A stretch of 64,000 bases of DNA from a phage. The translations under genes and the position numbers were made by a program. A model generated the notes under the pieces. That model had not been told where the DNA came from and searched no databases. It saw nothing but the letters and a program-made list of their open reading frames with translations. The stretch lies in the NCBI GenBank assembly GCA_024571205.1, contig GCA_024571205.1_4523.1; one strand, written 5' to 3'. Shown here in pieces: positions 1 through 64,000 of the stretch. Each line of letters starts with the position of its first letter. Positions within the stretch are counted from its first letter, which is position 1.

Positions 1-227
1 AAATCGTGATTCAGGGCAAGACTCGTAAAGCTTTGACTGAAGAGCTAGCACAAATCGAAATGTACAAAGAACATGTCGATAAACTGGTGGGTCTTAACAT
101 CTTCCATATCACTTCCGACGAAGCACGTAAACTAGCAGAAGAAGCTAAAGCTAAGAAAGAAGAAAATGAGTATTGGAAGTCTACTGATGTTGTGACAGAG
201 TACACTAAAGACTTGGAGGCACTTTGA
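1..227 (+). CDS. 3' end of an early gene entering from upstream (partial); by synteny possibly topoisomerase II medium subunit, gene 52
   Basis: Open frame runs to the window edge, stop at 225-227, hairpin terminator follows at 304-324. Identity inferred only from T4 gene order upstream of motA. Confidence 0.35.
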   Translation, partial: IVIQGKTRKALTEELAQIEMYKEHVDKLVGLNIFHITSDEARKLAEEAKAKKEENEYWKSTDVVTEYTKDLEAL

Positions 228-303
228 GTGCCCTAGCCTTAGGATTTCTCGGTGCAATAGCTGCACTAGTGATTTGGCTGTATTGGTTGGACAAACATGA
301 TTA

Positions 304-324
304 GGGAGCTTCGGCTCCCTTTTG
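304..324 (+). terminator. rho-independent terminator (UUCG tetraloop hairpin)
   Basis: GGGAGC-TTCG-GCTCCC stem-loop (304-319) followed by TTTT. Confidence 0.6.
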
Positions 325-345
325 TGCATTTTTTCTCACAAAACA

Positions 346-375
346 GTTTACATGTGCTTCAAACATGATATTATA
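346..375 (+). promoter_or_regulatory. T4-type early promoter
   Basis: GTTTACA (-35 region 347-352), 16-nt spacer, TATTAT (369-374); 38 nt upstream of the ATG at 414. Confidence 0.5.
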
Positions 376-413
376 GACCTATCAAAACAAAACAGCCAAA
401 TTGGAGAAATAAA

Positions 414-629
414 ATGTCTAAAATGAAATTAACCCAAAACACAACTACTCGTTTCGGTAAAGTTAAACCTGGTATGAATGCTCTCCGTAAAGCACTTGTT
501 GAAGAATTAAATTTCTTAGAAGTTGAAATCAATTCTTTAGTGGTTCGCGGTTCAAATGGACATCATTTAGAAAAGCTTCGTTCTAAAAAGGCAAAACTTA
601 TTAGCCTTATTAAAGAAATGAGTTTGTAA
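414..629 (+). CDS. small early hypothetical protein upstream of motA
   Basis: 71 aa ORF with SD ggag 8 nt upstream and an early promoter at 346-375. The promoter-leader-start (MSK) segment is duplicated at motA. Confidence 0.5.
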   Translation: MSKMKLTQNTTTRFGKVKPGMNALRKALVEELNFLEVEINSLVVRGSNGHHLEKLRSKKAKLISLIKEMSL

Positions 630-666
630 ATTTTACCAGGGCTTTTGAAAAAGAGCCCAAAATAAA

Positions 667-696
667 GTTTACTTTTGCTTCAAACATGATATTATA
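667..696 (+). promoter_or_regulatory. T4-type early promoter for motA
   Basis: GTTTACT -35, 16-nt spacer, TATTAT -10 (690-695). Near-identical copy of the 346-375 promoter. Confidence 0.5.
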
Positions 697-731
697 GACC
701 TATCAAACAAATACTAATTTGGAGAAATAAA

Positions 732-1364
732 ATGTCTAAAGTTACTTACATCATCAAAGCTTCTGAAAACGCTCTGAATGAAAAAACTGCTGCAATAATG
801 GTTTATATCATTAAGAACAACTTCACCACTGCTGCCAATGTCCGTGAAGCTCTGAAAGCGGAATACAATGCATCGGTTGTTAACTCTAACATTGGTGTAT
901 TGATTAAGAAAGGTTTAGTCGAAAAATCCGGTGATGGACTTGTGGCAACCGGCGAAGCAATGGATATTATCCAAAAAGCTGCAGACCTCTTTGCCCAAGA
1001 AAATGCTCCAGAACTTCTTCAGAAACGTAACACCAGAAAAGCACGTGGAGTTACTCCTGAAATGCATGAATTAGCAAACTTTGTTTTTGAAAATATTAAA
1101 GATAAAGTTGAAGTTAAAGAAATCGGTGAAAACCGTAGTAACTTAGAAGTTCGATTCGCTAAACGAGTTCTAGGCATTCGCCAAATTGAAATTCGACGAG
1201 ATGGCGCTCTTAGAATCTTTGCATACAACATGTCAGAAACTGAATCAAAGCTGTTTACTTCTCTTGAAAATGATGTTAAGATTAAGATCGGTGGTAAATA
1301 TACTTACATTGACTTCCCTAATGTGTCTAAAGAAATCATTACCCTTGTAACTAACGTACTGTGA
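732..1364 (+). CDS. motA: MotA, activator of middle-mode transcription
   Basis: 210 aa, MSKVTYIIKAS...NSNIGVLIKKGLVEKSGDG, near-identical in length and sequence to T4 MotA as recalled. Confidence 0.9.
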   Translation: MSKVTYIIKASENALNEKTAAIMVYIIKNNFTTAANVREALKAEYNASVVNSNIGVLIKKGLVEKSGDGLVATGEAMDIIQKAADLFAQENAPELLQKRNTRKARGVTPEMHELANFVFENIKDKVEVKEIGENRSNLEVRFAKRVLGIRQIEIRRDGALRIFAYNMSETESKLFTSLENDVKIKIGGKYTYIDFPNVSKEIITLVTNVL

Positions 1365-1374
1365 GGAATACATA

Positions 1375-1704
1375 ATGAATAAGCTGAATATTATTAACGA
1401 ACTTCGTAAATGTGCAGAACCTACTCAGGAAGGATGGGATATTTGGTACCACGGGGCTTATTTAGGGACAATTGTAAAGATTAAAGCAGGCCAATATACG
1501 GTTATTCGTGAAAATAATGACGCGCCATTTGGCCTTCGTAAAAACTACATGGCAGCGATCAGTTCATTTGTTGATGCAGCTTACGAAATCTATAAAGAAG
1601 ATTATAAAGAATATCAGCAGTCACAACCGGTTATTCGTTCGATTGGTGTAAATAAACAAGCACAAAAATCTATTTGGCAACGTATTAAGGAATGGTTTAA
1701 ATGA
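1375..1704 (+). CDS. hypothetical early protein (motA-asiA block)
   Basis: 109 aa ORF, SD gagg upstream, position equivalent to the T4 arn.x small genes. Confidence 0.5.
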
Positions 1705-2162
1705 AAACTTTTAAAGAACGTTTAGCTCTGTTAGATAAAGCTTTGTCGCGTGAGACTCCGGAAAGTCTGGCTGCTAAATTAGCTTCTTACGGTGGTGAAT
1801 ATACAGAACAAAATGTTTTAGACGAAGTTCCTGAAATCTGTTGGCAGACTCTGTATTGGGATGAAAACCAAAAGTATCAACGACGAATTGTCTGCGCAGC
1901 CAACCGTTTTAAATTAAAAGATGGACGAACTCTTATTATTCCAGGTGCTCGTCATTATTCTAAAGATATGGCAGAAGTTTTAGATGTAGTTAAACCTCAA
2001 TTAGTTACTCAACAAGTTTGTGATGATGACCAAGGGTTTATTGACCAATATAGTAATTATTGGACACGTGAAGAAGCAATGATTATTGCAACTTACGCTG
2101 GACAAGTACGTATTGAACGTGGTGGTAATGAAAAAGAACTTTACTCTGAGGACCTTTACTAA
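1701..2162 (+). CDS. hypothetical early protein
   Basis: 153 aa ORF, ATGA start/stop overlap with the upstream ORF (translational coupling). Confidence 0.55.
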
Positions 2163-2443
2163 TGAATCTTAAACAACTCCAGATTGATGCTATTGAAGCC
2201 CACATTAATCATATCAAACGCCTGAATGTTATGATGGAAGAAAATTATGGTATGTATGCTAATCAGCCTGGTTGGGATGCTTTAGATCATCCTTATTTGG
2301 TTAATTTATGTAAAGGTGATACGTTAGCAATTATTCGTGATGGGTTAAAACCTTTCTTGCGCGACATGTATATTAAAATGAACGAAGAAATTATTAGCTC
2401 GTTGCAATATCAATTAAGGAAATTAGATGATGAGAATAATTGA
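2162..2443 (+). CDS. hypothetical early protein
   Basis: 93 aa ORF abutting the previous stop. Confidence 0.5.
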   Translation: MNLKQLQIDAIEAHINHIKRLNVMMEENYGMYANQPGWDALDHPYLVNLCKGDTLAIIRDGLKPFLRDMYIKMNEEIISSLQYQLRKLDDENN

Positions 2444-2654
2444 TTCTAAAGCAGATTATTTTAATTCTGTTAATGATAAGAATAAAGCTTTAATTCGCCA
2501 CTTTATTACTGAGATGGGTTATACTGACTCTAAAGATTTGAAAGAGCACATTATCGAATGTTCTGTGGCTAAAAAGTTTTCTTTCACAGACAAATGTTTA
2601 AATGAGGTTATAAATCATTATGAACAATCTTGTAGCAAAACACGATTTCAATAA
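2427..2654 (+). CDS. hypothetical early protein
   Basis: 75 aa ORF overlapping the previous ORF end by 17 nt. Confidence 0.45.
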   Translation: MMRIIDSKADYFNSVNDKNKALIRHFITEMGYTDSKDLKEHIIECSVAKKFSFTDKCLNEVINHYEQSCSKTRFQ

Positions 2655-2728
2655 GGCTTCTGTCCATAAGGACAAGAAGAAATCAGAACTTCAATCTAAA
2701 CGCAAACAAAAACATAAGGGTAAAGACT

Positions 2729-3028
2729 ATGCTTACTAAAATCAAAGAAAATCCTGCCACTGAACTTGTTATTCGATGTGAAGAACTTGCAGAGCTTTAT
2801 CAGGTTAACCGAGAAGTGTGTCGTAGTGTTATCGTAGATATGGAAGATGAAGTCTGTTCTCGTATTCCTTTTAGTGTCGATTTCAACCATATGAAGCCTG
2901 GTGAAATCACTATCGTCTTTGGTTCTGACTATACTGAAGAACGGGCTCTTAATGTCCTAGAATATGAAATGTCGTTCTTTGACATACAGGACTACATTGA
3001 TAGTTATAAGGAACAATATGAGTCATAA
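2729..3028 (+). CDS. acidic small protein; possible Arn-like anti-restriction protein by position and composition
   Basis: 99 aa, strongly acidic (DMEDEV, EYEMSFFDIQDYIDSYKEQYES), located just upstream of asiA where T4 carries arn. Assignment not verified. Confidence 0.4.
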   Translation: MLTKIKENPATELVIRCEELAELYQVNREVCRSVIVDMEDEVCSRIPFSVDFNHMKPGEITIVFGSDYTEERALNVLEYEMSFFDIQDYIDSYKEQYES

Positions 3029-3179
3029 TCTTCAGAACGTAGTAGAGGCCGAACGTGAGCGTGAGGCTTTAATCTATGATGAACTATTGGCCTCGTTCTT
3101 AGCCTTACACTCGTACGAACAGGAAGACTACATTGATTACGTTAAAAGCGTAGAAAAAGCCGTTTACAATCAACACTGA
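3018..3179 (+). CDS. small hypothetical protein (53 aa)
   Basis: ATG at 3018 after SD aagga; the longer track ORF (from 2964) overlaps the preceding gene, so the internal start is preferred. Confidence 0.35.
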   Translation: MSHNLQNVVEAEREREALIYDELLASFLALHSYEQEDYIDYVKSVEKAVYNQH

Positions 3180-3225
3180 TAATGGTACTATACTCCTAAC
3201 AATTAAGTGGAATGAATAAAACGTT

Positions 3226-3498
3226 ATGAATAAAGACATTGAAATCGTACGTGAAATTATTACTATTGCTTCTATTTTGATTAAATTCTCTAGGGAAGAT
3301 ATTGTTGAAGACCGAGCAAATTTCATCGGATTCTTGAATGAGATTGGAATTAAAAAAGATGGTCGGCAGCTAAATCAGAATTCGTTCAGAAAACTAATTA
3401 CAAATTTAACTGCCGAAGAAAAGAAAACACTGATTAGTGAATTCAATGAAGGTTTTGAAAATATTTATCGCCATTTGACGATGTATTCTAACAACTAA
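3226..3498 (+). CDS. asiA: AsiA anti-sigma70 factor
   Basis: 90 aa, MNKDIEIVREIITIASILIKFSREDIVEDRANFIGFLNEIG, matches T4 AsiA in length and sequence as recalled. Confidence 0.92.
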   Translation: MNKDIEIVREIITIASILIKFSREDIVEDRANFIGFLNEIGIKKDGRQLNQNSFRKLITNLTAEEKKTLISEFNEGFENIYRHLTMYSNN

Positions 3499-4158
3499 TT
3501 ATTTAGCCCGCCCTAATATCCTTGCTGCTTGGTTGCATATTGCAGCCAAGCGTTCTTCATTTAGCACATCCGATCCCTTATACCAATACATAGAAACAGT
3601 TCCCGCATATATGTTATCCAAATTGAAGTAAGGACAACTATACATATACGCCAGTTCCGGAGTTTTTGATTTGGTAGGTAAGAAAGCAAAATCTGTTTTA
3701 GAAGTAAAGTGAAGTCCACTTAAATGGACCGAATATTCTGCTGTCGTTTTATCAACAGGAAATCCTCCCATAGATTTTTCAGTTACTGTGCTAGGTAACT
3801 TACCTTCATACGCAATAAGGTCGACGAAATAATTTAGATTTTTAGGTCTGAAAGAATACACCGAACTAAAATCCGCCCTTGATGTGACGTGGACTATTTG
3901 TAGTTGTTCTAAAGCCGCAGATTCAAATCGTGTATTTCTTTCTTTTTGAATTACTTCTGTGTAAGTATCATATTTCGACCTCACGTAATAATCCATAAAA
4001 ATATTCCCTTTGTACCATATTAGTGCCATTAGGAACAAAAGAACTACAACAGCAACTCTTGAAATAAGAATATTTCCAGAGGCGTTATCTTTGAAAATGC
4101 GGTCTAGCAACCCAAATAAAATATCACTAGGCGAAAATGATACTTTTGGTGCTGCCAT
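3499..4158 (-). CDS. t: holin t
   Basis: MAAPKVSFSPSDILFGLLDRIFKDN...CPYFNLDNIYAG...ARILGRAK matches T4 holin. Start set at the second ATG (4158), 4 nt after SD GGGAGG; late promoter at 4178-4185. Confidence 0.9.
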   Translation of the reverse strand: MAAPKVSFSPSDILFGLLDRIFKDNASGNILISRVAVVVLLFLMALIWYKGNIFMDYYVRSKYDTYTEVIQKERNTRFESAALEQLQIVHVTSRADFSSVYSFRPKNLNYFVDLIAYEGKLPSTVTEKSMGGFPVDKTTAEYSVHLSGLHFTSKTDFAFLPTKSKTPELAYMYSCPYFNLDNIYAGTVSMYWYKGSDVLNEERLAAICNQAARILGRAK

Positions 4159-4177
4159 ATTACCTCCCATTTATCAA

Positions 4178-4185
4178 TATTTATA
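4178..4185 (-). promoter_or_regulatory. late promoter (TATAAATA) for holin t
   Basis: tatttata on the plus strand = TATAAATA on the minus strand, about 20 nt upstream of the t start. Confidence 0.5.
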
Positions 4186-4203
4186 ATTGAGAGGTATTAT
4201 CGT

Positions 4204-4983
4204 TTAAATCCAGGAGCCGTAGATTGTGCCTGTAGCACCCCATGACGGTGAACTTCCGAATACTGCTCTGCCAGGAGCACCACCGCCAGATCTAGATAAG
4301 TGATTACCCCATCCATCTCCGCCACGACCTCCAGCATCACCGCCATTGCCTCCGCCGAATTGGGAAGTGTAACCGGCCCCGCCCGGGGCGTCATAACTAG
4401 CATTACCACCCGGCCAATTAACGCCACCTCCGCCGATGCCAAATGGTCTACCACCACCGCCACCTGCTGTAGCATTTGGCGCCCAGCTATTCTGTAATGA
4501 CACTGCACCACCTCCGCCACCGCCTGATGCAATAACACCATAGTTCCAAATACGAAGTCTTCCGCCGATATCATTTTGGATTACATCGCCACCATTAGTG
4601 CCTGGGTTTCCGTTTACAGTACCGTTACCACCTCGTCCCCACATATGAACTCCACCATGAATATTCAAAGTAACATATTCATTTGGCGTATCGCCATACA
4701 TAAAGAATAATGGAACATCTTTACTATATGATACCAAATTTCCGGTGATATTAAACACTATAGGTGCACTACCTGCCTCAAAACATCTATCTCGGAACCA
4801 TTGACCGTTGAAGTTATGGTCTGCTCCAAGTGTGTGAATTATTTCTCTTGAACGGCCCGCGAATTGGGACATCCATGAAGGGTTTCCTAAACGAAGTTCC
4901 CTTGAAGCAGCCGTCATCCATCTTTGTCCCGTTTCAGCAACGGCTGAAGTCCCAATCCAACCAGGGATTCCTACTACTGCCAT
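4204..4983 (-). CDS. 38: gp38 tail-fiber adhesin, T2 type, with glycine-rich motifs
   Basis: 259 aa, [24 protein letters not shown]-terminus and C-terminal half with repeated GGGGG motifs, directly downstream of gene 37. T2-type adhesin rather than the T4 chaperone form. Confidence 0.85.
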
Positions 4984-5013
4984 ATAAACCTCCAGGGCCC
5001 GAAGGCCCTTTTA

Positions 5014-8000
5014 TTATTTTATCAATGATTTAATTAATGCTTTCAATTCGGTAATTTCAGATTTCAATTCCTTGATTTCATCTGTATGCTCGTTTATTGC
5101 AGCTGTATTTAAACCAATAATACCGTTATAGTTCAAACGAAGCAGTCCGGTCTCTTTATCTTCAGAAACAAGTTCAGGTAATACTTCTTGAACTTCCTGA
5201 GCAATTAAACCTGCGGACGGTTTAACTTCGTCTGTAACAGAGTTTTTAAGCAGATAAGTATAACCGCCCAATAGTTTAGATTTCTCTTGAGCGTTCTTAA
5301 TAAGCTTAATTTCCGACTTACAACGAATATCAGAACGAATATAAACGTCGTTAACATCAATGTTATCACGAACATACATACCTGCATTACAGTGGAAGTT
5401 AACATCACCGAATGTCTGAGCTAAACCAGGTCTAAAACTAAACACACCTTGGCCGTTTGCATATGCGTTGAAAATACCATCGTTTTCCCAAAGCAAACCG
5501 GTATCGTTATCTCCAAGTACAATACACGGCCCGCCCCATGCAGGGTCACCACCACCAGCTGATACTCTACTGCTCTTAAGTAAGCTTGGAGCATAAAAAG
5601 TACCGTTATGATGGAATTCATATACAGCTTGTGGGTCGTAACCGTTTTCCTGATTACCTACACGAATAATACCTTGTGCCCATGTATTAGTAATGCGTCG
5701 CATACCAAAATCTACACCAGATATGTATCCTTCATTAGTAATACCGGATTTTCCTTTAATAATAGGATAATAACTATCATTACCAACATTACCAAAATCT
5801 ACAAATACCGGTGCTTCTTGATTCCATTGATTTCCCCAACCACCGCCCTGGTGTGCGGCCCATTGTGTACCGTTTATATGGAGGCGGTCTCTATTAAAAT
5901 TAAATGTTCCTTGGCCTTGAGGAGAAAGTGATATTTCTCCGTTATTTGTTATATATACACCGCCTTGTGTAACATAACTGTAAAAACCTAGACCATTGTC
6001 GGCACCGCCTTTACCAATATACCAATTATTGGCCCCGGCCGTATCAGAACGAATAAATGATGAATCACTGGTCAAAGGAGGATTAAGAACTATTCCAGCG
6101 GCATCTTTATTAATCCAAAGAGTGCCGGTCATCGTGTCGCCTTCTTTCGAAACACGAGTCGCAATAGCATCGCGAATATTTGTAGTATCACCGGCAGAAG
6201 TAAACGTTTTCCAGATATCAGACCAGATATTACCATTGCGAGCAATAGTAGCTTCACCGCCGCCAACAGAAACGTTATCTGGGAAGTTAACAGTACCGTC
6301 TTGATTAAAACGAGACGTATGGCCTTGTGATCCATCTTCTTTCAGATGATGAATAACGAATGTACCCGAATTAATTTCAGTACCTAAAGACCAAACGGCT
6401 TTACCATTTAAAAACTTCTGTTTAACAATAGGATAATATTTGCTTACAGCATCATCATCAATTTCCTGGAAAATAGGAGCCGCTTGGGCATATTGAATAT
6501 CATATCCACCTGCGCCAGCGCCATGTCCAACAAATTTAATATATCCGTTTGCTGCGAACGTATTGTAACTTGATTGTAAATCTGGAATAGTAACTTTACC
6601 AGTATCTAAAGCCAAACTAAACGGGCGAAGTGGGCCGATATCACCATTTTTGCCTTCGCCATAAGCAGTTGGAATAATATGAAGACTTCCTTCTGAACGT
6701 CTAAAAATGGCTCCATAATCTGCGTTCCAAATACGAAGAGCATTCACTGCTCCAGATGAAATTTCACCTGTTGTGTGAACTCCTCTATCTCCAGCAGTAA
6801 CACCAGATGATTCAAATGAACCATTAACGTTCATTTCTACTTCGCCAGTAGTAAGTCTTTGAATATAGCTCATCCAGCTAGTTGCATCAGAAATTTCCAT
6901 AACGTTTTTACGGATACCTCCGCTTGGATCAACAAACGTATTACCCCAAACTTTAATATCCATATTATCAACCGAGCTGTATCCTGTTGTGTTGCCTCTA
7001 AACATTAGTGTAGAAGAATTATTTCTACCATCTATATTTACAGAACCGCCAATAACGTCAATATTACCAGGAGTAACTAACAAACCGCCGTGAGTATTAA
7101 TGTTTGTAGTACCCTTGCCGCGGAAATAATGATGATAGTTACCGCCTTGATAATATCCCAAAAGAGTCTGACCATCTCCAAACGCGTTATTATCGTGATA
7201 TGTCACAACAGTAGCAAGAGCATAGTTTTCAGTTGGAGGAGTAGTTAAATCGGTTCCATTAGTAGAATATCCAGCTACAAATTTTCTTAGGCTAGTTGTT
7301 TCGCTAGGATTAAATAAAAACGTTTTTGTTCCATTATTAACGCTGAAATAATATCCGTCTTGATGCCATTTAAATCCAGTATCATTATCTCCTAAAGCAA
7401 TGCTAGATGGTCCTAATATTGAATAATCTTTATTACCTGGTGTTAAACCGATAGAAATTGAGTGACTTGATTTAATTCCGCCGCTCCAGGTAAATGACCA
7501 AAGATAAGCATCTAATCCATCTCCACTATACCAAGTTATTCCATCATTATCTTTAACTTCATGGAAAATACCAGAACCAACGGCATTACGCATGACACGA
7601 AGATGATTAATAGCAGTAGTGCTTTCAGACAATGGAACATTGTCTGCCATCGAATAGATGTCATAATCACCCGTAGATTTATTATTAGTAATGACTTTGT
7701 TGGTTAGAATTTGTGGAGACGAAATAGATTTCCATGCTGATACTTCAGGTGAAGTAAATAGTCCACTGCCTGAAAATGCATAAGTGCTTTCGCTACCAGC
7801 GGCATAGTCTTGAACCCTGATATTAAGTACTTGTGTAGTTAAACCATCATTAGCCGGGGCATAAATGATTCCGCGTTCGCGACTATTGTTATCGAAAAAA
7901 CGAACATGTGCTGTGCCTGAACTTTTTGTAATAAGTTCACCGCCTTCAGTCATAATCTGCCCGGCGGCAATAATATCGCGAGTTACTCGAGCAATACCAG

Positions 8001-8265
8001 TTAAATTAAAATTACCCGTCTGTGTGAAGACGCCATTTAAAGTATAATCACCAGTTTGGTTGTAATTGCCAGTATGAATAACATTCCCGTCAATACTACC
8101 ACCTTTAGCAAAACCTAGATCAATAATATTTCCTTGGTCATCTTTAGTAAAAAGTACACGGTCTTTTAAGTTTATAGCCAATTCACCTTCGGCTAATACT
8201 GAAGCGGCAGGACGTGCTCCTGCAGTTTTGCTTCTTTTAAATTGTATTTGTTTTAAAGTAGCCAT
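5014..8265 (-). CDS. 37: gp37 long tail fiber distal subunit
   Basis: 1083 aa, MATLKQIQFKRSKTAGARPAASVLAEGELAINLKDR N-terminus as in T4 gp37. C-terminal ~120 aa resemble an intramolecular chaperone domain ending in a coiled coil (EIKELKSEITELKALIKSLIK). Confidence 0.9.
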   Translation of the reverse strand: MATLKQIQFKRSKTAGARPAASVLAEGELAINLKDRVLFTKDDQGNIIDLGFAKGGSIDGNVIHTGNYNQTGDYTLNGVFTQTGNFNLTGIARVTRDIIAAGQIMTEGGELITKSSGTAHVRFFDNNSRERGIIYAPANDGLTTQVLNIRVQDYAAGSESTYAFSGSGLFTSPEVSAWKSISSPQILTNKVITNNKSTGDYDIYSMADNVPLSESTTAINHLRVMRNAVGSGIFHEVKDNDGITWYSGDGLDAYLWSFTWSGGIKSSHSISIGLTPGNKDYSILGPSSIALGDNDTGFKWHQDGYYFSVNNGTKTFLFNPSETTSLRKFVAGYSTNGTDLTTPPTENYALATVVTYHDNNAFGDGQTLLGYYQGGNYHHYFRGKGTTNINTHGGLLVTPGNIDVIGGSVNIDGRNNSSTLMFRGNTTGYSSVDNMDIKVWGNTFVDPSGGIRKNVMEISDATSWMSYIQRLTTGEVEMNVNGSFESSGVTAGDRGVHTTGEISSGAVNALRIWNADYGAIFRRSEGSLHIIPTAYGEGKNGDIGPLRPFSLALDTGKVTIPDLQSSYNTFAANGYIKFVGHGAGAGGYDIQYAQAAPIFQEIDDDAVSKYYPIVKQKFLNGKAVWSLGTEINSGTFVIHHLKEDGSQGHTSRFNQDGTVNFPDNVSVGGGEATIARNGNIWSDIWKTFTSAGDTTNIRDAIATRVSKEGDTMTGTLWINKDAAGIVLNPPLTSDSSFIRSDTAGANNWYIGKGGADNGLGFYSYVTQGGVYITNNGEISLSPQGQGTFNFNRDRLHINGTQWAAHQGGGWGNQWNQEAPVFVDFGNVGNDSYYPIIKGKSGITNEGYISGVDFGMRRITNTWAQGIIRVGNQENGYDPQAVYEFHHNGTFYAPSLLKSSRVSAGGGDPAWGGPCIVLGDNDTGLLWENDGIFNAYANGQGVFSFRPGLAQTFGDVNFHCNAGMYVRDNIDVNDVYIRSDIRCKSEIKLIKNAQEKSKLLGGYTYLLKNSVTDEVKPSAGLIAQEVQEVLPELVSEDKETGLLRLNYNGIIGLNTAAINEHTDEIKELKSEITELKALIKSLIK

Positions 8266-8273
8266 AAGTCCTC

Positions 8274-8930
8274 TTAATAATAGCCGAAATCTTGAACAGA
8301 ATCCTTAATAACAATTTGGTCAAATCGTGGAACATGCGAGGGTTGAGATGCAGGATTCTGTGAGAAAAAGTTTGGGGCGGTTAGCGCGCCGGTCATCGTA
8401 TCTCCTGAACGGAGTACACGACTGTTTGCATTAGCATTAACTGTATTTATTTGACTATCAACATAATCTTTGCGAGTAAGGTCGTAATTATTTAAAGGTG
8501 CTAACGTTGTGGCTCTGAATTGAGATGCTTCAATAACGCCTTTAGAACTTATATTACCGGTGCGAGTATCAATTACAGCGGTTCTTTCACCTGTACCTTG
8601 AGATGATTTAAACCCAATACCATACCACGAAACAATATCCATGTTTGTTTGGTCGAATGTCGCGGCGTCACCACCACCAGAAAAAATACCATTCGTTTGG
8701 TCATCTGCTGTTTTGACTGCAACACCTTCATTAAAGATTACCTTTTTGAGATATGCCCCACCGTTTGCTTTAGATACGAAATCGTTATCAGCAGCCTGTG
8801 GTTTATTGTATTCAGTATATAATTTAAATGTTTTGTATAAGATGTCATCGCCAGCTGGCATTAAAGGAAAATTGCCTTGATGCCATATGACGGAACCACC
8901 AATTGTACTTCCGGCTTTTAAATCGGCCAT
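8274..8930 (-). CDS. 36: gp36 long tail fiber distal connector
   Basis: 218 aa, position between 35 and 37, late promoter at 8957-8964. Confidence 0.85.
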   Translation of the reverse strand: MADLKAGSTIGGSVIWHQGNFPLMPAGDDILYKTFKLYTEYNKPQAADNDFVSKANGGAYLKKVIFNEGVAVKTADDQTNGIFSGGGDAATFDQTNMDIVSWYGIGFKSSQGTGERTAVIDTRTGNISSKGVIEASQFRATTLAPLNNYDLTRKDYVDSQINTVNANANSRVLRSGDTMTGALTAPNFFSQNPASQPSHVPRFDQIVIKDSVQDFGYY

Positions 8931-8956
8931 TTCGTGTCTCCTTATTAATATTAAAG

Positions 8957-8964
8957 TATTTATA
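8957..8964 (-). promoter_or_regulatory. late promoter for gene 36
   Basis: TATAAATA on the minus strand, 27 nt upstream of the gp36 start. Confidence 0.5.
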
Positions 8965-8988
8965 CGCGAAAAGGAGACCGAAGTCTCC
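8965..8988 (-). terminator. rho-independent terminator after gene 35 (minus strand)
   Basis: GGAGAC-CGAA-GTCTCC hairpin (8973-8988) followed on the minus strand by UUUU, then the gene 36 late promoter. Confidence 0.55.
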
Positions 8989-8989
8989 T

Positions 8990-10114
8990 TTATTCTGTAT
9001 ACTCTTTAAACTCTTGTCCAAATACCTTACCTGTATCAACAGATAACTGAGTAGGCAAATCCATTATATCATTGTCGGTTAATGATTCATCAATGTAATT
9101 AACGCGAATACCGTTTAGGCCGAACTCTGCTGGTTTTGCTATACTTCCGTTGCATGATACTTCGGTGAAAATGACATTTCGTAAACCACCTTGACCGACT
9201 GGGGCCGTACGATAACAATATACTGTAAAGCCGTCAGCTTCGGCTGGTATTTCGACATACTCTTCATATAACTTCCATTCACCAGCAGTTCCATCAAAGT
9301 TTATATCTTTAGATGATATAGGAGAGCTAGATGGAGTCTTAAAGAAACGAATTGAAAGTCTTGTGGTTCCTTCCTCTAATAATTCTTCATCAGCCATTAA
9401 TTGAAATTTCAGATAAAGAAAATCTGTAGGCTTTAATCTATAGTTTGCTAGAGGAGTAACAAGGGATGACGTAGGCATCCTTTTTATTTCATTGTTAGTT
9501 CCTCCAACAGGAGATAAAAACGTTTCCAATGCTTCGTATGTACGACTAGGGTAGCCGGTAGCACCTATATCAGCAATAGAGTCATAAACTATATCCAATG
9601 GGGTCCCATAATCTGCAATTGTTTTCTTATTACTGTATTTTATATGTTCTAACGCAATAGAATTTTTACCAGACACATAAAACGCCGAATATGAAATATC
9701 AACAAGATTAGCAACTTCAATCGAAGGTATAACTGAACTCCCTGCGGCTTTAAACCATGCAATTATTTCGGGTGGTAAATTAAATTTGTTATTAGAAATA
9801 AATGCGAAAATGAAATTATTTGCATACGTATTAACAAACGAAATAAATGCAGCTGAAGTGGCATTATTTGTTGGTGCAAAATTGTATAATTTACTATCAA
9901 CTATAGTCCCATTTTCCGGATTTATCACCCTAACATTTAGCCCAATACCAAAAGACTGCAGTCCTAAAGGCTCGTTTTGGAACAAAATATATGGATTAGA
10001 TGTTGAAAGCGGGCATGAACCCGCTATACTTAACTTAAATCTAACCGAATTGCTTTCCGATAAAAATGGCGTTTGGACGTATCCTTGTCCAAACCTTGCC
10101 ATAAATTTTTCCAT
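8990..10114 (-). CDS. 35: gp35 long tail fiber hinge connector
   Basis: 374 aa, MEKFMARFGQGYVQTPFLSESNSVRFKLSIAGSCPLST as in T4 gp35. Confidence 0.9.
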   Translation of the reverse strand: MEKFMARFGQGYVQTPFLSESNSVRFKLSIAGSCPLSTSNPYILFQNEPLGLQSFGIGLNVRVINPENGTIVDSKLYNFAPTNNATSAAFISFVNTYANNFIFAFISNNKFNLPPEIIAWFKAAGSSVIPSIEVANLVDISYSAFYVSGKNSIALEHIKYSNKKTIADYGTPLDIVYDSIADIGATGYPSRTYEALETFLSPVGGTNNEIKRMPTSSLVTPLANYRLKPTDFLYLKFQLMADEELLEEGTTRLSIRFFKTPSSSPISSKDINFDGTAGEWKLYEEYVEIPAEADGFTVYCYRTAPVGQGGLRNVIFTEVSCNGSIAKPAEFGLNGIRVNYIDESLTDNDIMDLPTQLSVDTGKVFGQEFKEYTE

Positions 10115-10122
10115 ATAACCTC

Positions 10123-13100
10123 TTATTCAACCCATATAAATTTAACGGTTTTGTTGACCGGGTCCGGAACAATTCTCACATTTCCTAATTGTAAGAAGTC
10201 TCGAACAGTAAGGTTTCCGATTACCGCGTTATCAGATGGGATAGCACCGACATCGCTAGGTGAAGGTGGGTTGCCGCTATCAAACACCATTGCAAATGAC
10301 GTCCAAGCGTCTTTGTTTTTCTGCCAGGTACGAGTGTAGCGAATACTACCACCATTTGCACCTGTAGGATAACAAATCCAATCCTGATAAAGCGAATCTA
10401 AACTATTACCAAATTGGGTCAAAGTACCAGGATATTTAATCTCTTGGTCACGGTTACCTTGGTTATCACGAGTCCAATACCCCGGGAATTGACTATATGT
10501 TGCAGAATCATTGATATCAATAGACCAAAAACCTACAGTAGAAGCAGTTGGCTTATCAGTATAAACGGTTGTTGTTTTAACACCATTAGAAATAATTCTG
10601 TTGTTTACAGTTAATCCACCAGTAGTTATTGTTGCACCACTTGTGATTTGAACACCATTATCCAAACGAACAAGACCAGTGGCATTGTTAATCGTGATTG
10701 GACGTAAGTTATTAAATGTCCCGGTTTGGTCACCTGAGTTAGTTAATGCGATATAAGAACTGTTGCCAGCGTTATAAAGCATAACACCATAGTTACCATT
10801 AATAGCTCTGAATGCAATAGGAGAACGAGAAACAATTTCACCTGTAGCAGTAATAGACCCGGTAAATGTCGAAACACCTGTAACGTTTAAACCATTTGTA
10901 GAAACAACACCAGCAGAATAAAGCGTTCCATTAACATTGAATGATACTTTACTGTCTGCGGCACGCTGAGAATAGAAATGATAGCCGGTTGTATCGCCAG
11001 CTTCAAATACTGTATCACGTCCACCAGTGGTAACGCTATTACCCCATACTCTAACAACAAAATCCTCTTTATTACTAAGAGGTTGGGTTCCTTTGGTGAA
11101 AAAGATTTCAGAACCACTAGAGTCATTGAGAGTTAATCTACGAGTAATAGATGCCTCGGAACCAAAAGAAGCAGTGCTTGTAGATACTAAAGGGGCACTC
11201 AGGTTGGTCTGCTTAGTAAGACTTAAAGAACCATTAACAGTCTGGTCGATGTCTCGACGGATGAACTGAAGAGAATCTAGCCCATCTAACAAATTGCTAT
11301 CTACGGCTTTAGCTTTCAATGGGAGATAGTTAGCAAGCACACGGTTTAATTCATATGGTGAAATAGCATAACCGTTTTTAGCGTATATGTCCAGGTCCTG
11401 CGTATTACCTTGGGTATCGTCACCAACAAATGTAATAGAGCCAGATGAAGTTCTTACAAATCCACGTTGAGATGTTGTTGCTTCCCATGTTGCTTCAGAT
11501 TGGACGATCCATTTTAAATTCTTAGGTGATACAGCGGTATTAGCAGAAGTTCCTGTTACAGTTTCTGCCTGAGTAGCAACCTTAATTACACCTTCAGACG
11601 TTTCAGTGGACTTAGTCCCTAAAAGCTTTTTAGGAGTAATAAGAACATCATCTAAAGTTCCTGCATTAGATTCTGCCTGGGTCGCTACGCGAAGTGTACC
11701 ACGCTGTGTTTCATTTGCTTTAGAAATATCAAGAGTATAATGGTTCCATAAGGTTCCTTCTTCAATAAGTCCGGAATCAGAATTAACACTGGTACGGCCA
11801 GAAGAATCAAAATGAGTTTTAATTTTCAGTGGAGTCGAGATACGAATATCATCAGTTCCAGTATCAAATTCAACTTGCGTAGCAATTTCGGCTATGCCGG
11901 ATAATCCTTCCGTAGCTTTCCTATCATTTAACGTCTTAGGCGTTACTGCTCTAGTATAATCAGCCCCAGCGTCAGTTTCTGCTTGCGTAGCAATTTCAAT
12001 TAAACCAATACGTCCATCGGTAGAAGTTTTCTTATGCAGAGTTTCAGGAGTCACTACAGCATTAGCCCAGCCGGTTTGCGATTCACCAGCGATAACTTCA
12101 CTTTCAATAGCAAGAATTACTGCACCCTGTTGAGTAGGGGTAGCTTTATACTGGTCAAGAGCCTTTGGAGAAATAGTTAAATTATCTACGGCTTTGTTAT
12201 AAACGTTAGTCCCGGCATTACCACGAATAGTAGCAGCTGTAGTACCAGTCGTAGATGTGTATTTTACAATACCAGATAAAACTTCAGAACCTTGACGTGC
12301 ATCCAATTTCTTAGGAGTAATAATAGTAGTATCATCAGTCCCAGCGTTAGTTTCTGCTTGCGTAGCAATTTCAGCGACACCTCTACGTGTTTCTGTTGCA
12401 GTACGTTCATTTAATTTCTTAGGAGAAATAATTAAATCATCCTGGAAAGCAAAATCGGTGTTCTGATTAACTTGTGTAGTTGTTGCAATACGGGCAATAC
12501 CACGCCGAGTTTCGGTTGCCGTACGATTTGCTAATGTTTCAGGCGTAATAGCAAGTTCTTTACCCGGAGAATTTTCTAAATCAACATTAGCTTGAGCCTG
12601 AGATGCTAGAGCAATAACACCTACTCGAGCTCTAGTTACATCACTAGTTGCATCAACACGTTCTACTGTGACAACATTTTGTTGTACAACCCAATAACTA
12701 GTTAAAGTGGACGTATCTTCGATGTATGCCAATTCAAGAACTGGAACATAAGATGTATCCCCATTGAATTCCAATTCAGGTACAGAAACCCATTGTGTTT
12801 CAGGTGGATAAGAAGAACGTTTAGGAAACTGGAGCAAGTTAATATTTGTTGCTATAACATCACCGACAGCCGCTTTAATTTTTACAGTTTGCCCTTTTCT
12901 CATATAATTCAGAGAAATTTTAACTGTATCACCGTTTGAAATACTAGTAGGCAAATTAAGATTTACCGTAGAAGACGTAGCGTTGTCGGTACCAAAAATG
13001 AGAACTTCTTCATTAGGACGAAGATTTGTATCGTTTCTAATAATACGAAGTCTTGCTTTCTGGTCGCCTTCCCATACACGCCATAAACTATTGGCGGCAT

Positions 13101-13956
13101 CATATACAAAAAATGCATCTGCAGAAGTACGTCCTTCAGCACGATGGGTGCCTATTTCTTTAATTGATGTCGTATCATCAAAAGTTTCAACAATCGTATG
13201 GTACAATGGGTTTAATTTGTCCAAATCAACAAGATTAATAATATCTCCATTGTTAGCATTACGCGGAAGTTTAATGTTGATTGGTTCACCTGAAGTAAAG
13301 CGTCGTATAATAAAATCATTTGCTTGGGCCTGATAAGCTGCTGCCGGAGTTACGGTAACAGTATTACGTCCATAATCCGAAATATACATCTGCCACAAAC
13401 GATTACTAAAAACAAAAACAATCTGGGATTTAGGATGGGTCATTAAAACAGAACGAACTTGTTGACCTCTAAAATTGACAATACTTTGAACTGGAGCTAT
13501 GATTTGGACTTTAACATATCCTACACGTCCACCTATATCAGATAAAATTAACGTATCACCGTCTAATGGGTTAGGAGGAAGAGTGAAATTAATATCAGTG
13601 CCTGCCGAAGTATCAACAGATATAGAGTTACCTACAGATAATTGGAAATCACCACCTGAAACAGTAATCCATTGGGCATCAGTACGGACTGCTTTCCATT
13701 TAACAGAGTCAAAGGTGCCCGCTGGTGCCGGAATATCACTTAAAGCCTGATAAAAACGATTATCATAAAGAACAATAAAATCTTTAGTATACGCGCGCAA
13801 CGCGTCATAATTCTGTACGGTGTTTTCTTGCACTAAGAAGTCAACGTTCACGCCATCGGTGCCAACTGTGCGGTCAGCAAGCGCAACGTTAACTATCTTA
13901 TCACCGCCTGCGTCAAGACCATCTTCGGCCCTGAACTTACGTTTGATGTCAACCAT
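10123..13956 (-). CDS. 34: gp34 long tail fiber proximal subunit
   Basis: 1277 aa, MVDIKRKFRAEDGLDAGGDKIVNVALADRTVGTDG N-terminus and ...NKTVKFIWVE C-terminus as in T4 gp34; late promoter at 13991-13998. Confidence 0.92.
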   Translation of the reverse strand: MVDIKRKFRAEDGLDAGGDKIVNVALADRTVGTDGVNVDFLVQENTVQNYDALRAYTKDFIVLYDNRFYQALSDIPAPAGTFDSVKWKAVRTDAQWITVSGGDFQLSVGNSISVDTSAGTDINFTLPPNPLDGDTLILSDIGGRVGYVKVQIIAPVQSIVNFRGQQVRSVLMTHPKSQIVFVFSNRLWQMYISDYGRNTVTVTPAAAYQAQANDFIIRRFTSGEPINIKLPRNANNGDIINLVDLDKLNPLYHTIVETFDDTTSIKEIGTHRAEGRTSADAFFVYDAANSLWRVWEGDQKARLRIIRNDTNLRPNEEVLIFGTDNATSSTVNLNLPTSISNGDTVKISLNYMRKGQTVKIKAAVGDVIATNINLLQFPKRSSYPPETQWVSVPELEFNGDTSYVPVLELAYIEDTSTLTSYWVVQQNVVTVERVDATSDVTRARVGVIALASQAQANVDLENSPGKELAITPETLANRTATETRRGIARIATTTQVNQNTDFAFQDDLIISPKKLNERTATETRRGVAEIATQAETNAGTDDTTIITPKKLDARQGSEVLSGIVKYTSTTGTTAATIRGNAGTNVYNKAVDNLTISPKALDQYKATPTQQGAVILAIESEVIAGESQTGWANAVVTPETLHKKTSTDGRIGLIEIATQAETDAGADYTRAVTPKTLNDRKATEGLSGIAEIATQVEFDTGTDDIRISTPLKIKTHFDSSGRTSVNSDSGLIEEGTLWNHYTLDISKANETQRGTLRVATQAESNAGTLDDVLITPKKLLGTKSTETSEGVIKVATQAETVTGTSANTAVSPKNLKWIVQSEATWEATTSQRGFVRTSSGSITFVGDDTQGNTQDLDIYAKNGYAISPYELNRVLANYLPLKAKAVDSNLLDGLDSLQFIRRDIDQTVNGSLSLTKQTNLSAPLVSTSTASFGSEASITRRLTLNDSSGSEIFFTKGTQPLSNKEDFVVRVWGNSVTTGGRDTVFEAGDTTGYHFYSQRAADSKVSFNVNGTLYSAGVVSTNGLNVTGVSTFTGSITATGEIVSRSPIAFRAINGNYGVMLYNAGNSSYIALTNSGDQTGTFNNLRPITINNATGLVRLDNGVQITSGATITTGGLTVNNRIISNGVKTTTVYTDKPTASTVGFWSIDINDSATYSQFPGYWTRDNQGNRDQEIKYPGTLTQFGNSLDSLYQDWICYPTGANGGSIRYTRTWQKNKDAWTSFAMVFDSGNPPSPSDVGAIPSDNAVIGNLTVRDFLQLGNVRIVPDPVNKTVKFIWVE

Positions 13957-13990
13957 GGTAGTCCTCTTATCATTATGTGTTCTATTTTAC

Positions 13991-13998
13991 TATTTATA
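13991..13998 (-). promoter_or_regulatory. late promoter for gene 34
   Basis: TATAAATA on the minus strand, 35 nt upstream of the gp34 start. Confidence 0.5.
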
Positions 13999-14015
13999 AA
14001 TGAAGTAAAAGTCCT

Positions 14016-14045
14016 GTTTACGCTTTCAAGTGAGTGTGTTACTAT
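14016..14045 (+). promoter_or_regulatory. T4-type early promoter for rnh
   Basis: GTTTACG -35, 17-nt spacer, TACTAT -10 (14040-14045). Confidence 0.45.
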
Positions 14046-14077
14046 AGACACGTTGACTAACTGAACAAGAGGTTCAT

Positions 14078-14995
14078 ATGGATTTAGAAATGATGTTAGA
14101 TGAAGATTACAAAGAAGGTATTGCACTTGCCGACTTTAGTAACATTGCATTGGCTGCTGCATTAAACAACTTTGAAGATGGTGATAAAATTACTATTCCA
14201 ATGGTTCGCCATGTAATCTTGAATTCAATTCGTAAAAACGTAGTGATGTTTCGTAAACAAGGTTATACGAAATTTGTATTGTGTATGGATAATGCTACTT
14301 CTGGCTATTGGCGTCGTGACTTTGCTTACTACTACAAGAAAAATCGTAAAACCGATCGTGAAGCTTCGAAGTGGGATTGGGAAGGATATTTCACTGCACT
14401 TCGTCAAGTTGTTGATGAGCTCAAGAAATATATGCCTTATGTTGTAATGGACATTGATAAGTATGAAGCGGATGACCACATTGGTGTTCTCTCTAAACAT
14501 TTATCTCTGGCTGGATATAAGGTATGTATCGTTGCATCAGATGGTGACTTTACCCAATTACACAAATATCCAAATGTTAAACAGTGGTCACCGCCCCAGA
14601 AAAAGTGGGTCAAAACTAAGAATGGTTCTGCTGAAATTGATTGCATGACTAAAATTCTTAAAGGTGACCGTAAGGATGGTGTTGCATCTGTTCGAGTTCG
14701 TGGTGACTTCTGGTTTACTCGAGTTGAAGGTGAACGAACTCCAAGCATGAAAACTTCAATTATTGAAGCAATTGCTAATGACCGTTCTCAAGCTGAAGTA
14801 TTATTAAGCCCTGAAGAATATAAACGTTATCAAGAAAACCTGGTTCTCATTGATTTCGATTATATCCCTGATAATATTGCTTCAAATATTATAGAGTATT
14901 ATAACTCATACAAACCACAACCTAAAGGCAAGATTTATTCATATTTTGTGAAATCTGGTCTTTCCAAATTAACAAGTGTAATTAACGAATTCTGA
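14078..14995 (+). CDS. rnh: RNase H (5'-3' exonuclease / flap endonuclease)
   Basis: 305 aa, MDLEMMLDEDYKEG...KYEADDHIGVL...SDGDFTQLHKYPNVKQWSP, same length and near-identical to T4 RNase H. Confidence 0.93.
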   Translation: MDLEMMLDEDYKEGIALADFSNIALAAALNNFEDGDKITIPMVRHVILNSIRKNVVMFRKQGYTKFVLCMDNATSGYWRRDFAYYYKKNRKTDREASKWDWEGYFTALRQVVDELKKYMPYVVMDIDKYEADDHIGVLSKHLSLAGYKVCIVASDGDFTQLHKYPNVKQWSPPQKKWVKTKNGSAEIDCMTKILKGDRKDGVASVRVRGDFWFTRVEGERTPSMKTSIIEAIANDRSQAEVLLSPEEYKRYQENLVLIDFDYIPDNIASNIIEYYNSYKPQPKGKIYSYFVKSGLSKLTSVINEF

Positions 14996-15002
14996 GGTAA
15001 AC

Positions 15003-15272
15003 ATGGCTAAGAAAGAAGCAGTCGAATTTAATCAAGATGTACACGGTGACGAACTGGCTAAACTAGTCAAGGAAGCTTCCGATAACAAACTTAAAATCTC
15101 TGGCTACAACGAACTGATTAAAGACATTCGTACTCGTGCTAAAGAAGAGCTTGGCGTCGATGGAAAAATGTTTAATCGTCTGTTGGCTCTTTATCATAAA
15201 GATGCTCGTGACCAATTTGAAGCTGAAAACGAAGAGGTGGTAGAGCTTTATGACACTGTTTTCACTAAGTGA
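15003..15272 (+). CDS. dsbA: DsbA double-stranded DNA-binding protein (late transcription)
   Basis: 89 aa, MAKKEAVEFNQDVHGDELAKLVKEASDNKLKISGYNELIKDIR matches T4 DsbA. Confidence 0.88.
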   Translation: MAKKEAVEFNQDVHGDELAKLVKEASDNKLKISGYNELIKDIRTRAKEELGVDGKMFNRLLALYHKDARDQFEAENEEVVELYDTVFTK

Positions 15273-15588
15273 TATTAAACCGGCCGATGAGGCCGATCTC
15301 TCTGAAAAAGAGTTAGCTATTAAACATGATAAAGACGATATTGCTAAATTGCTTGATCGCCAAGAAAATGGGTTCATTATCGAATCTATGGTCGAACAAT
15401 TCGGTATGTCTTATTTAGAAGCAACAACTGCTTTCTTGGAAGAGAACTCCATCCCCGAAACTCAGTTCGCTAAATTTATTCCTACAGGAATTGTTGAAAA
15501 AATTACAAGCGAAGCAATTGACGAAAACATGCTTCGCCCATCAGTTGCTCGTGGCGAAAAAACTAATACGTTAGATTTCTTATTATGA
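15250..15588 (+). CDS. 33: gp33 late transcription co-activator
   Basis: 112 aa, T4 gp33 length and order (after dsbA, before 59). Confidence 0.88.
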   Translation: MTLFSLSDIKPADEADLSEKELAIKHDKDDIAKLLDRQENGFIIESMVEQFGMSYLEATTAFLEENSIPETQFAKFIPTGIVEKITSEAIDENMLRPSVARGEKTNTLDFLL

Positions 15589-16238
15589 TTAAAATACGCA
15601 TGCCTCCTGACGGAGAACGTTATATTAACGGAAAATCGGTATACAAACTATACTTGATGTGCAAACAACATTTTAATGGTCGGTATGACGTAATCAAATA
15701 TAACTGGTGCATGCGTGTTTCGGATAATGCGTATCAAAAACGCCGAGATAAATATTTCTTTGAGAAACTAGCAGAGAAATATAAGTTAAAGGAACTCACC
15801 TTGATATTCATCAGTAACTTAGTTGCTAACCAAGACGCGTGGATTGGTGAGATATCAGACGCTGATGCATTAGTTTTCTATAGGGAATATATTGGACGTC
15901 TCAAACAAGCCAAGGAGACGTTTGCTGAAGATGTACGTAACATCTACTATTTCAGTAAGAAAGTGGAAGTTAGTGCGCTTCAAGAGATATTTGATTATAA
16001 TAATAAAGTTCAGTCGAGCTACATATTTAAATTGCTACAAAGCAATATAATTTCATTTGAAACCTTCTTGTTGTTGGATTCATTCTTGAATATTATAGAT
16101 AAGCACGACGAACTCACCGACAATTTAGTCTGGCAAAATTATTCTACCAAATTAAAGGCATATCGAAAAATACTTCAAATCGATGGAAATGCTGCTAAGA
16201 AATTGTTCATAGAAACAATCAAATCATGTAAGTATTAA
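15585..16238 (+). CDS. 59: gp59 helicase loader
   Basis: 217 aa, MIKIRMPPDGERYINGKSVYKLYLMCKQHFNGRYDVIKYNWCMRVSD matches T4 gp59. Confidence 0.92.
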   Translation: MIKIRMPPDGERYINGKSVYKLYLMCKQHFNGRYDVIKYNWCMRVSDNAYQKRRDKYFFEKLAEKYKLKELTLIFISNLVANQDAWIGEISDADALVFYREYIGRLKQAKETFAEDVRNIYYFSKKVEVSALQEIFDYNNKVQSSYIFKLLQSNIISFETFLLLDSFLNIIDKHDELTDNLVWQNYSTKLKAYRKILQIDGNAAKKLFIETIKSCKY

Positions 16239-16267
16239 GCTTTATTTCTTGTGTGTTAAAATTACTT

Positions 16268-16275
16268 TATAAATA
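16268..16275 (+). promoter_or_regulatory. late promoter (TATAAATA) upstream of gene 32
   Basis: Exact TATAAATA at 16268-16275; T4 gene 32 is known to be transcribed in all modes including late. Confidence 0.45.
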
Positions 16276-16285
16276 AATCATACCA

Positions 16286-16354
16286 GCTACGAGGTATAAG
16301 TGTCGTAGCAACCAACTGTAAATAAATTAAATAATCTAAATAAAGGTAAATATA
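16286..16354 (+). promoter_or_regulatory. gene 32 mRNA leader: hairpin plus AU-rich unstructured region (autogenous translational operator)
   Basis: 7-bp stem GCTACGA/TCGTAGC (16286-16292 / 16303-16309) followed by taaataaattaaataatctaaataaaggtaaatataATG, as in the T4 gene 32 operator. Confidence 0.5.
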
Positions 16355-17257
16355 ATGTTTAAACGTAAATCTACTGCTGACCTCGCTGCTCAAATGGCTA
16401 AACTGAACGGTAACAAAGGTTTCTCTTCAGAAGATAAAGGCGAATGGAAGCTGAAGCTAGATGCATCAGGTAATGGTCAAGCGGTAATTCGTTTCTTGCC
16501 AGCAAAAACTGATGATGCACTACCATTTGCAATTCTTGTTAACCACGGTTTCAAGAAAAATGGTAAATGGTATATTGAAAATTGCTCTTCTACACATGGT
16601 GATTACGACTCTTGTCCTGTATGTCAGTACATTAGTAAAAATGACCTGTACAATACCAACAAAACTGAATATTCTCAACTGAAACGTAAAACTTCTTATT
16701 GGGCTAATATTCTGGTTGTTAAAGACCCTCAAGCTCCAGATAACGAAGGTAAAGTATTTAAATATCGTTTCGGTAAAAAGATTTGGGACAAAATCAATGC
16801 AATGATTGCAGTTGATACCGAAATGGGTGAAACTCCAGTTGATGTTACTTGTCCGTTTGAAGGTGCTAACTTCGTTCTGAAAGCTAAGCAGGTTTCTGGT
16901 TTTAGCAACTATGACGAATCTAAATTCTTGGGTCAATCTGAAATTCCTCGTATTAATGACGAAGCATTCCAGAAAGAACTATACGACCAGATGGTAGACC
17001 TTACTACTTTGACGGCTAAAGACCAGTTCAAATCTTTTGAAAAATTAAATGAATCTTTCGCTAAGGTTCTTGGTACTGCCGCTCTTGGTGGTGCAGCAGC
17101 CGCAGCAGCTTCTGTTGCAGATAAAGTTGCTTCTGACCTTGACGATTTTGATAAAGACATGGAAGCCTTTAGTTCTGCAAAAACTGAAGATGACTTCATG
17201 AGCTCTACCTCATCCTCTGATGATGGCGACCTCGATGACCTGTTAGCTGGTCTATAA
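16355..17257 (+). CDS. 32: gp32 single-stranded DNA-binding protein
   Basis: 300 aa, [36 protein letters not shown]..., acidic C-terminal tail, preceded by the AU-rich leader typical of gene 32. Confidence 0.93.
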
Positions 17258-17263
17258 TAAATC

Positions 17264-17285
17264 GGGAGACTTCGGTCTCCCTTTT
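17264..17285 (+). terminator. rho-independent terminator after gene 32
   Basis: GGGAGAC-TTCG-GTCTCCC hairpin (17264-17281) followed by TTTT. Confidence 0.65.
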
Positions 17286-17312
17286 GAGTATCTGTAAATT
17301 ACTGAAAAAGTT

Positions 17313-17341
17313 GTTTACTTCTTCCATGGATGTGTTAGTAT
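17313..17341 (+). promoter_or_regulatory. T4-type early promoter
   Basis: GTTTACT -35, 16-nt spacer, TAGTAT -10, directly after the gene 32 terminator. Confidence 0.5.
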
Positions 17342-17370
17342 AGACCTATCAACAACATGAGGAAATCAAA

Positions 17371-17763
17371 ATGGAAATCGGAAAATCTTATATCATTAAC
17401 CCTTTATTTAAAGACGACTTTGTTCAAGAAGCACCACATAATAACGCTAAGATGTTAAAATTGATTGAACTCCATGGGCCTAGTTTTGTTGTAAACGGAA
17501 TGGAACCTGATTATGATAGCGATACGCCAAACGTAGTAAGTGTAACTATGGAAGATGGTACTGTATGTTCTGCCGGTGGTGAAATTGGAACTTATTTTGA
17601 GATTTATCCTGACGAGTTCAAATACTTTACTGAGGTAGATTTAGTAAAGCCTCAAACTACTAACGAAGGTATAACTTTAGGTGTAACAAAAATCCATTGT
17701 ATCGTAGATGAAACCAACGTCGACGAAATCATCGAACTTTTGCAAAAAACTTTTAAAAAGTAG
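17371..17763 (+). CDS. hypothetical early protein (frd.x position)
   Basis: 130 aa ORF after early promoter 17313-17341 and SD gagg. Confidence 0.55.
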   Translation: MEIGKSYIINPLFKDDFVQEAPHNNAKMLKLIELHGPSFVVNGMEPDYDSDTPNVVSVTMEDGTVCSAGGEIGTYFEIYPDEFKYFTEVDLVKPQTTNEGITLGVTKIHCIVDETNVDEIIELLQKTFKK

Positions 17764-17764
17764 T

Positions 17765-17792
17765 GTACAATCAGATAGGGTTATGTTATAGT
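17765..17792 (+). promoter_or_regulatory. possible early promoter (variant -35)
   Basis: GTGTACA, 16-nt spacer, TATAGT; weaker match to the early consensus. Confidence 0.3.
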
Positions 17793-17825
17793 AGCCCTAT
17801 CAAATCAAAAGTGAAGGAGAATAAA

Positions 17826-18074
17826 ATGAGATTGCAACGTCAGAGCATCAAAGATTCTGAAGTTAGAGGTAAATGGTACTTCAACATCGTCGGTAAAGAC
17901 GCTGAACTCCTTGAACAAGCTGAAGAAGCTTTACGTGAAATGGGTTGGAACGAAGAATGTGATGGATGTCCACTCTATGAAGATGGTGAAAGTGCAGGAT
18001 TCTGGATTTGCCACTCTGACGTTGAAATGTTCAAAGCTGATTGGAAGGTTGTTAAGAAAAATCTGAGGAAATAA
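17826..18074 (+). CDS. hypothetical early protein
   Basis: ATG at 17826 after SD aaggag; the longer track ORF start (17763) lies inside promoter-like sequence. Confidence 0.5.
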   Translation: MRLQRQSIKDSEVRGKWYFNIVGKDAELLEQAEEALREMGWNEECDGCPLYEDGESAGFWICHSDVEMFKADWKVVKKNLRK

Positions 18075-18076
18075 AA

Positions 18077-18664
18077 ATGCTTAAATTAGTATTCGCATGC
18101 GCACCATCTAAAACAGTTGATGATAAACTGGAATATGCTTTTGGATTAGGTGATGGACTTCCATGGAAGCATATCAAACAAGATATGAGTAACTTTGTTG
18201 CTCGCACTAAAAACACTGTATTGGTTATGGGTGCTAAGACTTTTGCATCATTACCTCGTCTACTACCAGATCGTACTCATGTGGTTGTCACTGATATGGC
18301 CAGAAAACTGCCTAGGACTAAAACTGATGAACTTGCACGGTTCTATATCACCCAAGCAGAATTTATTACCCTGGTGACTGGTAGTGAAATTAACTTGTTC
18401 AGCCCTTCAACAGACGTACCGTTTAAACTTTCTACTGAACATGTTGATGTATCTGTTATCGGCGGTCCTGCCTTATTAAAACAAGCACTGCCTTATGCCG
18501 ATGAAATTGTGATGACTAAAATCATTAAGAAATGTCGTGTTAATTCCGATGTTCAACTTGATAAAGATTTCATCCAAGATATTATGCTTCAACGTTCTAT
18601 GGTAGAATCTCATTACTACAGAATCGATGAACTCACCGAAATTACTGAGAGCGTATATAAATGA
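18077..18664 (+). CDS. frd: dihydrofolate reductase
   Basis: 195 aa, ...AFGLGDGLPW...VMGAKTF...VIGGPALL motifs and T4 frd length, position before td. Confidence 0.9.
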   Translation: MLKLVFACAPSKTVDDKLEYAFGLGDGLPWKHIKQDMSNFVARTKNTVLVMGAKTFASLPRLLPDRTHVVVTDMARKLPRTKTDELARFYITQAEFITLVTGSEINLFSPSTDVPFKLSTEHVDVSVIGGPALLKQALPYADEIVMTKIIKKCRVNSDVQLDKDFIQDIMLQRSMVESHYYRIDELTEITESVYK

Positions 18665-19521
18665 AACAATACCAATACCTGATTAATGATATCCTAGAAA
18701 ATGGCTACGAAACAGACAACCGTACAGGCACAGGAACAATTGCCCTGTTCGGAACTAAATTACGTTGGGACCTGACTAAAGGATTCCCTGCAGTAACAAC
18801 TAAGAAATTAGCATGGAAAGCTTGTATTGCCGAGTTACTGTGGTTCATGTCCGGTTCTACTAATGTTAATGAATTACGTCTTCGTACTCATGGTAGTCTA
18901 ATTGAAGGTAAAACTATTTGGGACGATAATTACGAAAATCAGGCAAAAGACCTTGGTTATCATAGTGGTGAACTTGGTCCTATATATGGTAAACAATGGC
19001 GTGATTTCGGTGGTGTGGACCAATTAGTTGAAACAATCGACCGTATTAAAAAATTACCAACTGATCGTCGTCAAATTGTTTCTGCCTGGAACCCTGCCGA
19101 AATTGACCAAATGGCTCTTCCTCCTTGTCATATGTTCTATCAATTTAATGTGCGTAATGGTCATCTTGATTTACAATGGTATCAACGCAGTGTAGATGTT
19201 TTCTTGGGCCTGCCGTTCAACATTGCCTCGTACGCTGCCTTGACGCATATTGTGGCTAAGATGTGTAATCTTATCCCGGGTGATTTAGTATTCTCAGGCG
19301 GCAATACGCATATCTACAGCAACCATGTAGAGCAGTGCAAAGAAGTTCTTCGTCGTGAGCCTAAAGAACTGTGTGAACTTAAAATTGATTGGCCTGAAGG
19401 ATTCTCTGATTGGAGCACGACATTACAGCTTCATTGGGTAACAGAGCATATGAATCCGAGTGATTTCATTCTTAAAAATTACGAATCTCATCCAACTATC
19501 AAAGCTAAAATGGCGGTATAA
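18661..19521 (+). CDS. td: thymidylate synthase (intronless)
   Basis: 286 aa continuous ORF, MKQYQYLINDILENGYETDNRTGTGTIALFG...PPCHMFYQFNV...; no intron interrupts it, unlike T4 td. Confidence 0.93.
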   Translation: MKQYQYLINDILENGYETDNRTGTGTIALFGTKLRWDLTKGFPAVTTKKLAWKACIAELLWFMSGSTNVNELRLRTHGSLIEGKTIWDDNYENQAKDLGYHSGELGPIYGKQWRDFGGVDQLVETIDRIKKLPTDRRQIVSAWNPAEIDQMALPPCHMFYQFNVRNGHLDLQWYQRSVDVFLGLPFNIASYAALTHIVAKMCNLIPGDLVFSGGNTHIYSNHVEQCKEVLRREPKELCELKIDWPEGFSDWSTTLQLHWVTEHMNPSDFILKNYESHPTIKAKMAV

Positions 19522-19776
19522 ATGATTTTACGTTTTATTAATTCATATGGCACCACAATTTTTGAAATGAAAAATCCAAGTGAACTGGATATCCCTTCAC
19601 CAAATAGTGAAATCACGGTTAAAGGTGAACGATTCGTTTGTTATTCACATGAACGAATTTATGAATATCGTGAATTTTGTGGTGGTTACGGTATGGAAAA
19701 AGAACCATTGGTTTATTTCGATATCACGGTCTTGACTCCTAAAGAATACAAAGAAATTATTGCTAAGAATAATTAA
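19522..19776 (+). CDS. hypothetical protein between td and nrdA
   Basis: 84 aa ORF starting at the td stop. Confidence 0.5.
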   Translation: MILRFINSYGTTIFEMKNPSELDIPSPNSEITVKGERFVCYSHERIYEYREFCGGYGMEKEPLVYFDITVLTPKEYKEIIAKNN

Positions 19777-19865
19777 CGCTTCAGTTTAAAAGTGTATAAT
19801 AAATTAACGGGATAAATACTATCCCCCGTTTGGAGTAATGTCTATCAACCTATACCGAGGAATAT

Positions 19866-22121
19866 ATGCAAGTAACTAAGAGCAGTGGGGTATCCCAAAA
19901 TTTTGATGCACAGAAAATTATTCAAGTATTAACGTGGCAATGTGAAGGAACACAAATCGACCCATATGAATTGTACGAAGAAATTAAGACCCATCTTGTT
20001 GACGGGATGAGCACCAAAGATATTCAGAAGATTTGTATTAAAGTTGCAGCCAACTCGATTTCTGTCGAAGAACCTGATTATCAATATGTTGCCGCTAAAG
20101 GATTAATGTTTGCACTTCGTAAAGATGTGTACGGACAGTTTGAACCTCCTGCTTTTATCGACCATATCTCGTATTGTGTTAATGAAGGCAAATACGATCC
20201 TGAGTTGTTGTCTAGATATTCTGCAGAAGAAATCATTTATCTTGATTCTCGGATTAAACATGAGCGAGATTTTGATCTGACTTATGCTGGTGCTATGCAG
20301 CTTAAAGAAAAATACCTGGTTAAAGATAAAACAACTGGGAAGATTTATGAAACTCCACAGTTTGCTATCATGGCTATCGGTATGGCCTTACATCAAGACG
20401 AAACTCATGACCGTTTGAAACATATTATTCGTTTTTATGATGCCGTTTCTACTCATCAAGTTTCATTGCCTACTCCAATTATGGCAGGTGCTCGTACTCC
20501 AACTCGCCAGTTCTCTAGTTGTGTAGTTATTGAAGCCGGCGATTCGTTAAAATCTATTAACAAAACTTCAGCATCAATTATTGAATATATTTCTAAACGA
20601 GCTGGTATCGGTATCAACGTTGGTATGCTTCGTGCAGAAGGTTCTAAGATCGGTATGGGTGAAGTTCGACATACAGGTGTTATTCCATTCTGGAAACATT
20701 TCCAAACTGCAGTAAAATCTTGTTCTCAAGGTGGTATTCGTGGTGGTGCTGCTACAGCGTATTATCCAATGTGGCACTTAGAAGTAGAGAACCTATTAGT
20801 TCTGAAAAATAACAAAGGCGTGGATGAAAACCGTATTCGACATATGGACTACGGAATTCAGATTAATGACCTCATGATGGAACGCCTTGGTAAAAATGAT
20901 TATATTACTTTATTTAGCCCTCACGAAATGTCAGGCGAACTATATTACTCATTCTTTGAAGATCAAGATAAATTCCGTGAGCTTTATGAGAAAGCTGAAA
21001 AAGACCCAACAATCAGAAAGAAAAGAATCAAAGCACTAGAACTCTTTGAATTGTTCATGACTGAACGTTCTGGTACTGCTCGAATTTATCCACAGTTTGT
21101 TGATAACACGAATAACTACACTCCATTTATTCGTGAAAAAGCTCCAATTCGTCAGAGTAACTTATGTTGTGAAATCGCTATTCCAACTAATGATGTGAAT
21201 GGCCCTGATGCTGAAATTGGTTTATGCACGTTATCTGCTTTTGTATTAGATAAATTTGATTGGCAAGACCAAGATAAAATTAATGAACTTGCTGAAGTAC
21301 AAGTACGTGCACTTGATAACCTGTTAGACTATCAAGACTATCCGGTTCCAGAAGCTTTAAAAGCCAAAAAGCGTCGAAATCTCGGTGTTGGTGTGACGAA
21401 CTATGCTGCATGGTTAGCTTCTAACTTTGCTTCATATGAAGACGCTAACGATTTGACTCATGAATTGTTTGAGAGATTGCAATATGGCCTTATCAAAGCA
21501 TCAATCAAACTCGCCAAAGAAAAAGGATGTTGCGAGTATTATTCAGACACTAAATGGTCTAGAGGCGAATTACCTATCGACTGGTACAATAAAAAGATTG
21601 ACCAAATCGCAGCCCCGAACTACGTCTGTGACTGGGAAGAACTTCGAGCTGAACTCAAAGAACACGGAATTCGTAACTCAACGTTGTCTGCACTCATGCC
21701 ATGCGAATCAAGCAGCCAGGTCTCAAATAGCACAAACGGTATTGAACCACCTCGTGGCCCAGTAAGTATTAAAGAATCTAAAGAAGGTAATTTCCGTCAA
21801 GTAGTTCCTAATATTGAACACAACATGGGTCTTTATGACTATGCGTGGAAACTTGCTAAGAAAGGTAATAAACCTTATTTGACCCAAGTTGCTATCATGT
21901 TGAAATGGGTGTGCCAATCTGCTTCTGCTAATACTTACTATGATCCTGCAGTATTTGAGAAAGGTAAAGTGCCAATGTCAGTAATGCTTGACGATCTGCT
22001 TTACTTCTGGTACTTTGGCGGAAAAAACCTCTACTATCATAACACTCGTGATGGGTCAGGTACAGATGACTATGAATTAGAAACACCTAAAGCTGAAGAT
22101 TGTTCTGCTTGTAAGCTTTAA
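19866..22121 (+). CDS. nrdA: aerobic ribonucleoside-diphosphate reductase alpha subunit
   Basis: 751 aa, class Ia RNR large subunit features, T4 NrdA length. Confidence 0.93.
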   Translation: MQVTKSSGVSQNFDAQKIIQVLTWQCEGTQIDPYELYEEIKTHLVDGMSTKDIQKICIKVAANSISVEEPDYQYVAAKGLMFALRKDVYGQFEPPAFIDHISYCVNEGKYDPELLSRYSAEEIIYLDSRIKHERDFDLTYAGAMQLKEKYLVKDKTTGKIYETPQFAIMAIGMALHQDETHDRLKHIIRFYDAVSTHQVSLPTPIMAGARTPTRQFSSCVVIEAGDSLKSINKTSASIIEYISKRAGIGINVGMLRAEGSKIGMGEVRHTGVIPFWKHFQTAVKSCSQGGIRGGAATAYYPMWHLEVENLLVLKNNKGVDENRIRHMDYGIQINDLMMERLGKNDYITLFSPHEMSGELYYSFFEDQDKFRELYEKAEKDPTIRKKRIKALELFELFMTERSGTARIYPQFVDNTNNYTPFIREKAPIRQSNLCCEIAIPTNDVNGPDAEIGLCTLSAFVLDKFDWQDQDKINELAEVQVRALDNLLDYQDYPVPEALKAKKRRNLGVGVTNYAAWLASNFASYEDANDLTHELFERLQYGLIKASIKLAKEKGCCEYYSDTKWSRGELPIDWYNKKIDQIAAPNYVCDWEELRAELKEHGIRNSTLSALMPCESSSQVSNSTNGIEPPRGPVSIKESKEGNFRQVVPNIEHNMGLYDYAWKLAKKGNKPYLTQVAIMLKWVCQSASANTYYDPAVFEKGKVPMSVMLDDLLYFWYFGGKNLYYHNTRDGSGTDDYELETPKAEDCSACKL

Positions 22122-22176
22122 GACTTTTGATTATAATTTACTCATGGATGAGTTAATAACTAAGTGAGAAAATATA

Positions 22177-23355
22177 ATGAGTACAGTTTTTAACACGCAA
22201 CAAGTCGATGTTTTGAATGAACCGATGTTCTTTGGTTCTGGTCTTGGCCTCGCACGGTATGATATTCAGCGTCATAAAGTTTTCGAAGAACTTATAGAAA
22301 AATCCTTGTCATTTTTCTGGCGTCCAGAAGAGGTAAACTTGATGTTGGACTCTGCGCAGTTCAATAAGCTTCCTCAGTTCCAACAGGACATCTTTACAAA
22401 CAATCTTAAGTATCAATCATTATTAGATTCTATCCAAGGCAGGGCCCCATCTGCGGTACTTATGGCACTGATTTCTGACCCTTCATTAGATACATGGGTC
22501 GCAACATGGACATTCAGTGAAACTATTCACTCTCGTTCGTATACTCATATTATGCGAAATCTTTATACTGATCCATCGAAGGTATTTGATGAAATTGTAT
22601 TAGATGAAGCTATTATGAAACGCGCTGAATCCATTGGACGTTATTATGATGACGTTTTGATTAAAACCCGTGAATGGGAAAATGCTAAAGAAATTTTTAA
22701 GTGTTTTTCCGAAAATGAATATGATTTAGATGCATATTCAAATAGTCTTATGCACATTGAAGAATGTAAACATGACCTAATGAAGTCTCTTTATCTCTGT
22801 TTGCATGTTATCAACGCCTTAGAAGCTATTCGTTTTTACGTATCATTTGCATGTACTTTCAACTTCCATAAAAATATGGAAATTATGGAAGGCAATGCAA
22901 AGATTATGAAGTTCATTGCTCGTGACGAACAACTCCATCTCAAGGGTACTCAGTACATTATCCGTCAACTTCAATCTGGTACTGACGGTGATGAGTGGGT
23001 TCAAATTGCTAAAGAATGTGAACAAGAAGCAGTTGACATTTTTATGGAAGTAAATAGTCAAGAGAAGGAATGGGCTGCACACCTTTTTAAAGATGGTACA
23101 TGTCCAGGTATCAATACTCAGAGTATGTGTGCTTTTGTTGATTACTTGACTGTGTCTCGTATGAAACAGTGCGGTTTGCCATGCCCAATCACTGACGCTC
23201 CGACCAAGCATCCGTATCCTTGGATTCGTGAATATCTGAACTCTGATTTAGTTCAAGCAGCTCCTCAGGAAGTTGAAATCAGTTCTTATCTTGTTGCACA
23301 AATTGATAATGATGTAGACCAAAATGTAATCAATTCATACAAAAAATATTTCTAA
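22177..23355 (+). CDS. nrdB: aerobic ribonucleoside-diphosphate reductase beta subunit (intronless)
   Basis: 392 aa continuous ORF with di-iron/tyrosyl-radical type sequence; no intron, and only 55 bp separate it from nrdA. Confidence 0.93.
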   Translation: MSTVFNTQQVDVLNEPMFFGSGLGLARYDIQRHKVFEELIEKSLSFFWRPEEVNLMLDSAQFNKLPQFQQDIFTNNLKYQSLLDSIQGRAPSAVLMALISDPSLDTWVATWTFSETIHSRSYTHIMRNLYTDPSKVFDEIVLDEAIMKRAESIGRYYDDVLIKTREWENAKEIFKCFSENEYDLDAYSNSLMHIEECKHDLMKSLYLCLHVINALEAIRFYVSFACTFNFHKNMEIMEGNAKIMKFIARDEQLHLKGTQYIIRQLQSGTDGDEWVQIAKECEQEAVDIFMEVNSQEKEWAAHLFKDGTCPGINTQSMCAFVDYLTVSRMKQCGLPCPITDAPTKHPYPWIREYLNSDLVQAAPQEVEISSYLVAQIDNDVDQNVINSYKKYF

Positions 23356-23356
23356 G

Positions 23357-23380
23357 GACGGGACTTCGGTCCCACTTTAT
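23357..23380 (+). terminator. hairpin / probable terminator after nrdB
   Basis: GGGAC-TTCG-GTCCC hairpin followed by a T-rich tract (actttatt). Confidence 0.45.
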
Positions 23381-23381
23381 T

Positions 23382-23792
23382 ATGAAAGATATTGCCGCCG
23401 AATATTCCTTTATTAAATATATAGAATTGGAGCTATTAGAAGATGCAACAATTAAAACCATTGATGCCCCTAATAAGAAAAATGTCATATACGCTATTGC
23501 TATAGATGACGAACTTGTGTATATTGGTAAAACCAAGAATTTAAAGAAACGCATTAACTATTATCGAACAGCCATAAATCGAAAAGACCAGACTTCAGAT
23601 TCAAGAAAATCACTTATGATTTTGGATGCCTTAATGCAAGGCAAAAAGGTTGAATTCTGGGCCCGCCAATGTTTTGACCTTTCAGTCACTAACGAACTTG
23701 GTTCAATGACCATTGCAACAATGGACCTTGAAGAACCACTTTTTATCAAAAAGTTCAACCCGCCTTGGAATATCCAACATAAGAAAAAGTAG
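23382..23792 (+). CDS. denA: endonuclease II (GIY-YIG family)
   Basis: 136 aa, ...VIYAIAIDDELVYIGKTKNLKKRINYYRT... GIY-YIG motif; same length and near-identical to T4 EndoII. Confidence 0.88.
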   Translation: MKDIAAEYSFIKYIELELLEDATIKTIDAPNKKNVIYAIAIDDELVYIGKTKNLKKRINYYRTAINRKDQTSDSRKSLMILDALMQGKKVEFWARQCFDLSVTNELGSMTIATMDLEEPLFIKKFNPPWNIQHKKK

Positions 23793-23821
23793 TTTACATA
23801 CCACAAGGATTGTGGTACAAT
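23792..23821 (+). promoter_or_regulatory. T4-type early promoter for rnlA
   Basis: GTTTACA -35, 17-nt spacer, TACAAT -10. Confidence 0.5.
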
Positions 23822-23839
23822 TTAAAAAAAACTAACTGA

Positions 23840-24973
<1,134 letters not shown>

Positions 24974-24975
24974 TG

Positions 24976-25005
24976 GTTTACAAACACCAAGGATGGTGTT
25001 ACTAT
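24976..25005 (+). promoter_or_regulatory. T4-type early promoter for alc
   Basis: GTTTACA -35, 17-nt spacer, TACTAT -10. Confidence 0.5.
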
Positions 25006-25035
25006 GGTTTTTATCAACAACACGAGGAGAAAATT

Positions 25036-25536
25036 ATGAATATGCAATTGATTACTAACGATATGGTTGTGGCAGCATTTGGTGATTCTACAGATGGAAT
25101 CCGGGTCTTTAAGAAAGGACGTCCAGTTGGTTATCTTACTGACCTCCGTGTTACACTGGCCAAAAATCTTAAAAAGAAAGTAAAACAAAAAGAGTATTCC
25201 ACCCGATACGCTGAAGAGAAACGCGAAGCGATGCCAGAAGCAGTTAATGCCATGGTAGAATTTCTTCAAAACAATTTGACTAAATACGACGCTAATGTGT
25301 TCATTAATATTAGTCAACCAAACGTACATATCGCAGGTATAAAATTCTACATCATTTGCGACCCTCTTACCGACAAATTCAACCGTCTCGGAATTTCAAG
25401 CCCGTATCATACAGCAGAAGAGTTGTGTGTATTGTTTGAATCGTACAAAATCCAGTGTGATGGTTTGAAAACCGTTCTTATCAATGGATTATCCCGAGAT
25501 GAAATCATTGAGATTATTAAAACATGCTTAAAGTAA
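25036..25536 (+). CDS. alc: Alc (host transcription shutoff)
   Basis: 166 aa from ATG 25036 (SD gaggag); the track ORF start at 24973 lies inside an early promoter (24976-25005). Position after rnlA as in T4. Confidence 0.75.
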   Translation: MNMQLITNDMVVAAFGDSTDGIRVFKKGRPVGYLTDLRVTLAKNLKKKVKQKEYSTRYAEEKREAMPEAVNAMVEFLQNNLTKYDANVFINISQPNVHIAGIKFYIICDPLTDKFNRLGISSPYHTAEELCVLFESYKIQCDGLKTVLINGLSRDEIIEIIKTCLK

Positions 25537-25880
25537 ATCCGATTTATGCTATAGTAGCAGCTTTTGCTCTAGTTTCTACGGTAACAATAGTGGTCTTAAA
25601 CAACAAAGTTGATTCGTTGAATACTGAATTGGCCTCTGTTAAAGAGGCTGCTAAAAACAATGCTAAAGTATTAGACGACTTCAAAGTTCAATATCAGTCA
25701 ATCGAAGAAATGACTTATAAGAACCGTGTTTTAGTTGACCAACTTAAGGCTGAAAATGAAAAGCTCCGTAAGGATTCGAAGAAGAAGAACGTGGTGGCAA
25801 GTAAACCAGGATTGGTCGAAAAACAAATCAACAGGTCCTTCGATTCCTTTGCAGAAGACCTCAGGAAGCTCTCAGAATGA
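25524..25880 (+). CDS. pseT.3: i-spanin (inner-membrane spanin subunit)
   Basis: 118 aa, N-terminal transmembrane segment (IYAIVAAFALVSTVTIVVL) followed by a charged coiled-coil region; T4 pseT.3 position. Confidence 0.75.
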   Translation: MLKVNPIYAIVAAFALVSTVTIVVLNNKVDSLNTELASVKEAAKNNAKVLDDFKVQYQSIEEMTYKNRVLVDQLKAENEKLRKDSKKKNVVASKPGLVEKQINRSFDSFAEDLRKLSE

Positions 25881-26167
25881 TTAAATTAACCGCAGTTGTA
25901 TTATCTATTGGCATTTTGGCTGGATGTGCCCAGGATGTGCCCTTAAGCCCTAAAGAAACTTTACATCCGCAATGGCCTGAATCTATTGCTGAATATAACC
26001 AGAAATGGCAAGTAAAGGTTATTGATGGTAATCCATGGGTTGGAATGCCATTTGAAGACTCTCAAGAATTTCGTATCTGGTTAAACGACGTAAAAAGATA
26101 TGTACATGACCAGAAGACTATGTTATGTTATTATCGTAGTGGTTTAAAAGAGGAAAAATGCCAATGA
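25877..26167 (+). CDS. pseT.2: o-spanin (outer-membrane lipoprotein spanin subunit)
   Basis: 96 aa, lipobox LAGC at residues 14-17 after a signal peptide; overlaps the i-spanin stop. Confidence 0.75.
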   Translation: MIKLTAVVLSIGILAGCAQDVPLSPKETLHPQWPESIAEYNQKWQVKVIDGNPWVGMPFEDSQEFRIWLNDVKRYVHDQKTMLCYYRSGLKEEKCQ

Positions 26168-26382
26168 CTAAAGAACAGCATGAATACATTAAAGGGCTTA
26201 TCTATGAATCTGAAATGGCGGCTATGATTTATGGGCGCCAGATTCAACGATTAGAATCTTTGCCTCCGACTAATGACCGCTTGTTAGTTCAGTCTCGTGC
26301 TAATCTGAAAAATGAATACCAAAACAAGTGGGCAGTAGCGACTAAAGCTCTTCATGAGTATATCGAATCTTTAGTAAAATAG
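26158..26382 (+). CDS. hypothetical protein
   Basis: 74 aa ORF overlapping the o-spanin end. Confidence 0.5.
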   Translation: MPMTKEQHEYIKGLIYESEMAAMIYGRQIQRLESLPPTNDRLLVQSRANLKNEYQNKWAVATKALHEYIESLVK

Positions 26383-26411
26383 TTTACAAACTCTCAGGAG
26401 CAGAGTATAAT
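26382..26411 (+). promoter_or_regulatory. T4-type early promoter
   Basis: GTTTACA -35, 17-nt spacer, TATAAT -10. Confidence 0.55.
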
Positions 26412-26439
26412 GCTCCTATGGATAATTGAGGAAATCTAA

Positions 26440-26738
26440 ATGAAAATATTACTAGAGAATTACATCAAACGGTCTGATGAGTATATTGATATCTGCCGTG
26501 GAACGTCACTTGACAATTATGACAAAGATGCTGCAAAGGCACTAGATGAAGCAGGTAAAGCTCTTCGTAAAGCGGCTAAAGAAAAAGGGTTGGATTTGCA
26601 ACAACTCAAAAGTCATATGATTAAATTTATTTCTTCAAACGTTAGAAGTACGTCAATTAATAAAAACGTTGCTGAAATTAATAAAGACCGGCGCGAGCAT
26701 AACATTCGTATTCTTGAAACTTTCTTAGGAATAAAATA

Positions 26739-26739
<1 letters not shown>
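26440..26739 (+). CDS. hypothetical protein
   Basis: 99 aa ORF after early promoter 26382-26411 and SD gagg. Confidence 0.5.
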
Positions 26740-27825
<1,086 letters not shown>

Positions 27826-27826
<1 letters not shown>

Positions 27827-28017
27827 TGAAACGATTATATGAAGTGATTGAGGCCATCGAACAGCATAAAGAATATTTGTTTGTAGCCTGGCCTTTAGTA
27901 AATGGACAGTTCGGTATTGATGTGCTGGACTATGAGCATGAAGAACGTTTGGACGGTGGTATATTTGATAACGTCGACCAGGCAATTGAATGGTTAAATG
28001 AAAACTATGTACGATAA
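27826..28017 (+). CDS. hypothetical protein (cd.x block)
   Basis: 63 aa ORF. Confidence 0.45.
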
Positions 28018-28222
28018 ACATCATGAAATCGAAGATGAAGCATACAAAATGCTTCGTAAACTAGTGGGACTTAATATGAGTTCTACATTAATCAACAAGC
28101 TTACCGAAATTCGTAACGACCTGAATACTCGTTACAAAGGCGAATATCATGTAGAGTTTGTTCCTGTAGGCGAACCGACCGAGCAATTTGTTGTTCGAGT
28201 TAAAGTAAATACTGTACACTGA
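27998..28222 (+). CDS. hypothetical protein (cd.x block)
   Basis: 74 aa ORF. Confidence 0.45.
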   Translation: MKTMYDKHHEIEDEAYKMLRKLVGLNMSSTLINKLTEIRNDLNTRYKGEYHVEFVPVGEPTEQFVVRVKVNTVH

Positions 28223-28229
28223 GGTAATT

Positions 28230-28505
28230 ATGTTCCCTAAATATTCTGAAATTGTAAAGGTCGTTTTTAGTCAGATTATCGCAAATCATTTCTTTGATAA
28301 GCTGGATACTGCTACTGAGCTTAAGGTCCACTCTGAACTACTCTACGTTTTGAATACTCTGGTGCCTGACCAAGTGGATTCTGTGTCTGTTACATTGCTG
28401 CCCAGCTCGGCTCATTCGATTGTTGTGTTTGGTCTTGATGCTGAACTAGTAATTCAGTGTGAAGTTGATTTCGATTCACAAGAAATTAAATGTTTTGCAA
28501 TTTAA
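28230..28505 (+). CDS. hypothetical protein (cd.x block)
   Basis: 91 aa ORF. Confidence 0.5.
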   Translation: MFPKYSEIVKVVFSQIIANHFFDKLDTATELKVHSELLYVLNTLVPDQVDSVSVTLLPSSAHSIVVFGLDAELVIQCEVDFDSQEIKCFAI

Positions 28506-28535
28506 GTTTACAACATGGTGGAGTTGTGATACTAT
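28506..28535 (+). promoter_or_regulatory. T4-type early promoter
   Basis: GTTTACA -35, 17-nt spacer, TACTAT -10. Confidence 0.5.
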
Positions 28536-28563
28536 AACTCTACCAACAAATGAGGAAATTGAA

Positions 28564-28800
28564 ATGCTAAGTGAAAATCCAATTACAGTACACGAATTTC
28601 AGATTAAAGTAAAAGAATTTGCTCAAGCACTCATCAATAAAGTGTCTGAACGTTTCCAAGATGCAACATTACGAGTTATTCAAGAATCTCCACGTTCTTT
28701 TCTCATAATCGTTAATCCTAAAGATGGTGACCAAATTACTAATCTTAAATTAGGCAGTGATGGTCTTGTTGAAGCAACTCGAGTATATGGAACACTATAA
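28564..28800 (+). CDS. hypothetical protein (cd.x block)
   Basis: 78 aa from ATG 28564 after early promoter 28506-28535 and SD gagg; the track ORF start is inside the promoter. Confidence 0.45.
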   Translation: MLSENPITVHEFQIKVKEFAQALINKVSERFQDATLRVIQESPRSFLIIVNPKDGDQITNLKLGSDGLVEATRVYGTL

Positions 28801-28920
28801 TGAGAGCTATCTCATTACTATCGAGAATGGTCATAAATCTGAGCACTACCAACTTAGCCTGTCTAATCCGGTTAAAGGTATTGTTGAATCAGAATCTGTT
28901 TATATCTCCTAAGGATTGTT

Positions 28921-29913
28921 ATGTTACCTGTTGTCGGAAAACTTATTTCTCCAAAAGAACTGGCTGAGATTATTCCTTTGTCGGAAGCTTACGCATCACA
29001 AGTGGCTTCTCATCGCGAACAAGTTAATTCGATTATGAATGGTGAAGACCCACGCAAACTTATTGTTGTAGGTCCTTGTTCAATTCATGACCCTATTGCT
29101 GCTGTTGAATACGGCAAACGTCTGGCTGAACTTCAAACTCGTCTTCCTAATGTTCTGTTAGTGATGCGCGTTTATTTTGAAAAGCCTCGAACTACCGTAG
29201 GTTGGAAAGGTCTTGTAAATGATCCATATCTTGACGGAAGTTTTGATATGAACCACGGTCTTATAGTTGCACGAACATTGTGTCGTAAACTTCTACGTAT
29301 GGGACTTCCATTAGCAACTGAAGTATTAGACCCATTCACGATTAAGTATCTTTCTGGTATTTTCTCATGGGTTGCTATTGGCGCCCGTACGACTGAAAGT
29401 CAGACACATCGTGAAATTGCTTCAGGTCTACCGATGTGCGTAGGCTTCAAGAACGCAACCAATGGTTCTATTAAAGTAGCTACAGACGCGATGTATAGTG
29501 CCGCCTGGCCTCATCGGTATATTGGTATGGACGTCGATGGTACTGTAGGCATTGTTGAAGCTGAAGGTAATCAGAATACGCATATCGTATTGCGTGGCGG
29601 GACCAACGGCCCGAACTATCATTCTTCTGATATTCAAGAAGCTTCTAACAAAGCAAGGGCAGTAGGTCTGAATCATTATGTAATGGTTGACTGTAGCCAT
29701 GCAAACGCTGAAGGGCATTATAGCAATCAAATTGGTATTGGTAAAAATTTAGCAGCTAATGATTTGGTCAAAGGAATTATGATAGAATCGTTCCTACATG
29801 AAGGAAATCAAAAAATTTCTGATAATATGTCCTATGGCGTTTCCGTTACCGATGCGTGCATCAGTTGGGAACAAACTAAAGAGCTGTTAACTTATATTAA
29901 TAAGGTTCAATAA
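28921..29913 (+). CDS. 3-deoxy-D-arabino-heptulosonate-7-phosphate (DAHP) synthase, class I alpha (AroG/AroF/AroH-like)
   Basis: 330 aa with the hallmark motifs LIVVGPCSIHDP, FEKPRTTVGWKGLVNDP, IGARTTESQ, CVGFKNATNGS, VDCSHANAEG, ESFLHEGNQ, TDACISWEQT, colinear with E. coli AroG as recalled. Confidence 0.85.
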   Translation: MLPVVGKLISPKELAEIIPLSEAYASQVASHREQVNSIMNGEDPRKLIVVGPCSIHDPIAAVEYGKRLAELQTRLPNVLLVMRVYFEKPRTTVGWKGLVNDPYLDGSFDMNHGLIVARTLCRKLLRMGLPLATEVLDPFTIKYLSGIFSWVAIGARTTESQTHREIASGLPMCVGFKNATNGSIKVATDAMYSAAWPHRYIGMDVDGTVGIVEAEGNQNTHIVLRGGTNGPNYHSSDIQEASNKARAVGLNHYVMVDCSHANAEGHYSNQIGIGKNLAANDLVKGIMIESFLHEGNQKISDNMSYGVSVTDACISWEQTKELLTYINKVQ

Positions 29914-30494
29914 TGAAAGCTAGCACATACCTTCAGATTGCATATCTGATTTCTCAAGAATCAAAATGTTGTTCATGGAAAGTTGGTGCCGTCATTGAAA
30001 AAGATGGACGCATTATCTCTACTGGATATAACGGTTCACCTGCAGGTGGCGTTAACTGTTGCGAACATGCATCTGAAAATGGTTGGTTGAAGAATAAACC
30101 AATCCCAGTCATCGTTGCTGGACATAAAGAAGGCACTACAGCATTTGGACGGGTAGATAATTTTGTTTTAGCCAAAGAACATCGAGCTGCTCATAGTGCA
30201 TGGTCTGCTAATAATGAAATCCATGCAGAATTGAATGCAATTTTGTTTGCCGCTCGTAAAGGTAATTCTATTGAAGGTGCTACGTTATATACGACGCTTT
30301 CTCCATGTCCTGATTGTACTAAAGCTATTACGCAGTCAGGTATTAAAAAGGTCGTATACGCAGAATTATACGACCGATCTCCTGAAAATTGGGCAGATAT
30401 TCTAAAACAAGCTGGTATTGAAGTAATTCAGTACTCTCGTAATAATCTTCGTTCTCTGAATTGGGAACAAATCCGAAACTTTTGTGGTGAATAA
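29913..30494 (+). CDS. cd: dCMP deaminase
   Basis: 193 aa, ...YNGSPAGGVNCCEH...HAELNAILFAA...LSPCPDCTKAI zinc-binding deaminase motifs; T4 Cd length. Confidence 0.92.
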   Translation: MKASTYLQIAYLISQESKCCSWKVGAVIEKDGRIISTGYNGSPAGGVNCCEHASENGWLKNKPIPVIVAGHKEGTTAFGRVDNFVLAKEHRAAHSAWSANNEIHAELNAILFAARKGNSIEGATLYTTLSPCPDCTKAITQSGIKKVVYAELYDRSPENWADILKQAGIEVIQYSRNNLRSLNWEQIRNFCGE

Positions 30495-30495
30495 T

Positions 30496-30792
30496 ATGAT
30501 TTTAACTGAACAAAAAACTATGGTTCTTCGTGAACGTATTAAAACTATTCTGTCTGTAGGCGTTCATTGTGTTGTATTTGAAAAGGCTAACGGTGATGTA
30601 CGCACTATGTTTGCTTCGCGCGATGAACTTGAAGTCAAATATGAAAATAACAATCCGGCAACAGAAGTTCGTTATGAACCTCGTGAATCAGTTCGAGCAT
30701 TCGATACCAAGTTAGGTCAGTGGCGTTCTTTCCGCCTTGATAAAGTAATTTCGGTTGATGGTACTCCGGTCGAACGTTTGCTTCTTATGTAA
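30496..30792 (+). CDS. hypothetical protein
   Basis: 98 aa from ATG 30496, immediately after the cd stop. Confidence 0.5.
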   Translation: MILTEQKTMVLRERIKTILSVGVHCVVFEKANGDVRTMFASRDELEVKYENNNPATEVRYEPRESVRAFDTKLGQWRSFRLDKVISVDGTPVERLLLM

Positions 30793-30794
30793 TA

Positions 30795-30819
30795 TGCTTT
30801 ACGAATAGTATGGTATTAT
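30795..30819 (+). promoter_or_regulatory. candidate MotA-dependent middle promoter for gene 31
   Basis: MotA box TGCTTTA (30795-30801), 12-nt spacer, TATTAT -10 (30814-30819). Confidence 0.4.
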
Positions 30820-30849
30820 TAATCTATCGTCAAACAACAAGGAAATAAG

Positions 30850-31182
30850 ATGTCTGAAGTACAACTCCCAATTCGTGCTGTTGGTGAATATGTCATTCTG
30901 GTTTCTGAACCCGCTCAAGCAGGTGATGAAGAAGTTACCGAATCAGGACTTGTGATTGGTAAACGTGTTCAAGGTGAAGTTCCTGAACTATGTGTAGTTC
31001 ATTCTGTAGGTCCTGATGTTCCTGAAGGTTTTGTTGAAGTCGGTGATTTGACTCCACTACCAGTTGGACAAATTCGAAATGTTCCACATCCATTTGTGGC
31101 TTTAGGTCTTAAACAACCTAAAGAAATTAAACAGAAATTCGTAACATGCCACTATAAAGCTATTCCGTGTCTTTATAAGTGA
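30850..31182 (+). CDS. 31: gp31 co-chaperonin (GroES analogue for capsid folding)
   Basis: 110 aa, [44 protein letters not shown] matches T4 gp31. Confidence 0.92.
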
Positions 31183-31306
31183 TATAAATAACTATATGAA
31201 GAGAACACTCTTCTAAGCGGTAGCCTACAACTGAGAGACTTGTCGAAAGAAGGTGAAATTCAGACGAACGTGGCTACTAAATATTATCTCGAATTGAGAA
31301 TTTAAA

Positions 31307-31555
31307 ATGATTAAACAATTACAACACGCTCTTGAACTGCAACGCCATGCATGGAATAATGGTCACGAAAACTACGGCGCGTCAATTGATGTTGAAGCCG
31401 AAGCACTGGAAATCTTACAGTATTTCAAACATCTGAATCCAGCACAGGCCGATCTTCGTGATGTACTGGCTCAGAAAGATGAATTGAAATATGCTAAGCC
31501 TCTGGCTTCAGCAGCTCGTAAAGCAGTTCGTCATTTTGTTATTACCCTGAAGTAA
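31307..31555 (+). CDS. rIII: rIII lysis-inhibition accessory protein
   Basis: 82 aa, MIKQLQHALELQRHAWNNGHENYGASIDVEAEALEILQYFKHLNPAQ matches T4 rIII. Confidence 0.9.
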   Translation: MIKQLQHALELQRHAWNNGHENYGASIDVEAEALEILQYFKHLNPAQADLRDVLAQKDELKYAKPLASAARKAVRHFVITLK

Positions 31556-31577
31556 GTTAAATCGAGGAGCCGTCGAA

Positions 31578-31781
31578 TTGTCTGATTATCGATTTGCGAA
31601 TCGGTATGTTTTAGAAGTACCGCCCCGACAATTTTACGGTGTACCTCTTGAATGTTATTCTTATAGCGGCAAGTGCATGCTACCCCGAGGTGATGGCCAA
31701 TCGGGAGTACGCCTCAAGGCCTATATATCCATCAGTATATATCTTATCCTCGAGAAATCGAACCCGGAACCTTTAAGCTAA
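31578..31781 (+). CDS. possible small ORF (TTG start), doubtful
   Basis: 67 aa frame with TTG start 8 nt after SD gaggag; the C-terminal half is low-complexity, coding status uncertain. Confidence 0.2.
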   Translation: MSDYRFANRYVLEVPPRQFYGVPLECYSYSGKCMLPRGDGQSGVRLKAYISISIYLILEKSNPEPLS

Positions 31782-31925
31782 CGGTGTGCAACAGATAAGA
31801 GCTATAAGGTATGATGACGGGTTTATGGTTATCCTGTCGTTAAATATCCAAAACCTATGTTCCCCATGAGGGCTTGCGCAGGCAATGTCAATAAGTCCTG
31901 CATTTTCATTTAAAGAGAATTTATA

Positions 31926-32105
31926 ATGGCAAAACAAGCTAAAGCAAAGAAAGCAGTTGAAAAGAAAGTTGATGGTACCTCTAAACGCGCTGGATACAAG
32001 CGTGGGTCGAACTCTCGTATTAATCAAACAGTTGAGAAGATCATGCGCAGAGCACGTGCAGTTCTTCGAGATGATGCTTCTCGTTTTGGAAAGGTTGTTG
32101 CATAA
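31926..32105 (+). CDS. small lysine/arginine-rich protein (59 aa), below the ORF-track size cut-off
   Basis: Hand translation gives MAKQAKAKKAVEKKVDGTSKRAGYKRGSNSRINQTVEKIMRRARAVLRDDASRFGKVVA; a strong UUCG hairpin terminator follows at 32111-32133. Confidence 0.35.
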   Translation: MAKQAKAKKAVEKKVDGTSKRAGYKRGSNSRINQTVEKIMRRARAVLRDDASRFGKVVA

Positions 32106-32110
32106 TTTTA

Positions 32111-32133
32111 GGGAGACTTCGGTCTCCCTTTTG
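32111..32133 (+). terminator. rho-independent terminator
   Basis: GGGAGAC-TTCG-GTCTCCC hairpin (32111-32128) + TTTT; the hairpin is identical to the one after gene 32. Confidence 0.65.
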
Positions 32134-32164
32134 TGCGTTTAGGGCAGAAAAAGTTTAAAAAGAT

Positions 32165-32193
32165 GTTTACTCTCCTGTAGGATGTGTTACTAT
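32165..32193 (+). promoter_or_regulatory. T4-type early promoter
   Basis: GTTTACT -35, 16-nt spacer, TACTAT -10, just after terminator 32111-32133. Confidence 0.5.
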
Positions 32194-32235
32194 AGACTTG
32201 TACCACCTAATCAATAAAACAAACTGGAGAATAAA

Positions 32236-32604
32236 ATGAAAATCAATCTGAACTCATACATCAAATGTAAAGAACACGACGGTTATAAAGCTATCGAAAT
32301 TAAAGAATTCCAGTGGATGTTATACAAAGAGCAATTTGAGTTCGTAAGTTGTATGACCCCTGAAGGTCCTTCAAATGATTTCTCTTGGAAAATTGTGTTA
32401 GCAAACTTTTTCACAGGTGACACATACGAATTAAAAACTATTATTACCGGTAAAATTCGCTCAGAAACATATGTTGACGAAGAAACTGGTTACTCTGAAG
32501 ATGTTACATGGTATCAAAATGGACGCATTACAGCAGATAACCTGATCGAAAAAATGAAAGCCAAAGGTGTTTTAAATTTAGACAATTGGATTAAAGTTGC
32601 ATAA
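32236..32604 (+). CDS. hypothetical protein
   Basis: 122 aa ORF after early promoter 32165-32193 and leader ctggagaataaaATG. Confidence 0.55.
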   Translation: MKINLNSYIKCKEHDGYKAIEIKEFQWMLYKEQFEFVSCMTPEGPSNDFSWKIVLANFFTGDTYELKTIITGKIRSETYVDEETGYSEDVTWYQNGRITADNLIEKMKAKGVLNLDNWIKVA

Positions 32605-32608
32605 AACA

Positions 32609-32637
32609 GTTTACTTTGGTACAGGATATGTTATTAT
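32609..32637 (+). promoter_or_regulatory. T4-type early promoter
   Basis: GTTTACT -35, 16-nt spacer, TATTAT -10. Confidence 0.5.
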
Positions 32638-32678
32638 ATACCTGTACCAACAAACAACTTAAACATCTGGAGAATAAA

Positions 32679-33044
32679 ATGAACTACATCAACTTCGAAC
32701 GTAAATATGTTTCTAACGGTATCGCTGGTTCTTCTGAAGTTATTTGCTTATGGAAACACGAAAACGGTACAGTTTGTGAAATCGAACAGTGCATGACTCC
32801 TAATTATGTTTATATGCGATTTGAAAATGGCATCACGGTTTCAATCACGATGGAAGGTTCAAATTTTAAAATTGCATTAGATGATGATTTCCGTCAGCGC
32901 GATTTAGGTACTCATCCTTGCTGGAATGGTGTTAATCGTAAACTTCTGGTTAAAACCTGGATTCGTCATATCCTGAGTAACCGAGCTAAACCTGAACATC
33001 TCGAAGCAATCTTTGATGTAGTTCTTAATGAATTTGATATCTAA
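32679..33044 (+). CDS. hypothetical protein
   Basis: 121 aa from ATG 32679 after early promoter 32609-32637 and the same leader (ctggagaataaaATG) as the preceding ORF. Confidence 0.5.
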   Translation: MNYINFERKYVSNGIAGSSEVICLWKHENGTVCEIEQCMTPNYVYMRFENGITVSITMEGSNFKIALDDDFRQRDLGTHPCWNGVNRKLLVKTWIRHILSNRAKPEHLEAIFDVVLNEFDI

Positions 33045-33079
33045 ATTAATTGGGAGCTTCGGCTCCCAGTGAGGAAATT

Positions 33080-33694
33080 ATGTTTAAAGTTAATACTTTT
33101 TATAAAATGAATTTTAAAAATGGGGATATTACTCCACGCCTTAAAAACATGTTCTCATATGACCTTATCGAGCCTTTTGAAGTTTTAGAAGTTACTGATG
33201 CTGGCTCGGTTTGTGAAATTAGAACTTCTGAAGGTAAAATTTATCAGGCAGGTGTTGGTAAATTCAGTAATTGTTTTACTTTAATATTCTCGACCGATTT
33301 AGATGAGCATTTTATTGAATGTCCTAACCCTAAGGTCTATGAAGTTCCACATCAAGAAATTAAGAAAAATGGCCCGCACGAATATACGAAGGTTGAAACT
33401 CCTCACGGCGTGATGTGGCGTCATAACTCTCCTTTTGGAAGTAAAGGAACATTTGCTCAACCGTCTAAACCGTATGACGATGAAAAATACATCGTCGTCT
33501 TTTTATCTGAACAGGGTACTCAAGACCGTGGATGCCAACGTTCCGGATTATTGAGTGAACTCGAAGCTCATAACCAAGCACGTGAATTCGTTGAGAAAAA
33601 TCCTGGTTCTGAAGCTCTAGTCATGAAAGCAATTACTCAATATATCACTGCTCAACCTGTTGTTCATCCGGTGGAAATTAATTTCGTTAAGTAG
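33080..33694 (+). CDS. hypothetical protein
   Basis: 204 aa from ATG 33080 (SD gagg); the track start at 33050 lies inside a hairpin (33052-33067). Confidence 0.55.
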   Translation: MFKVNTFYKMNFKNGDITPRLKNMFSYDLIEPFEVLEVTDAGSVCEIRTSEGKIYQAGVGKFSNCFTLIFSTDLDEHFIECPNPKVYEVPHQEIKKNGPHEYTKVETPHGVMWRHNSPFGSKGTFAQPSKPYDDEKYIVVFLSEQGTQDRGCQRSGLLSELEAHNQAREFVEKNPGSEALVMKAITQYITAQPVVHPVEINFVK

Positions 33695-33724
33695 TTTACA
33701 TCCAAGGACGGATTAGAGTATAAT
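33694..33724 (+). promoter_or_regulatory. T4-type early promoter
   Basis: GTTTACA -35, 18-nt spacer, TATAAT -10. Confidence 0.45.
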
Positions 33725-33748
33725 GATTTCTTTAGCAAGTGGAAAAAT

Positions 33749-33946
33749 ATGAAATTTTTAATAGCACAAACAGTCCAATTAAAAGGTGTTGGAATCCCTG
33801 GGATGATTTTTAAAGTTCTCCATGAATTTAAAACCGCCGCCGTAATTATCAATGAAGCGTATGCTGTTCAATGGGTTGATGGGACTTCTGACATACGTAT
33901 GGGTAAAGAGTTATCTCCTATTAAAGGGTTGAAACATGTTGAATAA
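33749..33946 (+). CDS. hypothetical protein
   Basis: 65 aa ORF after early promoter 33694-33724. Confidence 0.4.
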   Translation: MKFLIAQTVQLKGVGIPGMIFKVLHEFKTAAVIINEAYAVQWVDGTSDIRMGKELSPIKGLKHVE

Positions 33947-34148
33947 ACTAATCCAGAAATTGTTTGGTACAGAAATGATCGAAGTTACTTATCGTGTAAC
34001 TGACTGCTCGCCTATTCATCCACAGGATGAACCGTTTATCAAGACAATTAAAATGCTTAAAAATGACGGTGGTTTATCTATTGAAGACCGTCTGCCTAGT
34101 TACGGCCATTGGGCTGATGTTGAAATTATAAGTGTTAAAGATGTCTGA
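33936..34148 (+). CDS. hypothetical protein
   Basis: 70 aa ORF. Confidence 0.45.
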   Translation: MLNKLIQKLFGTEMIEVTYRVTDCSPIHPQDEPFIKTIKMLKNDGGLSIEDRLPSYGHWADVEIISVKDV

Positions 34149-34599
34149 ATTAGAAATAAGAAGTAATTTCAAGTGGCCGTCATGTGCATTAAGTAACTTT
34201 GCTCAATGGCCTTTTGTTATGGATGGTATTCAATTCGGAGGTCTTGAAGGATTTCTCCAAGGATGTAAGGTGAAAAATGTTGAACAACAAAGACGTATAT
34301 TTGGGTTGTCTGGATTGGCTGCACAGCAAGCTGGAAGGTCTTATGCAAGAGCTCAGGACCGTGGAACTCTCTTCTGGTTAGGAGTTCCGTTTTCAAGATA
34401 CTCCGAAGCGTGGAAAGAATTATACACAAATGCATATTTTGAAGCCGCGATCCAAAATAAGGGGTTTCGTGATGCCTTACAAGCCTCTAAAGGAAAAATT
34501 TTGAAGCACAGCATGGCTAGCCACCTAACAAAAGATGATACAATACTAACTGAAGCTGAATTTATTGATGTGTTAAACCTATTAAGAGACTCTTTATGA
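34141..34599 (+). CDS. NADAR (YbiA-like) domain protein
   Basis: 152 aa from ATG 34141; ...SNFAQWPFVMDGIQFGGLEGFLQGCK... pattern resembles the NADAR/DUF1768 family; T4 30.3-like position. Confidence 0.6.
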   Translation: MSELEIRSNFKWPSCALSNFAQWPFVMDGIQFGGLEGFLQGCKVKNVEQQRRIFGLSGLAAQQAGRSYARAQDRGTLFWLGVPFSRYSEAWKELYTNAYFEAAIQNKGFRDALQASKGKILKHSMASHLTKDDTILTEAEFIDVLNLLRDSL

Positions 34600-35420
34600 A
34601 GCCTACTATTTTGACTGATATTGATGGTGTATGTTTAAGTTGGCAATCCGGACTTCCTTATTTTGCCCAAAAATATAATCTTCCATTAGAACATATTTTA
34701 AAAATGATTCAGGACGAAAAATTTATTTCTCCTGGTAAACTATTCAATACCGACGATAACCTTGGTAAACAATTAATAGAAAAATATAATAGCTCTGATT
34801 TTATTCGTTACTTAGCGCCTTATTCAGATGCTCTTCGAGTTATCAATAAACTAAAAGAAGACTATAATTTTGTAGCCGTGACGGCGCTAGGTGATTCAAT
34901 TGATGCTCGATTGAATAGACAATTTAATTTGAATGCTTTGTTCCCAGGCGCTTTCTCTGAAGTAATGATGTGTGGTCATGATTCTTCAAAGGAACAATTA
35001 TTCGAACTAGCTAAAACAAAATATAACGTGATTTGTTACGTTGACGATTTAGCTCATCACTGTGACCATGCGGCAGAAATTCTTAATGTACCGATTTATT
35101 GGTTGGCTCGTGGTGAACGTGATGATATTCCTCGCACTGCACAACGTGTACACACGTGGGATGATATTGAATCTCGATTGGTTCCGCCAGAGCATAATTC
35201 AAATTCAGATCGTGAAGACCTTTTAAAACGATTGGCCGATTTGCTTAAAGAATCTGGTGCAACAAGTCCAGGTGCACGGCCTAATCAAATTGGTGGCCCC
35301 TCGACAACACGTACTCCATATACCTGGCGAACCCCAGGACCAACCGATATGCAGCCATGGTGGACGATTCAAAACTTTCCTTTAGATTCGTCTAAATGGA
35401 CTTGGTCTATAAATTGTTAA
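34596..35420 (+). CDS. HAD-superfamily hydrolase-like protein
   Basis: 274 aa, N-terminal ILTDIDGVCLSW (HAD motif I, DxDG) and a later ...VDDL... motif; T4 30.2-like position. Confidence 0.6.
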   Translation: MKPTILTDIDGVCLSWQSGLPYFAQKYNLPLEHILKMIQDEKFISPGKLFNTDDNLGKQLIEKYNSSDFIRYLAPYSDALRVINKLKEDYNFVAVTALGDSIDARLNRQFNLNALFPGAFSEVMMCGHDSSKEQLFELAKTKYNVICYVDDLAHHCDHAAEILNVPIYWLARGERDDIPRTAQRVHTWDDIESRLVPPEHNSNSDREDLLKRLADLLKESGATSPGARPNQIGGPSTTRTPYTWRTPGPTDMQPWWTIQNFPLDSSKWTWSINC

Positions 35421-35429
35421 GGGCTAATT

Positions 35430-35699
35430 ATGTTTGTAGTTCATGATATTACAGATGGCAAAAACACCACACGTGACTACGGCCATGTTAACATGTTCTT
35501 TCGAGACTGGCCGGTGTTTCGTTCAGTAAAAGACGCAGAAATATTTAAAGAGTGTGTTGAACAAGGGTTCATCTACATTTCAGAATATTATGTTGAAGGA
35601 CTCGGTAAATGGATTACCACTTATCAGAAAACGCTGAAATCGCTTCTAGATGAAGTGGCTTATAATAGAACCATAACCAAAATCGAGGATATCAAATGA
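35430..35699 (+). CDS. hypothetical protein
   Basis: 89 aa ORF directly upstream of the ligase gene. Confidence 0.5.
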   Translation: MFVVHDITDGKNTTRDYGHVNMFFRDWPVFRSVKDAEIFKECVEQGFIYISEYYVEGLGKWITTYQKTLKSLLDEVAYNRTITKIEDIK

Positions 35700-37189
35700 T
35701 TTTAGATATTTTAAACCAAATAGCTGCGATCGGTTCTACTAAAACAAAACAGGAAATCCTTAAGAAAAATAAGGACAACAAATTACTTGAACGTGTGTAT
35801 CGTTTAACGTATGCACGTGGTATCCAGTATTATATTAAGAAATGGCCTGGGCCAGGTGAAAGGTCTCAAGCGTATGGTCTTCTTGAATTAGATGACATGT
35901 TGGATTTTATTGAGTTCACATTAGCCACTCGTAAACTCACTGGTAATGCTGCAATTAAAGAGCTCATGGGTTATATCGCTGACGGTAAACCTGATGATGT
36001 AGAAGTCCTTCGTCGTGTAATGATGCGCGACCTTGAAGTAGGTGCTTCAGTGTCTATCGCGAATAAGGTGTGGCCTGGACTTATTCAATTGCAACCACAG
36101 ATGTTAGCATCTGCATATGATGAGAAATTGATTACTAAAAATATTAAATGGCCGGCATTCGCCCAATTAAAAGCAGATGGTGCTCGTTGTTTCGCTGAAG
36201 TTCGTGATGATGGTGTTCAATTCTTTTCTCGTGCTGGTAACGAATACCATGGTCTTACTCTATTAGCGGATGAACTAATGGAAATGACTAAAGAAGCCCG
36301 TGAAAGACACCCTAATGGGGTTTTAATCGACGGCGAATTAGTTTATCATTCATTTGATATTAAAAAGGCTGTGAGCTCAGGAAATGACCTGTCGTTCTTA
36401 TTTGGCGATAATGAAGAATCCGAAGAAGTACAAGTTGCAGACCGTAGCACTTCAAACGGTTTAGCAAATAAATCTCTTCAAGGGACTATTTCTCCTAAAG
36501 AAGCGGAAGGTATGGTTCTTCAAGCCTGGGACTATGTTCCTTTAGATGAAGTCTATTCTGATGGCAAAATTAAAGGTCAGAAATACGATGTTCGTTTTGC
36601 TGCTCTTGAAAATATGGCTGAAGGCTTTAAGCGAATTGAGCCAATTGAAAATCAGTTAGTTCGTAATCTTGACGAAGCTAAAGTGGTTTATAAAAAATAT
36701 GTTGACCAAGGTCTTGAAGGTATTATCCTTAAAAACCGTGATTCATATTGGGAAAACAAACGCTCTAAGAACCTAATTAAATTTAAAGAAGTTATTGATA
36801 TCGCTTTAGAAGTTGTAGGATACTATGAACACTCTAAAGACCCTAACAAATTAGGTGGTGTCGAACTCGTATCACGTTGTCGTCGTATTACAACCGATTG
36901 TGGTTCAGGGTTTAAAGATACAACTCATAAAACAGTTGATGGTGTAAAGATTCTTATTCCTTTAGATGAGCGTCATGATTTAGACCGTGAACGATTAATG
37001 GCTGAAGCTCGTGAAGGTAAATTGATTGGACGTATTGCTGATTGCGAATGTAATGGTTGGGTTCATTCTAAAGGCCGTGAAGGTACTGTAGGTATTTTCC
37101 TTCCAATTATTAAAGGGTTCCGTTTTGATAAAACAGAAGCGGATTCATTTGAAGACGTATTTGGACCGTGGTCCCAGACAGGTTTATAA
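35696..37189 (+). CDS. 30: ATP-dependent DNA ligase
   Basis: 497 aa, MILDILNQIAAIGSTKTKQEILKKNKDNKLLERVYRLTYARGIQYYIKKWPG and active-site region FAQLKADGARCFAEV (lysine motif KxDG), matches T4 ligase. Confidence 0.93.
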   Translation: MILDILNQIAAIGSTKTKQEILKKNKDNKLLERVYRLTYARGIQYYIKKWPGPGERSQAYGLLELDDMLDFIEFTLATRKLTGNAAIKELMGYIADGKPDDVEVLRRVMMRDLEVGASVSIANKVWPGLIQLQPQMLASAYDEKLITKNIKWPAFAQLKADGARCFAEVRDDGVQFFSRAGNEYHGLTLLADELMEMTKEARERHPNGVLIDGELVYHSFDIKKAVSSGNDLSFLFGDNEESEEVQVADRSTSNGLANKSLQGTISPKEAEGMVLQAWDYVPLDEVYSDGKIKGQKYDVRFAALENMAEGFKRIEPIENQLVRNLDEAKVVYKKYVDQGLEGIILKNRDSYWENKRSKNLIKFKEVIDIALEVVGYYEHSKDPNKLGGVELVSRCRRITTDCGSGFKDTTHKTVDGVKILIPLDERHDLDRERLMAEAREGKLIGRIADCECNGWVHSKGREGTVGIFLPIIKGFRFDKTEADSFEDVFGPWSQTGL

Positions 37190-37377
37190 TGAAAGCTTAT
37201 TTAGAAACAGTAGTTGTCGCTAATAAAGATGGCGGTGATGTTTCCACCTCTTGTTCCCAAATTGTATTAGATTTTCCTAATAACGATTCCTATAATATTT
37301 TTATGGACAATTTTGATAAGTACGAAAAAGGCCCTAATTTTGAAGTTTATCGTACTTTGCTCCCGATTGTGGATTAA
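37189..37377 (+). CDS. hypothetical protein
   Basis: 62 aa from ATG 37189 overlapping the ligase stop (TAATG); terminator follows at 37378-37397. Confidence 0.4.
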   Translation: MKAYLETVVVANKDGGDVSTSCSQIVLDFPNNDSYNIFMDNFDKYEKGPNFEVYRTLLPIVD

Positions 37378-37397
37378 GAGCCTTCGGGCTCTTTTTG
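37378..37397 (+). terminator. rho-independent terminator after the ligase block
   Basis: GAGCC-TTCG-GGCTC hairpin followed by TTTTT. Confidence 0.6.
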
Positions 37398-37432
37398 GCA
37401 TAAATATAAATTATTACTAAAAGGAAAACACT

Positions 37433-39520
37433 ATGTCTGAACAATTAAATGAAGTGTTTGAATCTGAAGGCAGTCTTCCTGTCGTCAATTTGAACCCTAA
37501 AGCTAAAGTTCCACAAGTCTGGAAAATTGGTGATATCGATACAAACATCGTAGTCCGTTTATTCTCTTACCTTTCCGAAGGCGATGCTGTAAAACAAGTT
37601 AAACTTGGTGACAAATACGCTCATGTCGTTATTATGAGTCTGTCTGAAAAGGGTAATCTCGCTGAATTGAAAAATGGCCTTGGTCCTGCTCCTATTGATG
37701 CAATCAACACCATTTTCAATACAGTGTATGAACAGGTTAAAGCTCTTCGTATGGATGCAGTTCTGTTCCGATTTCCTACCAAGAAATTGAAAGGACGTGG
37801 ACAACAACTTCAAACTCTTCTTGCTCGTTTAGTTTCTACTAAAACTGGTGGTCGTTTTAAAGTATTGTCTGCAATGTATCAATTCACAGGTAAACACACA
37901 TATGTGATGATGGTTCGTAAAAATGCCAACATTGAAGATATTAAAGGCATCCCTAACATTAACACAGAGTTGTACACGAAAGTAGATTCTGATGTTGGTG
38001 AAGTTTATGTGAGTAAAAAGACTGGCGAAAAGGTCACCAAAGAAACGGCTATCGCTGGTTCTATTGCTGCTGTAGAAGAAAAACGTAAAGATAAGCCTGT
38101 TATTGCTCGTACTAAAATTTCTCGTCGCGCTATTGCCGCAAGTCAATCTTTAGAAGCTGACCGCCAAGAAGGTGAGCTATTCCAGAAATACGAAAATTCT
38201 GCTAAAGAAGTTAGTGGCCCAGCTACAGCTGAATTACTTCCTGAAGCATATGAAATCGTACTAGCCCAAGCATCGTCTACAGCAAAAGGCACCCTAGTTG
38301 CTGATATCGAAAATAAGATTTATAATCGTATTGATGAATCCTTTAGATTTGCTGATGAAGTTTCTTATGGTAGTGTTATTAAGCCGACTTTAGAAAAGTT
38401 TGCTAAGAAAATTAAAACTGAAAAAACAACATCTGTTAAAGCATTAGCTGCTTTTGTTGAAGCTGCAAACGAAATTGCAGACTCTATTAGAGACGAATGG
38501 TTTGAAGATTTTAGACGAGATAATTTCCAACTGGCTGATGACGTTTTAGCTGAAGTATCTGAAAAAACTTGGAAACAACGTAAATCAGCGTTCTTGTCTA
38601 ATGTGATGTATACTTATGCACGAGAATCGGCCAGAGGCACCTTTAATATAACAATGAATCGGGACCCTAAACAATACTCTGTTGCTGAAAAACGAGCTAT
38701 TCGTGAATATGCCTCTTCTGCATATACCGATATCAATAATATGTTGTTAGGTCGTTATAAACCGGATTTTTATGATGTTGCAGATGAAGATGAAGTTAAA
38801 CGCGCTATTGATGGTCTTGATTCGGCGTTTTTAAATGGAGACCGTTTACCTGAAGGACTAACGTTGTATAGAGCTCAGTCTATCAGAATGCCTATTTACG
38901 AAGCAATGGTTAAAAATAAGGTATTCTACTTCAGAAACTATGTTTCTACTTCACTAGCTCCTATTATTTTCGGCGGGTTTAAAGAGAACGTTGCCCTTGG
39001 ACTTGCTCCTGAAGAAGTTCGCAAAGAGCTTAACATTGACAATAATGACGAAGGTGTTACTATTTCTCCTAGTCAAGTAAGAACAGCTATGCATGCACCA
39101 GAACAAATCCGTGTTAACGTTGGATGGGCTATTGATGGCGCCCATAAAGTTAACGTGATTTATCCAGGACAGTTGAGTAATCACCCTAATGAGCAAGAAA
39201 TTATTTTGCCTAGAGGCATTCTCTTGCAGATAAATAAAATTACAGATGCGTCATCTGACACTGGTGCAGGTTTAGAATCCAACCTTAAATTTATTCAAGC
39301 TGAAGTCATGTCCTCAGACCAGTTGGATGAAGCGGTCATTTACGATGGTGATGTTCTCATGGAAACAGGCGAGGTGGTTGCTATGACGGGTGAAATCGAA
39401 TCGGATGAGCCGGTATCATTCTCTTCATTTGTAGAAAAAACTAGTGCACCTAAAGGTTTGAAATTGTTAGCATCTTTAATGGATTTAGAATCGATTCCGT
39501 TTAAATTTGTTCAAGGATAG
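37433..39520 (+). CDS. alt: Alt ADP-ribosyltransferase (virion-packaged)
   Basis: 695 aa; C-terminal region ...VFYFRNYVSTSL...EVMSSDQLDEAVIYDGDVLMETGEVVAMTGEIE... matches T4 Alt as recalled; location before gene 54. Confidence 0.88.
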   Translation: MSEQLNEVFESEGSLPVVNLNPKAKVPQVWKIGDIDTNIVVRLFSYLSEGDAVKQVKLGDKYAHVVIMSLSEKGNLAELKNGLGPAPIDAINTIFNTVYEQVKALRMDAVLFRFPTKKLKGRGQQLQTLLARLVSTKTGGRFKVLSAMYQFTGKHTYVMMVRKNANIEDIKGIPNINTELYTKVDSDVGEVYVSKKTGEKVTKETAIAGSIAAVEEKRKDKPVIARTKISRRAIAASQSLEADRQEGELFQKYENSAKEVSGPATAELLPEAYEIVLAQASSTAKGTLVADIENKIYNRIDESFRFADEVSYGSVIKPTLEKFAKKIKTEKTTSVKALAAFVEAANEIADSIRDEWFEDFRRDNFQLADDVLAEVSEKTWKQRKSAFLSNVMYTYARESARGTFNITMNRDPKQYSVAEKRAIREYASSAYTDINNMLLGRYKPDFYDVADEDEVKRAIDGLDSAFLNGDRLPEGLTLYRAQSIRMPIYEAMVKNKVFYFRNYVSTSLAPIIFGGFKENVALGLAPEEVRKELNIDNNDEGVTISPSQVRTAMHAPEQIRVNVGWAIDGAHKVNVIYPGQLSNHPNEQEIILPRGILLQINKITDASSDTGAGLESNLKFIQAEVMSSDQLDEAVIYDGDVLMETGEVVAMTGEIESDEPVSFSSFVEKTSAPKGLKLLASLMDLESIPFKFVQG

Positions 39521-39549
39521 TTTACAAGCACATGGATGTGTGATACTAT
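39520..39549 (+). promoter_or_regulatory. T4-type early promoter
   Basis: GTTTACA -35, 17-nt spacer, TACTAT -10. Confidence 0.5.
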
Positions 39550-39578
39550 CATCCTATCAACAACATGAGGAAAACGTT

Positions 39579-39872
39579 ATGAAATCTATGCTTCGCTTTA
39601 ATGGTCAAGAACTAGTAGTTGAAGATGCTATCCCAGCGGATGATGTTTTTAACGAAGCTGTGATTGACGAATTGAATCGAGTATTCCCAGGTGCATTCCA
39701 TATTGCTATGGAACCTCTTAAAAACTTTCGTGACCCTGAACACACTGATCAAATTTTTATCGGTGTACTGACAGGTCATTTAGAAACAGAGGTACCAATG
39801 GTCGTATTAGTTAAATACTCTAAAGATGATACTCCATTCCGAGCACCAGCATTTCTTTCATTCCGTAAATAA
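39579..39872 (+). CDS. hypothetical protein
   Basis: 97 aa from ATG 39579 after early promoter 39520-39549 and SD gagg; terminator at 39882-39904. Confidence 0.5.
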   Translation: MKSMLRFNGQELVVEDAIPADDVFNEAVIDELNRVFPGAFHIAMEPLKNFRDPEHTDQIFIGVLTGHLETEVPMVVLVKYSKDDTPFRAPAFLSFRK

Positions 39873-39881
39873 ACCCCTAAA

Positions 39882-39904
39882 GGGAGACAACGTCTCCCTT
39901 TTTC
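39882..39904 (+). terminator. rho-independent terminator between the alt block and gene 54
   Basis: GGGAGAC-AAC-GTCTCCC hairpin followed by TTTTTC; sits between convergent transcription units. Confidence 0.6.
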
Positions 39905-40867
39905 TTATAGACCTAAAACTCTTGATGTAGAATTCACCATACCTGTCATTGTGTTTATATTAGACACACCTCCAGCAGTCCCACCTAATCTAGAAAGTCT
40001 TGATACTGCACTTCCTAGCCCAGAATCATTTTGATTATTCCCAAACATTCCTGAAACACTACTAATAAGTCCTGATTCCAGCCATTCTAAAGCGGCCTGT
40101 CTATTTACAGCACCTGATTGCATAACGCGATAAGCAAATGTTACGTCAAAAACTGTTATCTGATTATCACCATCATACGTTAACTCAGGAGAAGAGACAC
40201 TAACAGGAATACATCCAGTGAACATGACGGCGGTATGTGGTAAACCATTTCGTGCATGTAAATTAACCTGAATATCTGCTTCGACGTCTTGTGGTAAAGC
40301 ACGAAGACCTGTTACAGGGTCTTGGACTGAGTTTACCCAGTCTTGCATTGCTCTAAAGTTAGATGCTTCGGAATCCATTCTAAAGCTTATTACTAACGGG
40401 TCCATTTCACGGCCGGTAATTCGGATGTTCGGGGAGTTATAGTTGAAATCTGTTTCATACGATAATCGGTTCTCAGGCATTTTTACAGAATAAATCATTA
40501 AACCTGTATTATTATATGCCATATTGAAGAAGTCTATCAGATAAGCTCCTACCGTGAACTCACCTAACAAGCTTTGTACCGTACGTTGGCTCATTGCTCC
40601 AATCAGATATTTACTTATACCCGATTTTCGAATTAATTTCTGTGTTCCTGCTGTAATCAGGGTTGTTACGCCCTGATTGATATCACCTTGAGTCAATCCT
40701 AACCAATCAGAATCCAACCCTAAGTTATTATAAGCAAAACTACCAATTGTCGAAATTAGTGAAGACGATTTGGTCGACGGTGTGGTAGCAAATACACAAC
40801 TAAACATATTGTTTCGTTGGAAATCTGCATTTATAGCTTGGTTATTAAATTCTTCTAAAGAGTACAT
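39905..40867 (-). CDS. 54: gp54 baseplate tail tube initiator
   Basis: 320 aa, T4 gp54 length and order (54-48-29). Confidence 0.88.
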   Translation of the reverse strand: MYSLEEFNNQAINADFQRNNMFSCVFATTPSTKSSSLISTIGSFAYNNLGLDSDWLGLTQGDINQGVTTLITAGTQKLIRKSGISKYLIGAMSQRTVQSLLGEFTVGAYLIDFFNMAYNNTGLMIYSVKMPENRLSYETDFNYNSPNIRITGREMDPLVISFRMDSEASNFRAMQDWVNSVQDPVTGLRALPQDVEADIQVNLHARNGLPHTAVMFTGCIPVSVSSPELTYDGDNQITVFDVTFAYRVMQSGAVNRQAALEWLESGLISSVSGMFGNNQNDSGLGSAVSRLSRLGGTAGGVSNINTMTGMVNSTSRVLGL

Positions 40868-41976
40868 TAGAAAGTCCCCGCATAAAGTGAAGAACGGTTT
40901 AATGTAATAATTTCTCGCATTGTTATCTCTAACGTAAATGTTGACGGTAAGTTAGGAGCAACAGCAAGACCATTAAATTGCCCATTTGGAGTTTTATCAA
41001 AACGTACGCTTTGAATTTGGCATGGACCAAATACGTCAGTTAATCCGTCAAATTTAGATGTATAACCAAAGTTTTTAACCATCCAAATCGTAGGGTTGCT
41101 TACAACTAATACATTTGTTAATGACGCAGTAATCTTTTCAAATAATGTCTTATTTTTTACAGCATCGTCTGGTGTCATAGGCTCAATAAACGTTGAACGA
41201 TACCATTCGTCTAAATAACTTTTAATCTCTTGGGCATATTGTGATTTACCGGTCTCACCATAAGAGAAATAGTTAAAATACTGGTAAATGTTTATAATAG
41301 CCATAAGGTCTTCAGTCGAACGTGGAGTTAAATCCCATGTAAAGACTTTAGTACGGTTCTCAGCACCGCCATACATACTACGAGAAGTCGTATAAATCTG
41401 TTCGTTATTATCAGCCATAAGCCCTTGAGTAATAGAATCTAATGCACCAAAGACTGCAGTAGAAGCAATGTTACTTAAAACACCCGTAGCAGTACCTCCA
41501 CCTTTAGTAATAAGGCTATCACCGATATCATTAAAACGATGTGAAGTTGTATCAACGTCAGATTTGGAACGTGGCAAAAGTATATTAGCAACAGGAGTTT
41601 TATTTATAGTAGATTTATTAGCTCCGGCAGGAAGCAATCCGCTTGAGAATTTAGTCACTGCATCTTTCACGTTATCAGTTAAATCTGATAAGATACCATT
41701 AGATGAAGTCCTGGCATACGCCGGACGTAAATTTCTTAGGGATCCTGAATCGCGTGCAGACATATTGTACGCGGTAAATAATAATCCGTTCTTATAAAGG
41801 TCTGTTACCTGGAAGTCTCCTGTGGAGTCATTTCCGGCTGCTCTTCCTGTAGGAAATTGAGCAACATAAGTTTTAGTAGTTGTTTCGGTTTTGGTGCTTT
41901 GCCCAGCACTTTCTGAGACTGGGATTGCTTTATTTAAATCCTTTGCATCTACTACTATTTCTTTTACACTAATCAT
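40867..41976 (-). CDS. 48: gp48 baseplate tail tube cap
   Basis: 369 aa, order and length as T4 gp48. Confidence 0.88.
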   Translation of the reverse strand: MISVKEIVVDAKDLNKAIPVSESAGQSTKTETTTKTYVAQFPTGRAAGNDSTGDFQVTDLYKNGLLFTAYNMSARDSGSLRNLRPAYARTSSNGILSDLTDNVKDAVTKFSSGLLPAGANKSTINKTPVANILLPRSKSDVDTTSHRFNDIGDSLITKGGGTATGVLSNIASTAVFGALDSITQGLMADNNEQIYTTSRSMYGGAENRTKVFTWDLTPRSTEDLMAIINIYQYFNYFSYGETGKSQYAQEIKSYLDEWYRSTFIEPMTPDDAVKNKTLFEKITASLTNVLVVSNPTIWMVKNFGYTSKFDGLTDVFGPCQIQSVRFDKTPNGQFNGLAVAPNLPSTFTLEITMREIITLNRSSLYAGTF

Positions 41977-41984
41977 AATAATCC

Positions 41985-43757
41985 TTAATTAACACCGGTG
42001 GCATGGAAAATTCCAGGAGCCGTTGTACTTGTTACAGGGGTCATATTCTGGACTACGGTATTCTTTTTGACGACATTATTTGTGTTACTAATCGCCGCTA
42101 CCGGTTGCTGTTGTTTAGATTCAGAAGCACGTCCTTTCTCTATTGACTGAACTTGTTTTGCTTCCGGAGATTTAGTCGAAGATTCAGGCTTAACTGTTGT
42201 CTGAGCCTTTTTGGCTTCAGCCATTTTATTATTTAGCTTTTCAAATCTAGCATCTATTTCCTTTTTAACAACAGGAGTTTTATTAAGTTCAGGGTCTTTA
42301 ATAAGTTTACTTAAATCAGCATAAGACTTCTCGACGTTTTTAGCATTTTCCGGATTAGTCATATCGATTTTATCGATATAATCCTCAAATCTAACCAGTG
42401 CAGCACGAGTTTCATTCGCTTTTATGTACGCCTCTTTACGTTCCTCTTCAGGTAACTCTTTTAATTTTGCTGATTCCGCAGCGCGCTCATCACTTGTACT
42501 AAACTCTTCTTTATTGTCATTACCACGAACCCAGTTAGTAACGAATGTTTTGCCGCGTTGTAACATATCAAGACCTTTAGAAACGGTTCCTAATTCCCCA
42601 TCGTCACGCTTCATTTGATATTTAGCGACTTTCTCTTGGTCTTCTTTCTTTAATTTGTTCCCAGTAGTTTCTTGGAATCCTTCCAAAGCACGTCCTTCTA
42701 TTTCGTCCGCGGTATCACCAAAACCTATAGCACGCAATATAGACGCGGAGAGTTTAGCCATTCCTAATTGAATTAGTTCACCTAAGTTCATTAATGCTGT
42801 TCCTACACCTTTGACAATAGCAACGGTTAAACCGCCCCAGTCTCCAGCTTCCCACAATTGTTTTATCGAGTCAATAGAAGTGAATATATCACTTAAGAAT
42901 TTACCCCACTCTTTAGCTTCGTCGGAGAATTTAGTAAAGTTTTCATCAAATAAATCCCAGGCAGAAGTGAACTTGTCTGTCCAATATTTGAAATGGACTA
43001 TCAATAAATCAATACCGATAACAATACCAAGAATAAGTGCGGCCATTTTTGCTGCTTCAATAGCAGCCGTTATAGTGTATTTGAAAAGCATTCCAGCAAT
43101 TCTGTCTGAAATTGATATTGATTTATTAAACCCGGTTTGAACTGTTTTAGTGAGCATTGCAATTTTATCGCTCAATTTAAAGCTAATACCGCCTTTAGAA
43201 TCGGAAGTAGAATTAGCACTTTCTTGAACCGGGACCGGGAAGAAATCTTCGTCTGGCTTATTATCAATCTTTTCAGGTGTAGGTAATGCTTTAAACAACT
43301 CATCAGAAGTTTCATTCTCAACCACTTTAACAGGTATCGCGTTCTCAATTACTTCAAGAGAGGTGCCTCCTGTATTTTGAATAGCGGTAGATGCTTGTAA
43401 TTTTTGCTCTAACAATGTAGCTAATCGGTCTAACTTAGAGCTTATTGCACTAGAAACTTCGTTTATACTTTTAGAGACTTCAGTTTGTTTTTCAATAACT
43501 TCTGCGATAAGCTCTGTGCCTTCAGCAGTATTATCTGTCGAATTCTTTAAGTCTCCAATTGATTCAATAATTCCATTGCCTTTATCTTCTACACTTTGTG
43601 ATGTGAGTTCAGACGCGGCTTGGACATCGTCTAGTTTTGATGAAATGTCATTCAATGCTTCTAATGAATCGGTAGCTGCTGTTGCAGCTACTTTTTGTGG
43701 TTTATTATCGGCAATGACCTTATTTCTACGCATGGATTTCATTTCTTCAGGTTTCAT
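41985..43757 (-). CDS. 29: gp29 baseplate hub subunit / tail length tape measure
   Basis: 590 aa, same length as T4 gp29, extended alpha-helical composition. Confidence 0.88.
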   Translation of the reverse strand: MKPEEMKSMRRNKVIADNKPQKVAATAATDSLEALNDISSKLDDVQAASELTSQSVEDKGNGIIESIGDLKNSTDNTAEGTELIAEVIEKQTEVSKSINEVSSAISSKLDRLATLLEQKLQASTAIQNTGGTSLEVIENAIPVKVVENETSDELFKALPTPEKIDNKPDEDFFPVPVQESANSTSDSKGGISFKLSDKIAMLTKTVQTGFNKSISISDRIAGMLFKYTITAAIEAAKMAALILGIVIGIDLLIVHFKYWTDKFTSAWDLFDENFTKFSDEAKEWGKFLSDIFTSIDSIKQLWEAGDWGGLTVAIVKGVGTALMNLGELIQLGMAKLSASILRAIGFGDTADEIEGRALEGFQETTGNKLKKEDQEKVAKYQMKRDDGELGTVSKGLDMLQRGKTFVTNWVRGNDNKEEFSTSDERAAESAKLKELPEEERKEAYIKANETRAALVRFEDYIDKIDMTNPENAKNVEKSYADLSKLIKDPELNKTPVVKKEIDARFEKLNNKMAEAKKAQTTVKPESSTKSPEAKQVQSIEKGRASESKQQQPVAAISNTNNVVKKNTVVQNMTPVTSTTAPGIFHATGVN

Positions 43758-44287
43758 TCAAGCAATCCAATAATTTCTGCTATACCCTTAATAGGGCCAT
43801 TAGGGCCTGGAATAGCAATGGTTGTCGAAAGGTCTTCTGCCCATTTGATTACAAAAGCAGGCATCTCAAGGAAAGAAATTTCTTTCTCTTCGTCATTAAC
43901 TTTTATTAAGCAATTTGATAACATTTCACTGATTGTAGCGAATTGTTCAAATTTGCCTGGAGGTCTAAAATAAAAAGTATTGCCTTGGAATTGGAATTCT
44001 GTTCGTTGGCATACATAGACGTCATCTAGTTTATATGTGAATCCGTCTTTTTCAACTTCAGACTTAAGTTTGTTATTAAATTCCAATATATGTAGACATG
44101 CAAAATCAAAATCAGCAGGACTCATATTTTTACAAATAGAATCAGCTAAGATTTTCATGTTTTCATCAGGACCTTTAACATCCTTTAAAAGATTATAATG
44201 TTTGAGCCCTAATTTGGGAATCATTACCTTTTTATTAGACTGTGGTAGAATTATTTTCTTTAGAGGTAGAATCAGATTTAAGTTCAT
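43754..44287 (-). CDS. 28: gp28 baseplate distal hub subunit
   Basis: 177 aa, T4 gp28 length, between 27 and 29. Confidence 0.82.
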
Positions 44288-45407
44288 TTTTAACCTTAAC
44301 TGGGTTAACAGGTTCTAACACCATTGAGTTGGTAAACATGTACAGATGAGTTTGTGAGTTGTTATTTGATAACTCATGAATAACTTCATCCACGTAAAAT
44401 TCGGATTTGAATTGGTTCTTTTGGTCAACAAATATAATTTTAGTAGCAGGCGTTATGTTAAAATTACCTGTAGTAGTGCATTTAGCATAACCGTCGTATT
44501 GAGCCATTGTCTGAAGACGACTTGCTTCTTCAAATCCGTTACGATAGGTCATTTCGGAATATCCGCCGGATCTTGACACAAGAATAGCATTATCGCCGTC
44601 GCCAGTAACAATAACTGGAATAGATGTATCTAAAAATGAATGGGCGAATATTGTGGCGTTTTTAATAGGGTCTCTTGTAAATTGGTTGGCTTTAGTCATC
44701 CAGGTAAAATCCCATACTAATGGATACTCAAGCTCTTGAATATACTGACCTACAGTATTTGGCTCACCTACAATCATCTTAATGCCTTCTTGACCAATAA
44801 GAGTATCGTAGTCAATCATGTTTACGCCTAAAATATCTTGCCATACGAATACGAACTTATCACTCGCTGTAGCAAGTCCTAATTCTCTGACATATGCCAA
44901 ATAATCATCAAATGTGCTTGTCCAAGGAATATCAGGAACATAAGCATTAATAGTGTTTATTGGCGGAGTAATTAACGTACGGTCTTTATATATGACACCT
45001 AACATTTCACGTATAGATTCGCCTGCGTCCGGGAAGAACGGACGCCCAAATTTAAGGTTCTCTATAGAATGTATTGTTCCAAGCTCAATTGCAATAATAT
45101 TGTCACCTTTTGAGTCCACAGACACAGAATAATGTCTACATCCGTAAATTCGAGTTCTAACTTGGAGAGGTGTGTTTGAATTTGAAACAGAGATTTGGAC
45201 TATCTGCCTACCATCCATTTTAGTGTGGATGTTTTTAGTGTCATAAAATTGAAGAATCCCTTCATTTCTTCCATATAGCGAATCTCGCATGGTTAAAGTT
45301 GTTATTGTTGCAGCGAGTTCAACGTATCTATTTTCTTGCCAAGCCGAATAATCTTGATATAATTTAACGCTTAAGTTAGGATATCCTGGACGTTGGAATA
45401 CTGTCAT
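44235..45407 (-). CDS. 27: gp27 baseplate hub subunit
   Basis: 390 aa, [50 protein letters not shown] matches T4 gp27. Confidence 0.9.
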
Positions 45408-46156
45408 TTTTTATGGTCCTTTTCTACTAATGTTAAAGCAATACCACGTTCAACAGGAATCATTTGCATAATAGAATCCAATGTGTATTGACTCTTTACT
45501 AGTGAATGGTTTATCTGATAGAATGTAAAAATCTCATCAGGGTTAACTAACAATTTAAAAACCTCTAAGATATCAGTATATGTTTTAACATGGCGTTCAC
45601 AACAACCTAATCTAAGGGTCAAATTAATAGGGTTCATAGAAGCAATAACCTTCTCGAGAGAGTCAATGTCTATTGCTTCTATTACTTGGATTTGGTTCTC
45701 TTCAGTCAAATCATTCCATGGGTACCATTCATCATTATAATATATTTCTTTTATGTTTTCACTTATCATTAATGCTTTATTGTCATAAAACTTTTCAGGG
45801 AAAGAAAAACGTATTTTTATACCAGCAACATCAAGTTCAGGTTCGACTAGTTCTTTTTGATATATCTCAAATGGTGCAGTTTTTTCTTTAGAGCATTTAG
45901 GGCAAGTGAAAATAACGGGAACTTTTGTTTTGCCTATAGAGCCTGCAAAAACTTGCAGGAATATAAATGGTTGCCATGTTTTAGGGTACTCGCCAAAATA
46001 ATCATCAATCAGATCGGCAATTATTTCTTTTTGTTCTTGTGGCGAACGATGTTCGATATCATTTCTAACTAGTAAAAAGTCTCTATAATCCGCCACGGTG
46101 AACGGCTTGAAACGATGAACACCATCCGGTAATTTACAACGAATTATATTAGCCAT
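45404..46156 (-). CDS. 51: gp51 baseplate hub assembly catalyst
   Basis: 250 aa, T4 gp51 length and position; divergent from gene 26. Confidence 0.85.
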
Positions 46157-46173
46157 AATTACTCCTTTTCTAT

Positions 46174-46181
46174 TATTTATA
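46174..46181 (-). promoter_or_regulatory. late promoter for gene 51
   Basis: TATAAATA on the minus strand; overlaps the plus-strand late promoter for gene 26. Confidence 0.45.
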
Positions 46182-46185
46182 AATA
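46178..46185 (+). promoter_or_regulatory. late promoter for gene 26
   Basis: TATAAATA on the plus strand, 19 nt upstream of the gp26 ATG. Confidence 0.45.
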
Positions 46186-46203
46186 CACAATAAAGGAGTT
46201 AAC

Positions 46204-46830
46204 ATGTACAAATATACGTTTACCGTACGTTTAGGCGATAAAGAAGTGAATTGTAGAGCCTTTACTTTAAAAGAATATTTAGGACTCATAGGTGCGCGGG
46301 CTACCGGTACTATTGAATCAGCAGTGAACAATATTATCACTAATTGCTCTAATGCTAAAAACTTGACTAAACAAGAAGCCGAGCTATTGTTGGTAAATCT
46401 GTGGGCACATTCATTAGGTGAAGTGAATCAAGAACACACCTGGAATTGTTCCTGTGGGCATTCATTTCAAGTCTATATGAATTTATTGCACACTCAATTA
46501 GATGAACAGGCGGATCCCTGGTATTCGTTCAGTGGTATTAAAATTAAGTTCCGTCAACCTAAATTATTTGATGATAAAAATATCGCATTAATGATTGCTT
46601 CATGTATTGAGGCTGTTTTTGTCAATGGAGAGTCCATCCCTGTTGAAGATTTAACTGAAGCAGAAATAAACGACCTTTACGGCCTTATAACAGAAGATGA
46701 CATGATTAATATTAAAAATCTTTTGGTATCATCGTCAATTTATCTGGCAACCCCTATTAAATGTCCCAAATGTGGGGCGTCACACGTTCACACAATACGA
46801 GGCCTCAAAGAATTCTTTGAGTTACTATAA
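46204..46830 (+). CDS. 26: gp26 baseplate hub subunit
   Basis: 208 aa, T4 gp26 length and position. Confidence 0.85.
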   Translation: MYKYTFTVRLGDKEVNCRAFTLKEYLGLIGARATGTIESAVNNIITNCSNAKNLTKQEAELLLVNLWAHSLGEVNQEHTWNCSCGHSFQVYMNLLHTQLDEQADPWYSFSGIKIKFRQPKLFDDKNIALMIASCIEAVFVNGESIPVEDLTEAEINDLYGLITEDDMINIKNLLVSSSIYLATPIKCPKCGASHVHTIRGLKEFFELL

Positions 46831-47228
46831 TGTCTAATATCAATAAACTTTATTCAGATATCGACCCAGAAATGCGTATGGATTGGAACAAGGACGTTGC
46901 TCGTTCTGTAGGACTTCGTTCTATTAAAAATAGTCTTCTTGGTATAGTGACAACTAGAAAAGGCTCACGCCCCTTCGACCCTGAATTTGGATGCGATTTG
47001 GTTGATGAACTTTTCGAGAACATGACACCACTTACAGCCGATACGATTGAGCGTAATATCCAGGCAGCTGTTCGTAACTATGAGCCACGCATCGACAAAC
47101 TTTCTGTAAGTGTAACGCCAGTATATGATGACTATACAGTTATAGTAGAGATTAGATTTTCGGTCGTAGACAACCCTGATGATATCGAACAAATCAAACT
47201 TCAGTTAGCGTCAAGCAATAGAGTGTAA
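46830..47228 (+). CDS. 25: gp25 baseplate wedge subunit
   Basis: 132 aa, MSNINKLYSDIDPEMRMDWNKDVARSVGLRSIKNSLLGIVTTRKGSRPFDPEFG matches T4 gp25. Confidence 0.9.
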   Translation: MSNINKLYSDIDPEMRMDWNKDVARSVGLRSIKNSLLGIVTTRKGSRPFDPEFGCDLVDELFENMTPLTADTIERNIQAAVRNYEPRIDKLSVSVTPVYDDYTVIVEIRFSVVDNPDDIEQIKLQLASSNRV

Positions 47229-47253
47229 TGCTTCAAGGCAACCTATGTATAAT
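47229..47253 (+). promoter_or_regulatory. MotA-dependent middle promoter for uvsY
   Basis: MotA box TGCTTCA (47229-47235), 12-nt spacer, TATAAT (47248-47253); uvsY is a classic MotA-dependent middle gene in T4. Confidence 0.55.
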
Positions 47254-47308
47254 GGTTTTAGGTCCTTCCGATACAGCCGGGAGATTATTAGTTAAAAGAG
47301 AGAACATT

Positions 47309-47722
47309 ATGAAGCTGGAAGATTTACAGGAAGAGTTAGACGCAGACTTAGCTATTGATACGACAAAGTTGCAATATGAGACGGCGAATAATGTTAAGTT
47401 ATACAGCAAATGGCTACGTAAGCACTCATTTATTCGTAAAGAAATGTTGCGTATAGAGACTCAGAAGAAAACTGCTCTAAAAGCAAGATTAGACTACTAC
47501 TCGGGACGAGGTGATGGTGATGAATTCAGTATGGACCGATATGAGAAATCTGAAATGAAAACTGTCCTGGCTGCAGATAAAGATGTGCTTAAAATAGAGA
47601 CTACTTTACAATACTGGGGAATTTTACTTGAGTTCTGTAGTGGTGCACTTGATGCAGTCAAGTCTCGTAGTTTTGCACTTAAACATATTCAAGATATGCG
47701 AGAATTTGAAGCGGGGCAATAA
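47309..47722 (+). CDS. uvsY: UvsY recombination mediator
   Basis: 137 aa from ATG 47309 (MKLEDLQEELDADLAIDTTKLQYE...). The track ORF start at 47228 overlaps a MotA-box middle promoter (47229-47253). Confidence 0.88.
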   Translation: MKLEDLQEELDADLAIDTTKLQYETANNVKLYSKWLRKHSFIRKEMLRIETQKKTALKARLDYYSGRGDGDEFSMDRYEKSEMKTVLAADKDVLKIETTLQYWGILLEFCSGALDAVKSRSFALKHIQDMREFEAGQ

Positions 47723-47946
47723 TGCGTTATTCAATTGAAGATGCCTTTAATAATGATGAAGAATTTGAAACTGAAATTAAATTCTTAATGGAAAAGTATC
47801 GTCTACGACGTCAGGATATTCGTATCCTGGCAGACCATCCTTGTGGCGAAGACGTCCTTTATATTAAAGGGAAGTTTGCTGGGTATATCGACGAGTATTT
47901 TTATACAAAAGATATGGGTATCGATATGTGCATGCGAGTGGTATAA
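47722..47946 (+). CDS. hypothetical protein (uvsY.-1 position)
   Basis: 74 aa ORF coupled to uvsY. Confidence 0.5.
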   Translation: MRYSIEDAFNNDEEFETEIKFLMEKYRLRRQDIRILADHPCGEDVLYIKGKFAGYIDEYFYTKDMGIDMCMRVV

Positions 47947-47978
47947 ATAGATATGTAATTTCAACTTAGGAGGCAATC

Positions 47979-48146
47979 ATGTCAGATAAGATTTGTGTTG
48001 TCTGTAAAACTCCAATCGATTCTGCATTGGTTGTTGAAACAGACAAAGGTCCAGCACATCCTGGTCCTTGTTATAATTATGTACAACAATTGCCGGTTTC
48101 AGAAAGTTCAGAAGAGCAATTGAACGAAACCCAACTTTTACTATAG
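47979..48146 (+). CDS. small hypothetical protein (55 aa), below the ORF-track cut-off
   Basis: Hand translation MSDKICVVCKTPIDSALVVETDKGPAHPGPCYNYVQQLPVSESSEEQLNETQLLL with strong SD aggagg; terminator at 48173-48202. Confidence 0.4.
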   Translation: MSDKICVVCKTPIDSALVVETDKGPAHPGPCYNYVQQLPVSESSEEQLNETQLLL

Positions 48147-48172
48147 TGTTACCTTTTTTGCCTATGGTTTTT

Positions 48173-48202
48173 GGCCCTTCCAAAAAGGTCGGGCCTTTTT
48201 TT
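48173..48202 (+). terminator. rho-independent terminator after the uvsY block
   Basis: GGCCC...GGGCC hairpin followed by a run of 7 T; convergent with uvsW.1. Confidence 0.55.
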
Positions 48203-48204
48203 AA

Positions 48205-48438
48205 TTAGAAGTCTTCTTCCACATCCTCATCATCGTCGCCTTCAAGTTCGGCACGCTTACCTGCTAAGGCATCCCTGACAGAAATATCATCTGTATCTTT
48301 TAATTCCGTTTCTTTTATACGTTTCTTATAATAAGCTTCCAATTCTTCAAGCCCTTCTAGGGTATGACAACTAGCAATTTTACCCATGAATTCGTCAATA
48401 GATGCTTCGTATAAAAATTGTTTAAATTCAAGTACCAT
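48205..48438 (-). CDS. UvsW.1-like small acidic protein
   Basis: 77 aa with acidic C-terminus (DDDEDVEEDF), immediately downstream of uvsW on the same strand. Confidence 0.7.
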   Translation of the reverse strand: MVLEFKQFLYEASIDEFMGKIASCHTLEGLEELEAYYKKRIKETELKDTDDISVRDALAGKRAELEGDDDEDVEEDF

Positions 48439-48463
48439 TTTTATCTCCTAAGGGCCGAAGCCC

Positions 48464-49978
48464 TTATAAATTAATTGTTTTCATTACATAGTTAAATTTC
48501 TCATCAGCGTAACGCTGGATACGATCAATACCGTGTTTTAACAAGTAATTAAGATGAGTATACTTCTTTTTAGTATTTAATGATTTAGGTTTTACACCTG
48601 CGTCATCGATGAGATCCCAAACTGTAGCAACAGCTTTAGAACCATGCTTACGAAGCACACGACCTACTGTTTGAAGTACGATAATTTTTGATTTAACACC
48701 ATGGGCAAAAATAACATGATGAAGATTCTTGACTGAAATACCGGTAGAGAATACTCCATATGATGCGACAATAATAATGCCTTTACCATTTTCTGCCATG
48801 ACTTTAAGCGCGTTACGTGTTTCAGTATCAACTTCACCTGATACGTAATAAACTTTTTCGTATCCAAGCTCTTTAATAGCTTCAAATATTTCTTTACCGT
48901 GTGTAACATGTTTAAACATTACAAAGGCGTTCTCGTCTTTCTTGGCTAATTTGACTGAAAGTTGAGCAATCCACTTTGTACGACGTTTTAGTCCGGTAAT
49001 AATTTTAACTTCTTCTTGGTATGTTTTACCTTTTAATTTGGTGGCGAATTCGTCTGGATAACGAAGGAAAATACTATTAATCTTAAGCTCAGTTACCTGT
49101 CCGTCTTCCATTAATTTAGACGTGCTAACAGGACGGAAGATTTCGCCGAACATACCTACGTACTGCATTACATTGGCTTTTCCGTCTCTTAATGAGCCAG
49201 ATAAACCGAATTTAAACATGCAATTATTTAATCCTGAGATGATTGAAGAAATACTTTTGCCTGTTGCTAAGTGGCATTCATCGTTCATCATCATACCGAA
49301 CTGAGAGAACCATTCTTTAGGCTGCTTAACTACCGTTTGCCATGTGCCAACAATAATTGGAGCGTCGTTTTTAGCTCTGTCTGCTTTATCAGCACCACCG
49401 CCAATTTTCTTAATCATCGAATGACTAAACAAGCGATAATCAACAAAATCATTAGCCATCTGGGTTGTCAATGCTGTTGTAGGGACGATAATGAGAATTT
49501 TACCTTCATAGTTCTCTAGATAATACCGAGATAAAAGTGCTTGGATTAGTGATTTACCTGCTGATGTCGGAAGGTTTAAAATTCGACGACGATTAACTAG
49601 TCCTTCATATACTGCATCTTTTTGATACCAATGTGGTTCGATTTTGGCGTTGCCCGAATAAATTTCTTGTTTAGAAAGCCACGCGTCAAAATCTTCCCTG
49701 GTAAGGTCTTCAGTCTCAAAGATTTTAGGGTCAATCCATATAGAATAACTCATATTGTTACAGAACTTTTTTATTTGTCCTACAAGACCATATGGTAACA
49801 AACGATTGTAATCTAAAAGTCGAATTCTACCATCCCATTGCCCATAGCGATATTTTGGGTTAAATTTATACCCGTCGGCTTCAAAGCTAAAAAAGTCACG
49901 AAGTTCGTAAAACGTACTTTCGTCGCATTCAATGCGAACGTGACTAAAATCATAAAAATGTACTTTAATGTCAGTCAT
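48464..49978 (-). CDS. uvsW: UvsW DNA/RNA helicase
   Basis: 504 aa, MTDIKVHFYDFSHVRIECDESTFYELRDFFSFEADGYKFNP..., Walker A region PTSAGKS and DECH box MMMNDECH; matches T4 UvsW. Confidence 0.93.
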   Translation of the reverse strand: MTDIKVHFYDFSHVRIECDESTFYELRDFFSFEADGYKFNPKYRYGQWDGRIRLLDYNRLLPYGLVGQIKKFCNNMSYSIWIDPKIFETEDLTREDFDAWLSKQEIYSGNAKIEPHWYQKDAVYEGLVNRRRILNLPTSAGKSLIQALLSRYYLENYEGKILIIVPTTALTTQMANDFVDYRLFSHSMIKKIGGGADKADRAKNDAPIIVGTWQTVVKQPKEWFSQFGMMMNDECHLATGKSISSIISGLNNCMFKFGLSGSLRDGKANVMQYVGMFGEIFRPVSTSKLMEDGQVTELKINSIFLRYPDEFATKLKGKTYQEEVKIITGLKRRTKWIAQLSVKLAKKDENAFVMFKHVTHGKEIFEAIKELGYEKVYYVSGEVDTETRNALKVMAENGKGIIIVASYGVFSTGISVKNLHHVIFAHGVKSKIIVLQTVGRVLRKHGSKAVATVWDLIDDAGVKPKSLNTKKKYTHLNYLLKHGIDRIQRYADEKFNYVMKTINL

Positions 49979-50007
49979 GTCAAATTACCATGTAATAAAT
50001 ATAGTTA

Positions 50008-50015
50008 TATTTATA
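50008..50015 (-). promoter_or_regulatory. late promoter for uvsW
   Basis: TATAAATA on the minus strand, 30 nt upstream of the uvsW start. Confidence 0.45.
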
Positions 50016-50028
50016 ATGAGGAAATACT

Positions 50029-50697
50029 ATGATCGATAAAGACTATATTGAAGAGTTACGTGCTCTTTCCGATAAAAAGGAAGCCAAAGCTAAACTGTTC
50101 GAATATGCGAAACAATTTGGCATTAGTGTTAAGAAAACAAAATCATTCGATAATATTGTTGTTGATATCGAAGAAGCTCTTAACGCACTGGCTGATGAAC
50201 CATTACCTGAAACTGATGGATTATCTATCACCGATTTAATTACTGCCGCAGATGATGTGGACGGTGTTAATTTCACCAACGAAGAAGTTAAAGAAGAAGC
50301 TATTCTGTTGTTTGATTCTCCAACAGAACAAGTTGAAGTATTAGAAGTTGTCGAACAAGAAAAAGAATTCGACCATGATAAATTTGAAGAAGCAATTACT
50401 AAGGTTGTTGAATCTGAAAAAGAGCCTGAGACAGAGGTAAATAAAGAAGTAAAATTTGTTCTGCCTGAAAATTTTAGTCCTACACTCATTAAATTAGGCA
50501 AAGGTCCAGGATATGTTACTGTTCCTTGGTGGATTTATCAATGGATAGCCGAAACACCTGATTGGAAATCTCACCCAACGAGTTTTGTGCATGCTTCTGC
50601 TCACCAAACATTATTTAGCTTAATTTATTATATTAATCGCGATGGATCAGTTCTAATTCGTGAAACTCGTAATTCTTCTTTCGTAACATTAAAATAA
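50029..50697 (+). CDS. hypothetical protein; possibly Inh (prohead protease inhibitor) by position
   Basis: 222 aa with an acidic central region, located between uvsW and hoc where T4 carries inh. Identity not verified. Confidence 0.4.
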   Translation: MIDKDYIEELRALSDKKEAKAKLFEYAKQFGISVKKTKSFDNIVVDIEEALNALADEPLPETDGLSITDLITAADDVDGVNFTNEEVKEEAILLFDSPTEQVEVLEVVEQEKEFDHDKFEEAITKVVESEKEPETEVNKEVKFVLPENFSPTLIKLGKGPGYVTVPWWIYQWIAETPDWKSHPTSFVHASAHQTLFSLIYYINRDGSVLIRETRNSSFVTLK

Positions 50698-50706
50698 GGA
50701 TAACTT

Positions 50707-52122
50707 ATGGCATTCACTGTCACGTTATCTCCTTTAACTCCTACAGGGGTTATTGGAGGTTCACAAACATTCACTGCTACACCTGCAGGTGAAAGTCCAG
50801 ATGGTACTATTACATACGTCTGGACTGTAGATGATATAGCACAGGAGTCTACGGCTGCTACAATGGATTATACTCTTGCTTCTCCAGCAGGAACAAAAAA
50901 AATTAAAGTGGTTGCAACTAATACACTTTCCGCAGGAGATCCGGAAATAGCTGAAGCGTCAACAACTATCACTGTTAATAAGAAAGAAAATAATTCTACC
51001 GTCGCTGTTACTCCGGCTTCTCCGGCTGCAGTAGAAATTGGAACAGCAACAACATTCACTGCTAATGTAAGTAATCAACCTAGTGGTGCTGCTATTGCTT
51101 ATACATGGAAAGTTGACGGGGTCGCTGCTGATGGTCAAAAGCAATCAACCTTTGAATATACACCAACATCTGAAGGAACTAAGTCTATAACTTGCTCCGT
51201 CACAGTAACTGCAACTGATTACGTTGATAAAACAGTAGAATCATCAGCGGTTTCTTTGACTGTAAATAAAAAGGCTAATTCTTCAACACTAAAAATTACG
51301 CCTGAGTCTCCGACTACGGTCTTTGGTGTTCCTATTACTTTAACTGCAAATGTCTCTAGTGCACCCTCAGGTGCTACTACATCATTCCAGTGGTCAATGG
51401 ATGACAGTAATATTCCGGATGCAACTTCTGCTACATATAAATTCACTCCAACCGAGGTCGGAAGTAAAACTCTTAAATGCACTGTATCTGTTTCTGCAAC
51501 AAATTATGTTACAAAAGAAATTTCAGCAGAAGCAACAGTAGTAACTAATAATGCGTCATTTAATAGTGCCACCATTTCTTTATCTCCGCCATCAGTTAAT
51601 ACTACTGTTGGTGGAACTGCAACTTTAACAGCATCTGTTACTGGTGCTCCAGGTGATACTAATATTGTGTATTCTTGGAAGAAAGACAACGTAGCAGAAA
51701 GTAATTCTACCAATACTTACAGTATTGATACCTCCTCAGCTGGTACTCATACAATTAAAGTTGAAGCAGTATTAACTAAAGATAATTATACTCCAAAGAC
51801 AATTAGTTCAACCGCTGAAGTTGTTATTGCTGAACGGACTCCAATTGAACCAGAAGGTGAATTACCTTATGTTCATCCTCTTCCACACCGTACTTCAGCT
51901 TACATTTGGTGTGGTTGGTGGGTTATGGATGAAATCCAAAAAATGACTGAAGAAGGTAAAGATTGGAAAATCGACGATCCGGGTAGTAAGTACTACTTGC
52001 ATCGTTATACGCTTCAGAAGATGATGAAAGACTATCCAGAAGTTGATGTTCAAGAATCACGTAATGGATACATCATTCATAAAACTGCGCTAGAAACTGG
52101 TATCATTTATACATATCCATAA
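50707..52122 (+). CDS. hoc: Hoc, highly immunogenic outer capsid protein (four Ig-like repeats)
   Basis: 471 aa with four ~95-aa repeats (e.g. TVNKKENNSTVAVTPASP..., TVNKKANSSTLKITPESP...) and a C-terminal region (YIWCGWWVMDE...); T4 hoc position. Confidence 0.82.
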   Translation: MAFTVTLSPLTPTGVIGGSQTFTATPAGESPDGTITYVWTVDDIAQESTAATMDYTLASPAGTKKIKVVATNTLSAGDPEIAEASTTITVNKKENNSTVAVTPASPAAVEIGTATTFTANVSNQPSGAAIAYTWKVDGVAADGQKQSTFEYTPTSEGTKSITCSVTVTATDYVDKTVESSAVSLTVNKKANSSTLKITPESPTTVFGVPITLTANVSSAPSGATTSFQWSMDDSNIPDATSATYKFTPTEVGSKTLKCTVSVSATNYVTKEISAEATVVTNNASFNSATISLSPPSVNTTVGGTATLTASVTGAPGDTNIVYSWKKDNVAESNSTNTYSIDTSSAGTHTIKVEAVLTKDNYTPKTISSTAEVVIAERTPIEPEGELPYVHPLPHRTSAYIWCGWWVMDEIQKMTEEGKDWKIDDPGSKYYLHRYTLQKMMKDYPEVDVQESRNGYIIHKTALETGIIYTYP

Positions 52123-52126
52123 TCGT

Positions 52127-52148
52127 AAGGGGCTTCGGCCCCTTTCTT
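52127..52148 (+). terminator. rho-independent terminator after hoc
   Basis: GGGGC-TTCG-GCCCC hairpin followed by a T-rich tract. Confidence 0.55.
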
Positions 52149-52222
52149 CGTTTTAAAGCATATAAACCACAACTTGAGATTGATGTATATAATGGCACAA
52201 ACCAAATAATACTGGATTGATT

Positions 52223-52417
52223 ATGAGAGCTGAAGTTGAAGTTTATACATTACATGAGGCGGGATTTTCATTCGTAGAAATTGCTCAAAAAATCGGTTTA
52301 CAACCTAAAGAAGTTGGATTACTATGGACTAAAGCCGAGACAGCTCGGTCAAAGTTTAAAGCAAAAGAAAAAGTTGTATACCGTAAACGTCTGATTAATA
52401 AAAAGGTGAAGAAATGA
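52223..52417 (+). CDS. small helix-turn-helix-like protein
   Basis: 64 aa from ATG 52223; ...LHEAGFSFVEIAQKIGLQPKEV... resembles an HTH, followed by a basic tail. Confidence 0.45.
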   Translation: MRAEVEVYTLHEAGFSFVEIAQKIGLQPKEVGLLWTKAETARSKFKAKEKVVYRKRLINKKVKK

Positions 52418-52665
52418 GTTTTGCACAGGAATTAAGAGAAAGGGCTCTGGCCATTAAAGCCAATTTGTTGAGTGATTTTATTACTAACTTCTCTGTGATG
52501 GCAGAGAAAGCCGCTGACAAAGGCCAGACACAATTCACGTACTATCCATCAAAGAATGATTTAACTATCACCGAGCAAGTCGGGCAGTGGTTACGTGATA
52601 ATGGCTTTCAGTACAAAATTAATCACGACCAACGTGATGGTCATTGGATAGAAATCAAGTTCTAA
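52414..52665 (+). CDS. hypothetical protein
   Basis: 83 aa ORF overlapping the previous stop. Confidence 0.5.
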   Translation: MSFAQELRERALAIKANLLSDFITNFSVMAEKAADKGQTQFTYYPSKNDLTITEQVGQWLRDNGFQYKINHDQRDGHWIEIKF

Positions 52666-52667
52666 TA

Positions 52668-52693
52668 TGCTTTACATTTTTTGATGGTATAAT
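52668..52693 (+). promoter_or_regulatory. candidate MotA-dependent middle promoter upstream of rnlB
   Basis: MotA box TGCTTTA (52668-52674), 13-nt spacer, TATAAT (52688-52693). Confidence 0.4.
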
Positions 52694-52784
52694 GAATCTA
52701 GGTTCTATCCATTCAAATTAAACATCGGGTCGGAGATAGAGTCTCTGCTAATTATTTTGATATTATTATTTATAATGGTGATTT

Positions 52785-53792
52785 ATGTTTAAGAAATACA
52801 GCAGTCTTGAAAACCACTACAACTCTAAGTTTATTGAAAAACTCTACACTAATGGTTTGACTACTGGTGTTTGGGTAGCACGTGAGAAAATCCATGGGAC
52901 CAACTTCTCGTTAATAATTGAACGTGACAACGTCACATGCGCCAAGCGCACAGGCCCTATTCTTCCAGCAGAAGATTTTTATGGTTATGAAATCGTACTC
53001 AAGAAGTATGATAAGGCTATTAAAGGTGTTCAAGAAGTCATGGACAGTATTTCAACTTCAGTGCCGGTGACATATCAAGTCTTTGGTGAATTCGCTGGTG
53101 GTGGAATTCAGAAAGGTGTTGACTACGGTGAAAAAGATTTCTATGTATTCGATATCATCATAAACACGGAAAGCGGTGATACTTATTACATGAGTGATTA
53201 CGAAATGCAAGATTTCTGTAATACGTTTGGTTTTAAAATGGCACCAATGCTTGGACGTGGAACATTTGATGCTCTTATCACGATTCAAAACGACCTTGAT
53301 TCCGTCTTAGCCGCTTATAACGCTACGGCATCGGAAGACCTTGTAGAAGCAAATAATTGCGTATTTGATGCTAATGTTATTGGTGATAATACCGCAGAAG
53401 GTTATGTTCTGAAGCCTTGTTTCCCTAAATGGCTGCCAAACGGTACTCGTGTAGCGATTAAGTGCAAGAACTCTAAATTCAGTGAAAAGAAAAAGTCTGA
53501 TAAGCCTATTAAAACTCAGGTTCCATTAACCGAAATTGACAAAAACTTGCTTGATGTTCTAGCTTGTTATGTTACATTAAATCGTGTTAACAATGTGATT
53601 TCTAAGATTGGGACAGTAACTCCGAAAGATTTTGGCAAAGTGATGGGATTGACTGTTCAAGATATTCTGGAAGAAACTTCTCGTGAAGGCATTGTATTAA
53701 CATCATCTGATAATCCGAATCTTGTTAAGAAAGAATTAGTCCGAATGGTGCAAGATGTTCTGCGTCCTGCATGGATTGAATTAGTATCATAA
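52785..53792 (+). CDS. rnlB: RNA ligase 2
   Basis: 335 aa, [48 protein letters not shown] (lysine motif KIHG), matches T4 Rnl2. Confidence 0.92.
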
Positions 53793-53794
53793 CG

Positions 53795-53825
53795 AAAAAA
53801 GGGGACCTTTACGGTCCCCTTTTTT
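53795..53825. terminator. bidirectional terminator between rnlB (+) and gene 24 (-)
   Basis: GGGGACC-TTTAC-GGTCCCC hairpin flanked by AAAAAA upstream and TTTTTT downstream. Confidence 0.65.
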
Positions 53826-55108
53826 CATTCATCTATAATAATTTTAGGCAATTTAACACCAAGTAAAACAGACAAGTCTGAACGTCCTGCCATTTTATCC
53901 ATGTCCCCGCCATCAATTATTCTCGCTTCTTTTTCGTCTTTTGCTACTGTGTAAGGATTTGCTGATAAAGCGTATCTAACCAATAAACCAATAGACGGTT
54001 GCAAGCTTTCTGGATCAACTACAACTTTAAATGCACCAACATGTTCAGGGTCATCTAAGTCGAGACCTTCTGTATACGGGGCATAGAAAATTGATCCAAC
54101 AATTTCTTTTTCACCGATATTTTCTACTACGCCAACGATCACATAATCTAATGGACTGTTAGTATCGCAATAAAGCGGTAAACCATTAGCTAAGAACCCG
54201 TAAGCATTTTGTGAAAGATACTTATCATCTTCTGGTTTATGTTTTAACCAACCTGAAGCAGCAAGAATAGCAGCTGCACGAGCTGAAGCTACACAAAACG
54301 TCGCAGTATAAGTTGACTCTTTTTGAATGTGTGATACCATTTCACACACCATTCGATATAACGAACGACCTGCTTCTGGAGCGGATGCATAGCTCAAGTC
54401 AATAAATCCGGTGTCAGTAATTCCAGTAACTTTATAACGTTTCGATACCGTAATTAAAGACTGAAGAATATCTTTATTAATTTCATCAGCCATTTCAGTA
54501 GCAAGCAAATCTTCTAAGAAGTTAGGGGCATCAAATCCATTCGCTTCCAAATCTTGCGCTAATTCAACCGTGAGACCGGTTTTAAGTTTACGAGATTTGA
54601 CTGAAGTTTGCCATTTATTAATTTGGAATCTTGCATCGGAAATTTCGCTACCGGAGCTTTCAAATTTGCTTGTCACCGCTGCATCTGAAAATAACCGTAC
54701 CTTTAAATGAACAACTGCAATCTGAAGAGCTAATTCTAGATCACTTTCTTGAATATCTGCAAATGGTGTATCTTCTAGCACTTTATAGACGATATTATTA
54801 TATTTGAAAAAATCGCCTTTATTTAGTGTGACTTTTGATTCTTCTGTGAGCTCGGTAATTTTTTCTCGGTCTACATATCCAGCTTCACCTGCATAAGTAG
54901 CACCAGTTTTAAACGTTAATTCGTTGTCTGGGTTAAGATATTTAATACCATAAAAAGCAGCAACAGGTTGATTAGTTCTTTGTGTTGCTACAATGTCAGA
55001 ATATATTAATTTAGTCGTAGCGCGAGTCAAAGCAACGAGATTTGGGCGACCGATTGAGTTGCTAGTAGACGTTGTAGATTCACGCAATAATTTTTGGATT
55101 TTACTCAT
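53825..55108 (-). CDS. 24: gp24 capsid vertex protein
   Basis: 427 aa, same length as T4 gp24; late promoter at 55136-55143. Confidence 0.9.
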   Translation of the reverse strand: MSKIQKLLRESTTSTSNSIGRPNLVALTRATTKLIYSDIVATQRTNQPVAAFYGIKYLNPDNELTFKTGATYAGEAGYVDREKITELTEESKVTLNKGDFFKYNNIVYKVLEDTPFADIQESDLELALQIAVVHLKVRLFSDAAVTSKFESSGSEISDARFQINKWQTSVKSRKLKTGLTVELAQDLEANGFDAPNFLEDLLATEMADEINKDILQSLITVSKRYKVTGITDTGFIDLSYASAPEAGRSLYRMVCEMVSHIQKESTYTATFCVASARAAAILAASGWLKHKPEDDKYLSQNAYGFLANGLPLYCDTNSPLDYVIVGVVENIGEKEIVGSIFYAPYTEGLDLDDPEHVGAFKVVVDPESLQPSIGLLVRYALSANPYTVAKDEKEARIIDGGDMDKMAGRSDLSVLLGVKLPKIIIDE

Positions 55109-55135
55109 TGCATTTTTTCCTTATGTGATATAGAT

Positions 55136-55143
55136 TATTTATA
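55136..55143 (-). promoter_or_regulatory. late promoter for gene 24
   Basis: TATAAATA on the minus strand, 28 nt upstream of the gp24 start. Confidence 0.5.
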
Positions 55144-55149
55144 AAGATT

Positions 55150-55179
55150 GTTTACAACGTATTTGGTATGTGATACTAT
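55150..55179 (+). promoter_or_regulatory. T4-type early promoter driving the antisense ORF between genes 24 and 23
   Basis: GTTTACA -35, 17-nt spacer, TACTAT -10. Confidence 0.5.
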
Positions 55180-55209
55180 AGACTTATCAACTACAGAGGA
55201 GTAAACAAA

Positions 55210-55479
55210 ATGACTAAAGCACGTTTCTTACGAGATACTTTAAAAGTTCTGGAAGCTGAAGCAGTTAAGTTAGTAGAAAAATACGGTGCAAAAGTTAATG
55301 GTAATGCCTTCAACAAAGTATGGATGAAAGTTGATTCTGAAGCTCGAGCTAAAGGCTATTGGGCCACTGATAAACTTGCATCATTCAAAAACAAAGATGG
55401 TTCTCCAGCATATGTCCAAGAAGGTATGCCTAATTGGCAAAATATTTTGAAAACTTACATCGAAATTGCACAGAAATAA
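55210..55479 (+). CDS. hypothetical protein encoded antisense between head genes 24 and 23
   Basis: 89 aa ORF with its own early promoter (55150-55179), SD gagg and a hairpin immediately downstream (55490-55507). Confidence 0.55.
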   Translation: MTKARFLRDTLKVLEAEAVKLVEKYGAKVNGNAFNKVWMKVDSEARAKGYWATDKLASFKNKDGSPAYVQEGMPNWQNILKTYIEIAQK

Positions 55480-55481
55480 AA

Positions 55482-55507
55482 CCAAAAATGGGAGACCGAA
55501 GTCTCCC
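55482..55507 (-). terminator. rho-independent terminator after gene 23 (minus strand)
   Basis: GGGAGAC-CGAA-GTCTCCC hairpin (55490-55507); on the minus strand it is followed by a U-run (complement of 55484-55488). Confidence 0.6.
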
Positions 55508-55531
55508 AAAATAAGATTTAATCAATTAAGA

Positions 55532-57100
55532 TTAGATGCCTTTTACATATACACGGCGGAAGTAAGCGTTCTTACCAAGGCTGTTCAGGATAGACGGCAT
55601 ACCGGACTGGATGCGAGCACCTGGAGCCTGCAGGGAACTTTCAGCAAACGGGTTAACACCGATACCGTAACGAGTTTTAAAGCCCATTACCGGCTGGAAG
55701 TTCTTAGGATCGGAACCACGCAGTGGGGTAAGTGCAACGTAAGGAGCATAGTAGATACCTGCATCCATTTCGTTAGCGCCTTTGTAACCAACGGTGAAGT
55801 AATCCTGTTTAGCATACTGGTCGATGTATACGCGGTATTTACCACCAAGTACACCGGCAAATACAGACTTAGTAGTGTCGGTATTAAAACCGGAAGCCAG
55901 ACCCTGTGCAGCGTAAGAAATACCAGTATCAACTGAAGCCAGTACGTTAACTACGTTACGGGAAGCGATAATGAAGTTACCTTCACCACGACCGGTTTGA
56001 CGAGCAATTTCAACTGCTTCTTTATCAATCTGGAACAACAGAGATTTAAAGCTTTCACCGGCCCAACGAGCACCACGGATATCAATCGGGTCCTGGAAGT
56101 CAAATACACCAGCTTTAGAACCAGGAGTCAGGGTCATACCAGATTTACCGACCTGTGCTGAGTAGTTAATCCAATCAACAACTTCACGGTTGATTTCTAG
56201 CATAATTTCTGTAGCCAGAATACCGCTCAGTTCAGCATCAGCATCCATACCGTGTACTGCACGGAGGTCTTGTGCTAATTCGATAGAGTAAGCAGCTTTC
56301 AGCTGGCGAGATTTAGCTTCGATAACTTGTTTATCGATACGGAAGCCCATTTCATTCCATGGGTTATCGGTAGAACCGTTGAAACCTTCCTGGAGTTCAG
56401 CGATAGAAGTAGCCATACCTTCAGCGATTTCTACCAGTGCACCAGCTTCCATTTGTTTCTTAACTTCTGCATCTAATTTAGCTGCATCAGTTGCACCAGA
56501 ATCAAGTGTTACGACAGCAGAAGCTTGCAGATATACAGTACCAGTTTCTTGGAAGAAGTGAGTATAGATATCACCTACAACAGTAGTAGTGTCAGCAGCC
56601 AGAGCTGGGAATTTCTTAGCAGCACCCTGACCAGAGAACATCGCGTCTGGGGCATACATCGGATGGAAAGCTTCTTTAGCGCCAGCAGCGATAGGGTCTT
56701 TACCATATACTGCACGGAGAGCAAATACCTGACCGGTCGGGCTGTTCATAGGCTGAACACCACAAATATCAAAAGCGATCAGATTAGGAATAGCACGACG
56801 AACCATACCCATAACGGCCGGCCCAATTTGGGTTACTGCACCAGAGGTTTGACCTGCTGCGATGTTCTGAGCATTATAACCATGGTCACCACCAATTTCA
56901 GCTTCGGTCAAGAAAGAACCAAATGCCTGAGCGATTTTCTCGTCTTTATATTCAGGGGATACTTCGAAATCTTTTTCCTGGTTTTCGAAGATTTTAGCGA
57001 TAATAGCCTGCTTGCTATTAGCGATTTCCGGCAGGCCTTCACCTTCCAGCAGTTCTTTCCATTTGTCTACGAGCTGAGCTTTAGTTTTGATAGTAGTCAT
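55532..57100 (-). CDS. 23: gp23 major capsid protein
   Basis: 522 aa, MTTIKTKAQLVDKWKELLEGEGLPEIANSKQAIIAKIFENQEKDFEVSPEYKDEKIAQAFGSFLTEAEIGGDHGYNA matches T4 gp23. Confidence 0.95.
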   Translation of the reverse strand: MTTIKTKAQLVDKWKELLEGEGLPEIANSKQAIIAKIFENQEKDFEVSPEYKDEKIAQAFGSFLTEAEIGGDHGYNAQNIAAGQTSGAVTQIGPAVMGMVRRAIPNLIAFDICGVQPMNSPTGQVFALRAVYGKDPIAAGAKEAFHPMYAPDAMFSGQGAAKKFPALAADTTTVVGDIYTHFFQETGTVYLQASAVVTLDSGATDAAKLDAEVKKQMEAGALVEIAEGMATSIAELQEGFNGSTDNPWNEMGFRIDKQVIEAKSRQLKAAYSIELAQDLRAVHGMDADAELSGILATEIMLEINREVVDWINYSAQVGKSGMTLTPGSKAGVFDFQDPIDIRGARWAGESFKSLLFQIDKEAVEIARQTGRGEGNFIIASRNVVNVLASVDTGISYAAQGLASGFNTDTTKSVFAGVLGGKYRVYIDQYAKQDYFTVGYKGANEMDAGIYYAPYVALTPLRGSDPKNFQPVMGFKTRYGIGVNPFAESSLQAPGARIQSGMPSILNSLGKNAYFRRVYVKGI

Positions 57101-57117
57101 TTGTGTTAACCTTTAAA

Positions 57118-57930
57118 TTAGAAACGAGATGCGACTTTCGCATATAAACTTACATTAGAATTCTGTTCTACCTGAGTTGTGGTAGTGTCAACTGCTTCGG
57201 CAACAAAATTAAGACCGGCAGCGTCATTGTCAACTGTATTTATACTTTCGGTAATAGCGGCTTCTTCTTTAGTAGAACCTTTAACCATTTCTACAATAGC
57301 AGTTAACTTAGTACCAAATGCGTCAGAATAATCCATACCTTCAACCAGGCCAATAACTTTTTCTTTCTGAGATTCAGTCAGGTCTTTTACGCTTTCATTA
57401 ATAGCGGTTTCACGCTGAACGTAATTGATATATGCATCACGTTTGGTAACTTCTTCGAACAAACGAGCGGTTTCTTCTTTATGTTCGGCCAGCTCTTCTT
57501 CCATTTCTGCTACAACATCTACAGATTCTTCTGGAACAACAACGTTATGTTCAACAAACAGTTCTTTCAGACCACCAAGCATGGATTCGAACAAATCAGC
57601 TTTAATGCCTTTATCAACTGCGATTTGGTTTTCTGCGAGCCATTCTTTTGCAAGATGGTCCAGGAATTTAGAAGCTTGTTCAGCCAATTTTTTATCAGCT
57701 TTCTCTTCAGCATCTTCTTTAGCCTTTTCAACTTCTTCTTCGGCTTTTTCGGCGATAGCTTTGATATGAGATTCAGCTAGTTTGACTGCTTCCTGCTTAA
57801 CGGTGGCTTCGAATACAGTGCTGAAATTAGCTTTAACGTCCGGAGACAGTTCTACTGATTCGAAAACACTATTAAGAGCAACTGAAGTCTCGATATTCTG
57901 AGCTTCTTTCAAAAGTTGTTCTTTGATCAT
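57118..57930 (-). CDS. 22: gp22 prohead core scaffold protein
   Basis: 270 aa, highly charged helical scaffold sequence, T4 gp22 length. Confidence 0.9.
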   Translation of the reverse strand: MIKEQLLKEAQNIETSVALNSVFESVELSPDVKANFSTVFEATVKQEAVKLAESHIKAIAEKAEEEVEKAKEDAEEKADKKLAEQASKFLDHLAKEWLAENQIAVDKGIKADLFESMLGGLKELFVEHNVVVPEESVDVVAEMEEELAEHKEETARLFEEVTKRDAYINYVQRETAINESVKDLTESQKEKVIGLVEGMDYSDAFGTKLTAIVEMVKGSTKEEAAITESINTVDNDAAGLNFVAEAVDTTTTQVEQNSNVSLYAKVASRF

Positions 57931-57960
57931 TTTAGTGTCCTGTGGTTTAGATTACATTAT

Positions 57961-57968
57961 TATTTATA
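57961..57968 (-). promoter_or_regulatory. late promoter for gene 22
   Basis: TATAAATA on the minus strand, 31 nt upstream of the gp22 start, overlapping the gene 21 stop. Confidence 0.5.
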
Positions 57969-58605
57969 ATGCTTTTAAACTCTCTGCGAGAGCTTTAAAT
58001 GCTTCATCAGCACTGTTTTTGGTGATTTCCACCGAATTTTCTGATTCTGATATTTGTTTAGGAGTAACCCAAGCATCTGGAGCAGAAGGACCCCATACGG
58101 CATCTACACCGACGGTTAATTTAAATCCTTCGTTCACGATATGGTACCCTTTATTGGTGTCGGTTAAAGAACCAAGACCACGAGAGGAAACACCTGGAAT
58201 CCAACCAGCTCGTATATTAGCAGCTAATTTATCGCCGGGACCATGGTCACCTTCAATAATTCTAGCACGTCCATATACATCGTTTCCTTTCCACCACATA
58301 TCTTCAATAATGATAGCGGCTTGCATAGGGTCAACATTTGCACGAGGTGGATGATTTAATTCTCCAAGGGCTTGTTTGGTTGCGACTTGTTCTTTAATAT
58401 AGTCGCTTACGGCTTTTTCCAAAACACGTTTAGGATATAAACGTTTATTTCGGTTAACAACCTCTGCCTGAAGAAAAATACCTTCTATATAAAGCCCTGG
58501 TTTTAAGCCGGAATCTTTTCCATCATGAGATTCCAACATTGGAACGCCATCAATAATCTCACCGGGTTGACCCCAAGTTTCAATAAGTAACTCGGGTTTA
58601 TTCAT
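57964..58605 (-). CDS. 21: gp21 prohead protease
   Basis: 213 aa, T4 gp21 length and position. Confidence 0.9.
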   Translation of the reverse strand: MNKPELLIETWGQPGEIIDGVPMLESHDGKDSGLKPGLYIEGIFLQAEVVNRNKRLYPKRVLEKAVSDYIKEQVATKQALGELNHPPRANVDPMQAAIIIEDMWWKGNDVYGRARIIEGDHGPGDKLAANIRAGWIPGVSSRGLGSLTDTNKGYHIVNEGFKLTVGVDAVWGPSAPDAWVTPKQISESENSVEITKNSADEAFKALAESLKAL

Positions 58606-59030
58606 TAGCTTAATCCTAATGCTTTACGACGTTTAAGAGCTTTTTTACGCTTACGCATGCCTTTAACTTGGCCTGAAGGGTTAGCTTTTTTAGCTTTAAC
58701 GACCTTACGAGCGATTTGTCTACGTTTTGCTTTAGAAAGACCGGTTGTTTGGAACGCGTTACGTTCGCGAGTTTTACGGTCTTTAGTGCGGGTGACTTCA
58801 CCACGAGAAGAAACATGTTTAACGATAAACTCATTTAACTGCTCTTCATTAATAATGGAAGCCATTGCAACAGCTAAATCCGTTTCAGTTTCAAGCATGT
58901 TCTCGATAATAGTATTTATATCGTCAATATCGAGAGCAGAAGACAATGCATCGATTCGGCCCTGTGCTTCAGGAATAAGTGCTTCGACATTTTCGAGTAC
59001 CAATTCATAAGATTCAGGGATAAGATACAT
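58605..59030 (-). CDS. 68: gp68 prohead core protein
   Basis: 141 aa, position between 67 and 21. Confidence 0.8.
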
Positions 59031-59269
59031 TATTCATCGTCCTCATCATCTTCGTCTTCGTCGTCATCGCCTTCATCAGCGTCGTCTTCCGAAGCTTTAG
59101 CTTTCTTTCTTTCTTCTTCAGGTTCTTCGCCTTCAATCAAAAATTGAGAAGCGATTTCTGCTTTGCGTGCTTCAATCAAACGAACCGTTTTTTCTGCCAT
59201 TGCACTTTCAAAAAACTTTCGAGTAGCAACGAGGTCGTTTGATTTAATAGCTTGAATTAAATCGTCCAT
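59030..59269 (-). CDS. 67: gp67 prohead core protein
   Basis: 79 aa with polyacidic C-terminus ([18 protein letters not shown]). Confidence 0.8.
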
Positions 59270-60840
59270 TAAAAATCCTCTTGTTCTTGGTCGGGGTCTT
59301 GGAAACGAGCCTCTTTCGACTCTTCTTCAATTTGCTTAGCCTCTTGTTCAATTTCCTCGTCAGACATCTGAAGAATATCTTTCATAGCTGTTCTGTGAGA
59401 AATATATTTACCAATAAATGGTTCGGCCATCTGAAGCATATTAATGCGACGCTCCAGAATCTCAGCATCCTTTAATTCCGAGAAATAACTATCCCGATGA
59501 AATTTTATCTTAATATTATTTATTTCATCATTCCACTCATCTTCTGTAATAATTCCTTTAAGAATTAAATTAGTTTTAAGCGGGTCTAGGAATATCTCTT
59601 CAAATTTATGTTGCAGCTCACGAATAAATTTACCAAATGTCAATTCATCTCGTGTAATAGAAGTACCAGCATCAAACTGTATACCACCTTGGTCGCTTGG
59701 AATACGGGTAATAGGAATACGTAAAGCCATATAAAGCGCATTACGGAACCAACGTACATCTTCCATATTTCCGGTATTATCTGCACCCGGTAATGTATCA
59801 ACTTCTGTTACTGCTTTACCATCACGTCGTTGTAACCAATAATCTTCGGTCATCGACATAATATGCTGCTGGTTTTTAATCTTGCCTGTAGTAGCATCAT
59901 ATGCAATACGGTTTTTCATCGTATTCATAACATGTTGCATATGTTCTGCTGCTTTTCTTGAAGGCATATTACCTGTATCAACGTACCATACACGACGATC
60001 GGGAGCACGAGTAATACGATAAATTACAACAGCATCTTCAAGAAGTTTTAATTGGTTCGCCGGCTTAATAGCCCGATGCAAATAACCAATGATATTTTTA
60101 CCACAGCAATCAACTAAACCAGAATGGGCATAAACAATCGCGGCTTTAGGGATTTTTATTTTTGTGCCAGCTTCATATATGCGACCATCACAAGCATAAG
60201 ATTCGTGTGATGTGTCATAAATGAAATATTCTTTATAACCCTTGACTATTTTAACACCGGCTTCAGTGGTTGTAATAACTTCACGGACATATTGAACTTG
60301 ACGTGGGTCTAAACGACGAAGCTCTTTAATACCTTCTTTAGGGCGTTTAGGGTCAATAATTTTATGGAAGAAAATTCGAGAATCCACATACCAACGTCTA
60401 AAATGATCTGAACCTTTACGTTGGAAAGATAAATGATTTAACACTTCGTTAAATTCATCCAACATCATTGATTTGATATTTGGACTAAATTTTGTGTTGT
60501 CTAAATTTATAGAAACGACTTCTGTATCATCTTCATATACGATAGCATCGGAAACTATTTCGGAGACTGCATTATCCACTTCATAGTTCGTCATCAAATT
60601 TCGATACGTATCGATTAATTCACGGGTTGATTTGAGCCCTGGTTCTTGACTACCGAACATTCTCTGAAACATAGCATTATATGTTTGCTGTGCTTCATTT
60701 TCAGATACTTCGTATTCTTTCGCACCGTCGTCCAATTTTGGTGTGGTGATCGATTCTAAATTTTCTTTTTCTTGGTCTTTGTAATCACGTTCGTCCATTT
60801 TTGCCCATGGAGCAAACAAACTTAAGATATTAAATTTCAT
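59269..60840 (-). CDS. 20: gp20 portal vertex protein
   Basis: 523 aa, T4 gp20 length; late promoter at 60869-60876. Confidence 0.92.
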
Positions 60841-60868
60841 TGTATTCTCCGAATGGGAATTATAGTTA

Positions 60869-60876
60869 TATTTATA
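60869..60876 (-). promoter_or_regulatory. late promoter for gene 20
   Basis: TATAAATA on the minus strand, 29 nt upstream of the gp20 start. Confidence 0.5.
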
Positions 60877-60924
60877 TGGACTTCTCCGTCATCACGGGAA
60901 GCTGGGGATTTCTCCCCAACCAGA

Positions 60925-61416
60925 TTATTCCCACCAATCAAGAGCAAGAGTTACTTCGAACGTTTCAATCTCGTTATTCGAATCCCAGTCAAGAGATACT
61001 TCACCAACGTTAGTAGGCCACAAGCCAACAATTTCAACTTCTTTAGTGACCGTTTTAGCATCACGAGCAAATTGACGAACGATAGCAGTCTTTTTATATT
61101 CAGCAGGTTTACCACCGGTAATTTCATTACCTTGGCCTGCTGCAATACCTTGCCAATCAACAAATTTCTGACGAATACTATGAGCATCGTCGTTCATTAC
61201 TGTAATAGTCCAATCATCGAATGTACGATCACCGGCCACGTTAATTTTACGGTTCATATAAGAAACAGGAACCTTTTCAACAATTGCAGCAGGAAGAGCC
61301 GTAGCACGACACTGGAAGCTAAAGTTTTGCCCAAGATAAGAGATTTCTACTTCGAACAGGTTAGGGCGAGCGAAATCACCAGATTCGAAGGCGCGAGTTA
61401 CATCATCTACAAACAT
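60925..61416 (-). CDS. 19: gp19 tail tube protein
   Basis: 163 aa, same length as T4 gp19. Confidence 0.9.
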   Translation of the reverse strand: MFVDDVTRAFESGDFARPNLFEVEISYLGQNFSFQCRATALPAAIVEKVPVSYMNRKINVAGDRTFDDWTITVMNDDAHSIRQKFVDWQGIAAGQGNEITGGKPAEYKKTAIVRQFARDAKTVTKEVEIVGLWPTNVGEVSLDWDSNNEIETFEVTLALDWWE

Positions 61417-61488
61417 ATTAGCCTCTGTAGTAATATGGGCTTAGGATTAACCAGATGCCCATAGAATTAATTTTTAAACGATATAGTA

Positions 61489-61496
61489 TATTTATA
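61489..61496 (-). promoter_or_regulatory. late promoter for gene 19
   Basis: TATAAATA on the minus strand in the 18-19 intergenic region. Confidence 0.45.
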
Positions 61497-61528
61497 TGGG
61501 CTACCGAAATAGCCCATCAGGCGTCTTA

Positions 61529-63511
61529 TTAACCACCTACAGCACCAATCAGTTCGTCGAAATCGGCACCAGTTGCTGTTGCTACAAAGTTCAACGTAAT
61601 ATAATTTATCGAGCGGGCAGGTTGTAAGTAGAAAGTAGCTACAAATTCATTACGGTCGATAACTGCTGGGGTGTTATTGGTAGTATCACAAACAACTTTA
61701 AAGTTATATACACCACCGAGAGCTTTAATACCCTGTAGATATTGAGAAGTCTCTGTACGGAAAGAAGAACGGGTAAATGCGTTGTTCAATTCAAACAGGC
61801 GATATTTAGATGCTGAACCAATGTTCGTTTTAACCATATTGAACAAACGACGAACGTTAATACGGTCAAATGGTGAAGGAACGGAAGTGGCAGTTTTATC
61901 GCCGTACAGAACATATCCGTCACCACCGGTACCAGTAACAGGGTTAATAGCTTCCTGATACAAACGATCACGTTGTGGTTGACGAGTTTCAATTGCAAGC
62001 TTAATAACGTTAAGAATTTGTCCACGGTTATAACCGGCCGGAGACATCCAAGGCTGAGAAATATTGTCTGTGCGAGCACAAAGACCGGCAATATCAGCAG
62101 CTAACGGAACCCAACGATTCACATCGTTATATTTGTCGTATTGATATTTATAGTTACCGTCAATAGCAGCATAAGTAGAACTTACATTAAAGTTATTATC
62201 AGTGTAAGATCCTGATGCAGTACGCCAATCAACCAGATTATCAACTGCACGATTAACAGGAATACCGACTATAGTTGCACGTGGTGGTGAGCAAAGAACC
62301 AAGCAATCTTGACGAGAATCACCAATTGCTACAACATGTTTCTGAACTGTAGAAGCAACTTCTAAAGATTCACCTGCACAAGAACCGGCAATAAACAACT
62401 GCGCATTAACAGATTCGCGGTCCGCAAACAAATCCCAAGCTTCCATTAAATCACCAGCGTCAACCGTTTCATTAGATGATAAGCCACCACTCAGTTTGAT
62501 TACACCAGAGAAACCTTTTGGCCAACCTTGTGCAGTAGCGAAAATATAATTGCTTGCGCCTTTAGCAAAGAAATCATCAATAAAGATATTACTACCATAA
62601 ATATCGCGTTCACCGCGTTTAGTAGAAAGAACTACACTCTGGACTACAGCATCGTTACGACGAACGATAATCGCATATTGGTCATCAGTTTGTGGGCCAT
62701 ACCCAAAGATTGCTTTAGCAGTAGATGCGCGAGTACCACCATCAGGATAAATTTTTAACTGGGCTGAAGCACCTTTGTCATAGTCTGCTTTAGATACGAT
62801 TTCAATTTCGAGCCGGTCGCCAAGTTCACCAGGATAAAGAGCAACTACGCCTGGGACACCATATTTTTTAATAGATTCTTGGAAAGTTAGAGAAGTAATA
62901 GCTTCTTCTGAAGTTTCAACTTCAGTCAACAGAATACCTGAATCGGTTACGATAGAACCAATTGTAATAACGCCAGAGAGTCCAGAAGAAGAACCGGCAA
63001 CTTCGGCGGTCCAGTTAGAACCTAATGCCGGATATTCATTAATTTCTTTTGCACGAGCAATAATTTTACCGGTTGGGATATAAATGTTAAGGATTTTACC
63101 ATCGACATCAACTGAAGTGACATAACCATCTGCTTCAACAGTTTCGGACAAATACTTAACGATAATTTTATCACCAACCGCATAGTTACTACCTGCAGCT
63201 GAGATTGTGAATTCGATATTGCCTGCTACAGGAGATGAGTTCTTAGCAGTATCACGATCAACTGCGCGTACAACACGAAGGTCATTACCGTATTGAAGGA
63301 AGTTCATAGCAGACATGAAATAATCTGCTGTATCCGTATTAGGAGTACCAAACATATCAACCAATGCAACTTCATCGGTGATTTGTTTAATCTGGAATGC
63401 AGGGCCCCATTGGAATTTTCCAGCCAGAGCAGCAGTACCAGTGGAGTTATTAACTACAGTACTCTGTACGGTAGTTTCTTTGAGCTCAACGCCCGGAGAG
63501 AGAAGTGACAT
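61529..63511 (-). CDS. 18: gp18 contractile tail sheath protein
   Basis: 660 aa, T4 gp18 length; late promoter at 63539-63546. Confidence 0.92.
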   Translation of the reverse strand: MSLLSPGVELKETTVQSTVVNNSTGTAALAGKFQWGPAFQIKQITDEVALVDMFGTPNTDTADYFMSAMNFLQYGNDLRVVRAVDRDTAKNSSPVAGNIEFTISAAGSNYAVGDKIIVKYLSETVEADGYVTSVDVDGKILNIYIPTGKIIARAKEINEYPALGSNWTAEVAGSSSGLSGVITIGSIVTDSGILLTEVETSEEAITSLTFQESIKKYGVPGVVALYPGELGDRLEIEIVSKADYDKGASAQLKIYPDGGTRASTAKAIFGYGPQTDDQYAIIVRRNDAVVQSVVLSTKRGERDIYGSNIFIDDFFAKGASNYIFATAQGWPKGFSGVIKLSGGLSSNETVDAGDLMEAWDLFADRESVNAQLFIAGSCAGESLEVASTVQKHVVAIGDSRQDCLVLCSPPRATIVGIPVNRAVDNLVDWRTASGSYTDNNFNVSSTYAAIDGNYKYQYDKYNDVNRWVPLAADIAGLCARTDNISQPWMSPAGYNRGQILNVIKLAIETRQPQRDRLYQEAINPVTGTGGDGYVLYGDKTATSVPSPFDRINVRRLFNMVKTNIGSASKYRLFELNNAFTRSSFRTETSQYLQGIKALGGVYNFKVVCDTTNNTPAVIDRNEFVATFYLQPARSINYITLNFVATATGADFDELIGAVGG

Positions 63512-63538
63512 TTTAATTCCTCTTAATTTGCTTTATTT

Positions 63539-64000
<462 letters not shown>

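What the first reader, a model, noticed from the sequence alone, without database searches (positions are those of the whole stretch)
304..742. Recurrent terminator-hairpin plus early-promoter cassettes, including a duplicated promoter-leader-start module
Seen in sequence: the segment tgcttcaaacatgatattatagacctatcaaa (355-386) and the leader ttggagaaataaaATGtctaaa (401-422) recur almost exactly at 676-707 and 719-740, so two adjacent genes share promoter, leader and first codons (MSK). The same 18-nt hairpin GGGAGACTTCGGTCTCCC or its complement occurs at 17264, 32111 and 55490, with a close variant at 8973, often directly followed by a GTTTAC early promoter. These resemble the promoter-early stem-loop cassettes proposed to mediate modular gene shuffling in T4-type phages; they border the variable small-ORF blocks here.
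Basis: partly seen in the sequence, partly recalled or inferred. Interest (0 to 1): 0.4.

Follow-up and report, generated by a model that had tools for sequence, protein, structure and literature searches.

The report
Duplicated terminator-promoter cassettes flanking motA
In this RB69-like T4-type phage, two near-identical terminator, early-promoter and leader cassettes flank a small gene upstream of motA, and relatives show recombination between them removing the gene and homogenising the copies, which is a clear but expected example of the known PeSL cassette system.

Summary
A 32-nt promoter core (355-386 / 676-707) and a 22-nt leader plus start (401-422 / 719-740) are exactly duplicated, with 0 expected by chance. 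GGGAGACTTCGGTCTCCC occurs three times, plus one variant.

The window is a Mosigvirus (RB69-like, 99.4% to SHSML-52-1). The locus reads: gene 52, CUUCGG terminator hairpin, early promoter, 71-aa ORF, GNRA hairpin, early promoter, motA.

About half of Mosigvirus records lack the ORF and carry one cassette, with the junction inside the shared leader. Dhakavirus-type relatives show independent single-cassette chimeras that cross over in the promoter core or in hairpin 2. The two copies share lineage-specific substitutions, which indicates gene conversion. ORF-plus and ORF-minus genomes are interleaved in flanking-sequence distance.

Across the window, 4 of 12 indel or replacement events touch cassette zones covering 3.2% of the sequence (P≈0.003). 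Most cassettes are stable.

The hairpins behave as RNA-level terminators: UUCG is on the sense strand in 11 of 11 cases. The leaders match or nearly match the RegB/S1 site.

Verdict: these are PeSL-type cassettes (Arbiol 2010; Comeau 2014), a new member of a known kind, of modest interest.

Side observation: a ~140-nt covariation-supported structured RNA at 31663-31806 has no Rfam match.

The parts
224..304 (+). Unannotated 26-aa hydrophobic micro-ORF (TTG start overlapping the gene 52 stop). It sits at the position of T4 motA.1, and its stop codon overlaps hairpin 1.
   Evidence: Translation. AR1 has motA.1 at the same position, and Bp7 has a 35-aa hydrophobic ORF there.
303..320 (+). Hairpin 1: AGGGAGC-TTCG-GCTCCCT (CUUCGG tetraloop) followed by a U-run at 321-335. 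Read as the intrinsic terminator of the gene 52 unit.
   Evidence: (-14.8 kcal/mol, z -4.1). PhAPEC2's depositors annotated it as a terminator.
337..422 (+). Cassette copy 1. A-tract 337-345; -35 GTTTAC 346-351; spacer containing TGCTTCA 355-361 and TGn 366-368; -10 TATTAT 369-374; leader; GGAG SD / RegB-like site 403-413; ATG 414 plus codons 2-3.
414..629 (+). ORF71, the cargo gene between the two cassettes (phrog_6200, unknown function). Predicted as a disordered basic N-terminus plus a two-helix hairpin.
639..658 (+). Hairpin 2: GGGCTTTT-GAAA-AAGAGCCC (GNRA loop) with no U-run after it. Read as an attenuator or stability element rather than a canonical terminator.
   Evidence: -12.3 kcal/mol, z -3.4. 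A compensatory G-C to A-T change appears in Dhakavirus copies.
658..740 (+). Cassette copy 2. A-tract; -35 GTTTAC 667-672; spacer containing TGCTTCA 676-682; -10 TATTAT 690-695; leader; GGAG SD 721-731; ATG 732 plus codons 2-3 of motA.
732..1364 (+). motA, the activator of middle transcription, served by cassette copy 2.
   Evidence: PF09158 + PF09114.
17264..17374 (+). Cassette after gene 32. Hairpin GGGAGAC-TTCG-GTCTCCC 17264-17281 with U-run; -35 17313-17318; -10 TAGTAT 17336-17341; leader; ATG 17372 (frd.2-like). DCP548 has an extra 83-aa ORF inserted here.
32111..32238 (+). Cassette after 30.9. Identical 18-nt hairpin 32111-32128 with U-run; -35 32165-32170; -10 TACTAT 32188-32193; exact RegB/S1 consensus GGAGAATAAAA 32226-32236; ATG of 30.8.
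   Evidence: The T4 orthologue has the same architecture.
32609..32681 (+). Second member of a tandem pair flanking 30.8. -35 32609-32614; -10 TATTAT 32632-32637; GGAGAATAAAA 32669-32679; ATG of 30.7. It has no upstream hairpin, and an inverted repeat spans the -10.
33051..33068 (+). TGGGAGC-TTCG-GCTCCCA hairpin after 30.7 (same core as hairpin 1). It is the left boundary of the 30.6 replacement in PhAPEC2.
55150..55212 (+). Early promoter and leader of the RB69ORF188c-like 89-aa ORF. It is the left boundary of the module replaced in JK45 by a divergent allele plus segD.
55490..55507 (-). Same 18-nt CUUCGG hairpin, read on the - strand and followed by a U-run. Read as the terminator of gene 23. 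It is the right boundary of the JK45 replacement.
   Evidence: PhAPEC2 annotates it as a terminator.
8972..8989 (-). Variant hairpin AGGAGAC-TTCG-GTCTCCT on the late (tail-fibre) strand between genes 35 and 36. It is not part of an early-promoter cassette.
   Evidence: PhAPEC2 annotates a terminator after gene 35.

Best explanation
These are PeSL-type regulatory cassettes of a T4-type phage. Each is a stack of signals. A CUUCGG-tetraloop hairpin with a U-run terminates the upstream transcription unit. It is followed by a very strong sigma-70 early promoter: A-rich UP-like tract, GTTTAC -35, TGn, and a TAnnAT -10. Then comes a short leader whose GGAG-plus-A-rich Shine-Dalgarno doubles as a RegB/S1 cleavage site, and then the start codon.

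Upstream of motA the cassette is present twice in tandem, flanking a 71-aa gene. That gene is therefore expected to share motA's expression programme: an immediate-early, strong, RegB-limited burst.

The two copies share 32 + 22 nt of exact identity. The phage's own homologous-recombination machinery therefore recombines them. Crossovers pop out (or reinsert) the ORF together with one cassette, and non-crossover events (gene conversion) keep the copies alike, in Mosigvirus as far as the first three codons of ORF71.

Shown here: the repeats, the presence/absence polymorphism, the junction positions, the chimeric single copies, the co-variation between copies, the strand bias of the hairpins, and the enrichment of indel boundaries at cassettes. 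Inferred: promoter strength, termination, RegB cleavage, the recombination pathway, and any circular intermediate.
For: Identity and context: the window is 99.4% identical to Mosigvirus SHSML-52-1, with gene order 52, ORF, motA, arn, asiA.

Repeats beyond chance.

The pair is an outlier among 91 pairs of this phage's early promoters, with a 32-nt exact run against 14 or fewer for all others.

ORF71 is present in 94 phage records, including about 76 Mosigvirus. About 151 Mosigvirus-level records match the locus, so roughly half lack it.

JK45, O157tp6, DCP548, L015 and L016 carry one cassette. It is copy 1 up to TTGGAGAAATAAAATGTCTAAA and then motA.

Dhakavirus-type L017 and L019 are copy-1/copy-2 chimeras crossing over in the promoter core. 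L043 crosses over inside hairpin 2. L034 and L043-45 have the same cassette behind a different upstream ORF. L043-45 combine a T4-like MotA (51% identity) with a Dhakavirus-type cassette.

Concerted evolution: both copies read TGCTTC/TATTAT/GGAGAAATAAA in Mosigvirus and TGCTTT/TACTAT/GGAGATACAAA in Bp7, while the mid-leader keeps orthologue-specific sequence. L020's two copies share a private GTTTACTTA variant. Mosigvirus ORF71 starts MSK like MotA, and all other homologues start MNK.

ORF-plus and ORF-minus genomes are interleaved in flank distance.

Second case: DCP548 has a 263-bp ORF insertion between the -35 and the leader of the 17264 cassette, with 26 nt aligning to both flanks. Third and fourth cases are at 33051-33086 and 55201-55476.

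Enrichment: 4 of 12 events touch zones covering 3.2% of the window, P=0.003.

RNA-level role of the hairpins: 11 of 11 have UUCG on the sense strand, and the reported early-cassette hairpins at 303, 17264 and 32111, plus those after late genes 23 and 35, are followed by U-runs.

Literature: PeSL definition and T4-group consensus TTTACW-N17-TAYWAT with the stem-loop just upstream (PMC2839356, PMC4122927). RegB/S1 site GGAGAAUAAAA, and motA as a good substrate (PMC1702504). MotA mRNA is cut in its SD, and early promoters combine UP/-35/TGn/-10 (PMC2988021). CUUCGG hairpins were discovered in T4 mRNA (PMC4371310).
Against: Nothing was tested experimentally. Promoter activity, termination and RegB cleavage are inferred from sequence and from T4 literature.

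Most cassettes (about 16 of 23 elements), including the second tandem pair around 30.8, show no indel in the four relatives compared.

Whole-gene indels must end between genes, and these phages place promoters and terminators there. Part of the enrichment could therefore reflect survival of viable recombinants rather than homology-driven targeting.

One of the four cassette-bounded events (55201-55476) involves a segD homing endonuclease, which has its own mobility mechanism.

The concerted-evolution inference rests on about six sites.

The motA/ORF71 leader matches the RegB consensus at only 9 of 11 positions.
Confidence: 0.8

Rival explanations
1. Functional convergence only. The two cassettes, and the recurrent hairpins, are alike because each signal (early-promoter consensus, RegB/S1 site, optimal CUUCGG terminator) is under strong purifying selection. 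Recombination between them plays no real part in genome change.
For: All ~14 early promoters in the window share an extended consensus beyond the hexamers. The shared leader of the 32165/32609 pair is exactly the published RegB/S1 consensus. T4's orthologous cassette has the same architecture with a different stem sequence. Most cassettes are stable among relatives.
Against: The 32-nt exact run covers non-consensus spacer and initial-transcribed bases and is more than twice the next-longest run among 91 promoter pairs. The copies co-vary between genera and within L020. The ORF is precisely absent with junctions inside the repeat, at three different positions in different lineages. The MSK start of Mosigvirus ORF71 is not a regulatory signal.
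Confidence: 0.08
2. The indels arise by replication slippage or template switching between short direct repeats. This is copy-choice, independent of the UvsX/UvsY strand-exchange pathway and of any circular intermediate, rather than by PeSL-type homologous recombination.
For: The repeats are short (22-41 nt) and only 318-321 bp apart, a geometry that favours slippage. A loop inversion in hairpin 1 between relatives (TTCG vs CGAA) shows that template-switch-type events occur at this locus.
Against: Sequence comparison cannot separate the two mechanisms. The mosaic pattern (patches converted without deletion) and cassettes found behind different upstream ORFs (L034, L043-45) fit recombination between co-infecting genomes better than intramolecular slippage. 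Arbiol et al. report circular products between PeSLs in RB49/phi1.
Confidence: 0.15
3. The unusual spacer shared by the two promoters carries a MotA operator. TGCTTCA is the MotA-box core, and MotA would bind there to shut off its own promoter and ORF71's promoter. Under this view, the spacer identity reflects a shared regulatory site rather than recombination.
For: TGCTT(C/T)A is present in both copies in Mosigvirus and Dhakavirus, and in none of the other ~12 early promoters of the window. One- to two-mismatch variants occupy the same position in motA promoters of many genera. MotA tolerates box deviations, and several early genes are over-expressed in motA- infections (PMC2988021).
Against: The box lies 7 bp from the -10, not the 12±1 bp required at middle promoters. 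The T4 motA promoter lacks it in this orientation. Only 14 of 44 loci have exact TGCTT. The motA- effect on early genes is attributed to a delayed switch to middle transcription. It does not explain the identity of the -10, initial-transcribed and SD-to-start segments, or the deletions.
Confidence: 0.08
4. The recurrent hairpin is a DNA-level recombination signal, a cruciform or protein-binding site as Arbiol et al. speculated, rather than an RNA terminator.
For: Three identical 18-nt copies sit at non-orthologous sites, whereas the T4 orthologue of one of them has a different stem. L043's junction lies inside hairpin 2. RB49 mini-circle junctions were mapped in a stem-loop.
Against: A DNA palindrome would work in either orientation, yet UUCG is on the transcribed strand in 11 of 11 hairpins, on both early and late strands, and several are followed by U-runs on that strand. 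Most crossover points mapped here are in the promoter or leader, not the hairpin. These hairpins also occur between late structural genes that show no plasticity (8972, 48449).
Confidence: 0.07

Closest known systems
PeSL (promoter-early stem-loop) cassettes of T4-type phages (Arbiol et al. 2010, PMC2839356; Comeau et al. 2014, PMC4122927)
   Same: Composite intergenic element with an AT-rich tract, a sigma-70 early promoter, an adjacent stem-loop, and the SD and ATG of the downstream gene. The promoter form TTTAC(A/T)-N16-TATTAT fits the T4/PST-group consensus TTTACW..TAYWAT, with the stem-loop just upstream. It flanks a small gene of unknown function. Close relatives differ by exact loss or gain of the flanked ORF, with crossovers in the cassette between the -35 and the ATG.
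   Different: It is described here in Mosigvirus (RB69-like) and Dhakavirus, which those papers did not analyse. One of the two flanked genes is the core regulator motA rather than an ORFan. The data add explicit evidence for gene conversion between copies, reaching into the coding start. No mini-circle or reporter data exist for this locus.
T4 early promoters (UP/-35/TGn/-10 type; Hinton 2010, PMC2988021)
   Same: GTTTAC -35, TGn, TAnnAT -10, an upstream A-tract, and extra conserved positions. In T4, motA is an early gene.
   Different: The motA/ORF71 pair has a spacer (TGCTTCAAACATGA) unlike the '..GGATGTGT' spacer common to the other early promoters of this genome, and it contains a MotA-box-like heptamer.
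RegB/S1 endoribonuclease target sites in early-gene Shine-Dalgarno regions (Durand et al. 2006, PMC1702504)
   Same: GGAG followed by an A-rich tract directly before the ATG. GGAGAATAAAA is exact at 17816, 32226 and 32669. T4 motA mRNA is a documented good substrate.
   Different: The motA/ORF71 leader GGAGAAATAAA deviates at positions 7 and 8 of GGAGRAYARAA. Cleavage in this phage is untested.
CUUCGG hairpins of T4 mRNAs (Tuerk et al. 1988, as recounted in PMC4371310) and intrinsic terminators
   Same: C(UUCG)G tetraloop on a G+C stem in intercistronic regions. Those after genes 52, 32, 30.9, 23 and 35 are followed by a U-run.
   Different: Three copies here are identical over 18 nt at non-orthologous sites. 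Hairpin 2 (639-658) has a GNRA loop and no U-run, so it is not a canonical terminator.
Phage 'morons' and integron gene cassettes
   Same: A single gene carried together with its own promoter and terminator, added or removed as a unit.
   Different: Mobility here depends on homology between the regulatory sequences themselves. There is no integrase or attC site, and it does not rely on illegitimate recombination.

Membership tests
PeSL cassette (Arbiol 2010 / Comeau 2014) | Sigma-70-type early promoter; in the T4/PST group, TTTACW ... TAYWAT | tested here: met
   TTTACA-N16-TATTAT at 347-374 and TTTACT-N16-TATTAT at 668-695, both with TG before the -10. Consensus taken.
PeSL cassette (Arbiol 2010 / Comeau 2014) | AT-rich tract upstream of the -35 | tested here: met
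   CACAAAACA (337-345) and CAAAATAAA (658-666). An A-rich consensus also appears across the window's promoters.
PeSL cassette (Arbiol 2010 / Comeau 2014) | Stable stem-loop adjacent to the promoter (just upstream in the T4/PST group) | tested here: met
   Hairpin 303-320 lies 26 nt before the -35 (-14.8 kcal/mol). Hairpin 639-658 lies 8 nt before the -35 (-12.3 kcal/mol). The 32609 and 55150 promoters lack an upstream hairpin.
PeSL cassette (Arbiol 2010 / Comeau 2014) | Shine-Dalgarno and start codon of the downstream gene at the 3' end of the element | tested here: met
   GGAG at 403-406 with ATG 414; GGAG at 721-724 with ATG 732.
PeSL cassette (Arbiol 2010 / Comeau 2014) | Coincidence with insertion, deletion or replacement differences between close relatives, with crossovers inside the element | tested here: met
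   ORF71 indel with junctions in the leader, promoter core or hairpin 2. DCP548 insertion at 17348-17373. 4 of 12 events at cassette zones, P=0.003. Not met at most other cassettes.
PeSL cassette (Arbiol 2010 / Comeau 2014) | Demonstrated promoter and terminator/attenuator activity | not testable with these tools
   Needs reporter fusions or transcript end mapping.
PeSL cassette (Arbiol 2010 / Comeau 2014) | Formation of circular excision products (mini-circles) between neighbouring elements | not testable with these tools
   Needs inverse PCR or deep sequencing of infected cells.
Intrinsic (Rho-independent) terminator | G+C-rich stem-loop directly followed by a U-run on the transcribed strand | tested here: met
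   Met for 303-320, 17264-17281, 32111-32128 (+ strand) and 55490-55507, 8972-8989 (- strand). NOT met for hairpin 2 (639-658), which is followed by AAAAUAAAG.
MotA-dependent middle promoter | MotA box (a/t)(a/t)(a/t)TGCTTtA positioned 12±1 bp upstream of the -10 element, replacing the -35 | tested here: not met
   TGCTTCA ends 7 bp before TATTAT, a good -35 is present, and there is no TAnnnT at the right distance.
RegB/S1 cleavage site | Single-stranded 11-nt GGAGRAYARAA (T4 optimum GGAGAAUAAAA), usually in an early-gene SD | tested here: inconclusive
   403-413 and 721-731 read GGAGAAATAAA, a 9/11 match. Exact matches lie at 17816, 32226 and 32669. Cleavage itself is not testable here.

The most novel reading that the evidence does not exclude
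The MotA-box core TGCTT(C/T)A sits in the spacer of both the motA and ORF71 early promoters, and variants occupy the same position in motA promoters of many genera. It could be an operator through which MotA directly shuts off its own early promoter. Such a negative autoregulatory loop has not been described for T4-type phages. The duplicated cassette would then have recruited ORF71 into the same loop.
Probability: 0.07. Interest if true: 0.5.

Novelty: new member of a known kind. Interest (0 to 1): 0.3.

Why it matters
The locus gives a base-resolution natural example of how T4-type phages gain, lose and re-wire small early genes. Regulatory cassettes kept similar by selection also serve as portable homology for recombination. 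Here this is seen as a population polymorphism (about half of Mosigvirus records), as several independent crossover points, and as gene conversion reaching into a coding start.

It extends the PeSL idea to the RB69-like and JS98-like genera and to the promoter of a core regulator, motA. The same promoter cassette occurs in front of motA alleles that are only about 51% identical.

For annotation, it explains why ORF71 varies in presence, and why its start codons copy motA's.

It does not change the current understanding of these phages.

Tried and rejected
(1) Single-protein locus search in IMG/VR gave only 2 loci. It was replaced by an alignment-seeded search that gave 44.

(2) Middle-promoter reading of the TGCTTCA heptamer was rejected on spacing.

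(3) Rfam (gathering) and tRNA scans of the whole window found nothing.

(4) ORF71 function: Pfam has no hit, PHROGs gives only an unknown-function family, the AlphaFold2 model is a two-helix hairpin, and Foldseek against the PDB gives no match at E ≤ 0.001. No function can be assigned.

(5) My first hairpin census demanded at least 5 T in 8 nt and so missed hairpin 1. It was replaced by a CTTCGG-centred census.

(6) Exact-match anchoring of junctions in relatives failed because of SNPs and was redone with BLAST coordinates.

(7) A literature search for autoregulation of motA found only the indirect explanation for early-gene over-expression in motA- infections.

(8) I did not fetch RB69, T4 or a Dhakavirus over the full 64 kb. 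The window-wide breakpoint statistics therefore rest on four Mosigvirus genomes.
Full report
WHAT THE WINDOW IS. The first 3 kb match Shigella phage SHSML-52-1 (genus Mosigvirus, RB69-like T4-type phages) at 99.4%. Hundreds of Tevenvirinae records match at lower identity. In that record the gene order is ndd, ac, 52 (topoisomerase II medium subunit), a hypothetical 71-aa gene, motA, arn.4 to arn.1, and asiA. The holin t and the tail-fibre genes follow on the other strand. JS09's T4-style gene names give the map for the rest of the window. The finding therefore lies in the intergenic space between gene 52 and motA.

OBSERVATION.
- The 32-mer TGCTTCAAACATGATATTATAGACCTATCAAA is exact at 355-386 and 676-707, with no further match at up to 3 mismatches and none in shuffles.
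- The repeat extends to 337-393 / 658-714 (86%) and 398-422 / 716-740 (24/25).
- GGAGAAATAAAATG occurs only at 403 and 721.
- The two genes (414-629 and 732-1364) both begin MSK.
- GGGAGACTTCGGTCTCCC is exact at 17264 (+), 32111 (+) and 55490 (-), with a 2-mismatch variant at 8972-8989 (-). Zero matches are expected by chance.

ANATOMY. In reading order:
- The last codons of gene 52.
- An unannotated 26-aa hydrophobic micro-ORF (224-304) at the place of T4 motA.1.
- Hairpin 1, AGGGAGC-UUCG-GCUCCCU with a U-run (303-335; -14.8 kcal/mol).
- Cassette copy 1: an A-tract; -35 GTTTAC (346-351); a 16-nt spacer with TG at 366-367; -10 TATTAT (369-374); a 39-nt leader with GGAG at 403-406; ATG at 414.
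- ORF71.
- Hairpin 2, GGGCUUUU-GAAA-AAGAGCCC (639-658; -12.3 kcal/mol), which has no U-run.
- Cassette copy 2: A-tract, GTTTAC (667-672), the same spacer, TATTAT (690-695), GGAG (721-724), and ATG 732 of motA.

The window has about 14 promoters of this GTTTAC type, all on the + strand. They share a consensus that extends upstream and downstream of the hexamers, as described for T4 early promoters (PMC2988021). Among the 91 promoter pairs, 347/668 has the highest identity. Its exact run of 32 nt compares with 14 or fewer for every other pair. Its spacer (TGCTTCAAACATGA) is unlike the '..GGATGTGT' spacer of most others.

WHAT THE HAIRPINS ARE. A census of CTTCGG hairpins finds 12. Eleven have stems of 5 bp or more: 303, 17264, 23360, 32110, 33051, 37376 and 52127 on the + strand, and 4994, 8970, 48449 and 55489 on the - strand.
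- In all eleven the UUCG loop is on the strand transcribed locally, on early and late strands alike.
- The reported early-cassette hairpins (303, 17264, 32111) and those after late genes 23 and 35 are followed by a U-run on that strand.
- A DNA-level palindrome would have no such orientation preference, so these look like RNA-level elements: intrinsic terminators or 3' stabilisers.
- PhAPEC2's depositors annotated the same hairpins as ARNold terminators.
- CUUCGG hairpins were first found in T4 mRNAs (PMC4371310).

Only three of the seven + strand hairpins are directly followed by an early promoter, at +26, +32 and +36 nt. The copies at 55490 and 8972 terminate or punctuate late genes 23 and 35. 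T4's orthologue of the 32111 cassette has the same layout but a different stem (GGACTCC..GGAGTCC). By contrast, three non-orthologous hairpins in this genome are identical. That fits either intragenomic copying or convergence on an optimal hairpin.

THE LEADER. The T4 RegB endoribonuclease, with ribosomal protein S1, cuts early mRNAs in an 11-nt site, GGAGAAUAAAA (general form GGAGRAYARAA). The site usually lies in the Shine-Dalgarno, and motA mRNA is a good substrate (PMC1702504; PMC2988021). The exact consensus occurs three times in the window, always at an SD on the + strand: 17816, 32226 and 32669. The latter two belong to a second tandem promoter/leader pair, which flanks gene 30.8. The motA/ORF71 leader GGAGAAATAAA matches 9 of 11 positions. 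GGAG is the SD of motA in 42 of 44 loci from many genera. Part of the leader identity is therefore functional.

COMPARATIVE TEST AT THE motA LOCUS.
- ORF71 occurs in 94 phage records: about 76 Mosigvirus at 95% or more, and 17 Dhakavirus-type at 72-76%. About 151 Mosigvirus-level records match the locus, and many match in two pieces with a ~320-bp gap. Roughly half therefore lack the gene.
- In JK45, O157 typing phage 6, DCP548 and two IMG/VR contigs there is exactly one cassette. It is copy 1 (hairpin 1, CACAAAACA, leader ..AAAACAACCAAATT) up to TTGGAGAAATAAAATGTCTAAA, and then continues as motA. The junction lies in the 22-nt shared leader and start.
- Bp7 and other Dhakavirus-type genomes have both copies.
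- Among 44 motA loci, L017 and L019 are single-cassette chimeras. They have copy-1 upstream sequence, copy-2-type leaders, and a crossover in the promoter core.
- L043 has a junction inside hairpin 2.
- L034 and L043-45 have hairpin 2 plus copy 2 behind a different upstream ORF.
- L043-45 combine a T4-like MotA (51% identity to the window's) with a Dhakavirus-type cassette.

These are several independent events, all within the repeated cassette.

GENE CONVERSION.
- Both copies read TGCTTC / TATTAT / GGAGAAATAAA in Mosigvirus and TGCTTT / TACTAT / GGAGATACAAA in Bp7.
- The middle of the leader keeps copy-specific, orthologous sequence. Paralogue versus orthologue identity there is 8/16 vs 9/16, against 20/20 vs 14/20 for the SD-to-codon-3 segment.
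- L020's two copies share a private variant, GTTTACTTA.
- Mosigvirus ORF71 begins MSK like MotA, while all other homologues begin MNK. The converted tract therefore runs into the coding region.
- ORF-plus and ORF-minus genomes are interleaved in flank distance. For example, window(+) differs from O157tp6(-) at 12 sites and from JS09(+) at 29, and PhAPEC2(+) is closest to DCP548(-). The polymorphism is not a single clade-defining event.

WINDOW-WIDE TEST. I aligned the window to the syntenic ~65 kb of JK45, DCP548, JS09 and PhAPEC2. This gave 12 indel or replacement events. Four have a boundary in a cassette:
- ORF71.
- A 263-bp insertion in DCP548 at 17348-17373. It is an extra 83-aa ORF with its own promoter core, joined at the conserved -35/A-tract and at the ATCAACAA..GAGGAAA leader, and 26 nt align to both flanks.
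- The 30.6 replacement in PhAPEC2, which starts at the hairpin, SD and ATG after 30.7.
- The module from the -35 at 55150 to the gene 23 hairpin, replaced in JK45 by a divergent allele plus segD.

Cassette zones cover 3.2% of the window. Random placement gives a mean of 0.66 events, and P(4 or more) = 0.003.

The other events are the adhesin and tail-fibre mosaics, hoc, an nrdB intron endonuclease, a frd.1 paralogue, and a non-coding RNA-like element. About 16 of 23 cassette elements, including the 30.8 pair, are unchanged in all four relatives. A caveat applies: gene-sized indels must end between genes, which is where cassettes sit, so the random-placement null is generous.

MECHANISM. The best-supported reading is the PeSL model of Arbiol et al. 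and Comeau et al.. Composite terminator and early-promoter elements insulate and drive small early genes. Because selection keeps them similar, they also serve as homology for the phage's very active recombination system, which moves, deletes and swaps the genes between them.

At motA the tandem arrangement should also give ORF71 the same expression programme as motA. Since hairpin 2 is not a canonical terminator, motA probably receives transcripts from both promoters. All of this is inferred.

The sequence comparisons show where exchanges happened. They do not show by which pathway, so replication slippage cannot be excluded, and no circular intermediate was looked for.

THE MotA-BOX LOOKALIKE. 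TGCTT(C/T)A in the spacer is the core of the MotA box. It lies 7 bp from the -10 instead of 12±1 bp, next to a good -35, so this is not a middle promoter. Variants occupy the same position in motA promoters of many genera, and exact TGCTT occurs in 14 of 44. Direct autoregulation is not excluded but has no support beyond this. The known rise of early-gene expression in motA- infections is attributed to a delayed switch to middle transcription.

CARGO. ORF71 belongs to a narrow family of unknown function (phrog_6200, 8 protein clusters). It is predicted as a disordered basic N-terminus plus a two-helix hairpin (pLDDT 76), with no informative structural match.

VERDICT. The elements meet every sequence-level criterion of PeSLs. 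The activity and mini-circle criteria cannot be tested here. This is a new member of a known kind, in genera not covered by the PeSL papers, and a clear natural example with multiple crossover points and gene conversion. A specialist would not find it surprising. Interest 0.3.

SIDE OBSERVATION. The 370-nt non-coding gap between rIII and 30.9 (31556-31925) is far more conserved than coding DNA: 997 records match, mostly at 90-95%.
- Its central ~140 nt (31663-31806) is absent from T4, JK45, DCP548, JS09 and PhAPEC2.
- The same segment is present, roughly 90-97% identical by inspection of the alignment, at the same locus in Klebsiella, Enterobacter and other T4-type phages whose MotA is only 43-70% identical.
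- Twelve distinct copies fold into a common 44-pair, 8-helix structure with 99.1% of cells paired.
- Twelve pairs show double changes, against a shuffle mean of 4.2 (0 of 500 shuffles reach 12) and 0-1 in slid controls.
- G·U pairs and a GAAA loop place the RNA on the + strand.
- Rfam 15 has no match even at E ≤ 1, and one literature search found nothing.

This looks like an undescribed structured RNA and deserves its own follow-up.

Noticed in passing
window 31663-31806 (+ strand), between rIII (31307-31555) and 30.9 (31926-32105): A ~140-nt GC-rich non-coding element. It is absent from T4 and four Mosigvirus relatives, but present at the same locus (roughly 90-97% identical by inspection of the alignment) in Klebsiella, Enterobacter and other T4-type phages whose proteins are only 43-70% identical. 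Twelve distinct copies support a 44-pair, 8-helix fold: 99.1% of cells paired, and 12 pairs with compensatory double changes against 4.2 in shuffles (0 of 500 shuffles reach 12). G-U pairs and a GAAA loop put it on the + strand. There is no Rfam 15 match at E ≤ 1 and no tRNA call. It is a candidate undescribed structured RNA of unknown function.
   Followed up: yes
window 31556-31662 and 31807-31925: The non-coding flanks of that element are themselves ~91% identical to T4 (AF158101 130541-130753, nothing annotated), well above the identity seen in neighbouring coding DNA. A UGCG-loop hairpin there shows a compensatory change: CGATT-TGCG-AATCG in the window versus TGATT-TGCG-AATCA in T4. This may be a conserved 5' UTR structure of 30.9.
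   Followed up: partly
window 224-304 (+): An unannotated 26-aa hydrophobic micro-ORF (LSALALGFLGAIAALVIWLYWLDKHD; TTG start overlapping the gene 52 stop, GGAGG just upstream). It sits at the position of T4 motA.1 (49 aa, hydrophobic), and Bp7 has a 35-aa hydrophobic ORF there. It is not annotated in SHSML-52-1, JS09, JK45 or PhAPEC2.
   Followed up: partly
window 303-320 vs L004 (DCP548) and L013 (JS09): The loop of hairpin 1 is inverted between close relatives. It reads GGGAGC-TTCG-GCTCCC in the window, JK45 and O157tp6, and GGGAGC-CGAA-GCTCCC in DCP548 and JS09. This is a hairpin 'flip' of the kind produced by template switching, and it removes the UUCG tetraloop from the sense strand.
   Followed up: partly
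window 32165-32238 and 32609-32681: A second tandem promoter/leader pair flanks gene 30.8. Both copies end in CTGGAGAATAAAATG, the exact published RegB/S1 consensus. Unlike the motA pair, it is intact in all four relatives compared.
   Followed up: partly
window 32616-32650 (+): The promoter of 30.7 carries an inverted repeat across its -10 (GGTACAGGATAT..ATATACCTGTACC). This resembles the RB49-type PeSL subclass in which the stem-loop overlaps the -10. L021 has a similar AGGTCTAT..ATAGACCT repeat across the -10 of its motA promoter.
   Followed up: no
window 4994-5009, 23360-23373, 33051-33068, 37376-37393, 48449-48466, 52127-52144; 39879-39901: Six further CUUCGG-tetraloop hairpins, all with UUCG on the locally transcribed strand. 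In addition, one hairpin has the same GGGAGAC/GTCTCCC stem with an AAC loop.
   Followed up: partly
L043, L044, L045 (IMG/VR contigs), positions ~1080-1210: These loci have a MotA that is only 51% identical to the window's (T4-like), yet they carry the Dhakavirus-type promoter cassette almost base for base. The regulatory cassette and the motA coding sequence therefore have different histories.
   Followed up: partly
window 18066-18074: JK45, DCP548 and JS09 have two tandem 249-nt frd.1-like paralogues where the window and PhAPEC2 have one. This is a 241-bp indel with a 9-nt overlap, not at a promoter/hairpin cassette, and looks like unequal exchange between paralogues.
   Followed up: no
window 22850 (nrdB) and 55201-55476: JK45 carries an intron-like endonuclease insertion in nrdB (+1091 bp), and a segD homing endonuclease between genes 23 and 24. 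The window has neither. This is mobile-endonuclease polymorphism alongside the cassette-bounded events.
   Followed up: no
L002/L009/L010 (NC_054940.1, Shigella phage JK45): The record's taxonomy line places JK45 in Tequatrovirus, yet over this 64-kb region it is 94-98% identical to Mosigvirus genomes. The label looks wrong.
   Followed up: no

Follow-up and report, generated by a model that had tools for sequence, protein, structure and literature searches.

Salmonella phage S16 provides the solved case of both protein families of an adhesin-capped long tail fiber: at its tip (PDB 6F45) three gp37 chains carry one gp38 molecule as a cap, and three Trp residues of gp38 plug into the gp37 tip (PMC6851490). 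S16 gp38 combines these Trp prongs with a β-helix and a polyglycine-II sandwich, the C-terminal chaperone of S16 gp37 (113 aa) is cut off within the motif DLNVS^SDRRIKK (PMC7917993), and the receptor is OmpC. The receptor-binding domain of PP01 gp38 has also been solved (PDB 9V85), and its receptor is the OmpC of O157. T2 and T6 have the same architecture, with a gp37 that contains VYIRSD and whose C-terminal domain is cleaved, and a gp38 with a conserved N-terminus. The receptors of T2 gp37/gp38 are FadL and OmpF, and that of T6 is Tsx. T4 shares the genome position and the gene names, but its gp38 acts only as an assembly chaperone, and its gp37 lacks an S74 chaperone and is itself the receptor-binding protein. 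Finally, phages with an OmpF-type gp38 (RB69, RB51, Bas47, also named AlbertHofmann, Bas46, FL31 and FL33) have the gene order 36-37-38-t and an S74 chaperone on gp37.

A probable distal tail-fiber unit with an adhesin cap

The 64,000-nucleotide stretch of phage DNA analyzed here (the window) carries the same unit. Both open reading frames lie where the preliminary description had placed them, including the 259-aa gp38 (Table 1). Gene 38 lies between gene 37, which it follows directly, and the holin gene t, an order also found in T2, T6, RB51, RB69, Bas47 and Bas38. The whole 4062-nt module is 99.5–99.8% identical at the nucleotide level to those of CCU7, PECP20 and CAU_ECP01 (GenBank PV806175, OQ873415 and PQ572755, respectively), which differ from it by a handful of nucleotides. 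We consider it very probable that the module encodes the distal, adhesin-capped part of the long tail fiber in a T-even coliphage that resembles RB69 (Mosigvirus), and we extend this confidence to the account of its assembly and receptor given below, taken as a whole. Such a tip is ordinary and already well described: the fiber type, the polyglycine sandwich, the gp37 chaperone and the OmpF allele have all been published, the exact gp38 is already in GenBank, and the locus brings no novelty to phage biology in general. Rfam and ARAGORN returned no match across the whole window, and NCBIfam holds a model for neither gp37 nor gp38.

Table 1. Positions of genes, protein segments and signals at the gene 37–38 locus.
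Feature	Position	Strand	Evidence or remark
Holin gene t	3499..4170		Neighbor of gene 38
Gene 38, tail-fiber tip adhesin, 259 aa	4204..4983	-	ORF; Pfam; PDB; same protein in PECP20 and CAU_ECP01
gp38 aa 116-238, glycine-rich motifs and hypervariable segments (inferred polyglycine-II sandwich; aa 133-153 β-helix)	4270..4638	-	G-runs; conservation
gp38 variable loops, about aa 122-127, 160-173, 188-200, 205-209 and 223-232
Codon CAA for Q208, equivalent to RB51 Q206	4360..4362	-
gp38 aa 47-115, N-terminal part of the inferred central β-helix domain	4639..4845	-	Alignment to S16 and PP01 gp38; PMC6851490
gp38 aa 1-46, putative attachment domain with W9, W22 and W37	4846..4983	-	Gp38_N; invariant Trp; co-variation with gp37 tip
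GGAGG Shine-Dalgarno, 5 nt 5' of the gene 38 ATG	4989..4993	-
GGGCC-UUCG-GGCCC hairpin between gene 37 stop and gene 38 RBS	4995..5008	-
Gene 37, long tail fiber distal subunit precursor, 1083 aa	5014..8265	-	ORF; PHROG 1699; nucleotide identity to CCU7, PECP20 and CAU_ECP01
gp37 aa 978-1083, putative intramolecular chaperone (Peptidase_S74), 106 aa, with heptad-patterned C-terminal helix	5017..5334	-	Pfam; 6F45_A; motif; heptads
Codons of R977 and S978, predicted autocleavage site	5332..5337	-	Conserved motif; S16/fPS site
Predicted mature gp37 (aa 1-977), ending in DVYIR	5335..8265	-	Position of conserved cleavage motif; S16 analogy
gp37 aa 418-561, domain common to the gp34 C-terminal trimerization region	6583..7014	-	Pfam Gp34_trimer, 4.6e-07; PDB gp34
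gp36	8274..8930		Neighbor of gene 37
T4-type late promoter box TATAAATA upstream of gene 36	8957..8964	-
gp35	8990..10114		Neighbor
gp34	10123..13956		Neighbor

gp37 carries a putative self-cleaving chaperone

The gp37 protein matches PHROG 1699, 'long tail fiber protein distal subunit', with E = 0, and a PDB search showed that its segment of aa 418-561 also matches the gp34 structures 4UXE, 5NXH and 5NXF (E about 2e-12). Its 1083 residues compare with 1103 in RB51 and RB69, 1341 in T2 and 994 in T6; past the first 50 aa the T2 and T6 proteins are mostly <40% identical to it. The C-terminal ends of the window and T2 proteins do align.

The preliminary description had gp37 end in a domain of ~120 aa with a terminal coiled coil. 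A separate domain is indeed present, as Peptidase_S74 (PF13884) matches aa 978-1033 (9.6e-12; 45.5 bits versus a cut-off of 22), but it measures 106 aa; a heptad pattern is seen in its last ~30 residues, where 7 of 9 a/d positions are hydrophobic in the best register. In the S16 gp37 construct 6F45_A, the counterpart of the chaperone is a C-terminal stretch of 113+ residues (1.7e-24). The chaperone also has a weak match to the autoprocessing domain of MYRF (7DC3; 0.023), and the longer segment of aa 909-1083 aligns with the S16 tip plus chaperone in 6F45_A (1.4e-30).

The motif S978-D-I-R-C-K983 occurs a single time in gp37, at the start of the chaperone. Its Ser-Lys pair, within S-D-x-R-x-K, is one that we take to be a catalytic dyad, as in the endosialidase chaperone. 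VYIR followed directly by SDIR.K is kept in seven gp37 proteins (the window, Bas47, Bas38, RB51, RB69, T2 and T6). The cleavage position is known for S16 and the fPS phages, and the S16 site is homologous to that in the window (PMC7917993). We predict autocleavage between R977 and S978, in DVYIR^SDIRCK. By analogy with S16, gp37 would trimerize with the aid of its own intramolecular chaperone, whereupon the Ser978/Lys983 dyad would cut each chain; the departure of the 106-aa fragment would then expose a flat tip of three DVYIR strands, the predicted docking surface for gp38.

gp38 belongs to the T2/T6/S16 adhesin family

The GP38 family (PF05268) covers gp38 with an E-value of 4e-83 (279 bits versus a cut-off of 25), Gp38_N (PF21721) matches aa 1-42 (8e-21; 74 bits versus 25), and no other Pfam family matches at E<=0.01. 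PHROG 2056, 'tail fiber protein; host specificity', matches at 1.4e-109. Among solved structures the closest is PP01 gp38, which aligns over aa 39-258 (9V85; 3e-73); its β-helix part is nearly identical, whereas its variable loops after aa 160 and its receptor differ. The S16 adhesin (6F45_D) aligns over aa 8-259 (2e-48), again with different loops and a different receptor. A single-sequence AlphaFold2 model was unusable (pLDDT 31, pTM 0.17), so that the fold of gp38, a β-helix with a polyglycine-II sandwich, is inferred from homology to these solved structures.

These matches support the placement of gp38 in the T2/T6/S16-type adhesin family and not in the T4 chaperone family, as had been proposed; the best BLASTP alignment with T4 gp38 has E=2 over 14 residues. 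The proposed T2/T6-type arrangement holds for the architecture, with glycine-rich motifs in the same order. It does not hold for the sequence, which is that of the RB69/RB51 allele: gp38 is only 52% identical to T2 gp38 and 66% to that of T6, against 91–99% for RB69, RB51 and Bas47, and the variable loops of T2 and T6 are unrelated to those in the window.

GenBank records label identical or near-identical proteins 'long tail fiber assembly chaperone' or 'assembly catalyst', which would fit a gp38 that only assists assembly, as in T4, and a gp37 C-terminus that binds the receptor. We regard this as barely credible. Besides the unrelated T4 gp38, strong homology connects the window protein to adhesins with a solved place at the tip (6F45) and receptor-binding loops (9V85), and exchange of gp38 loops changes host range in relatives (bioRxiv 10.64898/2026.04.02.716166; PMC3157838). 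T4 gp37 is homologous over its N-terminal ~640 aa (35% identity), but the alignment stops near aa 640 and the T4 C-terminal region finds no alignment in the window gp37, and we therefore rejected a T4-like receptor-binding tip. According to a note in the RB69 record itself, the 'chaperone' labels were inherited from T4 gene names; on several near-identical records they are wrong for this type of protein.

Glycine motifs alternate with variable segments

The poly-glycine motifs separated by short variable segments that had been described for gp38 were confirmed. Glycine makes up 24.7% of the protein and 35% of aa 110-259, far beyond chance composition, with runs at residues 154-159, 174-178, 184-187, 210-212 and 233-235. 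When the window protein was compared with T2, T6, PP01 and S16 gp38, which together represent five receptor types, conservation within aa 110-259 was 0.77 for glycine versus 0.37 for non-glycine positions, which indicates that the glycine motifs make up a conserved scaffold and that the variability lies in the intervening segments. Because gp38 is glycine-rich, the local GC content rises to 0.45–0.48, compared with about 0.35 in the flanks.

The GC-rich glycine codons also give rise to spurious ORFs that overlap gp38 on both strands, at 4197-4574 (-) and 4300-4497 (+), and such overlaps might be taken to mean that the glycine-rich frame is itself an artefact of composition or a gene that has decayed. 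The gp38 frame, however, is intact and full-length with a Shine-Dalgarno sequence, and all family-invariant residues are present. PECP20 and CAU_ECP01, two infectious phages from independent isolations, encode exactly this protein (100% identity), and dozens of others have one that is >90% identical. The identical protein in infectious phages and the invariant residues exclude this reading.

The gp38 attachment domain co-varies with the gp37 tip

W9, W22 and W37 are unchanged in 11 gp38 sequences and align with S16 as well. On the S16 model one gp38 monomer would dock on the gp37 tip through aa 1-46, using these three Trp residues, and the rest of the protein would form a β-helix whose projecting polyglycine-II sandwich presents hypervariable loops at the fiber end.

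The N-terminus of gp38 had been called conserved. Relative to T2 and T6 this is correct, since the first 46 aa are conserved above the rest, but among near-identical adhesins they are the variable part. Bas47 and Bas38 match the window at 46/46 of these residues, Bas46 and FL33 at 36/46, and FL31, like RB51 and RB69, at 23-25/46. The gp37 tip follows the same division where both were compared: over aa 901-1000 it is 90–100% identical to the window in Bas47 and Bas38, and 32–56% identical in RB51 and RB69. The type of attachment domain thus co-varies with the gp37 tip, which suggests a lock-and-key pairing.

Downstream of this domain the picture is reversed, with 211-212/213 identical residues over aa 47-259 in RB51 and RB69. 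A recent recombination at about aa 46/47 could have joined an RB69-type OmpF specificity domain to another attachment domain together with the gp37 tip that fits it, after which the module would have moved between Mosigvirus and Tequatrovirus backbones. I183 and R220 of the window gp38 replace L and W, respectively, of relatives tested on K-12, and in the same scenario would tune binding to variant OmpF loops of O157 or Shigella hosts. As a combined proposition we consider this unlikely.

OmpF is the predicted receptor

Several reports connect the gp38 allele of the window to OmpF. Bas47 needs ompF, and complementation in trans restores plating (PMC8594841); RB69 and RB51 require OmpF together with FhuA and a full LPS core (PMC3157838); the RB51 receptor was OmpF by RB-TnSeq (preprint, bioRxiv 10.64898/2026.04.02.716166); FL31 and FL33 are OmpF-dependent, the effect on FL31 in an ompF mutant being a one-log reduction that falls under the study's own three-log threshold (PMC12032242); and fPS-2 and fPS-90, whose gp38 proteins are 95% and 92% identical to that of the window, use OmpF and LPS (PMC7917993). 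Receptor reports vary by laboratory, from OmpF alone to OmpF with TolC or OmpF with FhuA and LPS.

Over aa 110-259 the OmpF-type proteins are identical to the window gp38 or differ by one to five residues (150/150 for RB51 and RB69, 149/150 for FL31 and Bas46, 148/150 for Bas47), and the equivalent of Q208 is shared. Because this segment matches the gp38 of OmpF-dependent phages and Q208 is retained, we predict that the receptor of the window phage is the E. coli porin OmpF, which the loops of this allele would bind at the outer membrane. As in its relatives, infection most likely also depends on the LPS core. For annotation, this means that the receptor can be predicted from the gene as OmpF.

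A primary receptor other than OmpF, such as OmpW, OmpC, FhuA, TolC or LPS, would be compatible with the same architecture. A single change in the homologous loop, Q206L in RB51 (nt 617 A>T), is reported to switch that phage from OmpF to OmpW (preprint, bioRxiv 10.64898/2026.04.02.716166), Trojet et al. list FhuA and the LPS core as extra requirements for RB69 and RB51 (PMC3157838), Lutz et al. found a small effect of TolC (PMC12032242), and O157:H7 and Shigella were the isolation hosts of the closest phages, including ones with an identical gp38. Against this, the window retains every residue of aa 110-259 in RB51 and RB69, Q208 included, five independent studies tie the allele to OmpF, and FhuA, TolC and LPS may act indirectly, for instance by way of a changed composition of the outer membrane, a caution that Trojet et al. 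themselves give (PMC3157838). We judge another primary receptor to be distinctly improbable and retain OmpF.

Since one substitution in the loop region can redirect the adhesin, identity predicts the receptor on K-12 and not the behavior on hosts with divergent OmpF loops. The loops within aa 160-232, including Q208, are the predicted likeliest position for changes in host range. A search of the accessible literature found no receptor data for the phages with an identical gp38 (PECP20, CAU_ECP01, OLB35 and Shf125875) or for CCU7.

Transcription and translation signals

The window contains 20 T4-type late promoter boxes versus 7.4 expected, and boxes precede genes 34, 36 and t. None was found by the window scan between genes 36, 37 and 38, and the box upstream of gene 36 is the likely start of a 36-37-38 late transcript, from which all three genes would be expressed together. 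The hairpin between genes 37 and 38 has a predicted folding energy of -12.3 kcal/mol, which is no better than that of shuffles of the same 51 nt (z = -0.66). Its conservation in T2, T4, RB51 and RB69 is accompanied by compensatory changes in the stem, and it is on this conservation that its reality rests.

The module and its architecture

The preliminary description had read genes 37 and 38 as a receptor-recognition module of the T2 type, in which gp37 carries a C-terminal chaperone-like domain and gp38 is a glycine-rich adhesin at the fibre tip. The module is indeed present and was read correctly, and the reading can be narrowed to a predicted RB69/RB51-type OmpF adhesin carried on a gp37 whose putative self-cleaving S74 chaperone would be released by a cut at R977^S978. 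All parts of the module have been described before and the exact gp38 protein is present in public records, leaving little of interest beyond the published systems. Both ORFs lie on the minus strand exactly where they had been placed.

Features of the gene 37-38 locus (positions in the window; gp38 loops in residues of the window protein)
Feature	Position	Strand	Remarks
Holin gene t	3499-4170	-	mechanical ORF, start 4170, 223 aa
Late promoter box near holin t	4178-4185		
Gene 38	4204-4983	-	259 aa
C(UUCG)G hairpin	4995-5008	-	between gene 37 stop and gene 38 Shine-Dalgarno sequence
Gene 37	5014-8265	-	1083 aa
gp37 aa ~418-561	6583-7014	-	homologous to gp34 C-terminal trimerisation region, Pfam Gp34_trimer
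Second intercistronic C(UUCG)G tetraloop hairpin	8970-8991	-	between genes 35 and 36, mRNA strand
gp38 variable loops	about aa 122-127, 160-173, 188-200, 205-209, 223-232		

The alternative, that gp38 is a T4-type chaperone, had been named as the reading to check against. It was rejected, as a BLASTP comparison of the window gp38 with T4 gp38 gave no similarity (E=2 over 14 residues). Moreover, the window gp37 can be aligned with T4 gp37 no further than residue ~640, whereas its C-terminus aligns with the C-terminus of T2 gp37. Together, the missing T4 gp38 similarity and the T2-like gp37 C-terminus support the T2/T6 type; the window gp38 shares 52% overall identity with T2 gp38 and 66% with T6 gp38. 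Adhesin-type gp38 is labelled "long tail fiber assembly chaperone" or "assembly catalyst" in several matching GenBank records (H3, H7, H12, H32, H34, H36, H38), a name carried over from T4 gp38, an unrelated protein.

Composition and predicted fold of gp38

Pfam assigns gp38 to GP38 (4e-83) and Gp38_N (8e-21), and PHROGs agrees with the Pfam families of both gp38 and gp37; NCBIfam gave no relevant match for either protein. Glycine makes up 24.7% of the whole protein and 35% of residues 110-259, with runs of three to six glycines at positions 154-159, 174-178, 184-187, 210-212 and 233-235. The GGN codons raise the local GC content to 0.45-0.48, compared to ~0.35 in the flanks, and, on both strands, give rise to overlapping ORFs that are spurious.

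The fold of gp38 was taken from homology, a single-sequence model having reached a pLDDT of only 31. Residues 39-258 align with the receptor-binding domain of PP01 gp38 (9V85, 3e-73) and residues 8-259 with the S16 adhesin (6F45_D, 2e-48), which suggests a fold like these two structures. When the window adhesin was aligned with those of T2, T6, PP01 and S16, five proteins that differ in receptor, conservation within residues 110-259 was 0.77 for the glycines versus 0.37 for the residues between them. Glycine-rich motifs alternating with hypervariable segments are the published layout of these adhesins (PMC3157838), and the crystal structure of the S16 adhesin shows polyglycine-II helices, built from the glycine motifs, stacked as a three-layered sandwich with the variable segments as distal loops (PMC6851490). 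Trp9, Trp22 and Trp37 of the window gp38 are invariant among 11 aligned gp38 sequences; the three counterpart tryptophans of S16 anchor the adhesin in the gp37 tip (PMC6851490).

Predicted cleavage of gp37

A Pfam Peptidase_S74 ("chaperone of endosialidase") match covers gp37 residues 978-1033, and residues 909-1083 align with the S16 gp37 tip construct (6F45_A, 1.4e-30). In S16, gp37 is cleaved at the homologous site (DLNVS^SDRRIKK), which releases its last 113 residues and exposes the gp38 docking surface (PMC7917993). The motif S-D-x-R-x-K occurs once in the window gp37, at Ser978, and the surrounding VYIR^SDIR.K is kept in gp37 of T2, T6, RB51, RB69, Bas47 and Bas38; cleavage is predicted at R977^S978. 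gp37 does end in a distinct domain, with a predicted released fragment of 106 residues rather than the ~120 first proposed. The proposed terminal coiled coil is consistent with a heptad pattern in the last ~30 residues, where 7/9 a/d positions are hydrophobic.

The gp34-like segment of gp37 (residues 418-561) also matches 4UXE, 5NXF and 5NXH in the PDB (about 2e-12), and a fibre module common to gp34 and gp37 within one locus could serve as a recombination substrate.

Adhesin allele and predicted receptor

The module DNA is 99.5-99.8% identical to that of phages CCU7, PECP20 and CAU_ECP01, and PECP20 and CAU_ECP01 encode a gp38 with 100% identity to the window protein; a literature search found no receptor data for phages with an identical gp38. 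Across the specificity region (residues 110-259), identity is 150/150 with RB51 and RB69, 149/150 with FL31 and Bas46, 148/150 with Bas47 and Bas38, and 145/150 with FL33. Bas47 is ompF-dependent, as shown with complementation (PMC8594841). RB69 and RB51 need FhuA and a full LPS core in addition to OmpF (PMC3157838), and OmpF was also assigned to RB51 through genome-wide screens (bioRxiv 10.64898/2026.04.02.716166). FL31 and FL33 are OmpF-dependent with a minor TolC effect, the reduction of FL31 on the ompF mutant being only one log, under that paper's own three-log threshold (PMC12032242). With gp38 proteins 95% and 92% identical to that of the window, fPS-2 and fPS-90 use OmpF and LPS (PMC7917993).

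In RB51, Q206L changes receptor use from OmpF to OmpW, and the opposite substitution restores OmpF use (bioRxiv 10.64898/2026.04.02.716166). The counterpart, Gln208, is retained in the window (codon CAA, 4360-4362). From this residue and the specificity region shared with OmpF-assigned phages, OmpF is quite likely the primary receptor; some doubt stays because single substitutions and host porin variants easily change the outcome.

Q206L (nt 617 A>T) is reported as the cause of OmpW specificity in the RB68 stock (bioRxiv 10.64898/2026.04.02.716166). The RB68 gene 38 in GenBank (KM607004, L006:301-1074) is nucleotide-identical to that of RB51 (L005:4501-5274), with CAA (Gln) at codon 206; record and laboratory stock apparently differ.

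Modularity and exchange between genera

Within this allele group, the varying part of gp38 is the N-terminal attachment domain, with 46/46 residues identical to Bas47 and Bas38, 36/46 to Bas46 and FL33, and 23-25/46 to RB51, RB69 and FL31. It covaries with the gp37 tip and chaperone, gp37 residues 901-1000 being 90-100% identical to Bas47 and Bas38 versus 32-56% to RB51 and RB69. This lock-and-key relation was already described by Trojet et al. (PMC3157838).

Judged by identity, the window has a Mosigvirus backbone resembling that of RB69: motA-asiA shows about 94% identity with RB69 and Bas47, compared to about 74% with T2, T6 and RB51, and comparison of window positions 700-10114 with L003, L004, L005 (RB51) and L009 put the backbone at about 94-99% identity to RB69 and Bas47. 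Genes 37-38 are 86-97% identical to the Tequatrovirus phages RB51 and Bas38. This combination argues that the module has moved between genera, a behaviour already known for this locus. In Bas38 the shared block reaches through t and asiA-motA (88-99%), indicating cross-genus exchange of a larger segment.

Locus organization and expression

Genes 34, 35 and 36 precede genes 37-38 and the holin gene t follows, which is the canonical T-even long-tail-fibre arrangement. T4-type late promoter boxes (TATAAATA), enriched within the 64-kb window (20 found versus 7.4 expected), precede genes 34, 36 and t, and none was found between genes 36, 37 and 38; the box at 8957-8964 therefore probably drives joint transcription of genes 37 and 38. 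ARAGORN and Rfam returned no tRNA genes and no families at threshold across window positions 1-64000.

The hairpin between genes 37 and 38 is kept in T2, T4, RB51 and RB69 with compensatory stem changes. Read on the plus strand, both intercistronic hairpins resemble intrinsic terminators (hairpin plus T-run) and could stop antisense, early-direction transcripts. For holin t, a GGGAGG Shine-Dalgarno sequence lies inside the ORF, past the 4170 start, and an ATG at 4158 (219 aa, MAAPKV...) agrees with the 660-nt gene annotated in PECP20, CCU7 and Bas47.

Follow-up and report, generated by a model that had tools for sequence, protein, structure and literature searches.

Introns and homing endonuclease genes have been known since the late 1980s to be irregularly distributed among T-even-type phages, and RB69 is their textbook element-free relative. 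The annotation of T4 (NC_000866) has I-TevI inside td and I-TevIII inside nrdB; mobE occupies the gap that separates nrdA from nrdB, segE the one between inh and uvsW, and segD the one between 23 and 24. These positions agree with those given in an initial annotation of the DNA studied here, and the T4 record also shows nrdB.1 between nrdA and nrdB and segG between 59 and 32. RB69 is without group I introns (PMC1524935) and is predicted to be without homing endonuclease genes (PMC2993671). Homing into intron-free alleles is a unidirectional gene conversion in which the flanks are co-converted (PMC2988022, PMC2790892). The I-TevI site spans 38 bp and is cut 23 and 25 nt upstream of the insertion point, with a requirement for CXXXG (PMC2988022); the I-TevI operator, which has 15 of 20 bases in common with the homing site, is bound with equal affinity and is cleaved about 100-fold less efficiently, a weakness that the same review attributes to the absence of CXXXG (PMC2988022). 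I-TevIII cuts 14 and 16 bp upstream of its insertion point (PMC1865063).

Judged from its nucleotide sequence, the 64-kb stretch of DNA analysed here (the window) comes from the genome of an RB69-like T-even-type coliphage. Its 94.8–99.7% nucleotide identity to Mosigvirus records places it in that genus of RB69-like Tevenvirinae, and over positions 18000–24000 it is 99.0% identical to phage PECP20 and 94.8% identical to RB69 (Mosigvirus RB69, AY303349). The window is collinear with RB69 across its whole length, with the same gene order, including frd-td-nrdA.2-nrdA-nrdB-denA, and RB69 has the same empty layout, with uninterrupted td (861 bp), nrdA (2256 bp) and nrdB and the same 55-bp spacer between nrdA and nrdB. 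The two differ in that RB69ORF245c, about 238 bp upstream of frd.2, is absent from the window, which for its part has, between cd.2 and cd, a DAHP synthase gene without counterpart in RB69, and in the length of the nrdB product (392 aa in the window, 390 aa from a 1173-bp coding sequence in RB69). The host genes have orthologues in T4, arranged in the same order, but the I-TevI and I-TevIII introns, mobE, segG, segE and segD are all six absent from the window. Because RB69 has this same empty layout and has been published as free of introns and homing endonuclease genes, the element-free state reported below is correct as an observation but ordinary for RB69-like phages and not new; taken alone it matters little, and its practical value is modest.

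Uninterrupted genes and empty insertion sites

The td gene (18661–19521, plus strand) encodes a 286-aa thymidylate synthase that matches Pfam Thymidylat_synt (PF00303) end to end (profile positions 1–266 of 266, E = 6e-97). Global protein alignment to spliced T4 Td gave 237 identical residues out of 286 and runs ungapped across the exon junction, and the T4 td insertion point maps to a single window position, between 19209 and 19210. The empty I-TevI homing site (positions −27 to +11) accordingly lies at 19183–19220 on the plus strand, located by alignment to the T4 exon junctions. Its cleavage motif, CAACG at 19183–19187 (−27 to −23), has the required 5'-CNNNG-3' form and lies at the right distance from the insertion point for cuts at 23 and 25 nt upstream. 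The site matches T4 at 32 of 38 bases; all six differences are synonymous and leave the encoded QRSVDVFLGLPFNIASYA identical to that of T4. Three of them are neighbouring substitutions, TCA to AGT at −21 to −19, in the spacer adjoining the cleavage motif. In the primary binding region of about 20 bp (−8 to +12), 16 of 20 bases match T4, and this region probably retains what binding requires. The initial annotation had identified this part of td as the I-TevI homing site with synonymous changes, which agrees with our alignment; the string it quoted, CAACGCAGTGTAGATGTTTTCTTGGGCCTGCC, occurs once in the window, at 19183–19214 on the plus strand, and had been given a start 3 bp too far to the right. 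Over the shared span, the window site is identical to those of RB69, CCU7 and moskry, the homing-site sequence of RB69 differing from that of the window by one base, at +15.

The nrdA gene (19866–22121, plus strand) encodes the 751-aa large subunit of a class Ia ribonucleotide reductase, also uninterrupted, with a PF02867 match (E = 2e-132), N-terminal and ATP-cone domains and 656 residues identical to T4 NrdA. Its empty site, defined by blastn breakpoints and junction sequences, is at 21204–21234 on the plus strand, directly after the codons of the NLCCEI active site. The 55-bp spacer that follows nrdA (22122–22176, plus strand) corresponds to the position that in T4 holds mobE and nrdB.1. 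Beyond it, nrdB (22177–23355, plus strand) encodes a 392-aa ribonucleotide reductase small subunit (Ribonuc_red_sm, PF00268, E = 2e-37). In a global protein alignment, 334 of 388 residues are identical to spliced T4 NrdB and the junction is ungapped; the sole indel, of 4 aa (window residues 191–194), precedes the junction by about 30 residues. The nrdB intron insertion point is again a single position, between 22852 and 22853, and the empty I-TevIII site around it (22823–22872, plus strand), for which we used the junctions in T4, JM17 and PTE-Eco05, matches T4 at 44 of 50 bases, with differences at −14, −8, −2, +5, +8 and +20. I-TevIII would be expected to make its two cuts here at 14 and 16 bp before 22852|22853.

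Both target sequences, 84–88% identical between T4 and the window, are more conserved than the genes that contain them: 84% (32/38) for the td site against 74.9% for the whole td gene, and 88% for the nrdB site against 79.5% across nrdB. The empty sites are well conserved because the endonucleases recognise codons under strong protein-level constraint, here the QRSVD...LGLPFN segment of thymidylate synthase and conserved segments of NrdA and NrdB.

The other T4 endonuclease positions are empty as well. The 59-32 spacer (16239–16354), which holds segG in T4, is 116 bp long, and the uvsW-inh spacer (49979–50028), which holds segE in T4, measures exactly 50 bp, between uvsW (48464–49978, minus strand) and inh (50029–50697, plus strand). 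The 23-24 spacer (55109–55531), the place of segD in T4, is unlike the others in not being short (423 bp); it holds an 89-aa ORF (55210–55479, plus strand) and no endonuclease gene. These measurements bear out the initial annotation, which had described td (286 aa) and nrdB (392 aa) as continuous, nrdA and nrdB as 55 bp apart, uvsW and an inh-like gene as about 50 bp apart, and the T4 positions as free of homing endonuclease genes.

Occupied sites and conversion tracts in relatives

Close relatives carry elements exactly at the sites that are empty in the window. Element-carrying Mosigviruses (AV110, LF82-4, TH12, JM17, PTE-Eco05, NRG-P0074, ECO111 5-P and ESh27) have backbones 93–96% identical to the window, but they hold from one to at least three elements in the td–nrdB region, and SegE-like or SegD-like genes among the head genes; the window has none of these. 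A td intron of 1016–1017 nt is found at the identical position in about 20 records with Mosigvirus-type td exons; megablast coverage of td plus intron failed to separate the genera, Tequatrovirus exons also being joined, and identity bands were used instead. In AV110 the td intron encodes a 245-aa protein that is 88.6% identical to I-TevI. The nrdA site is occupied in JM17 and PTE-Eco05 by a 933-bp insertion encoding a mobE-like HNH endonuclease (45% identical to T4 MobE), and the insert gave no Rfam intron match. A 247-aa ORF lies at the uvsW-inh position in NRG-P0074 and ESh27, its NRG-P0074 product being SegE-like, and NRG-P0074 has a SegD-like gene at the 23-24 position.

Several of these alleles are bordered by traces of gene conversion. 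With the window and RB69 as Mosigvirus references, T4-type allele runs in PTE-Eco05 and JM17 exactly flank the nrdA insert (21227–21242 in window coordinates) and the nrdB intron (22785–22875), and outside these tracts the background of both phages is of Mosigvirus type. LF82-4, which has the td intron, and LF82-9, which does not, differ at 13 positions in 5.9 kb, 12 of them within a 97-bp tract equivalent to 19182–19278 of the window. This pattern points to a recent conversion at the td site, which could have run in either direction, as gain or as loss. A small-ORF plus SegD-like cassette is also among the features of the relatives, and the conversion tracts, the LF82 pair and this cassette are more informative than the empty sites themselves.

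The occupied alleles of congeners at the identical position and the conversion tracts support the proposal of the initial annotation that this genome may be a recipient for intron homing in mixed infection. These alleles and tracts, like the absence of elements from the window and the positions and conservation of its sites, are direct observations; from them we infer how cleavage and homing might proceed in this phage. If the phage infected a cell together with an element-carrying relative of sufficient flanking homology, I-TevI would bind around 19202–19221 and cut within CAACG (19183–19187), 23 and 25 nt before the insertion point, and double-strand-break repair would copy the intron, along with a little of the adjoining donor exon, into 19209|19210. 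Homing at the nrdB site and at the sites of the free-standing endonucleases would follow the same course.

The intron-free recipients of T-even crosses, T2 and T4 intron-deletion constructs, resemble the window in having an uninterrupted target gene with an intact recognition site. They differ in belonging to another genus, and the homology of the window to T4 donors is much lower than that of T2; the exons flanking the insertion points are 75–80% identical to T4. RB69-type phages moreover exclude T4, and recombination between RB69 and T4 has not been observed (PMC2993671). Because of this exclusion T4 is a poor donor for the window phage, and an intron-carrying Mosigvirus is the appropriate one. 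The empty-site coordinates are now exact and public genomes supply congeneric donors (for example AV110, LF82-4, JM17 and NRG-P0074); phages of this type could therefore serve as clean recipients in homing and marker-exclusion crosses.

Origin of the element-free state

We consider it very probable that td, nrdA and nrdB of the window simply represent the element-free state of RB69 and of the majority of the genus, in which sporadic selfish elements are not carried. Another history, in which an ancestor carried the td intron, the nrdB intron or free-standing endonuclease genes and lost them precisely, would leave the same layout. Gene conversion from an element-free co-infecting relative offers a route, and the sites would then be healed rather than naive. 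Such an event may have happened in the LF82 pair, whose conversion is recent and could have run either way, and on the exon-1 side of its td site (−35 to −5) the window has the same sequence as AV110, JM17 and LF82-4, which carry the intron. The same −35 to −5 sequence is, however, common to the intron-free RB69, CCU7 and moskry and is therefore simply the common Mosigvirus allele. At −1 the window also has C, where the intron-carrying alleles all show the T that is needed for the G-U pair of P1, and no T4-type or other foreign allele runs surround its sites, in a comparison for which the window itself, with RB69, is a reference. Element-free records are in the majority, the td intron being present in roughly 20 of about 156 close records (approximate counts, as the BLAST tables include duplicate RefSeq and GenBank records). 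On these grounds we regard a precise loss as improbable.

We give similarly little credence to the idea that the emptiness of the six hot-spots (td, nrdA, nrdB, 59-32, uvsW-inh and 23-24) is actively maintained, by RB69-type exclusion or by selection, rather than a matter of sampling. Were it true, the phage would be refractory in vivo despite its presumably cleavable sites.

It is less likely still that the synonymous changes in the target sites are escape mutations that make the phage immune to T4-type endonucleases rather than a recipient. The td site does have six synonymous differences from T4 in 38 bp, with three adjoining the cleavage motif, five of the nrdB-site differences fall within −14 to +8, and RB69 excludes T4 and not the reverse (PMC2993671). 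Yet each site is better conserved than the gene around it (td, 84% versus 75%; nrdB, 88% versus 79.5%), the opposite of what targeted escape would produce. The td site has preserved the critical CAACG motif and its spacing, and the AGT, CTG and TTC variants are kept in the exons of intron-carrying congeners.

Search for introns and endonuclease genes

The reading that the window carries no such elements was examined with searches of its whole sequence. A scan at the Rfam gathering threshold returned nothing and was dropped as evidence, because known T-even introns score 34–36 bits against a 50-bit cutoff. In the E-value-mode scans that replaced it, Intron_gpI (RF00028) had no match at E ≤ 1 in 18000–24000 and none at E ≤ 0.1 in the whole 64-kb window, and the same scan of PTE-Eco05, as a positive control, detected its td and nrdB introns (E = 2e-6 and 1e-5). 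We also ran phmmer with 15 queries, 13 T4 and Mosigvirus endonucleases (among them I-TevI, I-TevIII, MobE, SegD, SegE and SegG) plus T4 nrdA.1 and nrdB.1, against the 935 stop-to-stop ORFs of at least 30 aa in the window; this set covers the GIY-YIG Seg/I-TevI and HNH Mob/I-TevIII types, and within that scope it returned no homologue (best E = 0.023). The window thus shows neither a group I catalytic core nor a split coding sequence in td or nrdB, and it has no ORF similar to the GIY-YIG Seg/I-TevI or HNH Mob/I-TevIII types. An intron or endonuclease ORF emerging on closer alignment, the outcome that the initial annotation said would overturn its reading, was sought with Rfam, phmmer and alignments and was not found; aligned with the T4 exon junctions, td and nrdB are gapped at neither.

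That the searches missed a decayed intron, the remains of an endonuclease or a homing endonuclease of unfamiliar type in or near the interval, for which one might point to the gathering threshold that would miss T-even introns and to three ORFs of no known function (the 84-aa nrdA.2, the 89-aa ORF of the 23-24 spacer and a 214-aa ORF at 33050–33694), is exceedingly unlikely given the negative E-value-mode scans with a working control, the alignment of td, nrdA and nrdB, with nothing inserted, to their counterparts in T4 and RB69, the conservation of nrdA.2 in T4 and RB69, the absence of Pfam nuclease domains from the function-less ORFs tested and the negative phmmer result with GIY-YIG and HNH queries.

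Several candidates were rejected as homing endonucleases. The nrdA.2 homologue (19522–19776, plus strand; 84 aa, DUF5496, Pfam PF17600, phrog_2458), named as in the RB69 annotation, is a conserved gene of T4 and RB69. Downstream of nrdB, denA (23382–23792, plus strand; phrog_1111) has a GIY-YIG fold (Pfam GIY-YIG, E = 2.6e-6) but, by the RB69 and T4 annotations, encodes endonuclease II, an enzyme of host-DNA degradation conserved in both phages. The 89-aa ORF in the 23-24 spacer has no Pfam nuclease domain and was negative in phmmer. Of the stretches that do not align to RB69, those with ORFs of substantial size (28815–29910 and 33086–33933) were rejected by their ORF content, which consists of the DAHP synthase and proteins of no known function.

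A scan for promoters and terminators in 18000–24000 gave chance-level results only. Some relatives carry extra small ORFs that have no endonuclease annotation in their records: CCU7 has an additional 240 bp upstream of frd, NHEP36 an additional 358 bp upstream of td, and moskry an additional 206 bp, with an extra small ORF, upstream of nrdA.

Uninterrupted genes in an RB69-like region

Megablast matched positions 18000-24000 to 846 phage records, 156 of them at identities of at least 90%; these belong to the genus Mosigvirus, the RB69-like phages. The top match was Escherichia phage PECP20 (99.0% across the full 6 kb), RB69 was 94.8% identical, and RB69 is collinear with the whole window from gene 52 to gene 17. 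The best database match shifts along the window, from PECP20 here to phage CAU_ECP01 at 48400-57200 (99.7% identity), which fits mosaic relationships among Mosigvirus isolates. The plus strand carries, in order, genes 59 (15585-16238) and 32 (16355-17257), then frd.2, frd.1 and frd, td (18661-19521), nrdA.2 (19522-19776), nrdA (19866-22121), nrdB (22177-23355), denA (23382-23792) and rnlA. Between gene 32 and frd.2, at 17258-17370, a stretch of ~238 bp with RB69ORF245c (the frd.3 position) is missing; relatives (CCU7, NHEP36 and moskry) vary in small optional ORFs at this place, as they do ahead of frd, td and nrdA.

The initial annotation had read td and nrdB as uninterrupted, and both readings hold: td is a single 286-aa ORF spanning the entire Pfam thymidylate synthase profile (E = 6e-97) and nrdB a single ORF of 392 aa. 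The nrdA gene is also a single ORF (751 aa). For comparison, the T4 genes were spliced from NC_000866 (td exons of 549 and 312 nt around an intron of 1017 nt; nrdB exons of 664 and 503 nt around one of 598 nt). In protein alignments, 237 of 286 residues were identical for Td and 334 of 388 for NrdB, and alignment at the T4 exon junctions, the check proposed initially, was gap-free in both genes. The nrdA-nrdB and uvsW-inh spacers measure 55 and 50 bp, as first reported. The T4 elements named for these loci are borne out by the T4 annotation: td holds I-TevI and nrdB holds I-TevIII, mobE (together with nrdB.1) lies in the nrdA-nrdB gap, segE separates inh from uvsW, and segD separates 23 from 24; T4 also has segG between 59 and 32.

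RB69 is predicted to be without homing-endonuclease genes (PMC2993671), group I introns were not found in it (PMC1524935), and that T-even introns are patchily distributed has long been known (works cited in PMC2988022). The element-free reading of the window therefore holds, and it describes an ordinary state that was known before.

Searches for hidden introns and endonucleases

A default Rfam scan gave no match, a null result that is uninformative because the introns of the positive control, the intron-carrying Mosigvirus PTE-Eco05, score below the gathering cutoff (36 bits in td and 34 in nrdB, versus 50). In E-value mode the control introns were detected at E = 2e-6 and 1e-5, and no group I intron was found at E <= 1 in 18000-24000 or at E <= 0.1 across all 64 kb. 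When T4 I-TevI, I-TevIII, MobE, SegD, SegE and SegG and six Mosigvirus endonucleases were used as phmmer queries against every stop-to-stop ORF of 30 aa or more in the window (935 ORFs), no homing-endonuclease homologue better than E = 0.02 was found. The denA product was rejected as a candidate; despite its GIY-YIG fold, it is endonuclease II, conserved in T4 and RB69.

The main stretches that find no partner in the RB69 alignment hold genes for a DAHP synthase and for functionally uncharacterized proteins, in which no nuclease domain was found. The synthase (28921-29913, plus strand) is a 330-aa class I, AroG/F/H-like enzyme (PF00793, E = 9e-75; phrog_5045, E = 8e-182), and its gene sits between cd.2 and cd, in ~1.1 kb of DNA that RB69 lacks; it appears to be an auxiliary gene of the aromatic-amino-acid pathway in a T-even-type phage. 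The place of RB69 gene 30.6 is 847 bp long in the window versus 283 bp in RB69 and holds a 214-aa ORF (33050-33694, plus strand; phrog_17531, unknown function) with no Pfam domain.

Empty target sites and their occupied counterparts

The td insertion point lies at 19209/19210, between GGC and CTG, and that of nrdB at 22852/22853, between GCAT and GTAC; site positions below are counted from these points. The homing-site string quoted initially is present, at 19183-19214, starting 3 bp to the left of where it had been placed, and the changes relative to T4 over -27 to +11 are indeed all synonymous (differences at -21, -20, -19, -1, +3 and +9, the first three being a serine TCA to AGT). I-TevI recognizes a 38-bp target, cuts 23 and 25 nt upstream of the insertion point, and is broadly tolerant of substitutions, yet requires a correctly placed CXXXG; its operator, with 15 of 20 bases in common with the homing site, is bound equally tightly (PMC2988022). 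The window has CAACG at -27 to -23, and 16 of 20 bases of its primary binding region are those of T4. At the nrdB site, where I-TevIII cuts 14 and 16 bp upstream (PMC1865063), 44 of 50 bases match T4, with differences at -14, -8, -2, +5, +8 and +20.

Identity to T4 is higher at each site than across its gene (td, 84% versus 74.9%; nrdB, 88% versus 79.5%), which argues against escape by synonymous drift. The td site of intron-free RB69 differs from that of the window by one base, intron-free CCU7 and moskry have the identical site, and intron-carrying AV110, JM17 and LF82-4 are identical to the window on the exon-1 side.

In many congeneric phages, elements occupy exactly the positions that are element-free in the window. 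Among relatives whose sequenced junctions were examined, the td intron is 1016-1017 nt long in AV110, LF82-4, TH12, F27, JM17, PTE-Eco05 and ECO111 5-P; the 245-aa product of the AV110 copy has 88.6% identity to I-TevI. In ~20 records, among them the 2004 partial sequence from phage TuIa, the intron lies between td exons of Mosigvirus type. JM17 and PTE-Eco05 share a 1.1-kb nrdB intron, whose 269-aa protein is 95.5% identical to the I-TevIII relic of T4 over the shared part, and a 933-bp insertion directly after the NrdA NLCCEI active-site codons (4720-5652 in the PTE-Eco05 sequence, L007; window-equivalent 21204-21234). This insertion encodes a MobE-like HNH protein (45% identity), and no intron signal was found in it, so nrdA seems to be divided into two genes in these phages, an arrangement like that in Aeromonas phage Aeh1. 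Several Tequatrovirus-type phages have the insert at 99% identity or more, and 35 records contain it in all. In ECO111 5-P a Mob-like gene precedes nrdA, and the uvsW-inh spacer of NRG-P0074 and ESh27 holds a 247-aa ORF, SegE-like in NRG-P0074, the protein compared (48.6% identity to T4 SegE). The 23-24 spacer of NRG-P0074 in turn holds a SegD-like gene (58% identity). The window region is the element-free allele at a set of polymorphic insertion sites, the common state in Mosigvirus.

The window's own 23-24 spacer (55109-55531, 423 bp) is endonuclease-free yet not empty. It holds an 89-aa ORF (55210-55479, plus strand; phrog_6003, unknown function), antisense to the head genes, with its own promoter-like element, strong ribosome-binding site and terminator hairpin. 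In NRG-P0074 (L013, 7544-8473 region) the counterpart protein is 31% identical, the DNA flanks are 95-96% identical, and the SegD-like gene follows directly; the small ORF may travel with a SegD-type enzyme or be its target.

Conversion tracts and possible donors

At 945 sites with one base in the window and RB69 and another in T4, PTE-Eco05 and JM17 are ~95% Mosigvirus-type. T4-type alleles run directly beside their nrdA insertion (window-equivalent 21227-21242) and around the nrdB intron (22785-22875 in PTE-Eco05, 22815-22875 in JM17). Such runs in Mosigvirus-type backbones are direct sequence evidence for movement of the nrdA and nrdB elements between Tequatrovirus-type and Mosigvirus-type genomes. 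LF82-4, which has the td intron, and LF82-9, which lacks it, come from one isolation series and form a near-isogenic natural pair: with the intron left out of the comparison, they differ at only 13 positions over 5.9 kb. Of these, 12, all substitutions, fall within window-equivalent 19182-19278 (-28 to +69 relative to the insertion point). The cleavage motif of intron-free LF82-9 is CAGAG, not CAACG, and still satisfies CNNNG. The T4-type runs and the LF82 pair show that gene conversion occurred at these sites. The T4-type tracts go slightly beyond the 2010 reviews, which saw no convincing evidence for element movement between genome types, and bear on the relatives rather than the window.

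It is reasonable that the window phage could receive an intron. Co-infection with T4, as initially suggested, is a weak test of homing, since window and T4 exons are only 75-80% identical and RB69 is reported to exclude T4, with recombination between them not observed (Petrov et al., PMC2993671); a congeneric donor is suited. Minor-groove binding by I-TevI has been linked to tolerance of heavily modified T-even DNA (PMC2988022), from which we expect that the enzyme would not be blocked by cytosine modification of the RB69 type. In the sister phages, a natural counterpart of the intron-receipt experiment already exists.
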